Source: Patescibacteria group bacterium (GTDB lineage: Bacteria > Patescibacteriota > Minisyncoccia > Phycocordibacterales > UBA9973). Taken from it: a stretch of DNA of 47,472 nt. A program made the translations under genes and the position numbers. Below are positions 1 through 47,472 of this stretch, one piece after another. Positions within the stretch are counted from its first letter, which is position 1, and every line of letters begins with the position of its first letter. The stretch covers positions 1 through 47,472 of the forward strand of contig JBBTYD010000015.1 of NCBI GenBank assembly GCA_038061925.1. The letters run 5' to 3'. The notes beneath the pieces were generated by a model that searched no databases, had not been told where the DNA came from, and saw only the letters and a program-made list of their open reading frames with translations.

Positions 1-399
1 TACAACTATAAAACCACGATCGCTTCCCGAATGACCATGAATTGTTTGTCGGAAACTCATTTCTCCTTTTGGATATTTCTTTCCGCTTTCTTGGTGTAAC
101 CAACCATATTTTGGCAAAAACACTTGAGGTACAAAACGAATTGCTCGTGGTGATGGTTCACTATGAAAAAGGGTAGTGAGAGAAGACGAATTAAGGCGTT
201 GGGCTTTTAATTCCCATTCGGCGGCATTAGGAATAGGTAAATTATTTTCTTTAATTCCAAGTAAATCTTCAAGAGTATTTCCAACTCCACCATGATTTTT
301 ATGCCTTCTGTTAGGAATCCAATCCATTTCCGAAATTTCTTTTAGTTTCTGAATTAAAGATTGTTTTGTATAAATGACAGGTTCTTTTTTATTTTTCAT
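1..399 (-). CDS. MvaI/BcnI-family type II restriction endonuclease (runs off the window edge)
   Basis: Not in the ORF track. Manual translation from ATG 399: MKNKKEPVIYTKQSLIQKLKEISEMDWIPNRRHKNHGGVGNTLEDLLGIKENNLPIPNAAEWELKAQR...TTLFHSEPSP. The GxxLExxLGI-EN...ELK motif is typical of the family, and the gene starts 4 bp after the MTase stop. Confidence 0.85.
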   Translation of the reverse strand, partial: MKNKKEPVIYTKQSLIQKLKEISEMDWIPNRRHKNHGGVGNTLEDLLGIKENNLPIPNAAEWELKAQRLNSSSLTTLFHSEPSPRAIRFVPQVFLPKYGWLHQESGKKYPKGEMSFRQTIHGHSGSDRGFIVV

Positions 400-403
400 A
401 AAA

Positions 404-1219
404 TTACCAGAGTTTCTTATTTAATTTGTGTTTTTTAATCCTTTCTTCTGCCATTTCACAATATTCAGGAGACAAATCAATTCCAATATAATTTCTGCCA
501 AAGTTAATTGCAGAAAGCGCAGTTGTCCCTGAGCCCATAAAAGGATCGAGAACAGTTTTTGCTTTAGTTGAGGAAACAATCCGATCAATTAAATCAACTG
601 GAAAAGCTGCAGGATGTTCGTTATTCATTTCTTGAGTAAATTCCCACACATCCCCATATCCATTAGCCTGTGGAGCAAGTTTAAATTTTGGTTTTGCTAT
701 TAAATAAATGACCTCATAAGTGGGAACAAAATAGCCTGGATTAAAATTAAATCCTCCTTTTCTTTTCCATATAATTATTTGGCGAACAGGAAAGCCATTC
801 AAGATATCTTGTCTGTCTTGCAACAAACCACCCTGAACACGCCATTTGTGATTATAGAAAATTGCTCCGTTTTCTGGAATTATTCTCATCATTTCCATCA
901 AACAATCTCTCTGCCACTTAACATACTCTTCGTGAGGCATACAATCATTATGATGACTATATCCTTTTTGCAAAGCGGCATTGGCCCACTTACCTTTACT
1001 CCCAACTGACATACCATTACCAGTTGAATTTTTGAGATTATATGGAGGAGATGTGATAACGAGTTCAACAGAGCCATCAGGAATTTTTTTTAGTATTTCA
1101 ACAGCATCACCGCAAATAATTTTGTTTAAAAACTTATTTGGAATTTTAAAAATTACATCCCTTTCAGATAACTTTTCATCCATAATAATTTTCCTCCCTT
1201 TTTCAATCACTGGTGCCAT
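404..1219 (-). CDS. Site-specific DNA methyltransferase, beta class, probably N4-cytosine
   Basis: TSPPY (motif IV) precedes HPAxFP and DPFMGSGTT (motif I). Confidence 0.92.
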   Translation of the reverse strand: MAPVIEKGRKIIMDEKLSERDVIFKIPNKFLNKIICGDAVEILKKIPDGSVELVITSPPYNLKNSTGNGMSVGSKGKWANAALQKGYSHHNDCMPHEEYVKWQRDCLMEMMRIIPENGAIFYNHKWRVQGGLLQDRQDILNGFPVRQIIIWKRKGGFNFNPGYFVPTYEVIYLIAKPKFKLAPQANGYGDVWEFTQEMNNEHPAAFPVDLIDRIVSSTKAKTVLDPFMGSGTTALSAINFGRNYIGIDLSPEYCEMAEERIKKHKLNKKLW

Positions 1220-1317
1220 ACTATCAATAATACATTAAAATTAGATCAGAATCCATTTATCTTTAAATGTATATATTACTGGAGTTTAAAGACGTGTAAA
1301 TCTATCTAACTACAAAA

Positions 1318-2610
1318 TTATAGCGAATGTTTTTTTAGCGCGTTCTGACCGATGTCTTTTCTATACCGCATACCTTCAAATGATACCTTGGAAACCGCTT
1401 CGTAAGCTGCAGCTAAAGCTTTTTTAAGACTTTCGCCCAGAGCGCTTATCCCAAGCACGCGGCCGCCATTGGTCATCAGCTGACCGTCTTTTTGGGCGGT
1501 TCCGGCGTGAAAAATAATTATATTTTTATCTTCTTCCGCTTTTTGAATACCAGAGATAATTTTCCCTTTTTTATATTTTCCCGGGTAGCCACCCGAAGCG
1601 ATGGCAATATTACAGGCAGAAACATTTTTTTTCCACTTTATTTTTAAATCAGAAAGTTTTCCGTCAAGGCTGGCATCGACGATATCAAGAAAATCCGTAT
1701 CGAGCAGTCGCATATATGTTTGCGTTTCTGGATCGCCTAGTCGCGCGTTAAATTCAAAAACCTTTGGACCTTCTTGGGTAAGCATCACTCCCGGATATAA
1801 GCATCCAATAAATGGTCGGCCTTCTTTTACCATACCTCCGATCGCTTTCGCCACAATTTCTTTTTCAATCTTTTTCAAAAGAGCGTCATTTACAAAAGGC
1901 AGAGGCGCGATAACTCCCATTCCGCCAGTATTAGGACCTGCATTTCCATCATAGGCACGTTTATGATCTTGCGCTGCTGGAAAAATTTTCCAGCATTTCC
2001 CATCTGAAATTGCGTGGATTGAAATCTCTGTGCCTAGAAGATATTCCTCAATTACTACTTCATTGCCAGCATTACCAAAAATTTTAGTGACTAAAATTTG
2101 TTCTAACGTTTTCAGCGCTTCTTCTTTTGTTTCTGCGATTGTTACGCCTTTTCCGAGCGCCAGTCCACTCGCTTTAATCACAATTGGCAACGGTCCTTTC
2201 TCTATATATGTTTTCGCTTTTTCAAAATCGTTAAAAACTTTATATTTCGCAGTCGGTATGTTATGTCTTTTCATAAAATCTTTAGCATAGGCCTTAGACC
2301 ATTCAATTTCGCTTGCTCCCTTAGTCGGACCCCAAATGCGTAAATTTTGCGCTTGAAAACTATCTACAATTCCCATCGAAAGCGGATCGTCAGGGAGCGC
2401 CAAGGTCAAATCAATTTTTTCTTTTTTGGCAAATTCCACTAATTTGGGAATATCAGTAGCGGAAATGGCAACATTTATGCCTAACTCTGTTGTGCCAGCA
2501 TTACCGGGCGCAAAATATAAATCTCCCGCCCGTTCTGACTGCGCAACTTTCCATCCGATGGCATGTTCTCTTCCTCCATTTCCAATTATTAAAACTTTTT
2601 GTTTCTTCAT
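1318..2610 (-). CDS. purD: Phosphoribosylamine-glycine ligase
   Basis: GxGGREHA, KASGLALGKGV, QDHKR, GPNTGGMG, EFNARLGDPE. ATG 2610 preferred; alternative GTG start at 2628. Confidence 0.97.
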   Translation of the reverse strand: MKKQKVLIIGNGGREHAIGWKVAQSERAGDLYFAPGNAGTTELGINVAISATDIPKLVEFAKKEKIDLTLALPDDPLSMGIVDSFQAQNLRIWGPTKGASEIEWSKAYAKDFMKRHNIPTAKYKVFNDFEKAKTYIEKGPLPIVIKASGLALGKGVTIAETKEEALKTLEQILVTKIFGNAGNEVVIEEYLLGTEISIHAISDGKCWKIFPAAQDHKRAYDGNAGPNTGGMGVIAPLPFVNDALLKKIEKEIVAKAIGGMVKEGRPFIGCLYPGVMLTQEGPKVFEFNARLGDPETQTYMRLLDTDFLDIVDASLDGKLSDLKIKWKKNVSACNIAIASGGYPGKYKKGKIISGIQKAEEDKNIIIFHAGTAQKDGQLMTNGGRVLGISALGESLKKALAAAYEAVSKVSFEGMRYRKDIGQNALKKHSL

Positions 2611-2620
2611 AATAAAATTG

Positions 2621-3274
2621 TTAAACACTTGGTATTGAACATAATTTTTCTAAAACCTCCACATATAGCTGATTTTCTTTTTTTTTCAACCTCGAGTACA
2701 AAGAGGAAACTGTGTCCAGAGCTTCAATTTTTTCAAAAGTCCGCCCTAAGACTGGTCCAAAATCAAAGTCTAATGTTAAAAAATGGATACTGGAACCAGC
2801 AAAAATAACTTTTTTCTCTGTGAATTTATCTAGGAAATTTTTAATGGCTTTGTCTGTTAACATGCCCTTGTTCCAAAGAGCGATCGTCCCATCGGGATTT
2901 TTCACATTACCGTCAATTGTGTCTGGAATCAGTCCAGGATGTAAATTTAAAATTTTATTGGGAAAAGCGAAAATTACTTTGTCTAAGATAATTTGTTTCC
3001 AACCAGCCAGAGCCAAATAATCGGGGTTTAGTTTTTGTAAAAGCGGCAACAAGGCTTCTTTAGTCGGGCAAATTTCAATTTTTAAATTATGCTTTCTCGC
3101 ATGTTCCAACCCCAAAACGTTCGGTTTATCGGAAATCACCACGCAAATTTCAGCTTTAATTTTACCTGCGTCAATTCCGTCGATTATAGCCTTTAAATTA
3201 GTGCCAGTGCCAGCATTGGAAATAAGAATTGCAAGTTTAATTTTATTTTTTGGGGACAAAGTAATCAATCGCAT
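2621..3274 (-). CDS. purN: Phosphoribosylglycinamide formyltransferase
   Basis: GTNLKAII, LAGW, LNLHPGL, HF...DFGPV; lies within the pur cluster. Confidence 0.88.
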   Translation of the reverse strand: MRLITLSPKNKIKLAILISNAGTGTNLKAIIDGIDAGKIKAEICVVISDKPNVLGLEHARKHNLKIEICPTKEALLPLLQKLNPDYLALAGWKQIILDKVIFAFPNKILNLHPGLIPDTIDGNVKNPDGTIALWNKGMLTDKAIKNFLDKFTEKKVIFAGSSIHFLTLDFDFGPVLGRTFEKIEALDTVSSLYSRLKKKENQLYVEVLEKLCSIPSV

Positions 3275-4028
3275 TTTTAAAAATTTGTAATCCCGCTCCT
3301 TTTTTTGAAACTTTTTTATTCATTTGCCACAAAGGACTCTGGTGAGAAAACATCGCTCGCTCCGGATGAGGCATCATCCCGAGAACTCTTCCATTATAAG
3401 CTGAAACGCCGGCAATGCAAAAATCCGATCCGTTTGGATTTTTCTCAATATTCTGAAACTTGCAAATTTCTCCCTGAGTGTATGCGAAGGCGATTTGTCC
3501 GCCTTTTTTCATTTTCTCATATTCTTTTTGAGAGATGATATAACGTCCTTCTTCGTGCGCTATCGGAAGGGATATTTTTTTAATACTTTTGAGCCAGGGG
3601 CTTTTTTGCTTCACCGAAGCTTTAGTGGAAGTGGATATTTTTAGATCTACCCATCGATCGATATATTGTCCATTTTTATTATGAGTAAGAGTGCCTGGCA
3701 AAATTCCTAAATTAGTCACAATTTGAAATCCATTACAGATGCCTATTAAAAGAGTGTCCCGAGATAAAAATTCCGTAAGTTCTTTAGCCAAGTGATTTTT
3801 AAACTTATTGGCATAAGCTTTTCCACTACCAGTGTCATCGCCATAAGAGAATCCTCCTGGGAAAACAAGAATTTGATATTCTAAAAGCATTTTAGGTTTG
3901 GCGATGAGGTCATTGATGTGCACGATATTGGCCACTCCACCCGCTGATTCAAAAGCGAATTTTGTCTCCTCTTCGCAATTGAGTCCGTAGCCGGATAAAA
4001 TTATCACCTTTGGTTTTTTGATTTTCAT
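3243..4028 (-). CDS. purQ: FGAM synthase glutaminase subunit
   Basis: GxNCEEE, PGGFSYGD, GICNGFQ, NPNGS, MMPHPER. Confidence 0.96.
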   Translation of the reverse strand: MKIKKPKVIILSGYGLNCEEETKFAFESAGGVANIVHINDLIAKPKMLLEYQILVFPGGFSYGDDTGSGKAYANKFKNHLAKELTEFLSRDTLLIGICNGFQIVTNLGILPGTLTHNKNGQYIDRWVDLKISTSTKASVKQKSPWLKSIKKISLPIAHEEGRYIISQKEYEKMKKGGQIAFAYTQGEICKFQNIEKNPNGSDFCIAGVSAYNGRVLGMMPHPERAMFSHQSPLWQMNKKVSKKGAGLQIFKNAIDYFVPKK

Positions 4029-6928
4029 TTTTGTGAACTAGAAAATTTATGGTAAATACGGTATAATTTTTTAACATTTGTCTCCACTATTTTATTTTTG
4101 TCGTCTGTAATTATGATTTTACCATTTCTTTCTGTTTTCCCGAGCTTCACATAGGAAACTCCTATGCATATTTTTTCAAACTGGTTTATGTTTTTGGGAG
4201 AAATAGATACCAAAATTCTGCCTTGGCTTTCGGAAAAAAGTTTGGCGTCTATGGAGGTTGCGTCTCCAGGCAGATTTTTAAGAGAAACTTTGCATCCCAA
4301 CATTCCACCCACGCACGCTTTAGCCAGCGTAATACCCAAACCTCCAGAAATTACGGAAATTGAAGAAACTACCAGTTCTTTTTGAATAGCTTTTTCTAGC
4401 GCGCGATAAGTTTTTAGATTTTTTTCCAAATTAACTTTCGGCACGTTATTTCCTGTAGCCTTGTTCCCTTGTTGTCTTGCCAAAAATTTATAGTATTCAC
4501 TCCCCCCCAGTTCATCATTTGTCTCCCCTAATAAATAAATCACATCACCATTATTTTTAAATTCAGGGGAAACAGTTTTATATAAATTGGGCATCACGCT
4601 AACGGCCGAAATAAGAAGAGTGGGCGGGATAGAAATAGCGACCGAATTGCCGTTTTCATCATAGCCTTTAAAATCATTGAACATACTATCTTTACCGGAA
4701 ATAAATGGTGTGCCGTAACCTACAGCATAGTCGTAGCAAGCCTTGACTGCGTCCACGAGCTCCCCCAAGCGTGTTTGGTCGTAGGACGAACACCAACAGA
4801 AATTATCTAAAATGGCTAAATGAGAAAGCGCGCCACCTCCCGCCACTATATTTCTAATCGCGGTGTCTAATGCGCAAGCAGCCATATGATAAGTGCTAAT
4901 GTCTCCATACGAAGGATAAATCCCAGATGCTAAGACAACTCCTTTTTTTGAATTTAAAATTGGACGAAAAACTTGCGTATCAGTATTTAGGCGACCTCGA
5001 CCCGAGAGAGGCTTTAACACAGATGAAGCTTGCACCTCGTGATCATACTGTTCAGAAATGAAAGAAAACCCGCTGATATTTTTATCTCCAAGCAAATTTT
5101 CCAGAATTTTTGTACGGGATATTTCTTTTGGCAATTCCGGTTCGTCATATTTATGAATAATTGGAGAGGTTCGCAGATGATATTTGGGTAAACCATTATG
5201 TAAAAATTCTATATCAATATCCAGAATCTTTTTTTTATTATATTCTATAACACATTTTCCAGAATCCGTAAATTCCCCGATGGCGGTTGCTTCCACGTCG
5301 CGACTTTCCATCAATTTTCGGAATGTTTTCCATTTCTTTTTTGGCACAGAGAGAGTCATTCGTTCTTGCGATTCTGAAATCCAAATTTCCCATGGCTGAA
5401 GACCGTGATATTTTAAAGGCACTTTTTCTAAATATACTTTTGCTCCCCCGCACTCTTTTGCCATTTCTGCCACCGAACAAGATAGCCCTCCCGCGCCATT
5501 ATCCGTTAGACTATTGTATAAATTCAGATCCCGCGCTTCTTTGACAATTGCGTCACTTAATTTTTTCTGAGTGATCGGATCGCCAATTTGCACTGCGGTG
5601 GCAGGAGAATTCGAATCCATCACGACCGAAGAAAAAGTCGCTCCGTGAATACCGTCTGCTCCGACTCTCCCACCGACTATGACTATATAATCTCCAACTC
5701 GGGCTTTTTTTTCATGGGACAACCTTCCTTTTATTTTTCGTGGAATCAATCCCACGGTACCGGCAAACACCAAGGGTTTGCCTCTATACCTATCATCAAA
5801 TTTTATAAATCCGGAAAGAGTGGGTATCCCCGAACAGTTTCCTCCTACCTTTATGCCCTTTATTGCGCCTTCCATTATCCGCTCCGGTAAAAGCATTTTT
5901 TGCCGCCTATCTTTATCAAGAAAAAGCGGTCTCTTGTCATTCGGTTCGCCAAAACAAAATCCGTAAAGATTAGCGATCGGCTTGGCGCCTAGTCCGAATC
6001 CAATGATATCGCGATTCACTCCCACAATGCCTGTGATCGCTCCGCCGAAGGGATCTAAAAAAGAAGGAGTATTGTGTGTTTCAACTTTATGCGTTATTAA
6101 ATAATCTTGATCAAAAACTATTCCGCCGGCGTTGTCTGAAAAAACCGAAATACAAAAATCTTTTTTGCCTTTCTTTTTTCGTATCTGATTGGTCGCGCCT
6201 TTTATGTAAGTCTTATATAAACCGTCTTTAAGATCATCTATCGGATTTGCAAAAATAGTATGTTTGCAATGTTCCGACCAAGTCTGAGCTAAAGATTCCA
6301 ATTCAATATCGGTTGGATCTCTTTTCAGCTTTAAAAAATATTCTTTAATAACTTGCAGAGAAGATAAGGAAAGCGCCAGTGGCCCTCTGCGCGCGCCGGT
6401 ATTTTCCATTATTCCCTCTTGGCCGATTTTTATAAGCTCTGCGTCGGAAACGGACAGAGAGACGCTTAAAACAGATTCTCTTTTTTTAAGAACTACTTTG
6501 GGAATTTTCATCGGCAAATACATCTTTCCGAATTTCAAACGCGTTATAGAAGCTCTTTCAATGAGCGGATTGTATAAAGTAAGAGCTATTTTTTGCACAT
6601 CTTCTAGTTTGTATGGTTTGGAAATAAAAAAAATCTTGGAGGTATACACCGTCAAGTTTGAATTCTTCTTTGAGTGAAATATATCTGTCGCAATTTCTTT
6701 GACCGTATGACCGACATTATCCGTCACCCCGGGCAAAAATCCTATTTCAATCGCATAAGAAAAATTTCCCACTGGCGGAGATTCATTGATAAAATATTTT
6801 TCTAAAATTGGATTGGTAAGCGCTTGAGCTAATTTCCCGAGCTCTTTTTTAGATAATTTAGAATCAATAACATAAGCATCTCCATTCGTGTCCATCTTCT
6901 TTGACATTACGTATATTCTTGAAATCAT
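4025..6928 (-). CDS. purL: FGAM synthase subunit PurL with N-terminal PurS-like extension
   Basis: QTWSEHCKH, KVETHNTPS, DGIHGATFS, DNGAGGL, SESQERM, SGKDS, LFSESQGR; N-terminal LPGVTDNVG/LYNPLIE segment. Confidence 0.96.
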   Translation of the reverse strand: MISRIYVMSKKMDTNGDAYVIDSKLSKKELGKLAQALTNPILEKYFINESPPVGNFSYAIEIGFLPGVTDNVGHTVKEIATDIFHSKKNSNLTVYTSKIFFISKPYKLEDVQKIALTLYNPLIERASITRLKFGKMYLPMKIPKVVLKKRESVLSVSLSVSDAELIKIGQEGIMENTGARRGPLALSLSSLQVIKEYFLKLKRDPTDIELESLAQTWSEHCKHTIFANPIDDLKDGLYKTYIKGATNQIRKKKGKKDFCISVFSDNAGGIVFDQDYLITHKVETHNTPSFLDPFGGAITGIVGVNRDIIGFGLGAKPIANLYGFCFGEPNDKRPLFLDKDRRQKMLLPERIMEGAIKGIKVGGNCSGIPTLSGFIKFDDRYRGKPLVFAGTVGLIPRKIKGRLSHEKKARVGDYIVIVGGRVGADGIHGATFSSVVMDSNSPATAVQIGDPITQKKLSDAIVKEARDLNLYNSLTDNGAGGLSCSVAEMAKECGGAKVYLEKVPLKYHGLQPWEIWISESQERMTLSVPKKKWKTFRKLMESRDVEATAIGEFTDSGKCVIEYNKKKILDIDIEFLHNGLPKYHLRTSPIIHKYDEPELPKEISRTKILENLLGDKNISGFSFISEQYDHEVQASSVLKPLSGRGRLNTDTQVFRPILNSKKGVVLASGIYPSYGDISTYHMAACALDTAIRNIVAGGGALSHLAILDNFCWCSSYDQTRLGELVDAVKACYDYAVGYGTPFISGKDSMFNDFKGYDENGNSVAISIPPTLLISAVSVMPNLYKTVSPEFKNNGDVIYLLGETNDELGGSEYYKFLARQQGNKATGNNVPKVNLEKNLKTYRALEKAIQKELVVSSISVISGGLGITLAKACVGGMLGCKVSLKNLPGDATSIDAKLFSESQGRILVSISPKNINQFEKICIGVSYVKLGKTERNGKIIITDDKNKIVETNVKKLYRIYHKFSSSQK

Positions 6929-7001
6929 AGGCCTATTTTACAATAATTTCCTATATTTAACCATTCTGGATTACTGGTTCTAAATATGTTATTGTTTTGG
7001 G

Positions 7002-7847
7002 GTGGAAAAATATACTTTAAACTTTTTAGCATCTTTGACAATACTATCTTTAGCACTCATCATATTTGTTCCATATTTTACAACAGATTTCTTGGATCTA
7101 AGACAAAAAAAAGAAAATGAAGAGAATTATCAAAAGCTTTTAAAAGAAAGAGAGGCTCAGAAAAAGGCCATCAAAGAAGCGCAGGTTAAAATTTATTTAA
7201 CTGGCAAATTTGATCCTTCTTTAAGAGAAGATTTTACTATGGTGTCTGCGAAATATAATATTAGCGGATATAAAATGTATTTAAGAAAAGAAACTTTGAA
7301 TGCCTTCGAAGACATGGCAGAAATTGCCGAGAAAAATGACCTAGAATTAAACATAACTTCCGCCACTAGAAACTTCGATTATCAAAAAGATCTCTGGAAC
7401 AAAAAGTGGGAAGGCGTTACTTTGGTAGATGGAAAAGATTTAACAAAAAGCATTCCGGATGAATTAGAGAGATTTGAAAAAATATTAGAGTATAGCGCCG
7501 TGCCTGGCGCCTCAAGACATCATTGGGGCACTGACATAGACATAAATGGGGTAACCCCCGTCTATTTTGATTCGGAAGAAGGTGAAAAAGTATATGAATG
7601 GCTCACAAAAAATGCTCCCTTGTTTGGATTTTGCCAGATTTACAGTCAAAAAGGAGAAAATAGACAAACGGGCTACAACGAAGAAAAATGGCATTGGTCT
7701 TATTTACCTCTTTCAAAAAATTTCACCCAAGAATATAAAAATTTAATAAAAAATGAAGACATAAAGGGGTTTGACGGAGATGAATACGTATTTCGGGAAG
7801 ATTTAATTAATAACTATGTTTTAAGTATCAATCCCAATTGCATTTGA
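7002..7847 (+). CDS. Membrane-anchored M15B (VanY-like) D,D-carboxypeptidase
   Basis: N-terminal TM helix; SATR, SRHHWGTDID and EKWH zinc motifs. Confidence 0.88.
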   Translation: MEKYTLNFLASLTILSLALIIFVPYFTTDFLDLRQKKENEENYQKLLKEREAQKKAIKEAQVKIYLTGKFDPSLREDFTMVSAKYNISGYKMYLRKETLNAFEDMAEIAEKNDLELNITSATRNFDYQKDLWNKKWEGVTLVDGKDLTKSIPDELERFEKILEYSAVPGASRHHWGTDIDINGVTPVYFDSEEGEKVYEWLTKNAPLFGFCQIYSQKGENRQTGYNEEKWHWSYLPLSKNFTQEYKNLIKNEDIKGFDGDEYVFREDLINNYVLSINPNCI

Positions 7848-8381
7848 CTCTTCCTCTAAATTTTTGGCTGCAATATCCATAGAATTGCTGACGGAACCAT
7901 AATCTGGCAACTCTGTCACTGATTTTATACCCAGATAAGACATTAGCTCAAAACTTGGTTTGAAGATATAGCGTCGATTGTCTTTAGAATCCGTAGTTTT
8001 TTCCACCAGTCCGCGGACTGATAACGCGCGTAAAGTAAAACTTGAATTAACTCCCCGGATATAATCAATCTCCGCTCGGCTTACGCCATTTTTATAAAGA
8101 ACAATAGATAATGTCTCCAGGCTTGCTTTGGAAAGTTCTTTATTTAATTCTTCTTTTTGCAAGTTTTCAATAAGGTTCGTCAGTTCAGGCGCGGTGCCAA
8201 GTGTAATTTCTTTTTCCTTTTCCAGCAACACTATTCCTCTCTCCTTTAAATTTTTTTTCAATTTCTCTAGACTTTCATTTACTTCAGTCTCTCCGACTTT
8301 TAAAATCTCCGAAAGTTTTTTTCGTGACATCGGTTCCCCTTTCCAAAATAGTATCGCTTCAATTTTTGATTCTAAATTCAT
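7821..8381 (-). CDS. scpB: Segregation/condensation protein B
   Basis: IEAILF, LSKASLETLSIV, RAEIDYIRGVNS. Confidence 0.95.
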   Translation of the reverse strand: MNLESKIEAILFWKGEPMSRKKLSEILKVGETEVNESLEKLKKNLKERGIVLLEKEKEITLGTAPELTNLIENLQKEELNKELSKASLETLSIVLYKNGVSRAEIDYIRGVNSSFTLRALSVRGLVEKTTDSKDNRRYIFKPSFELMSYLGIKSVTELPDYGSVSNSMDIAAKNLEEESNAIGIDT

Positions 8382-9133
8382 ATTCCATGTATGTTTTCTT
8401 TGTTTTGCTCTTGTCTACTAATAATAATATCAGTAAAACCATTTTCCTGGATGGCGTTTAATATCCCATTCCGAATAAGTTCCAAGATCGCCAAAAACCC
8501 GACAATCGTAAAAATTTTTTCTTCCCGAGTTGTTACCTTACCAGCAAAATCCCTAAAACTCATTTTAATAGAATCTTGTATCCTTTGCGTTAATTTACCA
8601 ATCATTTCTTCGATACTTATAACTTTCCGCACTTCTACTTCTGGTAAAAATGCTTTCTTGGGCATTGAACCCAGAACACTTCGGGCAAAACCCATCATGT
8701 TTTCTTTGGTAATCTGCGTATCCGGCAAAAATACAAGAACTTCGTTTTTTCTTTCCAGCGGCGCAAAAATTATTTTCTGACCAAAATTATTTTTTATATT
8801 TATTCCTAATTTTGTAAAGAGCTCATATAGTCGCAATCTCTCTTCTAGATTTTTTATATCACCTTCTTCTTCCAGAGTAAGATTTAAATTAGGCAGAAGG
8901 GATTTTGATTTGACTAAGATTAAAGTTGACGCCACCAGAACAAAACTGGCAATTTCGGCTGGGCTAATAAAATTAGAACCACCCAATTTATTCATATACT
9001 GGAGATAGTCTTCAGTTACAGTCGCAAGCGATACATCGTTAATAAAAAGCTTCCGTTTCTCCACCAAATCCAAAAGCAATCCGAATGGACCTTCAAAACC
9101 CGTTGTCTTTACTGTATAACTTTCTGTTTCCAT
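8378..9133 (-). CDS. scpA: Segregation/condensation protein A
   Basis: FEGPFGLLLDL, KSKSLLP, FLAILEL; coupled to scpB. Confidence 0.95.
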   Translation of the reverse strand: METESYTVKTTGFEGPFGLLLDLVEKRKLFINDVSLATVTEDYLQYMNKLGGSNFISPAEIASFVLVASTLILVKSKSLLPNLNLTLEEEGDIKNLEERLRLYELFTKLGINIKNNFGQKIIFAPLERKNEVLVFLPDTQITKENMMGFARSVLGSMPKKAFLPEVEVRKVISIEEMIGKLTQRIQDSIKMSFRDFAGKVTTREEKIFTIVGFLAILELIRNGILNAIQENGFTDIIISRQEQNKENIHGI

Positions 9134-9155
9134 AGTTATATGCTAACATTTCTTT

Positions 9156-11693
9156 ATGAAAAATAGAAATGTTCGCCTATCGAAAAATGTTATTCCAATG
9201 GAATATCATATCCAGTTAAAACCGGATTTAGACAATTTCACCTTTGCCGGCGTCGAAACTATAAAAATCTCCATCTTGAAACCGACCAAAGTATTGACTC
9301 TCCATTCTAAAGAAATTGAGATAGTAACCGCTCATATGTTGCTCGAAAAAAATTCGCTTGTCGGCAAAGCCAGAAATTTATTTGCAAAAATCTCTTATAA
9401 TGAAAAGAAGGAAACTGTTGCTTTTTTATTTCCAAAGTTTATTCCGGCTAATAAAAAAATAAAACTGACGATCGTTTTCAAAGGAATACTCAACGACAAG
9501 ATGCGTGGATTTTACAGAAGCAAATACACTGTTCTAGAAAAGGAATATCATATGGCCACGACTCAATTTGAAGCCACCGACGCCCGGAGAGCATTTCCTT
9601 GTTTTGATGAACCAGCGCAAAAAGCCATATTTCACGTTTCGCTCATCGTCCCAAAAGGCAAAACCACTATTTCCAATACCTTGCCAGTTTCTGTTTTAGA
9701 ACACGAAGCGGGATACGAAATTGTAAAATTCTTACCAACCCCGAAAATGTCCACCTATTTGCTCGCGTTTATCGTTGGTGATTTTGAATATCTTGAATCC
9801 CCAACCCTCGGCCATAGCACGGTCACGAGCGAGGCCCAAAATAATGTTCGAATTCGCGTCTATACCACTCCCGGGAAAAAACATCAAGCTAAGTTTGCGT
9901 TGGATTGCGCAGTGAAAACTTTAAAATTTTATAATGAATATTTTGGCATTGCGTATCCCCTGCCAGTACTCGATATGATCGCTATCCCGGATTTTACATC
10001 TGGAGCAATGGAAAATTGGGGCGCCATAACCTATCGTGAAAGCGCGCTTTTAGTTGATGAAAATCATTCATCGCTTTTAAATAAACAATGGGTCGCGCTG
10101 GTCATTGCCCACGAGATAGCGCATCAATGGTTCGGCAATTTAGTGACGATGGAATGGTGGACGCACTTATGGCTCAACGAAGGCTTTGCTTCATATATAG
10201 AATATTTGGCCGTGGATAAACTTTTTCCAAAATGGGATATTTGGACGCAATTTTCAAATAATGAATTAGGCACAGCCTTGCGGTTAGATGCCCTTTTTCA
10301 TACTCACCCGATCGAAATACCGGTGCATCATCCGGATGAAATTGGCGAAATATTTGATGAAGTGTCATATTCCAAGGGAGCGTCAATCATCCGAATGCTC
10401 GCAGATTACTTAGGTGAGAAAAATTTTAGAGATGGGTTGCGATATTATTTAAAAAAGAACAGTTATAAAAATACCGAGACTCTCCACCTCTGGCAGGCCT
10501 TTGAAAAAATTACAAAAAAACCGGTTGCCAAAATAATGCATAATTGGACATCTTTTCCAGGCTATCCGGTTATAAAAGCCAGTATCGCAAACAAAAAACT
10601 AAATTTATCCCAGGAGAGATTTTTTGCCAGTCCAATATCAAAAGCAAAGGGAAAAGATAAGACTTTATGGCAAATACCCATATCTTATTTGGTTAATGAC
10701 AGATATATAAAAATAAATATAGGCGAAGCAGGTTTTTATCGCACGGCTTATTCTGAAGAACTTCTGGAAAAATTAAAAATGCCGGTAGAAAAGAAATTAT
10801 TGTCCACCCGTGACAGAATCGGCATCATTAGAGACCTTTTTGCTCTGGCGGAAGCGGGGACTATTCCTACAACCGACGCGCTCGAATTTTTGTCTGCATA
10901 TAAAAAAGAAGACAATTACACCGTGTGGCTCGAGCTGGCAATGGGCCTCGGACGCCTCGAAGCGCTTTTAGCCCGAGAAAATTATAAAGAAAATTTGAAT
11001 AAAATTATTCTGAAATTATTCTCCCCTCTTTTTACCCGACTCGGTTGGAATAAAAACGATAAAGAACCTCATACCCATACTCTTTTACGTTCCTTGGTCA
11101 TATCTAGACTTGGAAGATCCGGCCATAAAATAATATTGAAGGAAGCGAAAAAGAAATTTACTAAAGGCAATATTCACCCAGATATAAGAGGAGCGGTGTA
11201 TGCGACTATCGCATCGTGGGGCAAGATGAAAGAATATGATGTGTTTATAAAAAAATATAAGAAGGAAACGCTTCATGAAGAGAAAAATAGAATTGGAAGT
11301 GCTTTGGGAGACTTCTGTGACCCGAAAATATTAAAACTTGCCTGTAAATTCGCGTTTTCAGATAACGTTCGTAAACAAGATAGCATTAGTATCATTTCCT
11401 CTGTGGGAGGAAACCCTTTAGGTCGCGATATATGGTGGAATTTTGTTCAAAAGAATTGGAAAACACTTGTCTCGCGTTATGGCGACGGCGGTCATACGCT
11501 TGCCAGATTGGTGAAAGCGATATCCAGCAGCGCGGAAGAAAAACACTTGAGATCTTTTAAGAAATTTTTCACTACCCACAATGCCCCCGGCGCTAAACGG
11601 GCAATAGAGCAAGTCTTGGAACGTTTAGAAAGCAACCTCGCTTGGCTGAAAAGAGATGGGAAGATAATAGCGAAGTTTTTAAATAATGTATGA
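9156..11693 (+). CDS. pepN: M1-family aminopeptidase (PepN/puromycin-sensitive type)
   Basis: TQFEATDARRAFPCFDEP, GAMENWG, HEIAHQWFG-x-WLNEG, YSKG. Confidence 0.93.
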   Translation: MKNRNVRLSKNVIPMEYHIQLKPDLDNFTFAGVETIKISILKPTKVLTLHSKEIEIVTAHMLLEKNSLVGKARNLFAKISYNEKKETVAFLFPKFIPANKKIKLTIVFKGILNDKMRGFYRSKYTVLEKEYHMATTQFEATDARRAFPCFDEPAQKAIFHVSLIVPKGKTTISNTLPVSVLEHEAGYEIVKFLPTPKMSTYLLAFIVGDFEYLESPTLGHSTVTSEAQNNVRIRVYTTPGKKHQAKFALDCAVKTLKFYNEYFGIAYPLPVLDMIAIPDFTSGAMENWGAITYRESALLVDENHSSLLNKQWVALVIAHEIAHQWFGNLVTMEWWTHLWLNEGFASYIEYLAVDKLFPKWDIWTQFSNNELGTALRLDALFHTHPIEIPVHHPDEIGEIFDEVSYSKGASIIRMLADYLGEKNFRDGLRYYLKKNSYKNTETLHLWQAFEKITKKPVAKIMHNWTSFPGYPVIKASIANKKLNLSQERFFASPISKAKGKDKTLWQIPISYLVNDRYIKINIGEAGFYRTAYSEELLEKLKMPVEKKLLSTRDRIGIIRDLFALAEAGTIPTTDALEFLSAYKKEDNYTVWLELAMGLGRLEALLARENYKENLNKIILKLFSPLFTRLGWNKNDKEPHTHTLLRSLVISRLGRSGHKIILKEAKKKFTKGNIHPDIRGAVYATIASWGKMKEYDVFIKKYKKETLHEEKNRIGSALGDFCDPKILKLACKFAFSDNVRKQDSISIISSVGGNPLGRDIWWNFVQKNWKTLVSRYGDGGHTLARLVKAISSSAEEKHLRSFKKFFTTHNAPGAKRAIEQVLERLESNLAWLKRDGKIIAKFLNNV

Positions 11694-12093
11694 TGAAACT
11701 ATGAAAACAATAAACAACCGAACAACCAAATATCCGATTAATGACATGTTTTTAAAAAGATACTCCCCCCGGGCGATGTCTGGAGAAAAAATATCGGAGG
11801 AAAAACTAATGACCTTGTTTGAGGCCGCGCGATGGGCGCCTTCTTCTTCTAACACACAACCTTGGAGATTTTTATACGCAATGCGCGACACTCCCGAATT
11901 TGAAAATTTATTCTCTTTGCTTGTAGATTTTAATAAAGATTGGTGCGCGCGAGCCGGAGCGCTGGTTGTGACTGTTTCAAAAAAAACTGGATTAAAAGAC
12001 GGACTATCCATCACCCATTCTTTTGACGCCGGTTCGGCTTGGGAAAATTTAGCTTTGCAAGCTTCAGAGTTTGAAGGTAAATTTCCCGCTTAG
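11686..12093 (+). pseudogene. Nitroreductase-family protein, C-terminally truncated
   Basis: RYSPRAM, AARWAPSSSNTQPWRF, FDAGSAWENLALQA, then 9 unrelated residues and a stop. The expected GL..H.M.GF and final strands are missing. Confidence 0.65.
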
Positions 12094-12114
12094 ACTTATC
12101 CACCTCCTCCCATT

Positions 12115-12152
12115 TACTTTACTTGACTAAAGTACTTTATTTTGCTAAAGTG
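12115..12152 (+). promoter_or_regulatory. Tandem YerC/HisR-type operators overlapping a sigma70 promoter
   Basis: TACTTTA-CTTGAC-TAAAGTA (12115-12134) and TACTTTA-TTTTGC-TAAAGTG (12133-12152). -35 TTGACT (12123-28), 17-bp spacer, TGn-TAAAGT (12146-51). Confidence 0.8.
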
Positions 12153-12160
12153 GATAACAA

Positions 12161-12493
12161 ATGAAAAATATCGGAGAAAATATAAAAGAAATGGATTGGA
12201 ATATCACAAAAAATAACCAACTCATCCAGGCCATTTTGACTCTTAAAAATGCTAATGAAGCAAAACTTTTTTTGCGCGACCTTCTGACCCAAGGCGAAAT
12301 CAAAAAATTCGCGAATCGCCTTGAAGCTGCTTCCTTGCTTTCTAAAGACGTGCAATACAACGCCATCATTGAAAATAATGGCCTTTCTTCCACAACTGTT
12401 GCTCGAATATCAAAATGGCTCAAAGGTAACTCAGGCGGATATAGGTTAATTTTACCTAGGTTAGAAAATCATCATCACACAACCAAACCTTGA
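12161..12493 (+). CDS. TrpR-family repressor YerC/YecD (HisR-like)
   Basis: FLRDLLTxxEI..RL..A..L....Y..I....GLSSTTVARIS.WL....GGY; ends NHHHTTKP. Confidence 0.9.
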   Translation: MKNIGENIKEMDWNITKNNQLIQAILTLKNANEAKLFLRDLLTQGEIKKFANRLEAASLLSKDVQYNAIIENNGLSSTTVARISKWLKGNSGGYRLILPRLENHHHTTKP

Positions 12494-12570
12494 GAGTTGG
12501 TCTGTGATCGTATTTAATTTTTCTACAAAAAATGCAATTACAAACGGGCTCTCAAAAGGAGTCCCTTTTC
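12470..12570 (+). promoter_or_regulatory. Putative histidine-responsive transcription attenuator
   Basis: CAT CAT CAC codons; mutually exclusive helices 12474-88/12496-508, 12490-515/12530-555 and 12546-52/12558-64 followed by CTTTT. Confidence 0.7.
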
Positions 12571-12630
12571 GTTGCCACTTGGTGGATAAACGAAAATTAG
12601 TTTGTTGAAAACAAAATAAGAAAGAAAAAT

Positions 12631-13032
12631 ATGCAAATGACAAGTATACTTATGCCTGACTTCAAAAAAAGGAGGGGGCTGGTGACGGTTGTGGTGCAAG
12701 ACGAAAATACCAGAGAAATCCTCATGGTAGCTTTTACCAATCGAGCTGGGTTTCTTGAAACTCTCGCGAGTGGCGAGGCAGTATTCTATTCAACATCACG
12801 AAAAGAACGCTGGAAAAAAGGAGAGAAAAGCGGGAATTACCAAATTGTACACTCTATTAAAATTGATTGTGATGGCGATGCTCTTGTTTATATGGTAAAT
12901 CAAAAAGGAGCAGGCGCTTGTCACACTGGCAATCGCACCTGTTTCTATAGATCAATCATAGGATCTGTCTTATTTACCCGAAAAAGAGAACAAATTTTGA
13001 TTCTTCCTGTTCATTTAAATATTACACATTAA
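12631..13032 (+). CDS. hisI: Phosphoribosyl-AMP cyclohydrolase
   Basis: LMVAF, WKKGEKSGNYQ, DCDGDAL, ACHTGNRTCFY. Confidence 0.95.
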   Translation: MQMTSILMPDFKKRRGLVTVVVQDENTREILMVAFTNRAGFLETLASGEAVFYSTSRKERWKKGEKSGNYQIVHSIKIDCDGDALVYMVNQKGAGACHTGNRTCFYRSIIGSVLFTRKREQILILPVHLNITH

Positions 13033-13072
13033 ACAAGTATTGAGGATCAAATCGCGTCTGATCCAACGCAAC

Positions 13073-13113
13073 AAAAAGGGCGACTCGTTTAGAAAAACGA
13101 CCCGCCCTTTTTT
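13073..13113. terminator. Bidirectional intrinsic terminator after hisI
   Basis: AAAAAGGGCG-ACTCGTTT...AAACGACC-CGCCCTTTTTT between convergent genes. Confidence 0.75.
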
Positions 13114-13184
13114 ATATTTAATATAGTTTACAGAGTCACGCCTGAACGTAGATATTTACAATTTTTAATATCAAAGCGCGTTAA

Positions 13185-14093
13185 CTAAAGAATTTTCTCC
13201 CGCAATCTGGCAATCTGGTAAATACTAAATAAGAGAATAAGAGCGGCAATCCATTGGGTAATAGATAGTATGGTGTGATTTACTATCATATCCAGAAAAA
13301 TAGCGAAAAAAGGAAAAGTTAATTCCAAAATAGTGGAAATATGAACCGGAGTTTTTGCAAGCCCTTTGTAATAAATAAGTAAAGCCACCATACCAGTAGA
13401 GAGAGCGATAAGCGCTAATAAACCAAATTGAGAAGCAGTTGGCGTAGCTAAACCTCCGCCAGTTGTATCCCCAAATAAAAGCAAGAATGGCAAGGCAACT
13501 AATACTGTGACCAAAAATCTATAAAAAGTGCTAACTTTGAAATCCACTTTTCCCAAAAGCATCTTAGAAAATGTGGTCGAAGAACCCCAAGCAAATGCCG
13601 CGCCGAGCGCATATAACGCAGCGATAATAGTTCCTTCGCCAGTCGCAAAATTTATATATCCATTTTTGAAGGTTACAAAATAAGCGGCGATTATCGCGAG
13701 CAAGGCCCATTTTATATATCTTTTATCAAATTTTTCTTTTAGGAAAATACTGGCAGTAAAAACAGCAAAAATCGGCTGAAGTTTTTGCAAGAGGAATACC
13801 ACTGAAATAGAAATAAAATGTACTTTACCAAGCGCTGTTGTAAACCATAACGTGCCAAAAAGTCCGCTTAAAATTGCAATCAAAACAATCAGCCACCATT
13901 CACGCTTCGTTAATTTTGTTTTTAAGACATATTTATAAACAAACGGAGATAAAATTATCAAACCAATCAAGTGCTCAAAGAAAATTATTGTAATCGGTGG
14001 AAGAGAATATAAATGCTGACGGATGAGACCATCAAAGGCCCAGAGCGTCGCTGCAACAAGAATGAAAATTGGTCCAGTATAATCTTTTAGCAT
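13185..14093 (-). CDS. EamA/DMT-family transporter
   Basis: About 10 TM helices, two EamA repeats (LQPIF...FLKEK). Confidence 0.88.
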   Translation of the reverse strand: MLKDYTGPIFILVAATLWAFDGLIRQHLYSLPPITIIFFEHLIGLIILSPFVYKYVLKTKLTKREWWLIVLIAILSGLFGTLWFTTALGKVHFISISVVFLLQKLQPIFAVFTASIFLKEKFDKRYIKWALLAIIAAYFVTFKNGYINFATGEGTIIAALYALGAAFAWGSSTTFSKMLLGKVDFKVSTFYRFLVTVLVALPFLLLFGDTTGGGLATPTASQFGLLALIALSTGMVALLIYYKGLAKTPVHISTILELTFPFFAIFLDMIVNHTILSITQWIAALILLFSIYQIARLREKIL

Positions 14094-14416
14094 AATTTTA
14101 AATCTTTTTTAATCTGCGTTATTAATTCTTCTTCTGTATCAAATTTTTTGTACTGTCTTAAAAATTTTTTTATTTGGATGGTCACTTCTTTTCCGTATGC
14201 ATTTTCATTATATCCTATTAAATGCCCCTCAATTTTCTCTCCTGGACCAACAACGATACCCGCTCTGTATTTCTTGCCATCCAGTATAACATTCCCCGAG
14301 TAAATTCCAGATGGGAGCATATCTTTTTTTTTGGTCTCTAAGTTGACTGTCGGGAAACCGATTTTTTTTCCGTATCCATCCCCCTTAATAACTTTGCCAG
14401 AAATTAGGTAACTCAT
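14087..14416 (-). CDS. Monofunctional riboflavin kinase (RibF C-terminal domain only)
   Basis: GxGxGxxIGFPTxNL, ExH, YG, LR..KKF...EEL..QI..D. Confidence 0.85.
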   Translation of the reverse strand: MSYLISGKVIKGDGYGKKIGFPTVNLETKKKDMLPSGIYSGNVILDGKKYRAGIVVGPGEKIEGHLIGYNENAYGKEVTIQIKKFLRQYKKFDTEEELITQIKKDLKLC

Positions 14417-14420
14417 TTAT

Positions 14421-15761
14421 TTATTCTGAAAGTCTTTCATCAATTCTTTCCATGTCTCTCGGAAACATGCAGGCTTCACGTATATTTTTAAGTCCTAGAA
14501 GTTGCATGGTGATCCTTTCCGCACCAAAAGCAAAACCGCCTTCTGGTGGCACACCGTATTTAAACGCTTCCAAAAACATTTTGATTTTTTTGGGATCCAT
14601 CTTCCACAATTTCACATGTTCCATCAGCTGGTCATATTTATTGATCCTGCGCCCTCCGGAGAGCCATTCCAAACCACGACACAATAAATCCATACCGTGA
14701 TTAAATTCTGGATTTTCTGGATTTGGATAGACATAAAAAGGCTTTTTACGTGTCGGATAACCATAAACAAACACGAAATCCGAATCGGTTTCTTTTTTAA
14801 CAATTTCACATATTTCTCTTTCATCTTGCGGATTTAAATCTTTTTCTCCCCGCACATCACGTTTAAAATGTTTGAAAATTTGTTCCTGCGCCTCCGAAAG
14901 AGAAAAAGTCGGAGTCTTTTTTATCATCGTTGGAAGTTCCGCTTTCAAAAGTTTTAATTCGGAAGCATTTCTTTCTTTTACTTTTTCTAAAATAAACCGA
15001 ACCGTTTCTTCCGCAACATCTCGCACGTCCTCCCAGCCGTCGATAAAGGCCATTTCTGCGTCGAGCGATACAATTTCGGTCAAATGCCGTGTCGTTGCAG
15101 AAGGCTCGGCACGAAAAATTTTATTGACAGAGAAAACTCTTTCAAAAGCAGACATAACTATTTGTTTATACAATTGAGGAGATTGGGTAAGAAAAGCTTT
15201 TTTATCAAAATAATCAATCTGAAAAACTTCACTTCCCCCTTCGGCAACTGCTGGCGTGATACTCGGAGCCTGAAATTCAAAAAACATATTTTTTTTCATA
15301 AATTCTCGAAAAGCATCTATGATGGTCTCTTGCACTTTAAAAACAGCTTGAATTTTGGGATAACGTAAAACAAGAGCGCGATTGTCCAACTCAGTGGTTA
15401 ATTCTAGATTATATCCATCAAACGACATATCGAAAGGAAGCGACTCAGCTTCGGCTAAAACCTCAATACCCGTAACTTCAAGTTCCACCTCGCCATTTAA
15501 TATTCCAGCTTTTATATTTTGAGGCGGACGTTTATTCACAATGCCAGTAATTTTTAAAACCCACTCAAGTCTTACTGGTTTTATTTTTTCTATCACTTCC
15601 GCTCGACTCGGCAAAGCCACACATTGCACCTTGCCGGTCATATCCCGCATATCAAAAAAAACCATTTTCCCCTGATCGCGCCTAACATTTACCCAGCCGG
15701 CAATGATAACTTTTTTTCCCACTTTGTCTTTTAAATCCTTGATATATATTCTGTCTTTCAT
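14421..15761 (-). CDS. aspS: Aspartyl-tRNA synthetase, short non-discriminating type
   Basis: N-terminal OB fold, LTQSPQLYKQ, FRAE, RHLTE, GVPPEGGFAFGAER, FPRD. Confidence 0.92.
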   Translation of the reverse strand: MKDRIYIKDLKDKVGKKVIIAGWVNVRRDQGKMVFFDMRDMTGKVQCVALPSRAEVIEKIKPVRLEWVLKITGIVNKRPPQNIKAGILNGEVELEVTGIEVLAEAESLPFDMSFDGYNLELTTELDNRALVLRYPKIQAVFKVQETIIDAFREFMKKNMFFEFQAPSITPAVAEGGSEVFQIDYFDKKAFLTQSPQLYKQIVMSAFERVFSVNKIFRAEPSATTRHLTEIVSLDAEMAFIDGWEDVRDVAEETVRFILEKVKERNASELKLLKAELPTMIKKTPTFSLSEAQEQIFKHFKRDVRGEKDLNPQDEREICEIVKKETDSDFVFVYGYPTRKKPFYVYPNPENPEFNHGMDLLCRGLEWLSGGRRINKYDQLMEHVKLWKMDPKKIKMFLEAFKYGVPPEGGFAFGAERITMQLLGLKNIREACMFPRDMERIDERLSE

Positions 15762-15812
15762 AACAAAACTATTTTATCACGAATTAAAAAAGAAAAACAG
15801 TCTAAAAAGTTG

Positions 15813-16226
15813 CTAATTAAATTTATTAAAATATGTCTTATATTCTTTTAGATATTTGTTATTAGTAGTAAAATAAAATTTTGATTTATCTTTAATTTTC
15901 TTTTTGAAAAAAAGTTTATTTCCATCAATTATAATCATTCTTTTGTAATTTTTTGATTTTGTGTGTTTACCTGAAAAAAATAATTTTTTCTCTTTAACCC
16001 CTTTTAAAAAATACTTATATTGTTTTACAGAACCAAAAACTATTCTTTTAATTTTAACTCCCTGTTTATTTTTTCTATTCAATAAAGAAAAATACTTTAC
16101 AGGCAACGGAGAGAGTTGTTCTTCAGTAATATTCATTGTAGCTAAAATTTCATTTTTAGCTTTTCTAATTTCAGATATTACTTCTTTCTGTATATTTTCT
16201 TTTTTTATTTCCTCAAGATTTCTCAT
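15813..16226 (-). CDS. Hypothetical, very AT/Lys-rich; weak resemblance to a TrmB C-terminal/PLD-like domain
   Basis: I..AKNEI, GVKIKRI, MIIIDGNKLFF pattern. Confidence 0.5.
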   Translation of the reverse strand: MRNLEEIKKENIQKEVISEIRKAKNEILATMNITEEQLSPLPVKYFSLLNRKNKQGVKIKRIVFGSVKQYKYFLKGVKEKKLFFSGKHTKSKNYKRMIIIDGNKLFFKKKIKDKSKFYFTTNNKYLKEYKTYFNKFN

Positions 16227-16265
16227 TTTAATTTTTAAACTATAAATACTTTAACAAATATAAGA

Positions 16266-16313
16266 AAATAATAAAAGGGCGAGGACTGTTGCAATGAACG
16301 AGCTCTCGCCCTT
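16266..16313 (-). terminator. Intrinsic terminator of the Trp-leader operon
   Basis: Minus strand AAGGGCGAG...CTCGCCCTTTTATTATTTT, 20 bp after the stop at 16334. Confidence 0.7.
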
Positions 16314-16333
16314 GATTTTTTCTTTCCGCCCAA

Positions 16334-17785
16334 CTATGGGCTAGCTGTAAACGTAAACCGAAACGAGTGAAGCCTCGGACCAGTATCACTTGTTATCATG
16401 CTGTTGTTGCTTGTGATTGGTAACTCTCTGATTGCAAGATTCACATTCTCGAGCTTCCCTTCACCTTGATGCAGTCTAATCCTTTTCATTAATTGCTTCC
16501 AAGAGTGGTGAATTCCCCTGTGAACTGGGACAATCTCCTTACCATTCAGACTCATATGAAGGAGCTCTGCCTTAATTCCATTTTTTGAGAGTCTTGCATC
16601 CACTCTCGAGATTACCTCATCTACCACAACTCCTTCCATGGGATTACAATCAACTATGCTGAGAAACTTGCTCATGAAATGGCTGGGAACAGTGCTTTCT
16701 CGTAGTCCAGTCAGTTCACGTGACGCAAGCTGAAGATATGGACTCGGGTAACAGACAAGCTCCCCGCGCCCATAGCGTTCCAACAATACGACTCCATGCT
16801 CAGCGATGTTGAGAAGTAAGCAAGTTGCGCCAGTAGGAATTTCTCCCACCCGACTTATACTCTTTACCTCAACCTGAATACCCATCTTATGGAATTTTTT
16901 AGAAATGCTCTGGATCTCAAAGAACTCTAGAACATCCTCGTTTCGCTCCAACACTTCATCCCGAGTGACCATATAGACCACTCGAGGGTCAAGCGAATCT
17001 AGAACCTTAACAAAAACCTGGTCCTGAATTCGGTGCACTACATCCTGGATTTCGAAGGCAATGGAATTTCGGAGCTCGAGTTCAGTCAAGAAGAATCCAA
17101 CATCGGGAAAATGGAGCCTCTCAACTACAACTTCTCCATTCGTCGTCACAAATACGTCTGCGAGAAAATAAAGAAATTGCTCATTAGAATTAAATCCAGC
17201 CTTTTCTGTCGCCAGATCCTGAACCTTATCGAGCAACTGCCCTACTGCATCTGTGACCTTTTGTATAATGTCGTCTCCAAATATAATAGGCGACGAAAGT
17301 AATGCAGGACGAATAAAGAAGAACGGCATTCTTCCTTTCTCCGCCTCACGAGACTTTGCGAGTAATGGTTCAAGAATTCGGTAAGTATTCTTAAGATCCA
17401 TTCCCTTGAACACTTCTCGGAGTTCTTGTAGTGTGTCTGGATTGTGTTTAAGATATAATTCAGGAATGATTAATCCTTCTTCCTTGACGATTCTCCTGAC
17501 CGAAAGATCGGTTTTTCTAATACCTCGATCAATATGAAACGGAAGAAAGTTTCCACCCATTCCTTGGTCGGTCTTAAGCATCGGCCGGTAAAAGCCTATA
17601 CCCCGCATCATCTGTTTCAGACGTCCATTATCTGAAGGAAAGAATGCGTTGAGAATTTCCATCGGAGGATTTTCACGTGTTTTTTTCATTTGAACCTGAA
17701 AATTCCCACCTCTGGATAAAAATACATCAAGCCCAACACTTGAAGATTTAATTCTGCCACCGATCGACACTATACTGATCTTCAT
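16334..17785 (-). CDS. Hypothetical 483-aa protein, possibly a divergent circularly permuted ATP-grasp ligase
   Basis: Long ORF with strong SD (AGGAGG). YFLADVFVTTNGEVVVERLHFPDVGF resembles the D...G..ExN motif; RGELVCYPSP resembles GxVxxxNP. Confidence 0.6.
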   Translation of the reverse strand: MKISIVSIGGRIKSSSVGLDVFLSRGGNFQVQMKKTRENPPMEILNAFFPSDNGRLKQMMRGIGFYRPMLKTDQGMGGNFLPFHIDRGIRKTDLSVRRIVKEEGLIIPELYLKHNPDTLQELREVFKGMDLKNTYRILEPLLAKSREAEKGRMPFFFIRPALLSSPIIFGDDIIQKVTDAVGQLLDKVQDLATEKAGFNSNEQFLYFLADVFVTTNGEVVVERLHFPDVGFFLTELELRNSIAFEIQDVVHRIQDQVFVKVLDSLDPRVVYMVTRDEVLERNEDVLEFFEIQSISKKFHKMGIQVEVKSISRVGEIPTGATCLLLNIAEHGVVLLERYGRGELVCYPSPYLQLASRELTGLRESTVPSHFMSKFLSIVDCNPMEGVVVDEVISRVDARLSKNGIKAELLHMSLNGKEIVPVHRGIHHSWKQLMKRIRLHQGEGKLENVNLAIRELPITSNNSMITSDTGPRLHSFRFTFTASP

Positions 17786-17949
17786 TTTCCCCTCCTTTCT
17801 TGTTGCTGTCTAATTAGACAGCAAATACCAAGGAAAAGAAATAGTATTGGGATATAAATACTCTTGTCAAAGAATACAAAATCCCCTATGCCCGCCACAC
17901 TAAAGGCAATAAAATACCAACCAATCATTTTTTTCCAATGTGTTTTCAT
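17782..17949 (-). CDS. Small 55-aa protein with two hydrophobic segments
   Basis: Not in the ORF track. MKTHWKKMIGWYFIAFSVAGIGDFVFFDKSIYIPILFLFLGICCLIRQQQERRGK; AAGGA SD; ATGA overlap with the 483-aa gene. Confidence 0.65.
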   Translation of the reverse strand: MKTHWKKMIGWYFIAFSVAGIGDFVFFDKSIYIPILFLFLGICCLIRQQQERRGK

Positions 17950-18050
17950 TTTTTTCCTTTTTCTGCTGAATTATAAAATCACTTATTTAGGTAGATTCCT
18001 TCACCTGAGAATTTTTTAAAAGTTTTCACAAACTCAATTACTGTCAAAGA

Positions 18051-18155
18051 ACAAAAAAAGCGCTTGTGCGCCACTTAATGGATTTCTTGTTTAGATAAAT
18101 ATATAAAAAGAAATCAACAGAATAGCGCAAAAACAGAAGTTTTTACGCCCCGCCA
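18051..18155 (-). promoter_or_regulatory. Putative tryptophan attenuator
   Basis: 1:2 helix GGCGUAAAAAC-UUCU-GUUUUUGCGCU; 2:3 helix GCGCUAUU..GAUUUCUU/AAGAAAUC..AGUGGCGC; 3:4 helix GGCGC-ACAA-GCGC followed by U7. Confidence 0.65.
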
Positions 18156-18194
18156 AGATTTCATTAATTTATTGATTTTAAAATTATTTTTCAT
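18114..18194 (-). CDS. Putative Trp leader peptide (26 aa)
   Basis: MKNNFKINKLMKSWRGVKTSVFALFC; single TGG one codon 5' of helix 1:2. Confidence 0.55.
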   Translation of the reverse strand: MKNNFKINKLMKSWRGVKTSVFALFC

Positions 18195-18269
18195 GGTTCG
18201 GTTTTACTCACCATGACCTCTTCGAGCTTGAGTCTCAGAGCGAAGACCTGAGTTTTTCGAATGGGTCAT
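18192..18269. repeat. Two adjacent REP-like palindromic elements
   Basis: CATGGTTCGGTTTTACTCACCATG, and ATGACC-TCTTCGAGCTTGAGTCTCAGAGCGAAGACCTGAG...GGTCAT. The second has a relative at 41291-41340. Confidence 0.6.
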
Positions 18270-18300
18270 ATTTTTCTTACACATATATAATTTTTTCCTT

Positions 18301-18346
18301 GTATCTATGTACTAGTACATAGTAACAGAGGAAAAAAATAATGCAA
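18301..18346 (-). promoter_or_regulatory. Promoter with TrpR-like operator
   Basis: Perfect palindrome CTATGTACTAGTACATAG (18305-22) overlapping TGn-TACTAT -10; TTGCAT -35 at 18346-41 (16-bp spacer); directly downstream of trpR. Confidence 0.7.
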
Positions 18347-18385
18347 ATAGCATCTGTGGATAACTTCATATTTAGTTATTTAATA

Positions 18386-18682
18386 CTATTTACCTAATTT
18401 CTTTAACATTAGATGAAAACCGCCATTTTTATTACGAAGTTCACGAGATCCTCGGGTAACAGTGCTTATGCCAAGACCTAAATTCCCTGCTATAGACCTA
18501 TGTGTTTCTCCTTTATTAAGCTTTTTAACTATCTGCCATCTTAAAGCTAAAGCTTCAAATTCCGCTGGCGTCAGAATATCTATCAAGAACTCAGTCATTA
18601 ATTTTCTATCTCCAAAAATTTTAGAAAAAACTTCTACTAGCTCTTGCTTGTATTCTGGAATTTTTTTATTTATGTGCTTCAT
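18386..18682 (-). CDS. trpR: Trp repressor
   Basis: LTPAE..AL..RWQIV..L..GETHR.IA..LG.GISTVTRGSREL; 3 bp downstream of trpS. Confidence 0.88.
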   Translation of the reverse strand: MKHINKKIPEYKQELVEVFSKIFGDRKLMTEFLIDILTPAEFEALALRWQIVKKLNKGETHRSIAGNLGLGISTVTRGSRELRNKNGGFHLMLKKLGK

Positions 18683-18685
18683 TTT

Positions 18686-19636
18686 TTAATAAACATTAAC
18701 TCCGATTTTCTTTCGTACTTCCTCCATTTTCTTTGAAGCTACTTTTTTAGCTTTCTCACCACCGGCTTTTAGGATCGTTAGCGCTTTGGGGATATCTTTC
18801 GCAAATTCTTTTCTTTTTTGTCGCAAGGGCGCAATAAATTTTTCCAAATCTTCTATTAGCAATTCTTTTAATTCTTTATATTTGCCTGCTTTATTTTTGT
18901 AGATAGACAGAAGTTCTGATGCAGGACGAAGTAAATTATGTATCGCATAGACATTTTTTGGAATTCCTTCATCTGAATCTGTGACAATGCCCATCACCGC
19001 CTTTTTTATTTCCTCATATTCAGCAAAAAGCGGAATAGTATTGCCATAACTTTTAGACATTTTGCGTCCATCCGTTCCCGGTACAGTCGCTACCTCTTTC
19101 CTAATCATTGGATTGGGTAATTTAAAAGTTTCTCCATATATCCGATTAAATTTTTCTGCCAAATCGCAGGCTATCTCCACATGCTGTTTTTGGTCTGCTC
19201 CGACCGGCACTAAATCAGGACCGTAGAGTAAAATATCAGCCGCCATCAAAACGGGATAATTAAAAGTGCCGACATCAATTTCTTTATTCTTCGCCTCTGC
19301 ATCCTTGAAAGCATGGGCACGCATTAAATATGGCATTGTGATAATCGTATCAAAAATCCAAGCAAGTTCTGTGTGCTCAGAAATGTCACTTTGTTTGAAA
19401 AATGTTACTTTTTCCGAATCAAGACCAATCGCTAAATAATCAAGCAAAACATTCTTTATGTTTTCATTCATTTCTTTTGAATTTCTAAGAGAATGTAAAG
19501 CATGATAATCAGCTATAAAAACATAGCCATCATGCTCATTCTGTAAATCAACAAATTGTTTCATCGCTCCAAAATAGTTGCCAATATGAGGCTTTCCTGA
19601 AGGCTGAACACCCGATAAAAATACCTTTTCGCTCAT
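18686..19636 (-). CDS. trpS: Tryptophanyl-tRNA synthetase
   Basis: SGVQPSG, HIGNYFGA, YPVLMAADIL, VPVGADQKQH, KMSKS. Confidence 0.97.
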   Translation of the reverse strand: MSEKVFLSGVQPSGKPHIGNYFGAMKQFVDLQNEHDGYVFIADYHALHSLRNSKEMNENIKNVLLDYLAIGLDSEKVTFFKQSDISEHTELAWIFDTIITMPYLMRAHAFKDAEAKNKEIDVGTFNYPVLMAADILLYGPDLVPVGADQKQHVEIACDLAEKFNRIYGETFKLPNPMIRKEVATVPGTDGRKMSKSYGNTIPLFAEYEEIKKAVMGIVTDSDEGIPKNVYAIHNLLRPASELLSIYKNKAGKYKELKELLIEDLEKFIAPLRQKRKEFAKDIPKALTILKAGGEKAKKVASKKMEEVRKKIGVNVY

Positions 19637-19748
19637 TTTTTTATTTTAACACAAAATCATAAAAAGGGCATTTTTTTCTCCACATTTTAGTAACAGTTTT
19701 ACGCACTTTTTTATTTTGATAATTTTTCGATTATGCTAGAATGATTTC

Positions 19749-21161
19749 ATGGTAAAAACAACAACCAATATCACAAAAAATAAACAAAAAAATATTCGTA
19801 TTCCGCCTCAGAGTATTGAATCAGAACAAGCAGTGTTAGGTTCAATAATGCTCCGCAGAGACGCGATGCATGAAGTGGAGGATATAGTAAGTCCTGAGTC
19901 TTTCTATGTTGAAAAACATAAAAAGATCTTCCAAGCAATGCTCGACCTTTCAAATAAAAACGAACCAATAGATGTGCTTTCACTATCCACCAAGCTTGAG
20001 GAACAAAAACTGCTTGATAATGTTGGAGGCAATGTTTATCTGGCGGAAATAGTCAACATCGTCCCTTCCTCCATTAATATCAAACACTACGCGGATATTG
20101 TGCAAAAAAAATATGTTCTTCGAAGTTTGATAGAAGCGGCAGATTATGTGTCTGAACTCGCCTTCGAAGAAAGTGATGACCACATGGACGATATACTAGA
20201 TATGGCGGAAAAAAAAATTTTTAGCGTAATCTCATCTCCCAAAAATCAAAAATTTATAAATTTGAAAGACGCGTTACCGGAAGCTTGGGAACGTCTTGAA
20301 AAATTACATGAACACAAAGGAATGTTGCGTGGACTGCCAACTGGATTTAAAGATTTAGACAATATGCTCTCCGGACTGCAAAAATCCGACTTGGTAATCA
20401 TTGCCGCGCGACCCAGCATGGGTAAAACCACCCTGGCTCTGGATATCGCGCGTCTGACATCAACGATTCACGAAAAATCCGTAGTTATATTTTCTCTGGA
20501 AATGTCATCTCAACAATTAGTGGATAGAATGCTTTCAGCCGAGAGCCGCGTGAATGCTTGGAATTTGCGTACCGGACGTTTGTCTTCAGACAAAGAATTC
20601 TCCCAACTTCGCGATTCGCTAGACAAGCTCGCTAAAGCTAAAATTTATATTGATGACCAGCCGGGAAATTCAATCGTTAGAATGAAAGCCCTCTCGCGCA
20701 GATTAAAAGCGGAAAAAGGACTTGATTTAATTGTGGTTGATTATTTACAGCTTATGACAACTTCCAAAAATTATGATTCAATGGTCAATCAAGTGACAGA
20801 AATTAGCCGGTCACTCAAGAGTTTGGCAAAAGAATTAAACGTACCGGTACTCGCACTTTCCCAGCTTTCTCGCGCGGTAGAGAGCAGAGGTGGCAAACCA
20901 AGACTTTCAGACCTTCGTGATTCAGGATCCATCGAACAAGATGCAGATGTCGTAATGTTTTTGCATAGAGATGATAAAGGGAAAGAGGAATCAGAAAAAA
21001 CAAATATCGTTGAAATTTTAATTGAAAAACATAGAAATGGACCAACTGGAAAAATCGAACTTTATTTCGATGAAAAGACTACGACATTTCAAACTCTTGA
21101 AAAAAGCAACATTAGCGAATTTGCTCCCGCAAAAGTTAAAGGAGATTTAGATGAATTTTAA
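19749..21161 (+). CDS. dnaB: Replicative DNA helicase
   Basis: AARPSMGKT, FSLEMS, VDYLQL, LSQLSR, DLRDSGSIEQDAD, KHRNGPTG. Confidence 0.98.
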   Translation: MVKTTTNITKNKQKNIRIPPQSIESEQAVLGSIMLRRDAMHEVEDIVSPESFYVEKHKKIFQAMLDLSNKNEPIDVLSLSTKLEEQKLLDNVGGNVYLAEIVNIVPSSINIKHYADIVQKKYVLRSLIEAADYVSELAFEESDDHMDDILDMAEKKIFSVISSPKNQKFINLKDALPEAWERLEKLHEHKGMLRGLPTGFKDLDNMLSGLQKSDLVIIAARPSMGKTTLALDIARLTSTIHEKSVVIFSLEMSSQQLVDRMLSAESRVNAWNLRTGRLSSDKEFSQLRDSLDKLAKAKIYIDDQPGNSIVRMKALSRRLKAEKGLDLIVVDYLQLMTTSKNYDSMVNQVTEISRSLKSLAKELNVPVLALSQLSRAVESRGGKPRLSDLRDSGSIEQDADVVMFLHRDDKGKEESEKTNIVEILIEKHRNGPTGKIELYFDEKTTTFQTLEKSNISEFAPAKVKGDLDEF

Positions 21162-21201
21162 TGTTCAGCCATAATACTTTACCATATGTTAGAATCAATA
21201 G

Positions 21202-21822
21202 ATGGATATTATAGATAAATTAGCAGAAATTTTTAAAGAATTCCCGGGTATTGGAGAAAGACAGGCCAGACGTTTTGTTTATTTTTTGATGTCTAGAAGC
21301 CCCGTCTATAATGAAAATTTGTCCAGCCTGATAACGGACTTAAAAAAAGAAGTAGCGCAATGCAAAGAATGTTTTAGATTTTTCATTTTAAATCAAAAAA
21401 AAGAAAAATGGTGCGAAATTTGCGCTAATTTAAACATAGACTCTTCCACTTTGATGATTCTGGAGAAAGATTCTGATTTAGAGTCCGTAAAGAAAAGCAG
21501 AGTTTACAACGGTAAATATTTTATTCTGGGCGGGCTCGTGCCAGTGGTTGAAAAAAACACTAAAAATAGAATTCGAATCGAGGAGTTAAAACAAAAAATA
21601 TCCGCTCCAAAAGATGCAAATAAATTAAAAGAAATAATTCTGGCTTTTTCCTTAAATCCCCAAGGTGATCACACCGATTCTTATATTCGAGCACAAATTA
21701 AAGATATTACAGAAAAATTAGATATAAAAATGTCTTCTCTAGGTAAAGGCCTCTCGACTGGCACTGAACTTGAATATTCCGACAACGACACCCTGAAAAA
21801 TGCGTTAAAAAATAGACAATAA
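21202..21822 (+). CDS. recR: Recombination mediator RecR
   Basis: PGIG HhH motif, C4 zinc finger, Toprim domain, ELEY.D. Confidence 0.93.
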   Translation: MDIIDKLAEIFKEFPGIGERQARRFVYFLMSRSPVYNENLSSLITDLKKEVAQCKECFRFFILNQKKEKWCEICANLNIDSSTLMILEKDSDLESVKKSRVYNGKYFILGGLVPVVEKNTKNRIRIEELKQKISAPKDANKLKEIILAFSLNPQGDHTDSYIRAQIKDITEKLDIKMSSLGKGLSTGTELEYSDNDTLKNALKNRQ

Positions 21823-21858
21823 AAAACAAAAAATCATAATACTCAAATTCTGCTATCG

Positions 21859-22344
21859 CTAATTATAAGTATTGTAATGTTTGGCTAGTTTAAATGTTTT
21901 AATGCAATCTTGAAGTTTAATTTCTTTTATATAATCTAAAAAATCTTTAGGAAGTGGTGATGGTCCAACCCAAACACTTTTTTGGATCATTCTATAGTCA
22001 AATTGCCGTAAGTGAAAACGAAACCATTCCCTCTCAGCTTTTTTGGTTTCTGGTATATCAAACATCACAAGCAAATTTCTTGGTGATTCTTTTTTATATG
22101 GCGAATCAAATGTCAAAAACCGAACTTTTTTGTTTTCAATATATTTTCTTCCTTTCGAAAGTAAGGATATGTAATTATTTTCTTTTAGCACATAGCCGTT
22201 TTTATTTAATCGGCAAAGGGTGTTGTTAATAGACTGTTTTTTATATGGAAATATCGCAGGCAAGCCAAGTATACTGACCGGCATACCTTTATATCGGTGT
22301 GTTGGTTCAAACAATAATCTAAAAATTTTATCCTCAATACTCAT
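21859..22344 (-). CDS. PaaX-like regulator (wHTH + Cas2-like domain)
   Basis: RL...GY...L..KG winged helix; VMFDIPE..K..R, IQKSVW. Confidence 0.78.
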   Translation of the reverse strand: MSIEDKIFRLLFEPTHRYKGMPVSILGLPAIFPYKKQSINNTLCRLNKNGYVLKENNYISLLSKGRKYIENKKVRFLTFDSPYKKESPRNLLVMFDIPETKKAEREWFRFHLRQFDYRMIQKSVWVGPSPLPKDFLDYIKEIKLQDCIKTFKLAKHYNTYN

Positions 22345-22535
22345 TTAATGCGATAGCTAGATTTAAGTATAACATATTTGTTTGTTACGCAAAAACAACG
22401 ACACCCTCAGAAATGCTTTGAAAAATAGGCAGTAAAAAAGATCTAAATAGAACTAATCATACTACCAATAAAAAAGAGAAAAAGTCCACTTAATAACTGA
22501 AGATCCGAGTACAAATTTTTTTTGATATTCATTCT

Positions 22536-22862
22536 CTATTTTATCTCAATAATTTTTACTTTAAAGAAGGGCTGGCGGTGGCCGTTGCGACGGAGATAGC
22601 GAGATTTTTGTTTATATTTTACCACGAGAATTTTTCTAGCGCGGCCGATTTCTACAATTTCCGCGTCCACTTTCGCGCCGATTATGTAAGGAGTGCCTAT
22701 CGTAATATCTTTTCCATCATCAACAAGTAAAACCTTATCAAAAGACAACTTATCTCCTTTCTTATACTCAATTTCTTTTGCCTTTATTTTCTCAATAGAA
22801 ACAAGACTCCCTTCCGAGACCTTGTACTGCTTCCCCCCTGTTTGTATTACTGCAAATTCCAT
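22536..22862 (-). CDS. rplU: 50S ribosomal protein L21
   Basis: FAVIQTGGKQYKV, GHRQPF; start placed at ATG 22862. Confidence 0.96.
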   Translation of the reverse strand: MEFAVIQTGGKQYKVSEGSLVSIEKIKAKEIEYKKGDKLSFDKVLLVDDGKDITIGTPYIIGAKVDAEIVEIGRARKILVVKYKQKSRYLRRNGHRQPFFKVKIIEIK

Positions 22863-22920
22863 AAAGCTCATATTATATGAAATTTCACAAAAAGGCAAGT
22901 CTTTGCTATACTACTTTTAC

Positions 22921-23952
22921 ATGCAAACAAAAATTATTGAGCGATATTTTTTCTTCGGTATATTACTAGCAACCTTTGTTTTTGCTTTTTTTATATTCCG
23001 TCCTTTTTGGATAGTATTGGTATTGGGATTATCTTTCTCAATAGTGCTTTATCCTATATATGAATGGTTAAATAAAAGATATTTGCCAAGTTGGCTAGCT
23101 TCACTTTTAACTGTAATTTTTTTTGTTGTAGTACTCTGGGGGCCACTTTTGGGTATTGGCGCCATAGTTTTCAAACAAAGTCAGGACGTTTATTATATAG
23201 TTACAGATAATGGAAACACTAGGCCATTTTTGGATTCAATAGAAACCAAGATTAATAAAATATTGCCTTCCGGTATGGTTTTTGATATCAATAAAAAAAC
23301 AACAGACTTTATTTCTTATATATCAAAAAATATAGCAAGCATATTTACTGCCACTATTTCTGCCTTCTTTTCATTTATCCTAATGCTTCTAATTATTTTT
23401 TATTTTCTCAAAGATGGAGCAGAGTGGAGAAAAGCTATTATTGTACTTAGTCCGCTTGGAGATAAAGATGATGAGAAAATAATTGGAAGACTTGCGCAAG
23501 CTGTAAATGGGGTCATCAAAGGATTTCTTTTAATAGCTCTCATTCAGGGTATATTATTGGGGATTGGACTTTGGTTCTTTGGTATTTCAAATGGCGCTCT
23601 TTGGGGTATGGTAGCTGCCATCACATCTCTCATTCCAACCTTGGGAACTTCTCTAGTTTCAATTCCTGCAATTGTTTTCCTTTTTGCTACAGGACACACC
23701 ACATCTGCCGTCGGTCTTTTGATCTGGGCAATAATTATAGTAGGAATGATTGATAATTTTTTAGGTCCACTTATTGTCAGCAAAAAAATAAATATATCTT
23801 CCTTGTTTATTCTTTTCTCAGTACTTGGTGGAATTTCACTTTTGGGTCCAGTGGGTATTTTGGTAGGACCTTTAACGATAAGCTTGCTCTACACTCTTGT
23901 CTCAATATATAGAAATGAATTCAAACAAAATACACAAAATACATTTGTATAA
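22921..23952 (+). CDS. AI-2E (UPF0118) family transporter
   Basis: FYFLKDG, LIPTLG, IDNFLGP, SVLGG..LLGPVGILVGP; probable start ATG 22921. Confidence 0.9.
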   Translation: MQTKIIERYFFFGILLATFVFAFFIFRPFWIVLVLGLSFSIVLYPIYEWLNKRYLPSWLASLLTVIFFVVVLWGPLLGIGAIVFKQSQDVYYIVTDNGNTRPFLDSIETKINKILPSGMVFDINKKTTDFISYISKNIASIFTATISAFFSFILMLLIIFYFLKDGAEWRKAIIVLSPLGDKDDEKIIGRLAQAVNGVIKGFLLIALIQGILLGIGLWFFGISNGALWGMVAAITSLIPTLGTSLVSIPAIVFLFATGHTTSAVGLLIWAIIIVGMIDNFLGPLIVSKKINISSLFILFSVLGGISLLGPVGILVGPLTISLLYTLVSIYRNEFKQNTQNTFV

Positions 23953-25363
23953 TACCTTAACTCGTAAAAAAGAGAATTTCTCCTCTATTAATAAAGGCAA
24001 AGTTTTACTTTATAGTTGCGGACCGACAGTTTACAATTATCCGCATATTGGGAATTATCGAGCATATATTTTCGCTGACATTTTAAAAAGAGTGTTGATG
24101 TATGAAGGATATAAAGTTAAACATATAATGAATTTAACTGATATCGACGATAAAACTATCCGTGATTCGCAAAAAGAGGGAAAAACTTTAAAAAAATTCA
24201 CTGAATTTTATACTGAAGAATTTTTAAAAGACATCAAATCTCTCAATATCATAAATCCAAAAAAATTTACAAAAGCTACGGATTATATTGATGAAACGGT
24301 TGATATTGTAAAAAAACTGTTAAAAAAAGGTTTGGCTTATAAAAGCGAAGATGGCTCTGTCTATTTTAACATCAAAAAGTTTAAAAATTATGGCCAGCTT
24401 TCACGTTTAGTTATAAAAAACCAAAAAGAAAATGCATCAGGAAGAATAACGAGAGATGAATATGGCAAAGATAATGCGCAAGATTTCGCGCTTTGGAAAG
24501 CTTGGAATATCCAAGATGGAGATGTATTTTGGGATCCCTCTAAAAAAATCGGGGCAGGCGCAGAATTAGGCAAGGGTCGCCCTGGCTGGCATATTGAATG
24601 TTCAGCCATGTCTATGGCAAATTTAGGCGAACAAATAGATATACACACCGGCGGAGTGGATAATATATTCCCGCATCATGAAAATGAAATAGCGCAATCC
24701 GAAGGCGCGACTGGCCGGCCTTTTGTAAAATACTGGATGCATAATGAATGGGTGCTGGTAGACAATAAGAAAATGGCAAAATCAGACAAGAATTTCTACA
24801 CCTTGAAAGATCTGACCGATAAAGGCATTGACCCTATAGCTTATAGATTTTGGCTTTTAATGGCAAATTATCGCGCTAGAGTAAACTTCGTCTTCGAAGC
24901 CCTAGAGGGCGCAAAAATAGCCCTAAAACGGCTTTATAACCTATACATAGAACTCGGGGAAGATAATGTTGGAAAAGTGAATCCAGAATATCAGCATAAA
25001 TTCAAAGAATTCATCGAAGATGATTTGGATACTCCGAGAGCATTAGTGGTTCTTTGGGATGTATTCAAAGATGAAAATATTTCTGATGTCGACAAAAAAG
25101 CAACAATTTTAGACTTTGATAAAGTATTCGGACTTGGTTTTGAGCAAGTAGAAAAAAAAGCAAGAAAAGAGAGAAACAAGAAAATTCCCCAAAAAATACA
25201 ATTCCTTTTGGAAGAACGCGAACAAGCGCGCCAAAATAAAAATTTTAAAAAATCCGATGAACTCAGAAAAGAAATAAATTTTTTAGGTTACGAAGTGAAA
25301 GACACAACCGAGGGGCAGAAAATTTCCCTCGCCCATAATCCTATGGGCGAGACCAAGATTTAA
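23915..25363 (+). CDS. cysS: Cysteinyl-tRNA synthetase
   Basis: CGPTVY, HIGN, DFALWK, GRPGWHIECSAM, FPHHENE, KMAKS. Confidence 0.97.
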   Translation: MNSNKIHKIHLYNTLTRKKENFSSINKGKVLLYSCGPTVYNYPHIGNYRAYIFADILKRVLMYEGYKVKHIMNLTDIDDKTIRDSQKEGKTLKKFTEFYTEEFLKDIKSLNIINPKKFTKATDYIDETVDIVKKLLKKGLAYKSEDGSVYFNIKKFKNYGQLSRLVIKNQKENASGRITRDEYGKDNAQDFALWKAWNIQDGDVFWDPSKKIGAGAELGKGRPGWHIECSAMSMANLGEQIDIHTGGVDNIFPHHENEIAQSEGATGRPFVKYWMHNEWVLVDNKKMAKSDKNFYTLKDLTDKGIDPIAYRFWLLMANYRARVNFVFEALEGAKIALKRLYNLYIELGEDNVGKVNPEYQHKFKEFIEDDLDTPRALVVLWDVFKDENISDVDKKATILDFDKVFGLGFEQVEKKARKERNKKIPQKIQFLLEEREQARQNKNFKKSDELRKEINFLGYEVKDTTEGQKISLAHNPMGETKI

Positions 25364-25931
25364 AAAATTTCTGACGATAAAGAAAATAAATCTCAATCAA
25401 GTTTGCCAGCACTAGATAGGCAGAAAATGAATAGATTGTAAAAATCCAATTTTTTATAATTAATAAAGACAAAATATTGTTTATTACTCCACCAATATAA
25501 ATAGAGCTTGTTTCGGTTTCTGGAAATTTCCAAGATTTAATAAAAGTTGGAATATAGGCTAACAAATCACTCAAAATTGCAAAAATAATAGATACCCCTA
25601 AATTATTTGTAATTAAGTAAAAAATAACGGCTATTATGGAGAAAAATCCACAAACCAAATCAAAGAATTGGATTTTCCAAAAAGCTTTTTTATTAAACAA
25701 AGAAAAAATTATCACTAAAAAAGGACCGAAGCCTGCCATAAATGCGCCTAAAGAAGAAAATCCAGCTCCCGCTTTTAATTGCAAAAAAAAGCCAATAAAA
25801 GGCGCGAGCATCCACATAAACCAAGAAACTAAATTTGGTTTGGTTTGTCCATAAAATATATTTTTTATATACCAAATAGAACAAAAGAGATTTAAAAATA
25901 CTCCAACAAAAATAATATTCTGAGGAAGCAT
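25341..25931 (-). CDS. Polytopic membrane protein (PQ-loop/SWEET-like)
   Basis: About 7 hydrophobic helices; TKPN..SW..W, IPT..KSW..PETE. Confidence 0.65.
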   Translation of the reverse strand: MLPQNIIFVGVFLNLFCSIWYIKNIFYGQTKPNLVSWFMWMLAPFIGFFLQLKAGAGFSSLGAFMAGFGPFLVIIFSLFNKKAFWKIQFFDLVCGFFSIIAVIFYLITNNLGVSIIFAILSDLLAYIPTFIKSWKFPETETSSIYIGGVINNILSLLIIKNWIFTIYSFSAYLVLANLIEIYFLYRQKFFKSWSRP

Positions 25932-25932
25932 C

Positions 25933-27036
25933 TTAGATCCCCTCTTTTTTAAGTTCCGCTATAAGTTCACGAGACTTGCGAGACAATCTGCCCGGAAGTT
26001 TTATGTTAAGTTTAATTAAGAGATCTCCGCGTTTACTTTTTGACATCGGCACACCTTTCCCCCGGACTCGCAGAATTTCATTTATACTTACACCTTCTGG
26101 AATGGTAACTTTAATTTCTCCATCCAGAGTTTGAATTGGATATTCTGTCCCCAGAAGCGCGTCTGAGAGTTTTAAATTTAAATCCATTACGAGGTCATTG
26201 CTGTCACGCTTAAATATTGGATGTAAAGCGACATTTATTTTTATATAAAGGTCTCCAGTCGCGCCTTTAGAAACCGCTTCGCCATAGCCTGTCATCCGAA
26301 TCATCTCCCCATCTCGGATACCGGCAGGAATAACAATTGAAACTTCTTCTTCCCGACGCAACACTCCTTTGCCTTTGCAGATCTCACAAATTTCTTTCGG
26401 CACCTCGCCTGTCCCAAGACAAACTTCGCAAATTTTTGTATTCGTGATATTTCCAAAAATTGTTCTCTTCGATTCATGAATTTTTCCTTGACCATTGCAG
26501 ACCCTGCAAGTGATCGTGGAGAAACCTGCTTTCGCGCCAGAACCATGACAAGTGAGACAATTTGATGTTTTGGTAATTAAAATTTTTCTATTAGTGCCAA
26601 AAATAGAGTCCGAAAAAGAAATTTGAACTTCAGTGGAAATATCCCGACCACGTCTTGCCTCTTTTCTTCTTCCGCCCATTTCACCTCCAAAAAAATCGCT
26701 AAAAATATCATTCAAATTGCCAAAATCAAAATCGGTATTGCCGTCCTCGAAACCCCTAGAAAAATTACTGAAATCAAAACCCCCAAATCCACTTTGCTGG
26801 TTTCCGCCATAACCCGGTTGTGCATTTTCAAAACCTGACCCATACTGATCATATTTTGAACGCTTTCCATCATCTGAGAGCACTTGATAAGCCTCATTGA
26901 CTTGTTTAAATTTTACTTCACTGCCTTCTTTTTTATCAGGATGATATTTATGCGCCAACTTATAAAAAGCCTTCTTAATTTCTTCTTTAGAGGCGCCCTT
27001 ATTTACTCCCAATATATTGTAGTAGTCTTTATCCAT
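25933..27036 (-). CDS. dnaJ: Chaperone DnaJ
   Basis: DYY.ILGV, HPD, G/F region, four CxxCxGxG motifs; start ATG 27036. Confidence 0.97.
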
Positions 27037-27100
27037 AAGGTTATTCAACAATAATACCTCGGAATGAAATTTTTTGCAAAGTTCCGCACGCAAAACTATA

Positions 27101-28654
27101 TTATAGCATAGGTTCGTCTTCTTGGGAAGCTTTTGTTTTAGGTTCTTTTTTTTCGCTCTCCTTTTCGGCTACTGTTTCGGCAGATAAATCAACAAACTCG
27201 CCTATTTCTTCATTCTTTTCCTTTTTTTCTTTTTCCTTCTCCTTTCTTTTAGCTTTTCTTTCAATTATTGCTTTTTCTTCCACGCTTCTGATTATCGTAG
27301 CCTCTTCCTCGACAATGAGCTTAGCGGCATCATCTTTTGGAATTGAATATTTTCGGCGAGATGCATCAATAATTTCTCGTCTATAAGATGGATGCGTTGG
27401 AGGAAGCACTTTGAGAGTTTCAGCTGAAAATGGATCATAAGATTCGCCATCAATAGTTATTTTTATATAAAATTCTGTCACCGCCAAATTAATCATATCC
27501 TTGATATCAAAGATAGGCGCAAATTCCGGTTTTAATTTTACCGCGTCCTCGCCACCAACCCTAAAACAAATAATGCCTCCCGTATTGCCAAGTATCGCAT
27601 GTTGGACTTGAGGAAGAAGCTGACCGATATATTGGTGCGCCATCGTAAGGTTTAGAGCGTATTTTCTAGCTTCGGATAAAATATTTTCAAATGTTTGGGT
27701 AACAATATTATGAAACTCGTCTATGTACAAATAAAAATCCTTGCGCTCCGCCTCGGGAATATTCGCTCGCTCCATTCCCGCTTGTTTTATTTTTGTCAAA
27801 AACATCGAACCAAAAAAAGATGAATTTTCTTCTCCGATCCGACCTTTTGAAAGATTAATAAAAATTATTTTCTCTTGATTCATTAGTTCGCTGATATCTA
27901 TTTTGTTTTGCTTTTGTCCGAAGATATTTCGCAGTAATGGGTCGGAGAGAAATTGCCCGAGTTTGTTCACAAGCGGAATAATAGCGTCCGTATCAAATTT
28001 CTCCGACCAGTCGGCAAATTCAATAGCGAAGAATCTTTTCACCATGTCGTCCGTAATATATTCCACCACCTTCTGTCGGTAATTTCTGTCGGTTAACATT
28101 GAAATCATTCCGCGCATCGTAGCGTGCGGATAATCAAGGAGCGCCAAACAAGTGAACCGAAACACATGTTCGAGACGAGGCGTCCAGTTGGCCCCGAATT
28201 GTTTATGTAGAACTTCGATTAATCCTTGAGTTAATTGAAATTTAAACAGCGGATCCACATTGGCCAGCGGATTAAAGGAGGCCGGAAAATCAATATCCGC
28301 CGGATCGATGATGCAGACATCCTCAATGCGTTCTTTTGGAATATAATCCAGCATCGCTTCTATCACATCCCCGTGCGGGTCGATCAGACATAAACCGTGA
28401 TTATAGGTTACATCTTGGCGGATAAAAAGTTCAAGTAATTTAGTCTTACCAACACCAGATTTTCCAACTATATAAAGATGTCTTCGGCGATCTACTCGTT
28501 TTATGCCAAAAATAAATTTCTTCTCTTCGAGCGATGCCACATAATTCGTCCGCCCAATAAAAGAAACATCTTCCGGTTTGACCTTGCCGAAAATGGGCAA
28601 TTCTGGCGGTGGCGGTCCATATTTTATTATTTGCACTCGATTCGGCTTCGGCAT
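27101..28654 (-). CDS. DUF87/TraD-VirD4-like (FtsK-HerA superfamily) P-loop ATPase
   Basis: [43 protein letters not shown]; no TM segment. Confidence 0.88.
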
Positions 28655-28696
28655 ATTTGACTATTTTATCATAATTTAAAAGATTATCCTACCTTA

Positions 28697-28717
28697 TGTC
28701 AAAGAGACACTTTGACA
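28697..28717. repeat. 21-bp palindrome, copy 1
   Basis: TGTCAAAGAG-A-CACTTTGACA; near-identical copy at 40644-40664. Confidence 0.85.
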
Positions 28718-28719
28718 TT

Positions 28720-30507
28720 TTAATAAACTTCCTGCTGATAACATTTTTCGCAATACACTATTTCTGGACGCTCAGGAGCATAATTTGTCTCAAATTCCAC
28801 ATCGCATTTCCTTATTCCGTGAAAATGATTTTTGTTTCGCCCGTCGAAGCTTTGCGAAGTCGGGTCACACATACAAGACCTGTGCCAGAGTTTTGGCGGA
28901 TTAACTTTTTTAAATCGTTCTTGATGCCTACACTCAAAACAATTACGTGGTAACGGTAAATTAAATCTTTTTAAAAAAATGTATTCATTTTGGATTATTT
29001 TATAAGGTCTTTTACAAGAACCACATTCAATAATTAAACTTAAAACATTTTCATTAGCACCTTCTATATGGTCAGATAAATCTTCGGACAAACATGTAGT
29101 TTTGTATTCCGACTTTTCCTTCTCAATATAATTATAACCGTTCTTCAAAATTGTTTCTTGGGAAAGTGGAAAATAATCTTGTGATACCGTTTCATTGTAT
29201 CCAAAGGGAGAAATTTCTATTGGAAAATATTCTCCATATCCATATTTATTTCCCCTTTTATCAATATAAAACACTTTGTTCATTTGTTTAATAATCAATT
29301 CTCGAAGCTTTCCAAACTCAACTTTCTCATACTGTTTGTTAAAAATACAATAATTTTTATTGCGAAGACCAACACAACCAAAAATATTATTGCACCCATG
29401 ACAGTTAAAAGAATATTCAGCGTTTAGACACTCCCAGACTGTAAGCACAAATAATTGGCTAGAACCATTCACGCCGGAATCCATACCCTCATATAGCAAT
29501 TCCACAAGACCAAGACCGTAGCCGTCATAACTATCTTTAGTACGAAATGAATTCATCAGGAACTTACAATCTTTTATTTCTTCAAGCACCCCAAAACAAG
29601 CTTTAGAATTGTCTGCATGAAAGATATCATCTCCGGAAACATCTGTTGAATTTATAATATTGGCAAATCTTCTTTTGGCACTCAATTTTAGCTTTTCAAA
29701 TTTTTCTTTTGCTTTTTTAAAGTTTTTAAAACTTCCAATGTCTAATGCTTTTAATTTTTTATTATATTCGTCTTTGGTTAACTGCACATTCCACATACAA
29801 TTAGACTTATTACGAAGTGATATACAGCCAAAACAATTTATACAATTTTTACAGTCATAAAGAAAATATGAGCTAGTGCAAGAATCAGCATTATGTGAGA
29901 AAAATGTTTCATAACATTTTGTGGAGGAAATGTCATCATAACAAAATTCACATTTAGTAGTTATATACATATCCATTGAATCTTTACAAAAATTACAGCG
30001 TGATGCATAAATCACATTTTCTCCTTCCCAAGACGCGGATATAAGGTAGGAATTTCTAAATTCACCAATATAATTACCATAAAAAGTGTTAACACATTTA
30101 CCAATAAAAAGATTTGGATGAGGAACTTTTTCTAGTAATTTTTTAAATTGAGAGAAAAACGATTTTTGAAAATCATACTGAATACCGTAGTCTGTTGGAT
30201 CCCATCCGTCACCCCACCAAATATCTCTTTCGTATATCGTAAAAGGAGATTCTTTGGAAAAACAACTAATTAAACTTTTCCCAGTTTTAGCGCATTTATT
30301 TCTATGAAGTGTACGTTCATTGCGCCAAGCCATACGTCTTTGCATTCGACATTCTGGACAAAACGTCGGTGGTGGCACTTTTATTTTTTCATAAAAATTA
30401 AAATCTTCCGATTCTATGATAAAATCTTTTTTACAGTTTTGGCATATTAAAGATACTGAGCTTTTCGAATGTATTCTTTTTTTATTTTTTTTTCTAATAC
30501 TATTCAT
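28720..30507 (-). CDS. Cys-rich repeat protein, paralog 1 (Zn-ribbon ends, beta-helix-like core)
   Basis: CQNC..F.I...DF.FYEKIKVPPPTFCPECR...CFGC..LR.K...YAPERPEIVYCEKCYQQEVY. Confidence 0.85.
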   Translation of the reverse strand: MNSIRKKNKKRIHSKSSVSLICQNCKKDFIIESEDFNFYEKIKVPPPTFCPECRMQRRMAWRNERTLHRNKCAKTGKSLISCFSKESPFTIYERDIWWGDGWDPTDYGIQYDFQKSFFSQFKKLLEKVPHPNLFIGKCVNTFYGNYIGEFRNSYLISASWEGENVIYASRCNFCKDSMDMYITTKCEFCYDDISSTKCYETFFSHNADSCTSSYFLYDCKNCINCFGCISLRNKSNCMWNVQLTKDEYNKKLKALDIGSFKNFKKAKEKFEKLKLSAKRRFANIINSTDVSGDDIFHADNSKACFGVLEEIKDCKFLMNSFRTKDSYDGYGLGLVELLYEGMDSGVNGSSQLFVLTVWECLNAEYSFNCHGCNNIFGCVGLRNKNYCIFNKQYEKVEFGKLRELIIKQMNKVFYIDKRGNKYGYGEYFPIEISPFGYNETVSQDYFPLSQETILKNGYNYIEKEKSEYKTTCLSEDLSDHIEGANENVLSLIIECGSCKRPYKIIQNEYIFLKRFNLPLPRNCFECRHQERFKKVNPPKLWHRSCMCDPTSQSFDGRNKNHFHGIRKCDVEFETNYAPERPEIVYCEKCYQQEVY

Positions 30508-30514
30508 ATATTTA

Positions 30515-30539
30515 GTATCTATGTACTAGTACATAGTAA
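30515..30539 (-). promoter_or_regulatory. Second copy of the TrpR-like operator
   Basis: GTATCTATGTACTAGTACATAGTAA, identical to 18301-18325, 7 bp upstream of ATG 30507. Confidence 0.7.
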
Positions 30540-30551
30540 TACGTATTGTCC

Positions 30552-32216
30552 TTAATAAACCTCTTGTTGATAACAATGTTCGCAATATACTATTTCCGGC
30601 CGGTCGGGAGCATAACTTGTTTTAATTTCTTTTTGGCATTTTGCGCAATTGCGATTAAAAAATTTATAAGATCCTCGACGAATAATGCGATTTGTAAAAC
30701 GACAATTCCAGCATTTTTGAGGGATAGGAATAAGCATTTTTCTGTAAAATTCAAGCTCCCGCCGAATCAAGCGATAATTTCTAGAACATTCAACACAAGT
30801 TAATATTTCATCAAGAATACTGTCCTCTACATCTTTTATATGATCAGGAATTTTTTCGGGTTTTAGAGTTCCCTTTCCTTCTGTCTTTTGGATACTATCT
30901 TCCCATCTAAAACCTTGTCCTAACGCCTCTTCTTTTATAAGTGGAATATTATCTTGCGCAATTGTTTCATTATATGCAAAAAAAGCAAGATCTATGGGGA
31001 AAAAATCACCGTAAATATCTTTATCTTTTAATTCTTTTATAATATTATCTTTTATCTTGTGGTATTCATCTTTACTATAACGTTTGTTTAAAATAACAAA
31101 ACTTCCACCCTTTATAGCATCACAACCAAAACAATCATTACTTCTGCGAGTAGCAAAAGAATATTCCACATCTTGCGAACTTTCAACCCACCATGAACAA
31201 ATAATGTTTCTTGCTCCAGCTCCAACACCAACACCATTATAAAGAAGTTCTGAACGACGACAATGACCTATCATATCAGCGCAATCTTTTCCACGTTTTA
31301 CTGAAAAAGAATGTCGCATATCTTCGCAAAAAAATACTTCAAAGCATTTATGACAATTTTTTGATTCAAATATATAATCACCCACACAGTTTTCAACTTT
31401 TAAATTATTATTGTTACGATATGGAAATTTAAGAGAAAATTCTAAAAATTTTTTCTTTATCTTTTCTGTTTTCAAGAAACTGCCTGAAATTTCTGAAACA
31501 CGTTTTAGCCATTCTTCTCTCTTGAGCGGTTCATTGAAAAAATGATAAGATTTATGACGTAAATTTACACAACCGAAACAATTCTGACATCCTGAGCAAT
31601 TTAAAATAAAACGAGAATCTATGCAATCAGACACATTTTGTCCCCAAGCTACTCCATTGCTTTTATGAACATTTATACTTTCATAAACATTTTCTATTAC
31701 ATTACCATAATAAACATCATAAATATCTCGACTAGCAATTATGCCACGCGAATATGCGCAATTTTCATTATTGGGACCTGAATTAAAAATTAAATAACTA
31801 TCTTTGTTGCCACCCGCAAAATTTGTATATTCGCTGTTTACATTTGAACCAGTAGCTGCGCTACTAAAGGTAGCGGATTTCGAGACTTTTTTAATAAGTT
31901 CATTAAATTGATCAAAAAAGGAAATTTTTGAGTCATAATCAAGGGCATAAGAATATGGATCCCATTTATCAGAAACCCAACATTCATTGCAGTACACAAC
32001 ATAAAGAGAATTGGGATTATACATGCTGATAATAGAACGACTGCATAAGTTACAAATTCTATTATATAAAGTACGTTCATTTCTCCATATTGCGCGTATT
32101 TTGAAACGGCAATCTGGGCAGATCTTAGGCGACGGCACTTTCATTTTTTCATAAAAAGAAAGATCATTTTTTTCTAAGATAAATTTTTGTTCACACTTTT
32201 TACATTTTTGTTTCAT
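30552..32216 (-). CDS. Cys-rich repeat protein, paralog 2
   Basis: Same terminal motifs (VPSPKICPDCR; YAPDRPEIVYCEHCYQQEVY). Confidence 0.85.
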   Translation of the reverse strand: MKQKCKKCEQKFILEKNDLSFYEKMKVPSPKICPDCRFKIRAIWRNERTLYNRICNLCSRSIISMYNPNSLYVVYCNECWVSDKWDPYSYALDYDSKISFFDQFNELIKKVSKSATFSSAATGSNVNSEYTNFAGGNKDSYLIFNSGPNNENCAYSRGIIASRDIYDVYYGNVIENVYESINVHKSNGVAWGQNVSDCIDSRFILNCSGCQNCFGCVNLRHKSYHFFNEPLKREEWLKRVSEISGSFLKTEKIKKKFLEFSLKFPYRNNNNLKVENCVGDYIFESKNCHKCFEVFFCEDMRHSFSVKRGKDCADMIGHCRRSELLYNGVGVGAGARNIICSWWVESSQDVEYSFATRRSNDCFGCDAIKGGSFVILNKRYSKDEYHKIKDNIIKELKDKDIYGDFFPIDLAFFAYNETIAQDNIPLIKEEALGQGFRWEDSIQKTEGKGTLKPEKIPDHIKDVEDSILDEILTCVECSRNYRLIRRELEFYRKMLIPIPQKCWNCRFTNRIIRRGSYKFFNRNCAKCQKEIKTSYAPDRPEIVYCEHCYQQEVY

Positions 32217-32219
32217 AGT

Positions 32220-34271
32220 TTATTCTAAAATTTTTCGGAGGACGTCTTCCGGCACTTCTTTCATTTTTGGAGCAGGTTTTGCCTCACTGGAGCTTTCAGC
32301 GGAAGTAGGCGGTGGAGTGAGTATGGGAGGAGTGTGAACGGTTTTTTCCTTTTCAATTTTTTCTAAAATCAAATCCTTTAATTTATTCATATCTTCAGAA
32401 CTGGCCGCGCGATCTTTGGAAGGTAGAGATTCTTTATTTTTATTTTTGAGAGTGTCAAGCGAAACTGGTTTTGAAACAGGTGGAGTAAAAAGAGTTTTAT
32501 TTAAAATTTCCCTTAAGGCTGAATTGGGTTTCTTGAGTTTAGCAGGAACTTTATTGAAACCTGCCTGCGCAAACAGGACTTTTTTAATAGTTCCCAATAT
32601 CCCAGACTGGCCAGTTGGAGACAAGATTTTATTCTTGGTAAAAAGAGATTTATCCACGTGATGGCTTACTCGTTCGATATATCTGTCTTTTTCTTCATCT
32701 ATTTTTTTATTTTTTTGTTCAAACTCTATGCCTAAATCAGCTAATGGTTTGAAAAATGTGGATTCATCGTGGCGGATTTGATTTTCTGAATCTTTTTCCA
32801 CTTTTACCTCACCTGATTTTATTCTAGCTATACAATCTTTGCAATAAACTGCCCTACCCGGAGTCGGCTTGAAAGGCACCGTCGTTTCTTTCTTGCAAAG
32901 CGAACAAATAGCTGGAAATTTTTCTATATTTCCACTTCCAGCGTCAGTGTCATTGCCCAGCGACATTCCACTCCAGTCATTAATCTCTCTTTCCACCACT
33001 TCTTTACTTCTGCAATAGAGCGCGCGCGAAGATTTAATTACCTCTTCCTCAATCTTTTTATCACCCGACTTTATTAAGGGTGGTAAAGTTTTAGCCGAAA
33101 AAGGACGAGAGGTCACGCCATCGATCATTAATTTTATATAAACTTTATAGTTAGGCAAATTTAATATATCTTGTGGGGTAAATTCCGGGTCAAATTCACT
33201 TTCCAAAAATTCTGCGTCATCCGCCCCGACTCTGAAAACAATCATCGTGCCTACGTTGCCAAAAACAGCGTCCCGCACCGCTGAACTTTTGTCCACCACA
33301 AGCTGGGCGGTATATTGATGAGCCACAGTCAAATTTAATCGATACTTTCTAGCCTCGGATAAAATACCAGCAAAAGCATCTGTCACGAAATTTTGAAATT
33401 CATCCACATATAGATAGAAATCCTTGCGGGATTCTTCGGGAATTCGCACGCGCTCCATAGCGGCCAGCTGAATTTTAGTAATAATCATTCCACCGAGCAG
33501 TGACGAATTGTCTTCCCCGATACGCCCTTTAGAAACGTTCACCAGAAAAATCTTTCCTTCATTCATCATGTCGAAGATGTTAATCGTACTCTTTGATTGA
33601 CCGACAACATTCCGAATGATAGAAGTGGAAAGAAATTGTCCGACTTTATTTTGAATCGGCGCAATCGCTTCATTTCTGAATTTATCTTGCCAAGCTTCAT
33701 ATTCATGCACCCAGAAAGCTTTAATAACCGGATCTTTTAAATTAGAAATTATTTTCTGCCGATAATCTTTATCCACCAACATTCGAGGAATTCCGAGAAG
33801 CGTCGTGCCGGGAGTATCAAGCAGGGCCAAAATTGTATTATTTAAAATATATTCCATTCGAGCGCTCCAAGCATTTGCCCAAATTTTAGTAAAAATACCC
33901 ATCAGTCCTGAAGCCACTAAATGTTTATAGAGAGGGTCCACGAGCTCCAAAACGTTAAATCCGATGTGATGATCAGCATCAGCCGGATTAAAATAAATTA
34001 CATCTTTTATCCGATGAGGCGGAATAGAGGAGAGAACGGCTTCGACATTTTCTCCGTGGGGATCAACCATACAGACCCCGTCGCCATTTTTAATGTTCTG
34101 AATAATCATATTGAACATCAAAACCGATTTACCAGTACCGGACTTTCCGAGCATATAAACATGCTGACGCCTATCTTTGCGCTTGATGCCAAAAAGCTGA
34201 TTCTTATCCCGATAAGTGGTAATCCCAAGATATGTAATGTCTTTATTAAAAGGTATTTCGGGCGGTTCCAT
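32220..34271 (-). CDS. DUF87/TraD-VirD4-like ATPase with CxxC-x17-CxxC domain
   Basis: GKSGTGKS, VDPHGE, LYVDEFQN, SEARKY; CSLC...VPFKP..GRAVYCKDC; low-complexity tail. Confidence 0.88.
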   Translation of the reverse strand: MEPPEIPFNKDITYLGITTYRDKNQLFGIKRKDRRQHVYMLGKSGTGKSVLMFNMIIQNIKNGDGVCMVDPHGENVEAVLSSIPPHRIKDVIYFNPADADHHIGFNVLELVDPLYKHLVASGLMGIFTKIWANAWSARMEYILNNTILALLDTPGTTLLGIPRMLVDKDYRQKIISNLKDPVIKAFWVHEYEAWQDKFRNEAIAPIQNKVGQFLSTSIIRNVVGQSKSTINIFDMMNEGKIFLVNVSKGRIGEDNSSLLGGMIITKIQLAAMERVRIPEESRKDFYLYVDEFQNFVTDAFAGILSEARKYRLNLTVAHQYTAQLVVDKSSAVRDAVFGNVGTMIVFRVGADDAEFLESEFDPEFTPQDILNLPNYKVYIKLMIDGVTSRPFSAKTLPPLIKSGDKKIEEEVIKSSRALYCRSKEVVEREINDWSGMSLGNDTDAGSGNIEKFPAICSLCKKETTVPFKPTPGRAVYCKDCIARIKSGEVKVEKDSENQIRHDESTFFKPLADLGIEFEQKNKKIDEEKDRYIERVSHHVDKSLFTKNKILSPTGQSGILGTIKKVLFAQAGFNKVPAKLKKPNSALREILNKTLFTPPVSKPVSLDTLKNKNKESLPSKDRAASSEDMNKLKDLILEKIEKEKTVHTPPILTPPPTSAESSSEAKPAPKMKEVPEDVLRKILE

Positions 34272-34304
34272 ACAATGCTATTTTACAATAAAATAACAAA
34301 AACT

Positions 34305-34335
34305 AAAAGCCCCCCTTAATGTGGAAAGGGGCTTT
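34305..34335 (-). terminator. Intrinsic terminator after dnaK
   Basis: AAAGCCCC...GGGGCTTTT hairpin 10 bp after the dnaK stop. Confidence 0.7.
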
Positions 34336-34345
34336 CAGAAAAAAA

Positions 34346-36283
34346 CTATTTCTTTGGCGTCTCGCCTTCGTCCTTTTTGCTTTCCTTGAACTCCGCATCT
34401 TTTATCTCAGGATTTTTCTCTTCGGGGGTCGAAGGTCCTGAGCTTGCCGAAGGATTTGCACCAGCTTTAGCCATTGCCTCTCCTATTTTAGACATTTCGG
34501 CGGATAGTTCTTCGGTCGCTTTTTTGATTGCTTCCGAATTAGTGCCATCTTTTACGCCTCGCAACGCAGTAATCTTAGCATTGACACTATCTTTTAATTC
34601 TTTAGGAATTTTAGCATCGTTGTCTTTTAATGCTTTTTCCGCGGTGTAAATAATCATTTCCGCGGTATTTTTAAAATCAACCACTTCTTTTTTCTTTTTA
34701 TCTTCCTCAGCGTGAAGTTCCGCATCTTTTTGCATTTTTTTAATGTCCTCGTCTTTGAGTCCAGAACTTGCTTCAATTTTAATTGATTGAGTCTTGCCGG
34801 AAGCTTTATCTTTGGCCGCCACATTTAAAATTCCATTAGCGTCAATATCAAAAGAAACTTCAATCTGAGGCATACCTCGAGGAGCTGGTGGAACCCCGTC
34901 CAAGATAAATCGGCCCAAGGATTTATTGTCCGAAGCTATCGGACGCTCTCCTTGCACGATATGTATTTCCACCGAAGTCTGATTATCAGCCGCCGTGGAG
35001 AATACTTGAGATTTGGAGGATGGAATAGTGGTGTTTCTTTCAATCAATTTTGTCGCCACTCCTCCCAATGTCTCGATACCCAAAGACAGCGGTATGACAT
35101 CCAACAAGAGCACATCTCGTACATCTCCTGCGAGCACCCCGGCTTGAACCGCCGCGCCAAGCGCCACCACTTCATCCGGATTAATAGACATATTTGGCTC
35201 TTTGCCAAAAAGATTTCTAACCGCTTCCACAATCTTCGGCATTCTGGTCTGACCGCCAACCATGATGATTTCATTTATTTCATCCATTTTGAAAGGCGAG
35301 GCGGAGAGCGCTCTCTTGGTTATTTCGATAGAACGATCAATTAAATCTTTAGTAAGCGACTCTAAAGTAGCGCGAGATATTTTCATAAGCAAATGCTTGG
35401 GTCCCCCGGCGTCGGAAGTGATAAATGGAATATTTATTTCCGCCTCCAGGGTGGTGGAAAGTTCATGCTTGGCTTTCTCCGCCGCTTCTCGCAATCTCTG
35501 GTGCGCTAGAGGGTCTTTCGTCACATCAATGCCGGATTCTTTTTTATACTCTTCCGCAATCCATCTGACTATTTTTCGGTCAATATCGCCTCCACCCATG
35601 TGACTATCTCCATCAATAGATTTTACTTCTATTACATCACCTCCTATCTCCAGAACAGACACGTCAAAAGTTCCTCCACCGAAGTCATACACCACAATCT
35701 TTTCATTTTTCTTTTTATCAAACCCATAAGCCAGCGCGGCGGCCGTGGGTTCGTTGATGATACGTTTGACGTCTAGTCCAGCAATCGCTCCGGCATCTTT
35801 GGTTGCTTTTCTTTGCGCATCATTAAAATACGCGGGCACGGTGATGACCGCCTCGGTGATTTTCTCCCCTAATTTAGCTTCCACGTCCGCTTTTATTTTT
35901 TGTAAAATCATGGCAGAAATTTCTTCCGGTCGGTAAAATTTATCCATCATTTTAACTTTCGCTCCACCTCCATCGGCGGCTTCAGTTTTAAAAGAGGCAG
36001 TCGCCCGATCTTTTTGTACTTCCGGACTATCATAGCGATGACCCATAAAGCGCTTGATTTCCGCAATTGTATTTTCCGGATTTGTGATTGCTTGTCTCTT
36101 CGCTAAAAGTCCAACAATACGATCTCCATTTTTGGCGGTTGCAACCACTGAAGGCGTCGTACGATTACCTTCGATATTTTCAATAATTTTTGGCGCTCCT
36201 CCTTCAATAACGGCGACGGCCGAATTTGTTGTACCTAAATCTATACCTATTATTTTACTCATAATTTTTCTTTGGCTCGCCAT
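34346..36283 (-). CDS. dnaK: Chaperone DnaK
   Basis: [34 protein letters not shown]; alternative start 36262. Confidence 0.98.
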
Positions 36284-36437
36284 AGTTTTATACTTAAGCG
36301 ACTTATTTCTAAATCCCGATTCGATAATCGGGGTTGATAATTAATTTTTACAATTATATACCTATTTATTATTTTAGCAAGTTTTTCGCGACCACGAAAT
36401 ACTTGTCAAAAACCAGTATATATTATAATATATAATT

Positions 36438-37001
36438 ATGTCAAGAAAAATCCAGAAAATTAAGTATTCTAATAAAATATTAAGCATTTTAGGCCAAAAA
36501 ACAGCTATTTCATTACCCGAAATTACTAATAAGGTAATTCCAGAAGATGGCGACATTCCCGCCTGCGCCAAGGCTACGGCAGGCAAGTATGCTATTACAC
36601 GCTCTCTAAAAGGACTCAGGGAGGCTGGGCTGATAGAACAGATATTATCCCCGCAAAATGAATACGCGCGCTTGACAAAATTGGGACGAAAAAAAATGCA
36701 TAGTTTAAAGTTGGATAGTGACACAACTCTCGTGAATACCTCTTGGGACGGATTTTGGAGAATTATCTTGCTTGATCTTCCGGAAAATAAAAAGAATGAA
36801 CGTGAAAGCTTGCGTTATCTTCTTAAAAAAGCCGGTTTCGTCTGTCTGAAAAATTCCGCTTGGATATCCCCATTTCCTTTTGAACATTTATTTACAAACA
36901 TAAAAAAAGATTTGGGCTTGACAACGGAAATGATGATTATCATCACGCAATTGGTGGATGAAGAAACCAAGAAAATTCTATTCGAGACTTTCGAAAAATA
37001 A
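36438..37001 (+). CDS. PaaX-like regulator (wHTH + Cas2-like domain), divergent from dnaK
   Basis: L...GLI...RLT..G; WDGFWRIILLDLPE..K..R..LR..L...GF..L..S.WISP. Confidence 0.82.
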   Translation: MSRKIQKIKYSNKILSILGQKTAISLPEITNKVIPEDGDIPACAKATAGKYAITRSLKGLREAGLIEQILSPQNEYARLTKLGRKKMHSLKLDSDTTLVNTSWDGFWRIILLDLPENKKNERESLRYLLKKAGFVCLKNSAWISPFPFEHLFTNIKKDLGLTTEMMIIITQLVDEETKKILFETFEK

Positions 37002-37044
37002 AATAATTTACTATTTTTATGCTATAGCATTATTATAGTAAATT

Positions 37045-38796
37045 CTAATACACTTCCTTATTATAACAACTTTCACAGTAAACTTTCTCAGGTCGCTCGG
37101 GCGCATAACTTGTCTTAAATTCAACATTACATTTTTTTGACCCATGAAAATGATTTTGTTTATCGCACATGCAACTTCTTGTCCATAATTTCAAGGCTGG
37201 CATAATTTTAAACCTTTCATAATGACGACAATTTGGACAAAGATTGGGAATAGGAATACTATGCTTTTTATAAAATTTAAGCTCGTAATCAGTTAAGCGA
37301 AAAGCAATATTACATTGATGATCACAATCCCCTTTATGTCCACATCCTAAAACTTCCTTTAAAATTACTTCATTTACATCATCTATATTATCGGGAATAT
37401 TGTCTGAAAATATTGTAATATTAAAATTTTTCACTTCTTTATCGCGCCAAAGATAACCTTGCTTGTTTGCCTCTTTTTTGATAATAGGAAAAAATTCTTG
37501 CGCGATCGTTTCATTATATGCAAAAGGAGAAAGTTCTATCGGAAAAAATTCTCCATATTTATAAACCCGACCATTTTTATCCTCAAAAGAAACATTACTC
37601 ATTTGTTTGATAATTTCTGTTCGTAATCTGTTATATTCCTCTTTTGAATAAATCTTATTAAGAATCGAATTTTCCGTATTTTGAAGTGAAATACAACCAA
37701 AGATGTTTTTACAATTCATACACGATTCTGTGTAATCTGCGTCTCTAATAGAATTTAAGGCTGAATGAGAAAATTTTACATTATAGAGATAAAAGGCTCC
37801 CGTTATATATTCATATATCGATTCTGAATTAGTACCATTGCAAAAATCCATAGAATCTGTAAAATCAAACGCTCTATAACAATATTTAACATCTTCTGCG
37901 TTATAGATCTCAAAACAATTTTCTCCGTTTTTTACATTTAAAAGATTATTACCAGTAACATTCACACATTTATTAATATTAGCAAAGCGAAAAATTGATT
38001 TTTTTTTAATTTCCTCAAACTCACGCAAGATAATCTCACGCGAAGCCATACTTTTTAAATTAAATTTTTGTAATTCTTTTAAATATTCTTCTTTATTATA
38101 TTGCTTATTTTGAATGCAAAACTTTTTGTTACGCAAATTAAAAGAAAGAAAACAATTACTACAATCAACACAATCAACTAAATAATAAGAATCTATGCAA
38201 CTTCTACAAAGTAAAAGATACTGAGAATTATAATTACTTTGTCCTTCAATATTTTCATATAAACTCTCTGAGTTATTTTTTATATTTAAACAATCAATAA
38301 TATCCTTAGATTTATCGACGGATTTTGAATAAAAAACATTTTCTGAATCTTTAACAACTGAAACTGATAAATAAATATTTTTAGATTCGCCAACAAAATT
38401 TGAATAATTTGAATTTAAAGAATTTCTTTGCCAAAGAGCCAATTTGGGAACAATATTAGAAAGCTCTTTATATTGATCAAAAAATGATCTAGACATATCA
38501 TATCTACGACCGAAGGAAAGTGGATCCCAACCATCTCCAAACCAACAATCATGACAATAAACAGGAAAAGGTGCAGATTTGTGATACATCGCAATAATAT
38601 TTTTATTGCAAAGATTACATGTCCGACGATAAAGTGTCCTCTCATTGCGCCATGCTAATCTTCGTTGCAATCTGCATTCCGGACAAAACGTCGGCGGTGG
38701 GACTTTTATTTTTTCATAAAAATTAAAATCGTCCGACTCGATTGTAAAATTGCTTTTACAATTCTGACACACCATATTTTGTGATTTATACTCCAT
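37045..38796 (-). CDS. Cys-rich repeat protein, paralog 3
   Basis: KVPPPTFCPECR...YAPERPEKVYCESCYNKEVY. Confidence 0.85.
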   Translation of the reverse strand: MEYKSQNMVCQNCKSNFTIESDDFNFYEKIKVPPPTFCPECRLQRRLAWRNERTLYRRTCNLCNKNIIAMYHKSAPFPVYCHDCWFGDGWDPLSFGRRYDMSRSFFDQYKELSNIVPKLALWQRNSLNSNYSNFVGESKNIYLSVSVVKDSENVFYSKSVDKSKDIIDCLNIKNNSESLYENIEGQSNYNSQYLLLCRSCIDSYYLVDCVDCSNCFLSFNLRNKKFCIQNKQYNKEEYLKELQKFNLKSMASREIILREFEEIKKKSIFRFANINKCVNVTGNNLLNVKNGENCFEIYNAEDVKYCYRAFDFTDSMDFCNGTNSESIYEYITGAFYLYNVKFSHSALNSIRDADYTESCMNCKNIFGCISLQNTENSILNKIYSKEEYNRLRTEIIKQMSNVSFEDKNGRVYKYGEFFPIELSPFAYNETIAQEFFPIIKKEANKQGYLWRDKEVKNFNITIFSDNIPDNIDDVNEVILKEVLGCGHKGDCDHQCNIAFRLTDYELKFYKKHSIPIPNLCPNCRHYERFKIMPALKLWTRSCMCDKQNHFHGSKKCNVEFKTSYAPERPEKVYCESCYNKEVY

Positions 38797-38869
38797 AACT
38801 TTTTTGCTCGCCCGTCCGTAGCTTTAGCGAAGGAGGGCAATTCTGGCATACTTTAATTTCTGATTTCAT
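38786..38869 (-). pseudogene. N-terminal stub of another Cys-rich paralog, interrupted by a palindromic element
   Basis: ATG 38869 gives MKSEIKVCQNC, then CCTCCTTCGCTAAAGCTACGGACGGGCGA, then GCAAAAAAG; compare MKTETKQCQNCKK. Confidence 0.7.
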
Positions 38870-38873
38870 AATT

Positions 38874-40616
38874 TTAATACACTTCCTGCTGATAACATTT
38901 TTCGCAATAGACTATTTCTGGACGATCGGGTGAATAGGACGTTTCAAATTCATTTAGGCAATTGCCTTGATGAGCATGATTGCTTTGGGAACACATACAA
39001 GATCTAGGCCAAAGATTATTCGGCTGACGTTTGGAGAGTCTTTTGTAATGTCTACAGTTTGGACAAAGCACGGGGAGCGGTAGGTGGTTGAAACGATAAA
39101 ATTGCAATTCGTTCTGAATAATTTTAAATGCGATTGTGCATTGTTGATTACAATCTCCCCCGTGAGCGCAGGCTATTACTTCATTTAAAATATGATCACT
39201 CACTAAATTAATATTCGTTGGTAATTCATTGGCTGACATAGTTGGAATATAATTTTTTGGATCCGGTTCCTTCCAGCGATATCCAGAAGCCAGAGCTTCT
39301 ATTTTGGTTTTTGGGAAATATTCTTGCGCGATAGTTTCATTATAAGCAAATGGGATCATATCAGAAGGAAAAAATTCTCCATAACTAATTGTTCGGCCGA
39401 CATTATCGACAAAAGGCGTATTTTTCATCTGTTCTTTGATTTTCGGAACTAAAACATTATATTCTTCTTTCGTATATTGCTTATTCAGAATACAATATTG
39501 CTTTTTGCGAAACCCCACGCAACCAAATAAATCCGAAGAAGAAAAACAATTTATGCAATATTCAGCCCGAGTCAATTGATCCCAAGATTCATTTGAAAAT
39601 AAAACCGAAGAACACTGCCGACCAACACTGGAAGTTTCATAAATTAATTCACTTCCATTGCCCCAATATGTATAATCCATTATATCTTTGGCTTGCTGAA
39701 CACCAAATAGGTATTTACCATCTTCCACCTTATCACAATTGAAAGAATTATTTACATTTTTTGAGTTTTCAATCCAATTGCCAGAGACATTTACGCAGTG
39801 ACGTTCTACAATGGAAGGAACAACATACTTGATAGATTCTTTTTTTACCACTTCTTCAATCTTTCCTATTTCCGCTCTATTATAAAGTTTTAGTTCAGAA
39901 ATTTTTGCTAAATATTCTTCTCTACTATATTGCTTATTAAAAATACAGTAAGATTTATTTCTTAGATTAGTGCACCCAAAACAATTTTGACAATTGCGAC
40001 AATTATTTAAAAAATAAGAATCAATGCATTCGTTACACTCTTTCGAATACTTTAGGCCGTTGCATTTATAACAATCCATGCATTCATAACATCTTTCACA
40101 TTTACGAGCATTATAACAATCCATGCAATTTTTAGAGTCCCAATACGATACACCATAATAACAATCTTCATTCGCATTGCTGGCAAAAACAAGATAGCAA
40201 TTCTTGGCATCACTCGTCCGGTTTACATACTCGCTATTTATTTGAAAACCCTGCTTGGCAATCCCTAACCTAGGAACACAGTCATAAAGTTTTTTATATT
40301 GCTCAAAGAAAGTTTTAGAAAAATCATAATCCACTCCAAATGTTTGCCCATCCCAATCATCACTATAAAAACAATCATGGCAATAAACTTTATATTTACT
40401 CTCTTTCGGAAAAACCAATATTTTATCTTCCTGGCAAAAATCACATTTTCTTTTATAGAGAGTTCTTTCATTGCGCATCAATAAACGCCTAATCAGCCGG
40501 CACTCCGGACAAAACGTCGGCGGTGGCACTTTTATTTTTTCATAAAAATTAAAATCTTCCGGCTCGATGGTGAAATCTTTTTTGCAATTCTGACACTGTT
40601 TTGTTTCTGTTTTCAT
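38874..40616 (-). CDS. Cys-rich repeat protein, paralog 4
   Basis: MKTETKQCQNC...KVPPPTFCPECR...YSPDRPEIVYCEKCYQQEVY; start ATG 40616. Confidence 0.85.
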   Translation of the reverse strand: MKTETKQCQNCKKDFTIEPEDFNFYEKIKVPPPTFCPECRLIRRLLMRNERTLYKRKCDFCQEDKILVFPKESKYKVYCHDCFYSDDWDGQTFGVDYDFSKTFFEQYKKLYDCVPRLGIAKQGFQINSEYVNRTSDAKNCYLVFASNANEDCYYGVSYWDSKNCMDCYNARKCERCYECMDCYKCNGLKYSKECNECIDSYFLNNCRNCQNCFGCTNLRNKSYCIFNKQYSREEYLAKISELKLYNRAEIGKIEEVVKKESIKYVVPSIVERHCVNVSGNWIENSKNVNNSFNCDKVEDGKYLFGVQQAKDIMDYTYWGNGSELIYETSSVGRQCSSVLFSNESWDQLTRAEYCINCFSSSDLFGCVGFRKKQYCILNKQYTKEEYNVLVPKIKEQMKNTPFVDNVGRTISYGEFFPSDMIPFAYNETIAQEYFPKTKIEALASGYRWKEPDPKNYIPTMSANELPTNINLVSDHILNEVIACAHGGDCNQQCTIAFKIIQNELQFYRFNHLPLPVLCPNCRHYKRLSKRQPNNLWPRSCMCSQSNHAHQGNCLNEFETSYSPDRPEIVYCEKCYQQEVY

Positions 40617-40643
40617 ACTTTTATCTCTCTGTCCATCAAAACC

Positions 40644-40664
40644 TGTCAAAGAGTCTCTTTGACA
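40644..40664. repeat. 21-bp palindrome, copy 2
   Basis: TGTCAAAGAG-T-CTCTTTGACA, with perfect arms. Confidence 0.85.
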
Positions 40665-40671
40665 CTCTAAT

Positions 40672-40704
40672 TTAAGCTATATTTTGCTTGTAACATTCCT
40701 CGCA
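40672..40704 (-). pseudogene. C-terminal stub of a deleted Cys-rich paralog
   Basis: Translates CEECYKQNIA-stop; family C-terminus is CEKCYQQEVY-stop. Confidence 0.55.
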
Positions 40705-40725
40705 ACTGAACTCTGCAAATGTATT

Positions 40726-41379
40726 TTATTTTGCTCCGTTTTTATACTCATATACGTTGACCCTGGCCGGACGCATCACGCGTTCACCTAGCTTGTATCC
40801 TTTTTGAATTATATGGGAGACGGTATGATCAAATTCCTTTTGGTCGGTCGTTACCAACTCTATAGATTGATGAAAATTTGGGTCAAAACTTTCTCCCACC
40901 TCTCCAATAGGCTTGACTCCATATTCTTCAAAAATTGTGTTCATTTGTCCGTAAATATATTCCACTCCCTTCCGCCAATTTTCGTCCACTTTCTCCCAGG
41001 CTTCCTTGTTGGTAAAAGCCATATTGAAACTATCCAGCACCATTAAAAATCGAGTCAAAATCCGCTCACGTGTTGATTCAGAAAACATCGTTTTTCGAAC
41101 ATCTTCTTGTTTTCGATAATTGGCAAATTCCGCCCGTTCTTTTTGCCAGCCAGTCAGATATTCTTCCTTTTCTGCTTTACACGCTTTTAAACTATCTCTA
41201 AATTTCTTTAAAGTCTTTTTTAAATCTTCCTCCCCGTCTTCGTTGAATTCAAATTCAACGACTTCGGAAGTATCTGATTCAGCAGAATCACCTCTTCGAG
41301 CCTGAGCCTCAGAGCCGATGGCCCGAGCAACCTCGAGGGGTTTATTTTCAACATCTTTTTTAATTTCTTCGTCACTCAT
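40726..41379 (-). CDS. grpE: Nucleotide exchange factor GrpE
   Basis: RAEFANYRK, GESFDPNFHQSI, QKGY...RVMRPARV.V. Confidence 0.95.
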   Translation of the reverse strand: MSDEEIKKDVENKPLEVARAIGSEAQARRGDSAESDTSEVVEFEFNEDGEEDLKKTLKKFRDSLKACKAEKEEYLTGWQKERAEFANYRKQEDVRKTMFSESTRERILTRFLMVLDSFNMAFTNKEAWEKVDENWRKGVEYIYGQMNTIFEEYGVKPIGEVGESFDPNFHQSIELVTTDQKEFDHTVSHIIQKGYKLGERVMRPARVNVYEYKNGAK

Positions 41380-41459
41380 ACTAACATTTTAGCACAAAAA
41401 ATCCTCTTTTGCTAATTTATTTCCTTGCAATTTCTAGAATAATAATGTGATGAAAATGT

Positions 41460-41488
41460 AGCTGCGTTAGGCCTTGCCTAACGCAGCT
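41460..41488. repeat. Perfect 13-bp-stem intergenic palindrome
   Basis: AGCTGCGTTAGGC-CTT-GCCTAACGCAGCT. Confidence 0.7.
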
Positions 41489-41608
41489 CAAAAATAAAAT
41501 AAAAGTTCATAAAAAAAGAAATCAGGGCTACCCACGTTGTACTGTGAATAACCCTGAAATTTTTTTGAATTCAAGAATCAAAAGAGAAGACTCAAGGAAA
41601 ACGCAGAA

Positions 41609-42049
41609 TTATCGTTTAGACCATTGTGGAGCTTTTCTTGCTTTTTTCAATCCGAATTTTCTGCGTTCCTTCGCTCTCGGGTCGCGCTTTAAAAAACCTA
41701 ACGTTTTAAGACCTCCACGTAAAGTCGCGTCTGACAACACAAGAGCGCGAGAGAGACCATGGCGTATCGCTTCAGATTGAGAATGAATTCCTCCACCTGA
41801 CACGCGCGCCTCCACATTCCATTTTAAACCTACCTTCCCTTGTTCTACCTTTAATCCCTTTATCATCGGATCTAAAATTAAACGACGCTCTCCTTCTGTT
41901 TTAAAATATTCTTTGGCATCTTTGCCATTGATAATAAAATTCGCTTTGCTAGACTCAAAAATACGCACTCTGGCAGTTGAAGTTTTGCGTCTTCCCACCG
42001 CTTCGAAGTATTTCTCTTTTGATTTTTTTGTTGTTATTTCTTTATCCAT
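41609..42049 (-). CDS. rpsI: 30S ribosomal protein S9
   Basis: GRRKTSTARV, GGG..SQ..AIRHG, KKARKAPQWSKR. Confidence 0.98.
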   Translation of the reverse strand: MDKEITTKKSKEKYFEAVGRRKTSTARVRIFESSKANFIINGKDAKEYFKTEGERRLILDPMIKGLKVEQGKVGLKWNVEARVSGGGIHSQSEAIRHGLSRALVLSDATLRGGLKTLGFLKRDPRAKERRKFGLKKARKAPQWSKR

Positions 42050-42065
42050 TATTTTTTCTTTTTTA

Positions 42066-42422
42066 TTAATCTTCTATTTTTAAATTTTTCATCATTGTTC
42101 TTCGTAATTTATTGGAAGGCAACATTTTGTAAGTCGCCAGTTTTATTAACTCGGATAAACCTTTTTTCTTAACCGTTTCGGTGCCTTTTAAAATGCGCAG
42201 TCCTCCGGGAATACCTGAATATCGAGTGTGATAAATTGACTCTAACTTTCTGGGGGTAATCCGAAGCTTGGTGGCATTAATAACTTTTACAGGTATGCCA
42301 CAATAAATATTGCGTTCAAAACTCGCCTTGGTCTTACCCATTAAAGACATCGCTACTTCACTGGCAACTCTTCCCAAAGTTCTATTTTTCGCGTCTATTG
42401 TTTTTGTCTCATTTTTTTTCAT
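42066..42422 (-). CDS. rplM: 50S ribosomal protein L13 (short form)
   Basis: IDA...LGRVAS.VA..L.GK, YSG.PGGL, MLP.NKL. Confidence 0.93.
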   Translation of the reverse strand: MKKNETKTIDAKNRTLGRVASEVAMSLMGKTKASFERNIYCGIPVKVINATKLRITPRKLESIYHTRYSGIPGGLRILKGTETVKKKGLSELIKLATYKMLPSNKLRRTMMKNLKIED

Positions 42423-42772
42423 ACAAATTCTATTATAGCCATCGGAGCTCCATCGGCTTTTCGCGCTCCTAATTTTAATATTCGGGTATAACCACCTTTT
42501 CTATCTACATACTTGGGCGCGATAACTTCAAAAAGTTTTTTCACCTCCGAGCGTCTATTCCCGAGTGAAGATATTATTAATCGACGAGTGGCTAGATCGC
42601 CCCGCTTAGCTTTAGTCACAAGCTTTTCAATAAAAGGTCGCAGTTCTTTTGCTTTCGGTTCGGTCGTTTTTATTTTTCCACGCACGATCAAATTTAACGC
42701 CAAAGAATTAATCAAGGCATTCCTGACTTTTCTAACTCTTCCGAATTTTCTTTTATTATTGCCGTGTCGCAT
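42419..42772 (-). CDS. rplQ: 50S ribosomal protein L17
   Basis: MRH, IKTT..KAKELR, GGYTRI. Confidence 0.98.
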   Translation of the reverse strand: MRHGNNKRKFGRVRKVRNALINSLALNLIVRGKIKTTEPKAKELRPFIEKLVTKAKRGDLATRRLIISSLGNRRSEVKKLFEVIAPKYVDRKGGYTRILKLGARKADGAPMAIIEFV

Positions 42773-42775
42773 ATA

Positions 42776-43762
42776 TTATTCTTTTAAATTAAGTCCGAAC
42801 TTACCAAGCACTTTTTTAATCTCCGAAATTCCTTTCTCTCCAATACCTTCGACTTCCAGCAAATCTTCTCTTTTCTTTCTAGCCAATCCTCCCAACGTGC
42901 GAATATTTGCGCCAGTTAAAGCGTTTAAGGTTCTGGTAGAAAGGTCTAGACTGTCCGTTCGAGTCTTTAAAATATCAGCAAAATCAGACCCCCCGCCTGC
43001 ATTGCTTGGCGAAGCATTGCGGACAGATTTTTTCTCTTCTGCCTCTTTCTCCACGGTGGGGATTTCTTCTGTTTCTTTAAAATCAACAATAGCCTTGAGT
43101 TGATTGATCATAATTTCAATAGATTTTGAAAGCGCTTCACGCGGTGTCAGCGTTCCATCTGTTTCGATTGTAATTCTTAAGCGATTATGGTTAGTTTTAT
43201 CTCCCACTCGCATATTTTCAACTTCATAAGAAACCCGACGGACTGGAGTAAAGATAGCGTCAACGGCAATTGTGCCAACATCAACTTTTTCTTTCTGAAA
43301 GGCTTCTTTAGAAATAAATCCCAGTCCTTTTTCAATTCTCATCTCAATATTTAAATTCACCTTGCCGGTGACCTCCACTATATGAAGTTCTGGATTTAAA
43401 ATCTCCACTTGCCCACCGGTCTTTATATCTCCCGCAGTGACACCTTTGGGACCCTTGATAGAGAGCGCGACCGTCTGAGGTTCATCAGATATCATTTTAA
43501 AACAAGTCTTCTTTAAATTTAGAATCATTACAATCACATCTTCTTTAATTCCATCGAGTGTTTGAAACTCGTGATTTACACCGTCAATTTTAATAGAGGT
43601 GAGACTGGCGCCTGGCAATGAAGAGAGAATAATTCTTCGCAAGCTATTTCCTAGTGTGTGACCATACCCGGGATATAGACCATCTATTTCAAAAACTCCT
43701 TTATTGCCGTCTTCCAAAACAACGCGAGGTTTGGAAGGCATAACTATTTTATATTCAGGCAT
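42776..43762 (-). CDS. rpoA: RNA polymerase alpha subunit
   Basis: GYGHTLGNSLRRIILSS, DAIFTPV; alpha-CTD LSTRTLNAL. Confidence 0.98.
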   Translation of the reverse strand: MPEYKIVMPSKPRVVLEDGNKGVFEIDGLYPGYGHTLGNSLRRIILSSLPGASLTSIKIDGVNHEFQTLDGIKEDVIVMILNLKKTCFKMISDEPQTVALSIKGPKGVTAGDIKTGGQVEILNPELHIVEVTGKVNLNIEMRIEKGLGFISKEAFQKEKVDVGTIAVDAIFTPVRRVSYEVENMRVGDKTNHNRLRITIETDGTLTPREALSKSIEIMINQLKAIVDFKETEEIPTVEKEAEEKKSVRNASPSNAGGGSDFADILKTRTDSLDLSTRTLNALTGANIRTLGGLARKKREDLLEVEGIGEKGISEIKKVLGKFGLNLKE

Positions 43763-43791
43763 AATATTTTTTTAAACTTAATAATAAAAAT

Positions 43792-44397
43792 TTAACGACT
43801 GTAAAATTCGAGCACCGCATTAAGGTCGATGAAGCTCTGAGTATTTTTTGGTTTATCTAAAATACGCCCCTCCAGACTGCCCGGATCAAAATTTACCCAA
43901 ACTGGAGGATTGTAATTTTTTAAATTCTCGGCAATATTATTAAAAATTTTTTTACTCTTAGATCCTTCCCGAATTTTTATAATGTCTCCAGACTTTAATT
44001 CATATGACGGAACAGTAACCCTTTGGTTATTGACCATAAAATGTCCATGAGAAACCATCTGTCGGGTCGCTCTGCGACTGGCTCCCAGACCCATTCTGTA
44101 AACTGCATTATCAAGACGAAATTCAAGTTCCTCGTAAAGTTTTTCTACGGTGCCAACCCCTTTGATTAGAGAAGCTTTTTTAACATAATTGGAGAGTTGA
44201 CGTTCGGATATGCCGTATGAAAAACGCGTTTTTTGTTTTTCAATAAGCTGCGCTCCATATTCAGTTGGAGCCTTTGGGCGACGCGCGCCAACCAAAGCCA
44301 GTTTGCCAGTCGCAGCCGAAAATTTAGCAGTTTGACATTTATCATAAACACCAGGGCCTAATCTTCGGCAAATTTTAAATTTCGGTTTACTGATCAT
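43792..44397 (-). CDS. rpsD: 30S ribosomal protein S4
   Basis: QL.EKQK, LE.RLDN.VYR.G, RQ.VSHGH, EFYSR. Confidence 0.97.
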   Translation of the reverse strand: MISKPKFKICRRLGPGVYDKCQTAKFSAATGKLALVGARRPKAPTEYGAQLIEKQKTRFSYGISERQLSNYVKKASLIKGVGTVEKLYEELEFRLDNAVYRMGLGASRRATRQMVSHGHFMVNNQRVTVPSYELKSGDIIKIREGSKSKKIFNNIAENLKNYNPPVWVNFDPGSLEGRILDKPKNTQSFIDLNAVLEFYSR

Positions 44398-44414
44398 AAT
44401 TTTTTATAACTTTT

Positions 44415-44867
44415 TTACACTCTTCTGGGTTTTTTGGCTTTCGGCCCATTATGAGGCACCGGCGTCGCATCTTTAATCGAAGTAATTTCAATACCATGAG
44501 CCATAAACGCTCTAATGGCAGGCTCCCGACCGGATCCAACTCCCAGAACCACTACATCCACATCTTTGACTCCAAGTATTGCGGCCTTGTTCCCAATTAC
44601 ATCACCCACCTTAGAAGCGGCAAATGGGGTTCCTTTTTTTGCCCCTCGGAAACCTAAACTTCCCGCGCTTGACCAAAATAATGTATTACCGGCCTTATCG
44701 GCCAAAAGCACTTTGGTATTGTTAAAAGTGGCATCAATAGACAAAACACCAGAAGTTACTTTCTTTTTTGGTGTTTTGGGTGGGACTTTTTTCGCCCCAC
44801 TTTCGGTGGGACGGGTTTCTTCTCCCGGTTGTTTTACTTCTTTAGTTGTAACTTTGACTTTTGTCAT
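44415..44867 (-). CDS. rpsK: 30S ribosomal protein S11
   Basis: TFNNT, GF.G.KKGTPFAA, D.TPVPHNG. Confidence 0.97.
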   Translation of the reverse strand: MTKVKVTTKEVKQPGEETRPTESGAKKVPPKTPKKKVTSGVLSIDATFNNTKVLLADKAGNTLFWSSAGSLGFRGAKKGTPFAASKVGDVIGNKAAILGVKDVDVVVLGVGSGREPAIRAFMAHGIEITSIKDATPVPHNGPKAKKPRRV

Positions 44868-44869
44868 TT

Positions 44870-45250
44870 TTATGTCTTGGTTTCTTTTCTCCTACCGGAG
44901 GCCATTGTTTTTCTGACGTTACCCCGAACCGTTCGAGAATTTGTTTTTGTCCGCTGTCCGCGAACTGGTAATCTTTTTATGTGACGAATACCTCGGTAAC
45001 TTTTAATATCCTTCAGTCTCTTAATATTGGCTGAGATCTCTCTCTTTAAATTTCCTTCTATTGAAATTCCTTCGATGACAACCCGAATTTTGTTTTCCTC
45101 ATCTAAAGTTAAATCTCTAGCGCGCCGACCACGATCAATACCCAACTGATCTAAAATCTGACGAGCTTTTGAAAAACCAATACCGTAGAGGCAAGTTAAA
45201 CCAATTTCAAGTCTTTTTTCATTTGGCACTGTAATTCCAAGAATTCTCAT
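44870..45250 (-). CDS. rpsM: 30S ribosomal protein S13
   Basis: YGIG, YRG.RH..LPVRGQRTKTNSRT. Confidence 0.98.
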   Translation of the reverse strand: MRILGITVPNEKRLEIGLTCLYGIGFSKARQILDQLGIDRGRRARDLTLDEENKIRVVIEGISIEGNLKREISANIKRLKDIKSYRGIRHIKRLPVRGQRTKTNSRTVRGNVRKTMASGRRKETKT

Positions 45251-45257
45251 AATAAAA

Positions 45258-45368
45258 TTATTGTCTTTGCTTATGTTTAGGATTAGAGCAAGTTATACGT
45301 AAATGCCTGGCCCTTCTGACTATTTTACAATTATCACAAATTTTTTTTACGGCTGACTTAATTTTCAT
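45258..45368 (-). CDS. rpmJ: 50S ribosomal protein L36
   Basis: Not in the ORF track. [36 protein letters not shown]; canonical position between infA and rpsM. Confidence 0.95.
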
Positions 45369-45493
45369 AAAATATAAGAGGCTTAGTAACAACAAAAGAA
45401 AAAACAAGGAAAAAACCCTTATTTTTCAATATATTTACTTTTTAAAAACCGCAATTAAGCGACAAGTGCTATAATACACTATTCTTTAAAAAA

Positions 45494-45739
45494 TTACAAC
45501 CTTTTAATGATTCTCCCCTTTCCTCCATATGGGTCAAGCACAATTTCGACTGAATCTCCAATTAAAACTTTAATTCTATGCATCCGCATTTTCCCTGAAA
45601 GATACGCCAAAATTTCTTTCTCCTCTTTGATATTTTTTTCCTTTTTATCCTCTATTTTAACTCTAAACAAAGTGGAGGGCAACGCTTCAGTGACAATTCC
45701 CCTTGCTGTCAATAATTTTTCGTTCTTCAAGTCACTCAT
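45494..45739 (-). CDS. infA: Translation initiation factor IF-1
   Basis: G.VTEALP...FRV, LAYLSGKMR...I....GD.V. Confidence 0.96.
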   Translation of the reverse strand: MSDLKNEKLLTARGIVTEALPSTLFRVKIEDKKEKNIKEEKEILAYLSGKMRMHRIKVLIGDSVEIVLDPYGGKGRIIKRL

Positions 45740-45817
45740 TTTATTCTAAAATAATACTAAAATTGCAAACAAAGGTCAAGACACTTTTTTGTTGATAACA
45801 TTTCCAATTTTAAACTC

Positions 45818-45843
45818 AAAAACCGCCCTTGCGAACGGTTTTT
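45818..45843 (-). terminator. Probable terminator after the RRM gene
   Basis: AAAAACCG-N10-CGGTTTTT. Confidence 0.5.
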
Positions 45844-45862
45844 AGGTTTTTCGGGAAAAGAA

Positions 45863-46186
45863 TTAATATTCTCGGCGTCCACCTCCGCCACCTCCATATC
45901 CGCCTCGATCATTGCCACCCGAACGTGGTGGACGAGCTTCCATGGGACGAGCTTCGTTGACAGTGAGTTTGCGTCCTTCGAATTCTTGATCATTAAACAT
46001 CGAAACAGCTTTCTGCGCTTCTTCGTTTGTTGACATTTCTACGAATCCAAAACCTTTTGAACGACCAGACATCTTGTCCATAATAATCACAGCGGATACT
46101 ACAGATCCAGCCTGTGCGAAGAGCTCTTTAAGAGCGCCTTCCACCGTACTGTAAGGAAGTCCCCCTACATATAGCTTTGTAGCCAT
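45863..46186 (-). CDS. RRM RNA-binding protein with Gly-rich tail
   Basis: RNP2 LYVGGL, RNP1 KGFGFVEM, VNEARP. Confidence 0.95.
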   Translation of the reverse strand: MATKLYVGGLPYSTVEGALKELFAQAGSVVSAVIIMDKMSGRSKGFGFVEMSTNEEAQKAVSMFNDQEFEGRKLTVNEARPMEARPPRSGGNDRGGYGGGGGGRREY

Positions 46187-46307
46187 AACTTATTTCTTCC
46201 TTTTTTAATAAAAAGGACAAAAAACTATTTATAATGCCTGCTTACCGTTAAGCAAGATGAGGGCTAATTTTAACATAAAATAAAAATGAAGCAACTTAAG
46301 CTGTGGA

Positions 46308-47120
46308 TTATTCCCCTTTTTCATTCCCCATCACTCCAGAATCGATATCTTTAATTATTTCTCCAATGTCGCCTTCCATTATCCTAGGCAAATTGTGCCA
46401 GGATTTTTTTATTCGATGGTCCGTCACCCGATCTTGGGGAAAATTATAGGTGCGAATTTTTTCGGACCGGTCGGCGGTGCCTATTTGCTCTTTTCTAACA
46501 CCTGCATATTTTCTGGCCTCTTTTTCTTCTTCTAATTGTTGAAGCTTGGCCGTCAAAATCATCATCGCTTTTTCCCGATTGGCCAGCTGGCTTCGCTCAT
46601 TAGTGGAACGCACATCGAGCCCCGTTGGTTTGTGAATGATCCGAACGGCGGTTTCTACTTTGTTCACATTTTGTCCGCCCTTTCCGCCCGAACGAGAATA
46701 TTCCATTTCGAACTCGGAGGGGTCAATTTTAAAAGATATTTTTTTTCTAATCGGCAACACGGCGACCGAGGCGGTGGAGGTGTGAACTCGGCCATTTTTT
46801 TCGGTCGCGGGTATTCTTTGTACTCGATGCACACCTGTTTCATAACGCATTTTTTTAAAAATGTCTTTGCCCTTGATTTCAAAAGAAGCTTCTTTATAAC
46901 CGTTCAATTCACTTTTTGATTCATAATTAACTCTCCAGATAAAACCTTGCGATTCTGAAAATTTTTCATACATATGAGCCAGTTCCCAAGCGAAAAGAGA
47001 GGCTTCATCGCCCCCGGCCCCAGCCCGCACCTCTAATATTATTTCATTTGGAAATTCTTCTGTTCCCAATTCTTTTGTTCCCACATTTTCTTGATTTTTT
47101 TTCCATTCTTGCCAATCCAT
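46308..47120 (-). CDS. prfA: Peptide chain release factor 1, lacking the N-terminal domain
   Basis: RAGAGGDEA, GVHRVQRIPATE (PxT), GGQNVNK, RSEKIRTYNFPQDRVTDHR. Confidence 0.94.
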   Translation of the reverse strand: MDWQEWKKNQENVGTKELGTEEFPNEIILEVRAGAGGDEASLFAWELAHMYEKFSESQGFIWRVNYESKSELNGYKEASFEIKGKDIFKKMRYETGVHRVQRIPATEKNGRVHTSTASVAVLPIRKKISFKIDPSEFEMEYSRSGGKGGQNVNKVETAVRIIHKPTGLDVRSTNERSQLANREKAMMILTAKLQQLEEEKEARKYAGVRKEQIGTADRSEKIRTYNFPQDRVTDHRIKKSWHNLPRIMEGDIGEIIKDIDSGVMGNEKGE

Positions 47121-47338
47121 TATTTCTTGGCTTTAGCTGACGCAGCCTTGCGTTTGTTGAATCTTTCTACCCGTCCCGCCGTGTCCATAATTTTTTCATT
47201 ACCGGTATAAAAAGGATGACATTGACTGCAAATTTCCATCGTAATGGAAGGTAGAGTAGAACCCACTTCGAAAACCGCTCCGCAAGCGCAAGTGGCCTTT
47301 GTTTTTATATTGTATTTTGGATGTATATCTTTCTTCAT
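47120..47338 (-). CDS. rpmE: 50S ribosomal protein L31 (Zn-binding type)
   Basis: [29 protein letters not shown]. Confidence 0.98.
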
Positions 47339-47408
47339 TACTCGAAGAGAATATCACGATTTTAGTTCAAAAGCAAATAAACCACCCTTCCACTTACCTT
47401 GTTAAAGC

Positions 47409-47472
47409 TTAAGGCAAAAGCAGGTTCATCTTCTTCTTCGTCTTAGCGCCAATGAGACCGTCGGAGATCAGT
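47409..47472 (-). CDS. C-terminal end of a peptidoglycan-binding-domain protein (partial)
   Basis: LISDGLIGAKTKKKMNLLLP-stop fits the PG_binding_1 pattern L..DG..G..T. Confidence 0.55.
   Translation of the reverse strand, partial: LISDGLIGAKTKKKMNLLLP

Follow-up and report, generated by a model that had tools for sequence, protein, structure and literature searches.

A HisR repressor gene that may double as the leader of a histidine attenuator in a Patescibacteria group bacterium

A hisR-hisI operon under two-layer histidine control, in which the 3' end of the repressor gene is an attenuator leader, is the probable arrangement of a locus in the window, i.e. the whole 47,472-nucleotide stretch of contig JBBTYD010000015.1 (assembly GCA_038061925.1, Patescibacteria group bacterium) that was analysed; there is no RNA evidence for it. 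In the proposed mechanism, HisR would bind two tandem operators overlapping its own promoter, with free histidine as the presumed co-repressor, and the 3' end of hisR would act as leader to a transcription attenuator of the classical kind with four segments. Under a shortage of His-tRNA, a ribosome on hisR would stall at 12470-12478 and cover segment 1, the 2:3 antiterminator would form, and RNA polymerase would continue into hisI. If His-tRNA is plentiful, the ribosome would reach the stop codon and mask segment 2, the 3:4 terminator with its U tract would form, and transcription would stop after hisR. Both the stalling and the termination are inferred, as is the coupling of transcription and translation; coupling across the 330-nt ORF is assumed, with no knowledge of coupling in these bacteria. 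The fused design is the rule in HisR genes of the Paceibacterota (main type, at least 79 loci), and an unfused form exists behind short His leaders. The features of the locus are as follows.

12116 to 12133, no strand: HisR operator 1, an exact match to the pattern ACTTTA-N6-TAAAGT, with the -35-like TTGACT in its spacer
12134 to 12151, no strand: HisR operator 2, also an exact match, directly next to operator 1, with TAAAGT, the right half, as the -10-like hexamer
12161 to 12493, plus strand: ORF of hisR (yerC-type TrpR-family repressor), 110 aa, doubling as the proposed attenuator leader ORF
12470 to 12478, plus strand: a tandem run of three codons for His, CAT CAT CAC, as control codons, read from the sequence
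12474 to 12488, plus strand: segment 1, forming the 5' arm of helix 1:2; it overlaps the His codons and runs on past them
12490 to 12515, plus strand: segment 2, 3' arm of helix 1:2 and 5' arm of the antiterminator 2:3, including the stop TGA 12491-12493
12530 to 12555, plus strand: segment 3, forming the 3' arm of the antiterminator; the final 10 nt also serve as the terminator 5' arm
12546 to 12573, plus strand: terminator, stem 12546-12552/12558-12564 (segment 4), then C UUUU CG UU
12567 to 12595, plus strand: second conserved hairpin, -9.4 kcal/mol, its 5' arm being the terminator U tract; no role assigned
12631 to 13032, plus strand: hisI (phosphoribosyl-AMP cyclohydrolase), the next gene and proposed target of the switch

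The identity of both genes, as originally predicted, was borne out by profile searches. The ORF at 12161-12493 matched Pfam Trp_repressor PF01371 (E 1.2e-16, 61 bits, over the cut-off) and NCBIfam TIGR02531 YerC/YecD (62.6 bits, cut-off 42.2), and on these profile matches its product is a HisR/YerC repressor. The ORF at 12631-13032 is HisI (NF000768, 140.2 bits, cut-off 126). The nearest solved structures to the window HisR, 3KOR, 3G1C and 3FRW, align with residues 19-104 only, and the His tail therefore lies outside the fold. The predicted HHHTTKP ending with its His codons at 12470-12478 was likewise found in the sequence: the 3' codons of hisR are CAT CAT CAC ACA ACC AAA CCT TGA. This stop, TGA 12491-12493, is premature, as it stands 8 codons before the stop of the nearest relative, L086, whose position corresponds to TAA 12515-12517 in the window. 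Since the TGA at 12491 recurs in near-identical contigs from a second study and in the metagenome locus L178, it is no assembly slip. A reading of TGA as a sense codon was dropped by inspection, as the full tails of L006, L021 and L023 end in TGA and the window ORFs are intact under table 11. A truncated nitroreductase adjoins the locus.

Upstream of hisR, a promoter-like site at 12123-12151 overlaps both operators, and apart from the pair at 12116-12151 the 596-kb genome has no perfect ACTTTA-N6-TAAAGT site. Both sites fit the HisR operator consensus given in the accessible part of PMC9413887, the 20-bp palindrome cacTTTA-N6-TAAAgtg, and the window HisR shares family and operator consensus with the B. 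subtilis YerC orthologues (3G1C). Operator-like sites were present at 86/92 related loci, compared with 47/1768 control windows; the relatives mostly have a pair, at positions -41 and -23 relative to the start codon. According to the same accessible part of PMC9413887, histidine is the confirmed co-repressor of HisR, the Ruminococcus gnavus protein served for the in vitro validation of binding, and HisR is known to be autoregulated and to stand first in his operons. For the window organism, histidine as the HisR ligand and a leaderless or near-leaderless mRNA are inferences. The HisR proteins published there are shorter than 100 aa, neither a His-codon tail nor an embedded attenuator is mentioned in the portion of PMC9413887 available, and the word Patescibacteria has 0 occurrences in its main text as far as that was accessible.

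The pause helix, antiterminator and terminator foreseen in the original prediction all exist in the window. Helix 1:2 (12474-12488 with 12496-12508) has -8.3 kcal/mol, and the antiterminator 2:3 (12490-12515 with 12530-12555), with -22.8 kcal/mol, is present in the MFE and the centroid fold. The terminator appeared in the terminator-scan list with -8.4 kcal/mol and 7 pairs including 2 G-U. It is weak, with only four U after a C, and this counts against reading the element as an attenuator. The fold of 12460-12640 as a whole had -38.5 kcal/mol, whereas shuffled sequences had -29.4 +/- 3.7 (z -2.46); 3/200 shuffles were as stable. Fold energy of the window alone is only moderately better than chance, and the case rests on comparative data. 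The predicted switch logic, antiterminator upon a stall at HHH and terminator with a ribosome at the stop, was reproduced when ribosome footprints were imposed on the folds. A footprint on the third His codon led to the antiterminator; one on the TGA (masking 12476-12502) led to the terminator, which is in the window MFE only with that mask. With no ribosome the window MFE was the antiterminator. The segment 3 block ACAAACGGGCTCTC is common to the window, L086, L124 and 13 metagenome loci found through that block. By eye, the alignment shows A12485-U12498 in the window in place of a G-C pair in L086 and L124.

Relatives of the window element were also found without the repressor. The same RNA helices stand behind short unfused His leader ORFs of 22-35 aa without a HisR domain; at 9 loci the helices follow His-containing ORFs of 22-24 aa, 7 of which have adjacent HH. 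Seven distinct stand-alone leaders are of the window subtype, namely L124 from a genome and six from metagenome contigs. Since stand-alone leaders carry the same helices, His codons and helices move together as a single module. On sequence comparison, the window gene then appears as a fusion of a repressor gene with a leader ORF. When 12440-12640 was compared as DNA with 401 genomes of the order, 47 genomes matched; nearly all of these matches were short AT-rich chance hits, judged by length and query position, and L124, the only one inspected, was real. For the window subtype no covariation can be claimed, as segment 3 and the U tract in its alignment (A4) were set by the search pattern. Owing to these constraints, and to segment 1 being out of register in the MAFFT alignment, per-sequence folds were used instead. 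Among the 9 distinct sequences of this subtype, a His stall gave the antiterminator in 9/9 and a ribosome at the stop gave the terminator in 7/9; without a ribosome the terminator formed in 6/9. Helix 1:2 was found in 9/9, at -5.3 to -12.9 kcal/mol.

The window terminator, at -8.4 kcal/mol, is weaker than those of the other 8 window-type sequences (-12.3 to -17.2 kcal/mol). This could mean that the family attenuator is real and the window copy a decaying relic with little or no His control, hisI being merely co-transcribed or silent. The same would be suggested by the TGA at 12491 where L086 continues for 8 codons, by the antiterminator in the ribosome-free MFE, i.e. read-through by default, by the lack of a second his gene in the genome, and by the truncated nitroreductase beside the locus, which points to local decay. 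Nevertheless, decay is an unlikely explanation in our view, since the three helices, the HHH codons and their spacing are intact and the footprint folds switch, and hisR, the operators and hisI are all intact as well. Moreover, the stop at 12491 lies at the base of segment 2, where a terminating ribosome masks this segment better than in the relatives, and the same sequence including the TGA persists in the population sampled by the second study.

Evidence for the attenuator, our preferred reading, comes mainly from homologous genes. A His-codon tail was observed in 88/92 complete homologues from Paceibacterota genomes, and the helices are conserved in the 79 aligned loci, so the conservation expected in the original prediction is there. 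The main type (alignment A3, 79/93 unique loci) was aligned with MAFFT and was not fitted to any structure. At least two His were found in the matching 6-codon control window at 73/79 loci, at least three at 47/79 and a single one at 6/79, and in 52/79 the last His codon precedes the K/R of KGL by 7 codons. The protein bodies of the 79 relatives hold 1 His in 8267 residues, while a TrpR paralogue of the same genomes has 13 His in 772 residues. Against this comparison, the HisR family is His-poor in general, with 0 His in 3KOR and 1 in 3G1C within the aligned parts. The terminators of the relatives are mostly hairpins of -15 to -28 kcal/mol with U tracts. The four genes without a tail have no strong terminator: none was found in L041 and L068, and the hairpins of L094 and L098 are weak or distant.

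Covariation downstream, a check set by the original prediction, was strong for both the terminator and the antiterminator. In the main-type terminator 94.6% of alignment cells are paired and 9/12 pairs have changed on both sides; covariation was 0.237 versus 0.121 +/- 0.006, a value reached by 0/500 shuffles. The main-type antiterminator joins tail codons of the ORF to the terminator through 17 pairs (87.7% paired), 13 of which show compensatory changes on both sides (109 cells). Its covariation was 0.296 versus 0.145 +/- 0.007, again reached by 0/500 shuffles, with slid controls at or below 0.111. The five apical antiterminator pairs alone were 91.1% paired versus 71.4%, with covariation of 0.441 versus 0.138 (0/500). 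Support for helix 1:2 is weak, with 77.8% paired and 4 pairs changed on both sides, a count matched by 383/500 shuffles. Cognate duplexes were more stable than non-cognate ones for 2:3 (-17.6 vs -13.9 kcal/mol), 3:4 (-20.0 vs -16.2) and 1:2 (-6.9 vs -6.0), each with 0/2000 permutations.

These data bear on the idea that the His tail belongs to the HisR protein as such, e.g. a metal- or ligand-binding extension, the hairpin a plain terminator, and the complementarity between them incidental. Genes need terminators regardless, and the peptide HHH-x7-KGLS looks conserved in most homologues whatever gene follows. We regard this idea as very improbable, because tail positions, synonymous as well as non-synonymous, co-vary with the 5' arm and loop of the terminator, terminator sequences do not as a rule stay conserved from genus to genus, the 22-35-aa ORFs without a HisR domain carry these His codons and helices too, and the solved structures of the family stop before the tail. 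The hairpin was also considered as a DNA operator; its variable loop lengths speak against this.

Folding was less decisive for the main type than for the window subtype. The equilibrium folds shifted under footprints as predicted, with states that were not cleanly separated: under a His stall the terminator remained the MFE of the full RNA in 47/79, and with a ribosome at the stop the core of segment 3 was at least half free in only 30/79. The model consequently needs kinetics. The main-type covariance model R1 scored the window at 17.9 bits (E 0.16), L086 at 20.1 and L124 at 15.0. In a search of 151 genomes of the class with R1, 16 genomes had matches at E 0.001 or below, and the yerC-fused element was found only in G061, G621 and G585; the remaining matches were ordinary terminators after unrelated ORFs, R1 being unspecific below about 45 bits. 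An Rfam scan of 11500-13500 at E up to 10 gave no match, including His_leader RF00514 and T-box. In a scan of 20 related loci no family matched at the element, the only weak T-box match being at the edge of the L007 locus (1-41), and a T-box reading was rejected, as was one in which a protein binds the RNA.

The original prediction had expected the His tail to occur specifically where his genes follow, and this did not hold. Only 14/79 main-type loci have a his-related feature directly downstream (hisS 4, hisG 4, hisI 3, tRNA-His 3), and in the other 65/79 the downstream gene has no known link to histidine. Behind the seven stand-alone leaders of the window type, hisG follows L124, L172 and L177 by Pfam and L180 by likeness only; L177 has hisI downstream besides hisG. 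In the window genome, which is 94.5% complete, HisA/F, HisG, HisD, IGPD and PRA-PH gave 0 hits and hisI is the only his gene found; PRA-CH was found in 0/100 other genomes of the family. With an orphan hisI, the physiological sense of the switch in the window organism is unclear.

The many downstream genes without a known His link, together with the loci having a single His, leave room for an RNA switch that is real and works otherwise than by stalling at His codons, i.e. as a general polarity sensor or through a trans factor (HisR, a small molecule, or tRNA-His in the manner of a T-box) that binds the RNA, the His codons being kept for another reason. A precedent would be rph-pyrE, where translation of full-length rph controls termination without specific codons, according to the available part of PMC2784333. 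We judge such a switch to be quite unlikely, as the His codons lie at a fixed distance just 5' of segment 1 and are nearly absent elsewhere in the ORF, and independent short leaders retain HH(H) at the same place. The absence of a T-box or other Rfam match at the element, and the enrichment of hisS, hisG, hisI and tRNA-His downstream, also speak for stalling at the His codons.

Leader-peptide attenuation is textbook knowledge; the leaders known from Proteobacteria, Actinobacteria and a few Firmicutes are short and dedicated. The hisL leader peptide has 16 aa, of which 7 are His. Like hisL of E. coli and Salmonella (RF00514), the window element has a translated leader with His codons in tandem, helices 2:3 and 3:4 that exclude one another (together with the less well supported 1:2) and an intrinsic terminator ahead of a his gene, and a His stall would favour the antiterminator. 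It differs in that the leader is a 110-aa repressor ORF with 3 His codons in place of a short dedicated ORF, and that no Rfam family matches. A short dedicated leader (about 14-35 aa) is absent in the window and present in the unfused relatives, and this is the point of novelty. In E. coli trp, the TrpR-family repressor senses the free amino acid and the trpL attenuator senses charged tRNA. The logic of repression plus attenuation is the same as that proposed for hisR-hisI; in contrast, trpR lies apart from the operon and trpL has its own ORF of 14 aa, whereas here repressor, leader and target would be one transcription unit, the first two within one ORF.

The hisL mechanism was taken as summarised in the accessible part of PMC9413887. 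Candidate His attenuators of Firmicutes, as far as they are presented in the available portions of Ashniev et al. 2022 (PMC9413887) and Naville and Gautheret 2010 (PMC2965389), have 3-5 consecutive His codons just upstream of hairpins and precede his operons, hisZ or a hisS paralogue. They are described as short separate ORFs in genomes without HisR, whereas here HisR is present and the codons lie in frame inside its gene. The 2010 screen, by its accessible description (PMC2965389), dropped terminators near an upstream gene, and fused forms would therefore be invisible to it. The case of rph-pyrE in E. coli resembles the window in that a full-length upstream ORF is the leader and the nearness of translation to the hairpin decides termination (PMC2784333, citing Bonekamp 1984 and Jensen 1993; available in part). 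It is unlike the window in its signal, the UTP-dependent speed of the polymerase with no specific codon, and in its upstream gene, an RNase and not a pathway regulator. The statement in the original prediction that no example was known thus has to be narrowed: a full-length ORF as leader has the rph-pyrE precedent, and a repressor gene as its own leader seems to be undescribed. Apparently no repressor gene with an embedded attenuator has been described in the open-access literature, leaving out additional files 1-6 of PMC9413887 (HisR genomes, attenuator alignments).

For the Paceibacterota as a whole we lean, if only slightly and for the statement taken jointly, towards one ORF with two uses. 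HisR would sense free histidine at tandem operators of a leaderless or near-leaderless promoter, and translation of hisR would sense His-tRNA charging via 3' His codons gating an attenuator before hisS, tRNA-His, hisG/hisI, SLOG and PRTase-like genes. Other His codons would have been purged so that the sole His-dependent pause is the regulatory one, and the fused form would have arisen from a stand-alone leader; neither an attenuation system in CPR bacteria nor a repressor gene acting as its own leader peptide would have been described before. If so, a full-length transcription-factor gene contains the sensor codons along with one half of the switch, and a single ORF combines repression, which responds to the free amino acid, with attenuation, which responds to charged tRNA, in genomes of about 0.6 Mb, an example of extreme genome compaction merging regulatory layers. 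Tight coupling of transcription and translation in uncultivated CPR bacteria would be implied. SLOG, PRTase-like proteins, lone hisG/hisI and small Cys-Gly peptides would be pointed to as histidine-linked in organisms unable to make histidine. The natural series from unfused to fused forms may be useful for the study of attenuator evolution, and attenuator screens that skip terminators near the upstream gene would have a blind spot. Finally, the second hairpin is retained in 9/9 window-type sequences; by eye, its inner stem is CCAC/GUGG in the window and CCGC/GCGG in the others.

The ORF at 12161-12493 encodes a TrpR-family protein of the YerC/YecD branch, with matches to PF01371 (E 1.2e-16) and TIGR02531 (62.6 bits, cut-off 42.2). 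This branch is published as HisR (PMC9413887), a repressor that responds to histidine in Firmicutes and in some other phyla, with proteins of fewer than 100 aa and the operator consensus cacTTTA-N6-TAAAgtg; the window HisR, in contrast, has 110 aa. Solved structures of the HisR family could be aligned only to residues 19-104, which places the His tail beyond the folded domain. The gene ends CAT CAT CAC ACA ACC AAA CCT TGA. The features of the locus are:

12116-12133, predicted HisR operator 1, perfect ACTTTA-N6-TAAAGT
12134-12151, predicted HisR operator 2, perfect ACTTTA-N6-TAAAGT, abutting operator 1
12161-12493, forward strand, hisR ORF, 110 aa, YerC/YecD branch of the TrpR family
12474-12488 with 12496-12508, helix 1:2, -8.3 kcal/mol
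12490-12515 with 12530-12555, helix 2:3 (antiterminator), -22.8 kcal/mol, in MFE and centroid
12546-12552 with 12558-12564, then C UUUU, helix 3:4 (terminator), -8.4 kcal/mol
12631-13032, forward strand, hisI, the next gene after hisR

Both predicted operators overlap a promoter-like element (TTGACT at 12123, TAAAGT ending at 12151), whose -10-like TAAAGT coincides with the right half-site of operator 2. The perfect pattern occurs at only these two sites in the 596-kb genome, with 4 one-mismatch sites compared to 7 for the reversed control pattern. Since the TAAAGT ends 9 nt before the ATG, an autoregulated, nearly leaderless hisR transcript is inferred from sequence. Most relatives have two operators, at -41 and -23 relative to the start codon, and the positions in the window and relatives suggest leaderless hisR mRNAs. 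If so, the first ribosome would load once the 5' end emerges.

The original prediction held that hisR may double as the leader ORF of a His attenuator before hisI, and that three helices follow its His codons: a pause helix (1:2), an antiterminator (2:3) and a terminator (3:4), the numbers denoting their arms, segments 1-4. All three were found in the window by folding and a terminator scan, and the region folds moderately better than shuffles (z -2.46). A ribosome footprint was then imposed by masking 15 nt upstream and 12 nt downstream of the first base in the A site. When the first or the third His codon is occupied, the antiterminator stays, and with a ribosome on TGA (12476-12502 masked) the MFE structure is the terminator, which reproduces the switch as it had been predicted. 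On the simplest reading, the element would be a classical ribosome-mediated His attenuator whose leader has been joined in frame to the hisR 3' end, and would be layered on HisR autorepression.

The window terminator is weak and its stop premature. In the related locus L086, whose tail reads ...KHPHNRTRESVGDRI*, an AGA stands at the position of the window TGA, and the L086 stop corresponds to the window TAA at 12515-12517; the TGA is also found in contigs of a second study and in L178, a near-identical copy of the window. The main rival explanation treats the window copy as a relic, its relatives having a mechanism that still works; against this can be set the footprint folds of the window itself. 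Directly 3' of the terminator lies a second hairpin (12567-12595; columns 146-177 of A4, the window-type alignment), the U tract forming its 5' arm; it is retained in 9/9 window-type sequences, and by eye has CCAC/GUGG in the window versus CCGC/GCGG in the others. The terminator of the main type of relatives is likewise followed by a comparable second hairpin. A GTTCTTTGAAAGGAG-like conserved motif precedes the start codon of any gene 3' of the attenuator, 20-90 nt after the terminator in relatives and as GTTTGTTGAAAAC at 12600-12612 in the window, and may pair with TTTCGAAAC, itself conserved, immediately upstream of segment 3.

In 101 genomes of the family, a search at the protein level identified 21 clear orthologues. 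When species-representative genomes were scanned, 429 relatives came up, and the best 80 of the 429, nearly all Paceibacterota or Nomurabacteria MAGs, were retrieved; 93 loci were left once 9 duplicates had been removed. The tail of 86 of the 92 complete genes consists of HH(H), about 7 codons, K/R-G-L, 2-9 codons and the stop, the tail takes a variant form in two, the window and L086, and is absent from four (L041, L068, L094, L098). Tailed genes carry a strong hairpin with a U tract 10-35 nt 3' of the stop, mostly at -15 to -28 kcal/mol, and no comparable one was found in the four tail-less genes. Alignment A3 (MAFFT, 79 main-type loci) left out 14 loci: the window and L086 as variant type, L012, L016, L018, L052 and L083 with a degenerate or different hairpin, L054 with an N run, L082 and L085, which are cut by a contig end, and the four without a tail.

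In A3 the terminator is paired in 94.6% of cells, with both-sided changes in 9 of 12 pairs. In the antiterminator the tail codons, whose consensus AAACUURGGAAAGGGUUG encodes an apparently conserved K-L-x-K-G-L, pair with the 5' arm of the terminator and its apical part; the 17 pairs are 87.7% paired, and both-sided changes occur in 13 of them (109 cells). The antiterminator covariation score was 0.296, compared to 0.145 +/- 0.007 for shuffles and at most 0.111 for slid controls, and the five apical pairs alone scored 0.441 versus 0.138. None of these three scores, that of the terminator included, was reached in 500 shuffles each. Helix 1:2, formed by the pyrimidine stretch directly 3' of the His codons with GGAAAGGG, has less support: it is 77.8% paired, and only pair 21:42 covaries well. 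For all three helices, cognate segments outbind segments swapped between loci (0/2000 permutations each).

Counting the last His codon and the five before it, 73 of the 79 loci have at least two His and 47 at least three. Elsewhere the main-type proteins have 1 His in 8267 residues; the count is 2 in 436 for the tail-less orthologues and 13 in 772 for a TrpR-like paralogue encoded in the same genomes. Segment 1 begins right at the last His codon, which precedes the K/R of KGL by 7 codons in 52/79, with the stop 4-9 codons after that K/R in 75/79. By our arithmetic from these codon distances, most loci have at most 12 nt between segment 2 and the stop behind it, so that a terminating ribosome reaches into segment 2. 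For main-type RNA ending upstream of segment 4, 60% or more of the 2:3 pairs formed in 79/79 loci without a ribosome, 74/79 with a His stall and 48/79 with a ribosome at the stop, and the segment 3 core was at least half free in 0/79, 0/79 and 30/79, respectively. In the full RNA, terminator and antiterminator were near-isoenergetic (35 vs 40 of 79), and with footprints they prevailed in 47 and 27 loci on a His stall and in 57 and 14 at the stop. The predicted direction is thus right and the separation not clean, and the model therefore needs co-transcriptional kinetics, on which classical attenuators likewise depend.

The design was also seen in unfused form. In locus L124 yerC lacks the tail and is followed by two operator palindromes, a separate 24-aa ORF (MQNKQEQFSKTHHHGAETGESVCV), helices of the window kind, a SLOG gene and hisG. 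A pattern made from window segment 3 and the U tract found 13 loci in metagenomes; with L124 included, the distinct stand-alone leaders number seven, are 24-35 aa long and contain HHH, HH or HYH. L173 has the fused form of L086, and L176 keeps only the 3' half of the attenuator. Around 600-850 of L176 an L086-type attenuator, from the 2:3 loop onward, is joined to unrelated upstream sequence; either recombination has broken the element at this junction or the contig was assembled as a chimera. Nine distinct window-type sequences were folded: all nine form the antiterminator on a His stall, seven the terminator with a ribosome at the stop (exceptions L124, L170), and six the terminator without a ribosome. 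Nine short ORFs of 18-24 aa were also found in main-type loci, between a SLOG gene and a divergent PRTase-like gene; seven have adjacent HH (e.g. MEKLIYKILNSHHRNLFLIERG), and yerC is tail-less in three of the nine loci.

The expectation that His tails mark homologues followed by his genes held for the tails, present in 88/92, and failed for the specificity: his genes or tRNA-His come directly after the attenuator in only 14/79 main-type loci. These are hisS in four (L067, TIGR00442 406 bits, cut-off 287; L057, L070 and L099, assigned by clustering), hisG in four (L042, L049, L077, L079), hisI in three (L045, L047, L107) and tRNA-His(GTG), the only tRNA species seen downstream on the same strand, in three (L007, L010, L111). 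The order is hisR-hisS-hisG-hisIE in three loci and hisR-hisG-hisIE in one. A SLOG/TIGR00725 gene follows in 6/79, a 260-300-aa protein without a Pfam or NCBIfam match is common to a cluster of nine loci, and further genes include GNAT, methyltransferase and many singletons. Downstream of the seven window-type stand-alone leaders, hisG was identified by Pfam in L124, L172 and L177 (the last also with hisI), and a hisG-like N-terminus in L180 by eye only.

The genome (27 contigs, 94.5% complete) gave no match for HisA/F, HisG, HisD, IGPD or PRA-PH, with 14/14 control genomes positive in each search, and HisI is the only histidine-biosynthesis gene found there. Since, in addition, PRA-CH was found in 0/100 other genomes of the same family, hisI is an orphan here, and the HisI enzyme may serve some purpose other than histidine synthesis. 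Lone hisI stands beside genes taken by eye as riboflavin genes in L047 and L107, and the window riboflavin kinase (14087-14416) is two genes from hisI. In the absence of RNA data we regard the attenuator reading of the window locus as probable, short of confident; its weak points are the weak terminator, the premature stop, the orphan hisI, mostly unexplained downstream genes, the weak helix 1:2 and the kinetics needed. Each ingredient of the proposed mechanism has precedent. Short His leaders with 3-5 His codons occur in Firmicutes without HisR (PMC9413887), whereas the proposed window leader is fused to hisR; in bacilli, His leaders stand before hisZ and before a paralogue of hisS (PMC2965389); and in rph-pyrE, as proposed for the window, a full-length ORF serves as leader (PMC2784333). 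In the open-access literature, supplements excluded, no description was found of a hisR gene combined with a fused His attenuator, or of any attenuator in Patescibacteria.

Several smaller observations were made. Short ORFs ending ...C[YS]SLGG[AE]GPH[LM], with synonymous variation, were read by eye before the 260-300-aa protein, downstream of the attenuator in L008, L013, L021, L007, L010, L046, L076 and L078, with tRNA-His between the two in L007 and L010; they may represent a peptide and its modifying enzyme. A module of hisR, SLOG/TIGR00725 gene and stand-alone His leader with attenuator, ending in either hisG or the divergent PRTase-like gene (PF00156, below cut-off), recurs in L012, L041, L054, L068, L073, L074, L084, L093, L098 and L124. 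Within the 5-kb locus L079, hisG-hisIE is followed by an unrelated ORF, not by further his genes. These layouts hint that the bacteria may have a pathway linked to histidine or PRPP that has gone unrecognised. An A>T change at 12465 in the second study's contigs and L178 converts Glu to Val directly before HHH, with His codons, TGA and helices all retained. Upstream of hisR, a nitroreductase-family ORF (11686-12093, 135 aa) matches only the N-terminal part of the Pfam model and is likely a truncated gene; a 193-aa ORF downstream of hisR in L052 resembles it, and in G061, a genome of the same genus, hisR and the aminopeptidase gene have no ORF of this kind between them. A second TrpR-family gene (18386-18682, reverse strand, 98 aa) is closer to true TrpR (TIGR01321 48.7 bits, below cut-off) and has no Trp-rich tail. 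It lies directly downstream of a 316-aa ORF (18686-19636, reverse strand) taken by eye as trpS, and this pairing was seen again in relatives L026-L033.

Follow-up and report, generated by a model that had tools for sequence, protein, structure and literature searches.

The double control of trp genes familiar from textbooks, in which a repressor is combined with leader-peptide attenuation, appears to exist in Patescibacteria, where it takes the form of a portable trpS-trpR-operator-leader cassette with swappable cargo. No report of this double control in Patescibacteria was found in the literature searched. In the window (the whole stretch of DNA analysed, 47,472 nucleotides), the cassette leads into a sequence-orphan gene, X, for a ligase-like enzyme whose job probably concerns tryptophan (Trp) or its tRNA. 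We regard the Trp-shortage switch as very probably real, and a functional tie of X and its conserved partner Y to Trp or tRNA-Trp as likely; the explanation as a whole, joining switch, cassette and a role for X-Y, is one in which our confidence is evenly balanced. The cassette acts as a natural label for genes that Trp shortage probably makes necessary, and this singles out the orphan family X and its partner Y for biochemistry. Should X be tRNA-dependent, it would represent a compact form of the PEARL/LanB fold, and the chemistry of that fold would have a place beyond antibiotic biosynthesis, in the core physiology of symbiotic auxotrophs.

The trpS-trpR cassette and its leader

An earlier sequence-only reading of this DNA had listed a series of elements on the minus strand, from operator to terminator. 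Every one of them is present, and their coordinates are established in Table 1. The source bacterium is tiny and comes from groundwater.

Table 1. Features of the trpS-trpR-X-Y locus and of the second operator copy, with window coordinates.
Feature	Position	Strand	Remarks
trpS	18686..19636	-	PF00579, E 3.8e-61
trpR, Trp-repressor family, 98 aa	18386..18682	-	PF01371
Promoter: -35 TTGCAT, 16-nt spacer, -10 TACTAT	18319..18346	-	read from sequence
Predicted TrpR-type operator CTATGTACTAGTACATAG, 18-bp perfect palindrome, ACTAGT core	18305..18322	.	abuts -10
5'-UTR insert, 106 nt, between operator and leader	18195..18300	-	with dispersed hairpin repeat copy
Leader ORF MKNNFKINKLMKSWRGVKTSVFALFC, 26 codons and stop	18114..18194	-	13 other distinct sequences have homologous leaders
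Regulatory codons TGG CGG (Trp-Arg)	18150..18155	-	inside leader ORF
Helix 1:2, pause or anti-antiterminator hairpin, 11 pairs	18124..18149	-	begins directly 3' of CGG codon
Antiterminator, helix 2:3, long interrupted stem including leader stop codon	18061..18135	-	RNAalifold consensus
Attenuator terminator, helix 3:4, GGCGC-ACAA-GCGCT (18072..18059) into T7	18053..18072	-	
55-aa ORF, two hydrophobic stretches (membrane ORF), optional	17782..17949	-	ATGA overlap with X
X, 483 aa, sequence-orphan family	16334..17785	-	LanB/PEARL-glutamylation and permuted ATP-grasp fold (model)
Hairpin and U-run terminator 3' of X	16264..16313	-	present in 6/6 close loci examined
Y, 137 aa, conserved partner of X	15813..16226	-	beyond X terminator; PLD-like fold (model)
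Second operator copy, 24 nt identical	30519..30536	.	just 5' of 595-aa zinc-finger gene
595-aa zinc-finger gene	28720..30507	-	second operator copy just upstream

By tblastn, trpS is the only TrpRS-like place in the genome, apart from a 25%-identity match on C5. The trpR product matches PF01371 over residues 14-96 (65.5 bits, cut-off 27, E 4.6e-18) and scores below the TIGR01321 equivalog cut-off (48.7 bits vs 67.25), so it is a TrpR-family protein whose functional orthology TIGR01321 leaves uncertified. The promoter hexamers, which a consensus promoter scan did not list, recur in relatives at an equal distance from the operator. The E. coli TrpR operator consensus is built on a CTAG core. In the sister genomes, an operator with an ACTAGT core lies 3' of trpS-trpR in all eight trpR loci; it is found in all close X loci compared as well, and an operator precedes trpR in 10 distant trpR-X operons. 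The palindrome of the window is thus a predicted TrpR operator which overlaps the promoter and is conserved beside trpR.

What follows trpS-trpR in relatives, to which the sequence-only reading had pointed, agrees with it: beyond the operator (8/8), a homologous leader and attenuator are found in 6/8 of the sister loci. The cargo behind them includes trpE (539.6 bits vs a cut-off of 517.7) with five shikimate-pathway genes, trpD, a TrpB-like enzyme (741 bits) with prs, and prephenate dehydratase. The slot that runs from trpR to an aspS-like gene differs in content from sister genome to sister genome. We conclude that the cassette is ancestral in the genus and its cargo interchangeable, and that this genome has kept the leader and exchanged the cargo behind it, since the slot holds trp genes in relatives. 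Genes for trpE, trpD, trpA and trpB were not found in this genome, which is 94.5% complete, and the bacterium is predicted to be a Trp auxotroph.

Three helices exclude one another, and the last of them is an intrinsic terminator placed ahead of the first structural gene. Folding of the leader region, 18300..18040, yields -62.1 kcal/mol, compared with -47.3 +/- 4.2 for shuffled sequences (z -3.56), and none of 200 shuffles was equally stable. A bare terminator scan is not significant alone (5 found vs 2.8 +/- 1.6 expected), and the weight of the attenuator case therefore rests on conservation. The sequence-only reading had asked whether relatives keep a W or WW leader with covarying helices, and both are found among the 14 distinct leaders, ten of which carry Trp-Trp (TGG TGG) and four Trp-Arg (TGG CGR). 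Their antiterminator of 25 pairs is 91.5% paired (slid controls 42-49%), with compensatory change in seven pairs and a covariation score reached by 0/500 shuffles, a statistic that overstates independence because the 14 leaders are related sequences. The terminator helix 3:4 is 88.8% paired in the same sequences, with 2 compensatory pairs, and helix 1:2 has 84.4% of its cells paired vs 38-60% with slid partners. Under constrained folding, the free leader RNA forms helix 1:2 and the terminator in 8/8 leaders. When the RNA is masked up to a stalled ribosome, the antiterminator becomes the minimum-energy fold in 5/8, and 3/8 still give the terminator at equilibrium. The leader of this genome gives the antiterminator under the stall mask and the terminator under the stop mask.

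An Rfam cmscan of 15500-20000 (E up to 10) returned five chance-level matches, and no trp-leader, T-box or riboswitch family. A tRNA origin of the 5'-UTR insert was considered and rejected; no tRNA was found in the window, and the insert matches a dispersed hairpin repeat with partial copies at C15:41290-41315 and C17:2231-2254. At the other end of X, the terminator hairpin keeps its loop sequence in six close loci, and its stem changes are compensatory by eye. Taken together, the reading of a TrpR operator with a ribosome-mediated Trp attenuator, first proposed from the letters of the window, is supported as far as sequence comparison goes, because the same cassette precedes trp and aromatic genes in sisters and because all three helices are kept with compensation.

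The X-Y pair, its links to Trp and its predicted folds

The two-gene operon that had been proposed, namely the 55-aa ORF with X, gave way to a different pair. The 55-aa ORF has one homologue (47% identity, E 3.3e-12), at the same place in locus L060; it is thus present in only 2/8 distinct close lineages, the window and L060, and absent from the other six. The conserved pair is X and Y, with Y after X in 49/74 loci, many of the 74 being incomplete. None of X, Y and the 55-aa ORF has a usable Pfam or NCBIfam match, and 0 of 32 aligned X members match Lant_dehydr_N, ATP-grasp or another relevant Pfam family. Searched against PDB sequences, the X profile gave two chance matches only (E about 0.6), and against 1.84 billion proteins it gave 94 clusters, all of them the X family itself. 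No description of the X-Y family was found in the literature, with the short PEARL-like supplement sequences of PMC11117183 lying outside the comparison. A search of 36 genomes from the same genus and 24 from the same order did not find X, one weak 16-bit match being taken as chance, and the G+C of X, 0.41-0.47, is above that of its flanks; X is accessory and was possibly acquired recently.

In distant lineages, X-Y is tied to Trp by signals of several kinds. The genes trpR and/or trpS are found in 32/74 X loci, several of which, in distant Patescibacteria, are operator-trpR-X-Y-trpS operons with stops overlapping starts. In L016, L022/L073, L026 and L039, X is preceded by unrelated leaders, each with Trp-Trp or Trp-x-Trp and a terminator, and these have only the W codons in common. 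Such W-W or W-x-W motifs occur in 9/79 short ORFs 5' of X vs 0/72 on the opposite strand, and in 16/1907 of shuffles. Additionally, a tRNA-Trp gene lies directly 5' of X in L072, and B3/4-domain proteins (a tRNA-editing fold) are encoded in the X operons of L012 and L026. No Trp linkage was seen in about 12 non-Patescibacteria homologues; for those of high G+C, neighbours come from crude ORF calls and show no Pfam matches except in L015, where the homologue adjoins an NRPS and an aminotransferase. The suggestion of a Trp acquisition or utilisation module therefore survives in its link to Trp, which X-Y carries in distant lineages, and fails in its choice of gene pair. Complementarity between X and tryptophan synthase was also tried and proved uninformative: a TrpB-like gene is absent from 10/10 other X-bearing genomes checked, which says nothing because the base rate of such genes in the genus is only 2/40.

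The X model (pLDDT 90.2) is closest to the TbtB glutamylation domain, with Z 14.9, rmsd 4.7 and 407 aligned positions over model residues 6-480, followed among LanB-type proteins by MibB (Z 12.5), MadB (12.4), NisB (11.9) and GodF (11.1). The ATP-grasp protein YgiC is matched at Z 12.0 (270 aligned, residues 93-482), and GspS (Z 10.8) and glutathione synthetases (Z 10.2-10.8) over residues about 93-483. Foldseek likewise returned NisB (E 2e-6) and glutathione synthetase (E 7.6e-6), with TM-scores of only 0.37-0.47 by query length for the LanB-type matches. X is thus predicted to share its fold with the PEARL/LanB glutamylation domain and with permuted ATP-grasp ligases. The N-terminal part, residues 1-92, carries invariant KTDQG and RxK motifs. 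Elsewhere, R476, F477, D210 and D228 are invariant and F475 is near-invariant, as read from the alignment and not from a residue-level superposition. The LanB/PEARL ATP site is described in PMC11117183 as having adenine-stacking Arg/Phe together with acidic and Arg residues.

The Y model (pLDDT 93.8) resembles FAM83B (Z 13.9), NucT (13.6) and Nuc (12.4) among 22 chains at Z of at least 8, and the PLD-like domains of TrmB/TrmBL2 at Z 11.8-13.2 (TrmBL2 13.2). The catalytic motif of PLD proteins is HxKx4D. Y lacks it, with Y94-x-R96-x4-D101 at that place and no invariant His in alignment A2; its invariant set is T30, Y45, K52, G56, R61, F64, G65 and D101. Y is by its model a PLD-fold protein without the catalytic His, and as such catalytically dead; it is probably a binding or specificity subunit. 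A complex prediction for X and Y gave a score of 0.00 and a mark of 0.32, which is no verdict either way.

Proposed mechanism and competing explanations

When Trp is plentiful, TrpR would bind the ACTAGT palindrome at the -10 and block initiation. When charged tRNA-Trp is scarce, the ribosome would stall at the leader Trp codon and prevent helix 1:2, so that the long 2:3 antiterminator could form and RNA polymerase could read into the 55-aa ORF and X. Translation to the leader stop would instead cover segment 2, allowing the 3:4 hairpin and U7 to terminate. Y would belong to the X cargo, behind the second terminator, and the genes would be induced by Trp limitation. In the mechanism we prefer, X may be an ATP-grasp-derived ligase in which ATP activates a carboxylate, and this would be coupled to Trp from the Trp-tRNA(Trp) made by the co-encoded TrpRS; alternatively, X could act directly on Trp. 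X-Y may help an auxotroph to acquire, salvage or spare Trp. As for the tRNA dependence of X, we find it conceivable and lean somewhat against it. A consumer of Trp-tRNA, it may be observed, fits poorly with induction at a time when charged tRNA-Trp is scarce.

In its fullest form the proposal would make X-Y a new use of the PEARL/LanB scaffold in primary metabolism, ATP- and tRNA(Trp)-dependent and switched on by Trp-auxotrophic ultra-small bacteria when charged tRNA-Trp is short, with X as a half-size link from ATP-grasp to LanB/PEARL. Examples would be the making, rescuing or re-routing of Trp on tRNA, or the joining of Trp-tRNA to an acceptor for host-Trp acquisition. We put this forward as a tentative and rather doubtful idea. 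It is also possible, and also doubtful, that X works without tRNA as a conventional ATP-grasp amidoligase, with free Trp or a Trp derivative as its substrate (e.g. in acylated or D-Trp salvage), that Y binds the small-molecule substrate, and that the LanB/PEARL likeness reflects shared ATP-grasp ancestry only. The matches of YgiC, GspS and glutathione synthetases to X residues 93-483 (Z 10-12) are consistent with such an amidoligase, as are the leads of the ESM Atlas, in which ATP-grasp (TTL family) stands alone, weak at 0.77 and below the trust level, the Atlas's own X model being poor (pTM 0.23). D210, and E/D222 with H/N225 after it, lie on adjacent strands and form a candidate Mg site placed like the Mg-binding residues of ATP-grasp enzymes, in a mapping that is not residue-by-residue. 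Operon neighbours point the same way, since L019 has an AstE/AspA-type deacylase gene flanked by trpR and X, and in L012 trpR adjoins a gene of the enolase superfamily (MR_MLE), as does the likeness of Y to the ligand-binding PLD-like domains of TrmB/TrmBL2, and a salvage enzyme would suit induction by Trp shortage better than a Trp-tRNA consumer. However, only tRNA-dependent glutamylation domains match the fold of X over its full length, and they also match it best (Z 14.9, 407 residues vs 270 for YgiC), and X is coupled tightly to trpS, adjoins tRNA-Trp in one locus and has B3/4 neighbours.

A further explanation accepts the switch and holds that this copy is decaying, with X roughly constitutive or under TrpR alone, which we consider unlikely. 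The copy could indeed be weakened, because it has one Trp codon, W-R replacing W-W, a terminator stem of 5 pairs vs 8-11 in L003, L004, L032 and L033 (the short stem having been cautioned about from the start), and a foreign, repeat-bearing insert of 106 nt in its 5'-UTR that is absent from the close X loci and sister loci compared and is specific to this genome. In the sister genome G018, the leader is kept, the terminator is degraded and the cargo is absent. However, the earlier suspicion that TGG CGG could be a decayed TGG TGG did not stand as far as decay peculiar to this genome is concerned: Trp-Arg recurs in 4/14 leaders, including the one ahead of the trpE operon in sister genome G013, which makes a single Trp codon a variant met repeatedly. 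The leader ORF and all three helices are intact here, and the masked folds switch as expected.

It is quite unlikely that X and Y are mere passengers, unrelated to Trp, in a slot of changing content downstream of a trp leader that was retained, even though the slot from trpR to the aspS-like gene does vary among sister genomes, X was not found in the 36 other genus genomes searched, and its G+C is unusual. Every nameable slot cargo in the sisters serves the supply of Trp, aromatics or PRPP, and X-Y is more than a passenger because distant lineages independently associate it with Trp signals, namely a tRNA-Trp neighbour, unrelated leaders with W-W, and operons of the form operator-trpR-X-Y-trpS. 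The sequence-only alternative of foreign genes that replaced trp genes is thus partly right, the slot holding trp genes in relatives. Lastly, the idea that the leader ORF is a scaffold peptide extended by a PEARL-like X, instead of or besides an attenuator leader, draws on the PEARL-like fold, on the lengthening of the C termini of small scaffold peptides by PEARLs as described in PMC11962472, and on a hydrophobic C-terminal end common to close leaders, and is rejected as very improbable since the same leader precedes trpE and a TrpB-like gene in genomes in which the search detected no X, segment 2 of the helices with compensatory changes coincides exactly with the conserved C-terminal codons, and distant leaders share W codons only.

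Comparison with known systems

Among the closest regulatory counterparts is the E. coli trp operon, where the promoter is overlapped by a repressor site with CTAG at its core, Trp codons lie in a short leader ORF, and mutually exclusive helices 1:2, 2:3 and 3:4 end in a terminator followed by a U-run. Unlike that operon, the present locus is in Patescibacteria, has trpR and trpS directly upstream, uses as antiterminator a 25-pair interrupted stem across the stop codon, and carries a cargo that is not a trp biosynthesis gene; there is no sequence similarity between the two, the Rfam scan giving no trp-leader match. The trpR-trpL-trpBA locus of Chlamydia trachomatis, as presented in PMC7755916, offers the parallel of a reduced, host-dependent genome in which trpR leads straight into a regulated intergenic stretch and genes for Trp salvage. 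There the cargo is tryptophan synthase, whereas here it is the orphan, ligase-like X, and trpS belongs to the cassette.

For X, the nearest proteins are the PEARLs, including the Trp-adding BhaB7/BhaB-C-Trp, and LanB/TbtB, whose fold X matches from end to end (Z 11.1-14.9). PEARLs are reported as ATP-grasp descendants, one of which uses Trp-tRNA (PMC11117183; PMC11962472), and genes linked to X include trpS and tRNA-Trp. Unlike these proteins, X is about half as long and has no detectable sequence similarity to them; no conserved scaffold-peptide gene or RiPP cluster was seen at X, which stands in minimal genomes under predicted Trp-starvation control, paired with the PLD-fold Y. The permuted ATP-grasp ligases (glutathionylspermidine synthetase, YgiC/YjfC and eukaryotic glutathione synthetase) catalyse ATP-dependent carboxylate-amine ligation and resemble X over residues about 93-483 (Z 10.2-12.0), whereas X is without a Pfam match and has the extra N-terminal residues 1-92. 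Y, in turn, is like the non-catalytic PLD-fold domains, the FAM83 DUF1669 and the TrmB/TrmBL2 C-terminal domain, in being a single PLD-like domain without the catalytic His, and unlike them in being a stand-alone protein of 137 aa, encoded beside X and with an invariant residue set of its own.

Layout of the locus in the window

The genome of the window is 596 kb in size and 94.5% complete, with 37.6% G+C, and its relatives carry Patescibacteria labels. The sequence-only reading placed a TrpR operator and a Trp attenuator over a two-gene operon here, and all of its coordinates and elements hold in the window. Comparison of sister (same-genus) genomes and of leaders bears out the regulatory observation, which we regard as real and well supported. 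The trpR product also scores 48.7 bits against TIGR01321, under the cut-off of 67.25. The leader region folds more stably than 200/200 shuffles (z -3.56), and the insert before the leader includes one instance of a hairpin repeat dispersed in the genome, found again at C15:41290-41315 (the contig of the window) and C17:2231-2254. The perfect 9-mer TTATCCACA, which we take to be the DnaA-box consensus, is retained between trpR and the promoter in most relatives, with 21 copies in the window genome.

Features of the predicted Trp-controlled locus and related elements of the window
Feature	Position	Strand	Remarks
trpS	19636..18686	-	PF00579, E 3.8e-61
trpR	18682..18386	-	PF01371, 65.5 bits vs cut-off 27
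9-mer TTATCCACA	18355-18363	-	~9 nt upstream of -35
Promoter TTGCAT-16 nt-TACTAT	between trpR and palindrome	-	abuts palindrome
18-bp perfect palindrome CTATGTACTAGTACATAG, ACTAGT-core operator	18322..18305	-	directly after promoter
106-nt insert between operator and leader	18195-18300	-	unique to window genome
Leader ORF MKNNFKINKLMKSWRGVKTSVFALFC	18194..18114	-	TGG then CGG codon
11-pair hairpin	begins right behind leader CGG codon (after TGG)	-	
GGCGC/GCGCT hairpin	downstream of 11-pair hairpin	-	leads into T7
55-aa ORF	upstream of X	-	two hydrophobic stretches; ATGA overlap with X
X, orphan ORF, 483 aa	17785..16334	-	
Hairpin and U-run	16264-16313, between X and Y	-	terminator after X
Y, conserved partner of X, 137 aa	16226..15813	-	beyond post-X terminator
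aspS-like gene, riboflavin kinase, EamA transporter	15761..13185		
Second operator copy	30516-30539		24 nt identical; palindrome 30519-30536
595-aa zinc-finger gene	28720-30507	-	second operator copy 12-29 nt upstream
110-aa TrpR-family paralogue	12161-12493	+	

Within the module (15800-17800), the G+C fraction differs sharply, at 0.41-0.47 in X and ~0.21-0.30 in Y, against a genome mean of 0.376. The loop CGTTCATYGCAAC of the terminator after X is near-invariant in the window and five other loci (L003, L004, L030, L031 and L033) while changes in its stem are compensatory, which suggests that something recognises the loop.

Conservation of the attenuator and its cargo

We compared 14 distinct homologous leaders, eight standing before X (the window and seven public-collection loci) and six from sister genomes. 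TGG TGG is present in ten and TGG CGR in four, namely the window, L031, L060 and, before trpE, the sister genome G013. As TGG CGR recurs, the leader with one Trp codon is a recurring variant. The RNAalifold consensus structure is the antiterminator (helix 2:3). Its 25 pairs are 91.5% paired across the 14 rows, against 42-49% with the 3' partners slid, with compensatory changes at 7 pairs (17 cells); its covariation score is reached by 0/500 shuffles, a count that overstates independence since the leaders are related, so that more weight belongs to the slid controls. The attenuator terminator (3:4) is 88.8% paired in the same alignment, against 28-57% slid, with 2 compensatory pairs, and the pause hairpin (1:2) 84.4%, against 38-60%.

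Constrained folding of the first eight leaders gives the pause hairpin and terminator on unmasked RNA in 8/8, and the terminator, again in 8/8, when masked to the stop codon. With the RNA masked as far as a ribosome halted on the Trp codon, five leaders take up the antiterminator as their minimum-energy fold; the other three have 11-pair terminators, and there the antiterminator would have to win kinetically. No Rfam family matches.

Among 40 other genomes of the genus that were searched, eight encode a TrpR orthologue at E 1e-28 or better. The ACTAGT-core operator follows trpS-trpR at all eight sister loci, and a leader homologous to that of the window, with the same downstream helices, at six. 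What stands behind the cassette (trpS-trpR-operator-leader) differs among these relatives and is often Trp or aromatic cargo. G013 (L089) carries trpE (TIGR00564, 539.6 bits vs 517.7), then EPSP synthase-shikimate kinase, dehydroquinase-shikimate dehydrogenase, DAHP synthase, dehydroquinate synthase and chorismate synthase; G034 (L079) carries trpD (185 bits), interrupted by the contig end; and G012 (L090) carries a TrpB-like PLP enzyme (NF009057, 741 bits), of a kind found in 2/40 genus genomes searched, with PRPP synthetase (prs). The cargo is a small ORF and PRPP synthetase in G035, small ORFs and prephenate dehydratase in G032, and a 223-aa protein without assignment plus a histidine-phosphatase-family protein in G006. 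G018 has no cargo and a degraded terminator, and in G020 the contig stops. In this ultra-small lineage, aromatic-biosynthesis pieces thus lie behind the Trp leader in G013 (trpE and a near-complete shikimate pathway), G034 and G012, and these sets look like partial pathways. A class II aspS-like gene follows the cargo in 6/8 sister loci, wherever the contig continues, and is itself followed by riboflavin kinase and an EamA transporter in G012 and G032, the two loci scanned that far; the window has all three. From this conserved cassette with differing cargo, we infer that trpS-trpR-operator-leader is ancestral here, with a variable cargo slot, which answers the comparison with related genomes that the sequence-only reading called for.

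The X and Y proteins

X is accessory, being found in 0/36 other genus genomes and 0/24 same-order genomes searched. A word-indexed search gave 50 homologues, and HMMER, run as a full profile search against 1.84 billion proteins, gave only 94 clusters, each of them this family or a fragment of it. No relevant Pfam family matches any of the 32 members aligned, and X matches no PDB sequence. The AlphaFold model of X is confident (pLDDT 90.2, pTM 0.91). In an exhaustive structural comparison, with which Foldseek agrees, X matches the tRNA-dependent glutamylation domain of TbtB along its whole length (Z 14.9, 407 residues aligned), as well as those of MibB (12.5), MadB (12.4), NisB (11.9) and GodF (11.1). 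Permuted ATP-grasp ligases match residues ~93-483 (YgiC Z 12.0, GspS 10.8, glutathione synthetases 10.2-10.8). This double likeness is expected, since PEARLs and LanBs are argued, in a 2024 article that also mentions half-size homologues (PMC11117183), to derive from ATP-grasp enzymes. A PEARL adding Trp is known (PMC11962472). R476/F477, D210, E222 and H/N225 can be guessed at as candidate adenine-stacking and Mg/phosphate residues. For X-Y we favour a ligation that would depend on ATP and use Trp-tRNA(Trp) or Trp; the main rival would make X a tRNA-independent ATP-grasp salvage enzyme.

Y stands behind X in 49/74 loci, many of them incomplete. It is modelled as a single PLD-like domain (pLDDT 93.8), closest to FAM83B (Z 13.9), NucT (13.6) and TrmBL2 (13.2). 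Y has Y-x-R-x4-D at the place of the catalytic H-x-K-x4-D, and it is therefore probably a binding module. A ~200-aa protein occupies the usual place of Y in L026 and L021.

Gene neighbourhoods link X-Y with Trp INDEPENDENTLY of the trpS-trpR-operator-leader cassette. Either or both of trpR and trpS lie near X in 32/74 loci, and trpR is upstream in 11/11 close relatives, those of at least 60% identity. Where identity falls to 26-29%, in a distant subfamily, the order is operator-trpR-X-Y-trpS, with stops and starts often overlapping. In L016, L022/L073, L026 and L039, X stands behind leaders dissimilar to that of the window that carry W-W or W-x-W and are followed by a terminator. Of 79 short ORFs that begin with ATG in the 300 nt before X, 9 hold such a motif (5 of the 9 mutually homologous), against 0/72 on the other strand and 16/1907 in shuffles. 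In L072, the gene immediately before an X homologue is that of tRNA-Trp (CCA), at 1721-1793; it is preceded by a hairpin and U7, with TGGTGG within the 3' arm. B3/4-domain proteins are encoded within the operon in L012 and L026 (L026 6575-7204), and an AstE/AspA-type deacylase between trpR and X in L019 (4079-4981). An enolase-superfamily (MR_MLE) enzyme is seen in or beside a distant trpR-X operon (L012 1439-3596, with the B3/4 gene). Trp linkage is absent around ~12 X homologues in Gemmatimonadota, Legionellales and Rhodanobacteraceae, and one of these has an NRPS and an aminotransferase as neighbours.

Tryptophan supply and the putative TrpR regulon

The window genome has one trpS. Neither trpB, trpE, trpD or trpA nor a gene for a Trp/Tyr permease was detected in this 94.5% complete genome, so that, on gene content, the organism must import Trp. 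The operator-core 10-mer GTACTAGTAC has two exact copies in the genome, the second upstream of a gene for a Cys-rich treble-clef zinc-finger protein (zf_Tbcl E 3.6e-4, under its cut-off). This 595-aa gene, which lies between TraG/VirD4-like ATPases and beside a 554-aa paralogue of its own, is a candidate for the other member of the TrpR regulon. The window also encodes a second TrpR-family protein, a distant 110-aa paralogue that shares 36% identity with TrpR over residues 30-96, and the ORF after it is, by eye, phosphoribosyl-AMP cyclohydrolase-like.

The interpretation first offered, of a Trp acquisition or utilisation module or of foreign genes behind a retained leader, proves right in kind. 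The literature searched on TrpR and Trp attenuation in Patescibacteria/CPR gave no description of the Trp switch or the X family. Three things are new here: the occurrence in this phylum, the portability of the cassette and, most of all, X-Y as an orphan module.

What the first reader, a model, noticed from the sequence alone, without database searches (positions are those of the whole stretch)
27101..40704. Array of Cys-rich repeat paralogs and DUF87 ATPases interleaved with grpE-dnaK-dnaJ
Seen: the order is grpE, Cys4, Cys3, PaaX-like (opposite strand), dnaK, ATPase, Cys2, Cys1, ATPase, dnaJ. The four 550-600-aa proteins share Zn-ribbon termini and CFGC..LR.K/YGEFFP/YNET motifs but have divergent Cys/Ser/Asn-rich repeat cores. 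None has an obvious signal peptide. Cys2 starts 3 bp after the ATPase stop and dnaJ follows the second ATPase closely. Inference: a variable-receptor plus motor-ATPase system, possibly chaperone-dependent, acting in DNA uptake, defence, host interaction or metal/sulfur handling. Both families are common but uncharacterised in CPR, so linkage could also be a simple insertion hotspot.
Basis: partly seen in the sequence, partly recalled or inferred. Interest (0 to 1): 0.75.

Follow-up and report, generated by a model that had tools for sequence, protein, structure and literature searches.

The report
Zinc-capped solenoid genes with dedicated motor ATPase
In a tiny groundwater bacterium the heat-shock chaperone genes are interleaved with four copies of an undescribed zinc-finger-capped repeat protein and two ring-motor ATPases, one of which occurs only in genomes that carry that protein family, which points to an unstudied molecular machine.

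Summary
On the minus strand the order is grpE, Cys4, Cys3, a PaaX_M-like regulator (opposite strand), dnaK, ATPase-A, Cys2, Cys1, ATPase-B, dnaJ. The four Cys proteins are 37-43% identical and the two ATPases 46%.

The linkage is recurrent, not a one-off insertion. In 34 dnaK-centred regions from other genomes of the same genus, the regulator sits beside dnaK in 34, an ATPase follows dnaK in 30, and 27 hold a Cys match.

The two ATPases are different things:
- **ATPase-A** is the near-universal "orphan" VirD4-like ATPase of Patescibacteria (199 of 201 genomes).
- **ATPase-B** belongs to a separate clade. It was found in all 13 Cys-positive genomes and in 0 of 21 tested Cys-negative genomes. 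It is usually next to Cys genes, including in families where dnaK is elsewhere.

The Cys family is patchy (13 of 201 genomes in the phylum sample) and highly expanded (1-26 matches per genome in this genus). It is predicted as a cytoplasmic double beta-solenoid capped by zinc fingers.

The chaperone linkage is genus-specific. Function is untested. My best reading is that a dedicated ring motor works on or with a repertoire of solenoid partners.

Earlier runs of this scan found the same arrangement on other genomes. I found no description in print.

The parts
40726..41379 (-). grpE (217 aa), first gene of the upstream transcription unit grpE-Cys4-Cys3
   Evidence: PF01025 GrpE, 126.2 bits against a cut-off of 25.8. 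In 18 of the 25 genus loci that hold grpE, a Cys gene follows it directly.
38874..40649 (-). Cys4: zinc-finger-capped double beta-solenoid paralog (591 aa as listed; probable true start at 40616, giving 580 aa)
   Evidence: ORF. At least 7,990 relatives, best 80% identical, named 'hypothetical' or unnamed except one 'Zn ribbon nucleic-acid-binding protein' and one 'putative phage protein'. AlphaFold model has pLDDT 80.6 and pTM 0.83. The Atlas record starts at residue 12.
37045..38796 (-). Cys3: paralog (583 aa)
   Evidence: 43% identical to Cys1. Its orthologue is about 69-70% identical in L125, and in 3 of the 5 rows of its clade the gene sits last before the regulator.
36438..37001 (+). PaaX_M/Cas2-like small winged-helix protein, divergent from dnaK; candidate local regulator
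   Evidence: PF20803 PaaX_M, 70 bits against a cut-off of 24. TIGR02277 PaaX scores only 31 bits against 264.55. It lies beside dnaK in 34 of 34 genus loci by tblastn and in 0 of 11 Cys-negative loci of other families.
36353..36444 (-). dnaK promoter-like site (TTGACA-18-TATACT, 36444-36415) followed by an inverted repeat at 36379-36404
   Evidence: Promoter scan gives 11 of 12 matches. The repeat block is conserved in the alignment of 35 upstream regions. It is unique in the 596-kb genome at up to 3 mismatches.
34346..36283 (-). dnaK (645 aa)
   Evidence: PF00012, 803.8 bits.
34303..34338 (-). Terminator-like hairpin between dnaK and ATPase-A
   Evidence: 14-pair stem followed by a T-run. This is a consensus match only.
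32220..34271 (-). ATPase-A: soluble T4CP/HerA-type P-loop ATPase (683 aa) with a C-terminal CxxC-x17-CxxC finger (residues 451-482) and a low-complexity tail; this genus's copy of the near-universal Patescibacteria 'orphan T4CP'
   Evidence: PF10412 36.8, PF02534 26.9, PF01935 25.7 and PF23477 46.1 bits; TIGR04272 48.4 bits. Falls in Clade II with 20 Cys-negative genomes, its sisters being same-class genomes.
30552..32216 (-). Cys2: paralog (554 aa), starting 3 bases after the ATPase-A stop
   Evidence: Its orthogroup has 6 rows (support 100), and 4 of them sit directly after ATPase-A.
28720..30507 (-). Cys1: paralog (595 aa), directly upstream of ATPase-B
   Evidence: Its orthologue in L124 is 70-71% identical and occupies the same position.
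27101..28654 (-). ATPase-B: soluble T4CP/HerA-type ATPase (517 aa) of the clade that co-occurs with the Cys family
   Evidence: PF02534 35.1 and PF10412 26.8 bits. Clade I has support 99 and holds 15 genus rows plus 12 rows from the 12 other Cys-positive genomes; 0 of 21 Cys-negative rows fall in it. The model matches TrwB (E 4e-11, TM 0.62-0.65) and HerA (E 1.9e-11).
25933..27093 (-). dnaJ (386 aa), 7 bases after ATPase-B
   Evidence: DnaJ, DnaJ_CXXCXGXG and DnaJ_C domains. An ATPase directly precedes dnaJ in 13 of the 13 genus loci that reach dnaJ.
25341..25931 (-). Conserved 196-aa membrane protein after dnaJ, no family
   Evidence: No Pfam, NCBIfam, PADLOC or PHROG hit. Highest 19-residue hydropathy mean is 2.44. 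It is syntenic after dnaJ in several loci.

Best explanation
The region is a composite of three things.

1. **An Hsp70 operon.** grpE, dnaK and dnaJ lie with a divergent PaaX_M-like regulator and a conserved operator-like palindrome.
2. **ATPase-A.** This is the ordinary orphan T4CP-like ATPase that nearly all Patescibacteria carry.
3. **A specific module.** It consists of ATPase-B plus a variable number of zinc-finger-capped double beta-solenoid proteins (Cys1-4).

Most likely mechanism:
- ATPase-B forms a soluble, ring-shaped NTP-driven motor like TrwB or HerA.
- Its dedicated partners or clients are the solenoid proteins.
- Their strongly conserved zinc-finger ends are the constant handle that the motor, or a shared ligand, recognises.
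- The divergent solenoid flanks give each paralog its own specificity.

Placement inside the Hsp70 operon in this genus gives co-expression with chaperones that could help fold or unfold proteins with 31-42 cysteines and several zinc sites. Other lineages keep the module away from dnaK, so this linkage is not obligatory.

**Shown:** gene order, paralogy, recurrence, clade-level co-occurrence, adjacency, a co-loss, predicted folds, absence of membrane segments.

**Inferred:** physical interaction, ring assembly, the handle/specificity division, any role of Hsp70. Whether the end point is intracellular or export through the separately encoded VirB4-type secretion system is also unresolved.
For: **Co-occurrence**
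- The Cys family is found in 13 of 201 genomes of the phylum sample.
- The 11 best non-self hits of ATPase-B in the same sample all lie in Cys-positive genomes.
- In the tree, Clade I (SH-aLRT 99) holds ATPase-B, 14 further genus copies and one copy from each of the 12 other Cys-positive genomes.
- For all 21 tested Cys-negative genomes, the best ATPase-B match falls outside Clade I: 20 in Clade II and one (G185) on its own branch.

**Adjacency outside the genus**
- A Cys gene lies within the roughly 4-kb windows around the Clade I ATPase in 5 of 12 genomes.
- It lies within 1-3.3 kb in three more, G082, G165 and G142, the last being a 96-codon fragment.
- A-C-C-A-C-C type arrays without dnaK occur in L013, L017, L025, L028 and L056.

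**Within the genus**
- G244 (100% complete) has neither a Cys gene nor a B-type ATPase.
- G246 carries a Cys-Cys-ATPase-B block 85 kb from dnaK.

**Strong constraint on the motors (identity to the window's copy)**

| Protein | Median identity |
|---|---|
| ATPase-A motor domain | 87.9% |
| ATPase-B motor domain | 86.2% |
| DnaK | 81.9% |
| DnaJ | 71% |
| GrpE | 70% |

ATPase-A exceeds DnaK in 15 of 15 genome pairs, and ATPase-B in 13 of 15.

**Folds and location**
- ATPase-B model (pLDDT 79.9) matches TrwB, HerA, DotL and Cag-beta.
- Cys4 model (pLDDT 80.6, pTM 0.83) has a core resembling beta-solenoids only weakly, with best Z 5.2.
- Neither family has a membrane segment.

**Paralog pattern**
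- Ends are conserved and cores variable.
- The paralogs form at least 10 deep orthogroups that different genomes retain differently, with partial positional conservation: 38 label changes against a shuffled mean of 48.7, reached by 0 of 200 shuffles.

**Published context**
- 5,713 VirD4-like T4CP homologues were reported in 2,918 Patescibacteria genomes, only 148 of them near virB4. [quoted passage not shown]
Against: - G218 (99% complete) keeps ATPase-B (86% identical) and ATPase-A. Its only Cys match is a 34-residue relic with two stop codons, so the motor can persist without an intact Cys gene.
- In G024 the Clade I ATPase lies about 220 kb from the single Cys gene.
- No Cys gene was seen in the windows around the Clade I ATPase of G020, G048, G147, G024, G142, G082 or G165. 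For the last three, wider coordinates show one nearby. In G020, G048 and G147 only 6 of 8, 11 and 11 Cys candidates were scored.
- The trees are quick searches with SH-aLRT support only and a midpoint root. Only 21 of 188 Cys-negative genomes were put in the ATPase tree. Relatives are not independent samples.
- A terminator-like hairpin lies between dnaK and ATPase-A, so co-transcription with dnaK is not assured.
- No expression data exist for this DNA.
- No enzymatic or known binding domain was found in the Cys proteins.
Confidence: 0.45

Rival explanations
1. Export model. The solenoid proteins are cargo of the VirB4-type secretion system. ATPase-B would be their dedicated coupling protein and recognise the conserved ends. 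Hsp70 would hold them unfolded and metal-free. Once outside, they would act as surface or host-contact proteins of an epibiotic cell.
For: - ATPase-B has a T4CP-like fold and T4CP Pfam domains.
- The genome encodes a VirB4-like ATPase above the curated cut-off: NF045971, 362 bits against 325, at C5:43372-45006.
- Copy number varies widely (1-26 matches per genome) and phyletic spread is patchy, as expected for host-interaction repertoires.
- Beta-solenoids are common in adhesins and tailspikes; the weak structural matches are.
- The genes sit in the Hsp70 operon in this genus.
Against: - The ATPases have no membrane anchor, and no channel gene lies in the module.
- VirB4 is on another contig.
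- The published survey found that T4CP homologues are rarely near virB4. It also cites work in which the t4cp gene was not essential in Ca. S. epibionticum ML1 while other secretion genes were (PMC12102498, passages read).
- Four zinc-finger modules per chain are typical of intracellular proteins (established knowledge, not tested here).
- The Hsp70 linkage is absent in other Cys-positive families.
Confidence: 0.18
2. No functional coupling. The Cys genes, the ATPases and the chaperone genes are neighbours only through shared descent or block transfer, and each works on its own.
For: - G218 keeps ATPase-B without an intact Cys gene.
- In G024 the two genes are far apart.
- Many Cys arrays have no ATPase within 10 kb: only 19 of 80 Cys-centred loci hold an ATPase match, although many of these contigs are short.
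Against: - The Clade I ATPase and the Cys family co-occur in all 13 Cys-positive genomes, spread over about 10 families. All 21 tested Cys-negative genomes lack the clade.
- G244 has lost both, and G246 has moved them together.
- Stop-to-start spacings are 3 and 7 bases.
Confidence: 0.15
3. HerA-type defence or DNA-processing complex. The solenoid proteins would assemble on the ATPase ring, as Sir2, DUF4297 or NurA do on HerA, and the zinc fingers would bind nucleic acid.
For: - The ATPase-B model matches HerA (4d2i, E 1.9e-11) and Sir2-HerA complexes.
- PADLOC gives weak hits to mad8 (1.9e-14 and 2.2e-10) and to HerA.
- Paralog variability and patchy spread fit a defence role.
Against: - No nuclease, NADase or other effector domain was found in any Cys protein.
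- The ATPases are more conserved than DnaK, and the module sits in a housekeeping operon throughout a genus. That is unlike defence islands.
- TM-scores favour TrwB (0.62-0.65) over HerA (0.53).
Confidence: 0.1
4. Mobile or phage-derived cassette that spreads horizontally and happened to land in the dnaK operon.
For: - Distribution is patchy: 13 of 201 genomes in the phylum sample, and none of 16 other families of the same order.
- The ATPases hit phrog_5156 strongly (1.6e-63), and Cys4 hits phrog_15341 weakly (4.2e-7).
- One homologue is named 'putative phage protein' by its source.
Against: - The Cys family gave one marginal fragment in IMG/VR and no match in 50,697 phage genomes.
- No integrase or transposase lies in the locus.
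- Gene positions are stable across the genus.
- The paralogs are old, 37-47% identical.
Confidence: 0.05

Closest known systems
Type IV coupling proteins (TrwB of R388, VirD4, DotL, Cag-beta)
   Same: - P-loop motor domain with an inserted helical domain.
- Pfam T4SS-DNA_transf, TrwB_AAD_bind and TraG-D_C hits above their cut-offs.
- The ATPase-B model aligns to TrwB over about 415 columns with TM 0.62-0.65.
- Coupling proteins are known to recognise families of substrates through conserved terminal domains (established knowledge, recalled, not tested here).
   Different: - No N-terminal membrane anchor.
- Not linked to a relaxase or to virB4.
- All NCBIfam coupling-protein equivalogs score far below their cut-offs, for example NF045973 at 51.2 against 250.
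- Sequence match to TrwB is confined to the Walker A region, E 4e-4.
- ATPase-A carries a C-terminal CxxC-x17-CxxC finger.
Orphan VirD4-like T4CP homologues of Patescibacteria (PMC12102498)
   Same: - ATPase-A and the 922-aa copy on contig C5 fit the published picture of about two T4CP homologues per genome, away from virB4.
   Different: - The passages I read do not mention a third clade tied to a zinc-finger solenoid family, nor placement in the Hsp70 operon.
- I did not read the paper's supplements.
HerA hexameric translocases with ring-bound partners (HerA-NurA, Sir2-HerA)
   Same: - Fold match with E 1.9e-11.
- DUF87 hits at 25.7 and 23.5 bits against a cut-off of 23.2.
- The partner gene is adjacent to the ATPase gene.
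   Different: - The partner here has no catalytic domain.
- TM-score is lower than for TrwB.
- No NurA or Sir2 gene lies in the locus.
Treble-clef zinc fingers zf_Tbcl (PF13451) and zf_Tbcl_2 (PF23477) / TIGR04272 CxxC-x17-CxxC
   Same: - The end modules of the Cys proteins resemble these fingers, and ATPase-A has a clear one.
- Small CxxC-x17-CxxC proteins of Methanosarcina mazei bind zinc by ICP-MS (PMC12704099, passages read).
   Different: - The Cys proteins score below the curated cut-offs: 16.8-21.6 bits against 24, and 20.5 against 27.
- The known domain families are short single fingers, not caps on a 350-residue solenoid.
Narrow beta-solenoids (ice-binding and antifreeze proteins, left-handed beta-helix acyltransferases, trimeric autotransporter heads)
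   Same: - The second repeat block of Cys4 (residues about 280-400) aligns to these with Z 3.9-5.2 and rmsd 2.2-4.0 over 93-117 residues.
   Different: - Scores are in the range of a common arrangement only.
- There is no Foldseek match with E up to 0.001.
- No sequence similarity was found.

Membership tests
Type IV coupling protein (VirD4/TrwB/TraD) | P-loop NTPase domain with Walker A and B motifs of the FtsK/HerA/T4CP type | tested here: met
   GKSGVGKT / GKSGTGKS and a hydrophobic-DEF motif are visible in the sequences. PF02534 scores 35.1 and 26.9 bits against a cut-off of 20.1.
Type IV coupling protein (VirD4/TrwB/TraD) | All-alpha domain inserted in the motor domain; overall TrwB-like fold | tested here: met
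   PF10412 TrwB_AAD_bind scores 36.8 and 26.8 bits against 20.5. The model is helical over residues 135-260. Foldseek to TrwB gives E 4e-11 and TM 0.62-0.65.
Type IV coupling protein (VirD4/TrwB/TraD) | N-terminal transmembrane anchor | tested here: not met
   The highest 19-residue hydropathy mean is 1.13 (ATPase-A) and 1.00 (ATPase-B), and neither peak is at the N-terminus.
Type IV coupling protein (VirD4/TrwB/TraD) | Genetic association with a relaxase or a VirB4 secretion locus | tested here: not met
   Neither gene is in the window. The only VirB4-like gene is on contig C5 at 43372-45006. No relaxase search was run.
Type IV coupling protein (VirD4/TrwB/TraD) | Score above the curated NCBIfam equivalog cut-offs | tested here: not met
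   NF045973 scores 51.2 against 250, TIGR03743 45.4 against 366, and TIGR03754 33.7 against 647.55.
HerA helicase family (DUF87) | HerA central domain and fold | tested here: inconclusive
   PF01935 scores 25.7 and 23.5 bits against a cut-off of 23.2. Foldseek to 4d2i gives E 1.9e-11 with TM 0.53, lower than for TrwB. The HAS-barrel and a NurA partner were not examined.
zf_Tbcl / zf_Tbcl_2 (CxxC-x17-CxxC) zinc fingers | Match above the Pfam/NCBIfam cut-off | tested here: inconclusive
   ATPase-A meets it: PF23477 at 46.1 bits against 27, and TIGR04272 at 48.4 against 36. The Cys proteins fall below: PF13451 at 16.8-21.6 against 24, and PF23477 at 20.5 against 27. The CxxC pairs are invariant in the alignments.
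zf_Tbcl / zf_Tbcl_2 (CxxC-x17-CxxC) zinc fingers | Zinc binding | not testable with these tools
   Shown only for small M. mazei proteins carrying the motif (PMC12704099, passages read).
PaaX transcriptional repressor | Full-length PaaX equivalog | tested here: not met
   TIGR02277 scores 31 bits against 264.55. Only the central Cas2-like domain PF20803 is present, at 70 bits against 24.
Hsp70 chaperone system (DnaK-DnaJ-GrpE) | Complete domain sets of the three proteins | tested here: met
   HSP70 scores 803.8 bits. DnaJ, DnaJ_CXXCXGXG and DnaJ_C are all present. GrpE scores 126.2 bits.
Known anti-phage defence systems (PADLOC) | Match of the Cys proteins or a complete system | tested here: inconclusive
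   The Cys proteins have no hit. The ATPases give weak mad8 and HerA hits only.

The most novel reading that the evidence does not exclude
The zinc-capped solenoids are a species-specific repertoire of proteins handed by a dedicated coupling ATPase (ATPase-B) to the Patescibacteria secretion machinery. Hsp70 would act as the unfolding or holding chaperone, and the proteins would be displayed on or injected into host cells. This would give the first function for the orphan T4CP ATPases of the candidate phyla radiation and identify their host-contact proteins.
Probability: 0.15. Interest if true: 0.85.

Novelty: new variant of a known kind. Interest (0 to 1): 0.6.

Why it matters
Patescibacteria make up a large share of bacterial diversity, have tiny genomes, and mostly live attached to other cells. 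Nearly all carry VirD4-like ATPases whose role is an acknowledged open question (PMC12102498).

- **A partner family for one clade.** One clade of these motors is tied to a specific, very large and undescribed protein family. That family can fill several per cent of a 0.6-0.8 Mb genome: 26 matches in G212.
- **Strong constraint.** The motor domains are more conserved than DnaK.
- **A testable handle.** Two defined partners can now be expressed together, which makes the open question directly testable.
- **A second lead.** The locus also suggests a non-HrcA control circuit for Hsp70 in this genus.

Tried and rejected
**Interaction and expression**
- Complex prediction of ATPase-B (residues 25-445) with Cys1 (18-595), both given as alignments, returned no verdict with score 0.00. 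This is not evidence either way.
- No RNA holder is listed for the DNA. Only groundwater metagenome DNA runs hold it.

**Fold and family searches for the Cys proteins**
- Foldseek of the Cys4 model against PDB found no match with E up to 0.001.
- VIA-align against about 48,000 chains gave only generic beta-solenoid matches with Z up to 5.2. The zinc-finger ends were barely tested by that search.
- The protein Atlas returned only unnamed Minisyncoccota clusters.
- NCBIfam and PADLOC gave nothing for the Cys proteins.

**Phage origin**
- One marginal fragment in IMG/VR and none in 50,697 phage genomes.

**Heat-shock control elements**
- A CIRCE-like repeat upstream of grpE (41389-41415) matched the pattern in only 1 of 26 genus loci, so I treat it as chance.
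- The HrcA family PF01628 was not found in the genome, which is 94% complete.

**Other family and literature searches**
- VirB4 N-terminal domain PF03135: no match. The monoderm-type model NF045971 did match.
- Literature searches on these terms found no description of the Cys family or of the arrangement: Parcubacteria/DUF87/dnaK; Patescibacteria/VirD4/coupling protein; zf_Tbcl/PF13451/PF23477/TIGR04272/CxxC-x17-CxxC; Patescibacteria/cysteine-rich/beta-helix/zinc ribbon/paralogs. These cover only the held library.

**Explanations rejected**
- Metal or sulfur handling. Most core cysteines are replaced by Ser, Asn or Val in paralogs, so they are not conserved ligands.
- A hypervariable receptor. 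The paralogs are old orthogroups, not recent diversification.

Full report
**What is there.** The positions are:

| Gene | Coordinates | Strand |
|---|---|---|
| grpE | 40726-41379 | - |
| Cys4 | 38874-40649 | - |
| Cys3 | 37045-38796 | - |
| PaaX_M-like protein (187 aa) | 36438-37001 | + |
| dnaK | 34346-36283 | - |
| ATPase-A | 32220-34271 | - |
| Cys2 | 30552-32216 | - |
| Cys1 | 28720-30507 | - |
| ATPase-B | 27101-28654 | - |
| dnaJ | 25933-27093 | - |

- Cys2 starts 3 bases after ATPase-A, and dnaJ starts 7 bases after ATPase-B.
- The four Cys proteins are 37-43% identical to Cys1 and share invariant CxxC pairs and the quoted motifs.
- The ATPases are 46% identical over 444 residues.
- Neither family has a hydrophobic segment.
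- The genome (596 kb, 27 contigs, 94% complete) has a fifth Cys gene and a third, 922-aa T4CP-like gene on contig C5. These lie 24 kb apart, the latter among housekeeping genes.

**The Cys family.**
- Cys4 has at least 7,990 relatives in the 5.8-billion-protein set. The best relative is 80% identical. Relatives are named 'hypothetical' or unnamed, apart from one 'Zn ribbon nucleic-acid-binding protein' and one 'putative phage protein', and come from Paceibacterota/Parcubacteria.
- Its core alone (residues 100-460) finds 2,921 cluster representatives at E up to 0.001 and 1,035 at up to 1e-30.
- Only weak sub-threshold hits to zf_Tbcl at the N-terminus and zf_Tbcl_2 at the C-terminus are seen.
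- The AlphaFold model from 48 sequences is confident overall (pLDDT 80.6, pTM 0.83). The ends score about 90 and the core 58-72.
- Foldseek finds nothing at E up to 0.001.
- An all-against-all structural search gives only generic beta-solenoids: an ice-binding protein at Z 5.2, antifreeze proteins, left-handed beta-helix acyltransferases and autotransporter heads.
- Core cysteines are often replaced by Ser, Asn or Val in paralogs. They look like interior ladder positions rather than ligands.
- Small proteins with the CxxC-x17-CxxC motif do bind zinc experimentally in Methanosarcina mazei (PMC12704099, passages read).

**Spread of the Cys family.**
- In a phylum-wide sample, 13 of 201 genomes (window genome included) have the family. 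None of the 9 same-class or same-order genomes in that sample do.
- Among close relatives, 24 of 24 genomes of the same genus have it, with 1 to 26 matches per 0.4-0.8 Mb genome.
- None of 16 other families of the same order have it.
- It is essentially absent from viral collections.

**Recurrence of the arrangement.**
- Of 80 Cys-centred loci from public genomes, 19 hold an ATPase match and 9 hold dnaK. Several reproduce the full order (L037, L043, L088). Many others are pure tandem Cys arrays of up to five copies. Many contigs are short.
- Sampling by dnaK instead, I took 34 regions of up to 20 kb from other genomes of the genus, many cut by contig ends. The counts are:

| Feature | Count |
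|---|---|
| Regulator divergent beside dnaK (tblastn) | 34 of 34 |
| Regulator divergent beside dnaK (ORF criterion, at least 150 aa) | 33 of 34 |
| An ATPase downstream of dnaK | 30 of 34 |
| Two ATPases downstream of dnaK | 16 of 34 |
| At least one Cys match | 27 of 34 |
| At least one full-length Cys gene | 26 of 34 |
| Full-length Cys genes per locus | 0 to 7 |
| An ATPase directly before dnaJ, among loci that reach dnaJ | 13 of 13 |

- Eleven Cys-negative genomes, including the same order and class, have plain grpE-dnaK(-dnaJ). None has a Cys gene or an adjacent regulator. One has an ATPase 8 kb away.
- Nine Cys-positive genomes of other families have no ATPase within 10 kb of dnaK, and 3 have a Cys gene there. 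With six or more copies per genome, that is not clearly above chance.
- The chaperone linkage is therefore a trait of this genus.

**Two kinds of ATPase.**
- ATPase-B as a query hits 199 of 201 genomes, usually twice. This agrees with the published count of 5,713 VirD4-like T4CP homologues in 2,918 Patescibacteria genomes, only 148 of them near virB4 (PMC12102498, passages read).
- The 11 best non-self hits are all in Cys-positive genomes.
- I built a tree of 70 motor domains:
  - Clade I (support 99) holds ATPase-B and 14 further genus copies in the same position, plus one copy from each of the 12 other Cys-positive genomes.
  - Clade II (support 97) holds ATPase-A and its genus orthologues, the best hit of 20 of the 21 tested Cys-negative genomes, and 6 second copies from Cys-positive genomes.
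  - ATPase-A's nearest sisters are Cys-negative genomes of the same class.
  - The 922-aa copy and one 895-aa copy (the best hit of G185, Cys-negative) fall outside both clades.
- ATPase-A is thus the ordinary orphan gene, and ATPase-B a paralog confined to Cys-positive genomes.
- Outside the genus, a Cys gene lies in the roughly 4-kb window around the Clade I gene in 5 of 12 genomes. It lies within 1-3.3 kb in three more.
- Within the genus:
  - G244 (100% complete) has neither a Cys gene nor a B-type ATPase.
  - G246 has a Cys-Cys-ATPase-B block 85 kb from dnaK.
  - G218 (99% complete) keeps ATPase-B with only a 34-residue Cys relic.

**Constraint.** Measured as identity to the window's proteins:

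| Protein | Median identity | n |
|---|---|---|
| ATPase-A motor domain | 87.9% | 29 |
| ATPase-B motor domain | 86.2% | 15 |
| DnaK | 81.9% | 34 |
| DnaJ | 71% | 7 |
| GrpE | 70% | 25 |
| PaaX_M-like regulator | 57% | 32 |

- ATPase-A exceeds DnaK in 15 of 15 genomes, and ATPase-B in 13 of 15.
- The best counterpart of each window Cys protein at these loci is usually 35-50% identical. Only a few orthologues reach 54-70%.
- The tree of 74 Cys copies shows at least 10 deep orthogroups that different genomes retain differently. Gene position is partly conserved: 38 label changes against a shuffled mean of 48.7, with 0 of 200 shuffles as low.

**ATPase fold.**
- The ATPase-B model (pLDDT 79.9) matches these structures:

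| Structure | E-value | TM-score |
|---|---|---|
| HerA (4d2i) | 1.9e-11 | 0.53 |
| TrwB (1e9s) | about 4e-11 | 0.62-0.65 |
| DotL | 3.4e-10 | 0.54 |
| Cag-beta | 3.6e-10 | 0.54 |

- By sequence, only the Walker A region matches TrwB, at E 4e-4.
- There is no membrane anchor.
- A VirB4-like gene exists on another contig.

**Interpretation.**
- The evidence supports a functional module of ATPase-B plus the solenoid proteins.
- In this genus the module is nested, together with the universal ATPase-A, in the Hsp70 operon.
- I read the conserved zinc-finger ends as the constant part recognised by the motor or a common ligand, and the variable solenoid surfaces as specificity elements.
- Interaction, ring assembly, and the end use (intracellular or export) are inferences.
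- The exceptions weaken a strict dependence: G218, G024, and the windows without a Cys gene. The trees are quick searches on a limited sample.

**Regulation, seen on the way.**
- The dnaK upstream region has a strong promoter-like site, TTGACA-18-TATACT, followed by an inverted repeat at 36379-36404.
- The repeat block is conserved in 35 aligned upstream regions.
- It is unique in the genome.
- No HrcA was found.
- The divergent PaaX_M-like protein is the obvious candidate repressor.
- A hairpin with a T-run separates dnaK from ATPase-A.

**Novelty.**
- Earlier runs of this scan reported the same family and arrangement on other genomes. My tests agree with them.
- New here are:
  - the split of the ATPases into a universal clade and a Cys-linked clade;
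  - the co-loss and relocation cases;
  - the conservation ranking against DnaK;
  - the phyletic counts.
- My four literature searches found no description of the family or the arrangement in the held library.

Noticed in passing
window 36353-36444: A promoter-like site (TTGACA-18-TATACT) for dnaK is followed by an inverted repeat at 36379-36404. The repeat is conserved across the genus and unique in the genome. No HrcA was found in the genome, so the divergent PaaX_M-like protein may be the Hsp70 repressor here.
   Followed up: partly
window 41389-41415: A CIRCE-like inverted repeat (TTAGCA...N...TGCTAA) overlaps a promoter-like site upstream of grpE. The pattern occurs in only 1 of 26 genus loci, so it is probably chance.
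   Followed up: yes
window 34303-34338: A terminator-like hairpin (14-pair stem, T-run) lies between dnaK and ATPase-A. It could attenuate read-through into the ATPase/Cys genes.
   Followed up: no
window 25341-25931: A 196-aa hydrophobic protein with no family follows dnaJ. It is syntenic there in several related genomes.
   Followed up: partly
window 21859-22344 (minus strand): A second small ORF (161 aa) matched the PaaX_M-like protein in the local blastp classification.
   Followed up: no
window 40616-40649: The listed TTG start of Cys4 is probably too early. Homologues are mostly 570-582 aa, and the Atlas record begins at the 12th codon (Met).
   Followed up: partly
G000 contig C5, L182:915-3683 and L182:4514-5182: A third T4CP-like gene (922 aa, with about 500 extra N-terminal residues) sits between a methionine aminopeptidase gene and ndk. 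A 222-aa ORF with a weak IS200-like Y1 transposase hit lies beside them.
   Followed up: partly
G218:C2:72340-72441: A 34-residue remnant of a Cys-family zinc finger with two stop codons lies just upstream of the regulator/dnaK in a genome that otherwise lacks the family. It looks like a relic of gene loss.
   Followed up: partly
relatives listed (for example G221:C1:18246-19997): Several Cys-family matches in related genomes carry single in-frame stop codons (TAG, TAA or TGA). They may be pseudogenes or assembly errors.
   Followed up: no
window 27101-28654 and 32220-34271: Both ATPases hit the phage protein family phrog_5156 (unknown function, 824 positions) at 1.9e-50 and 1.6e-63. This suggests long-form relatives in phage or prophage records.
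   Followed up: no
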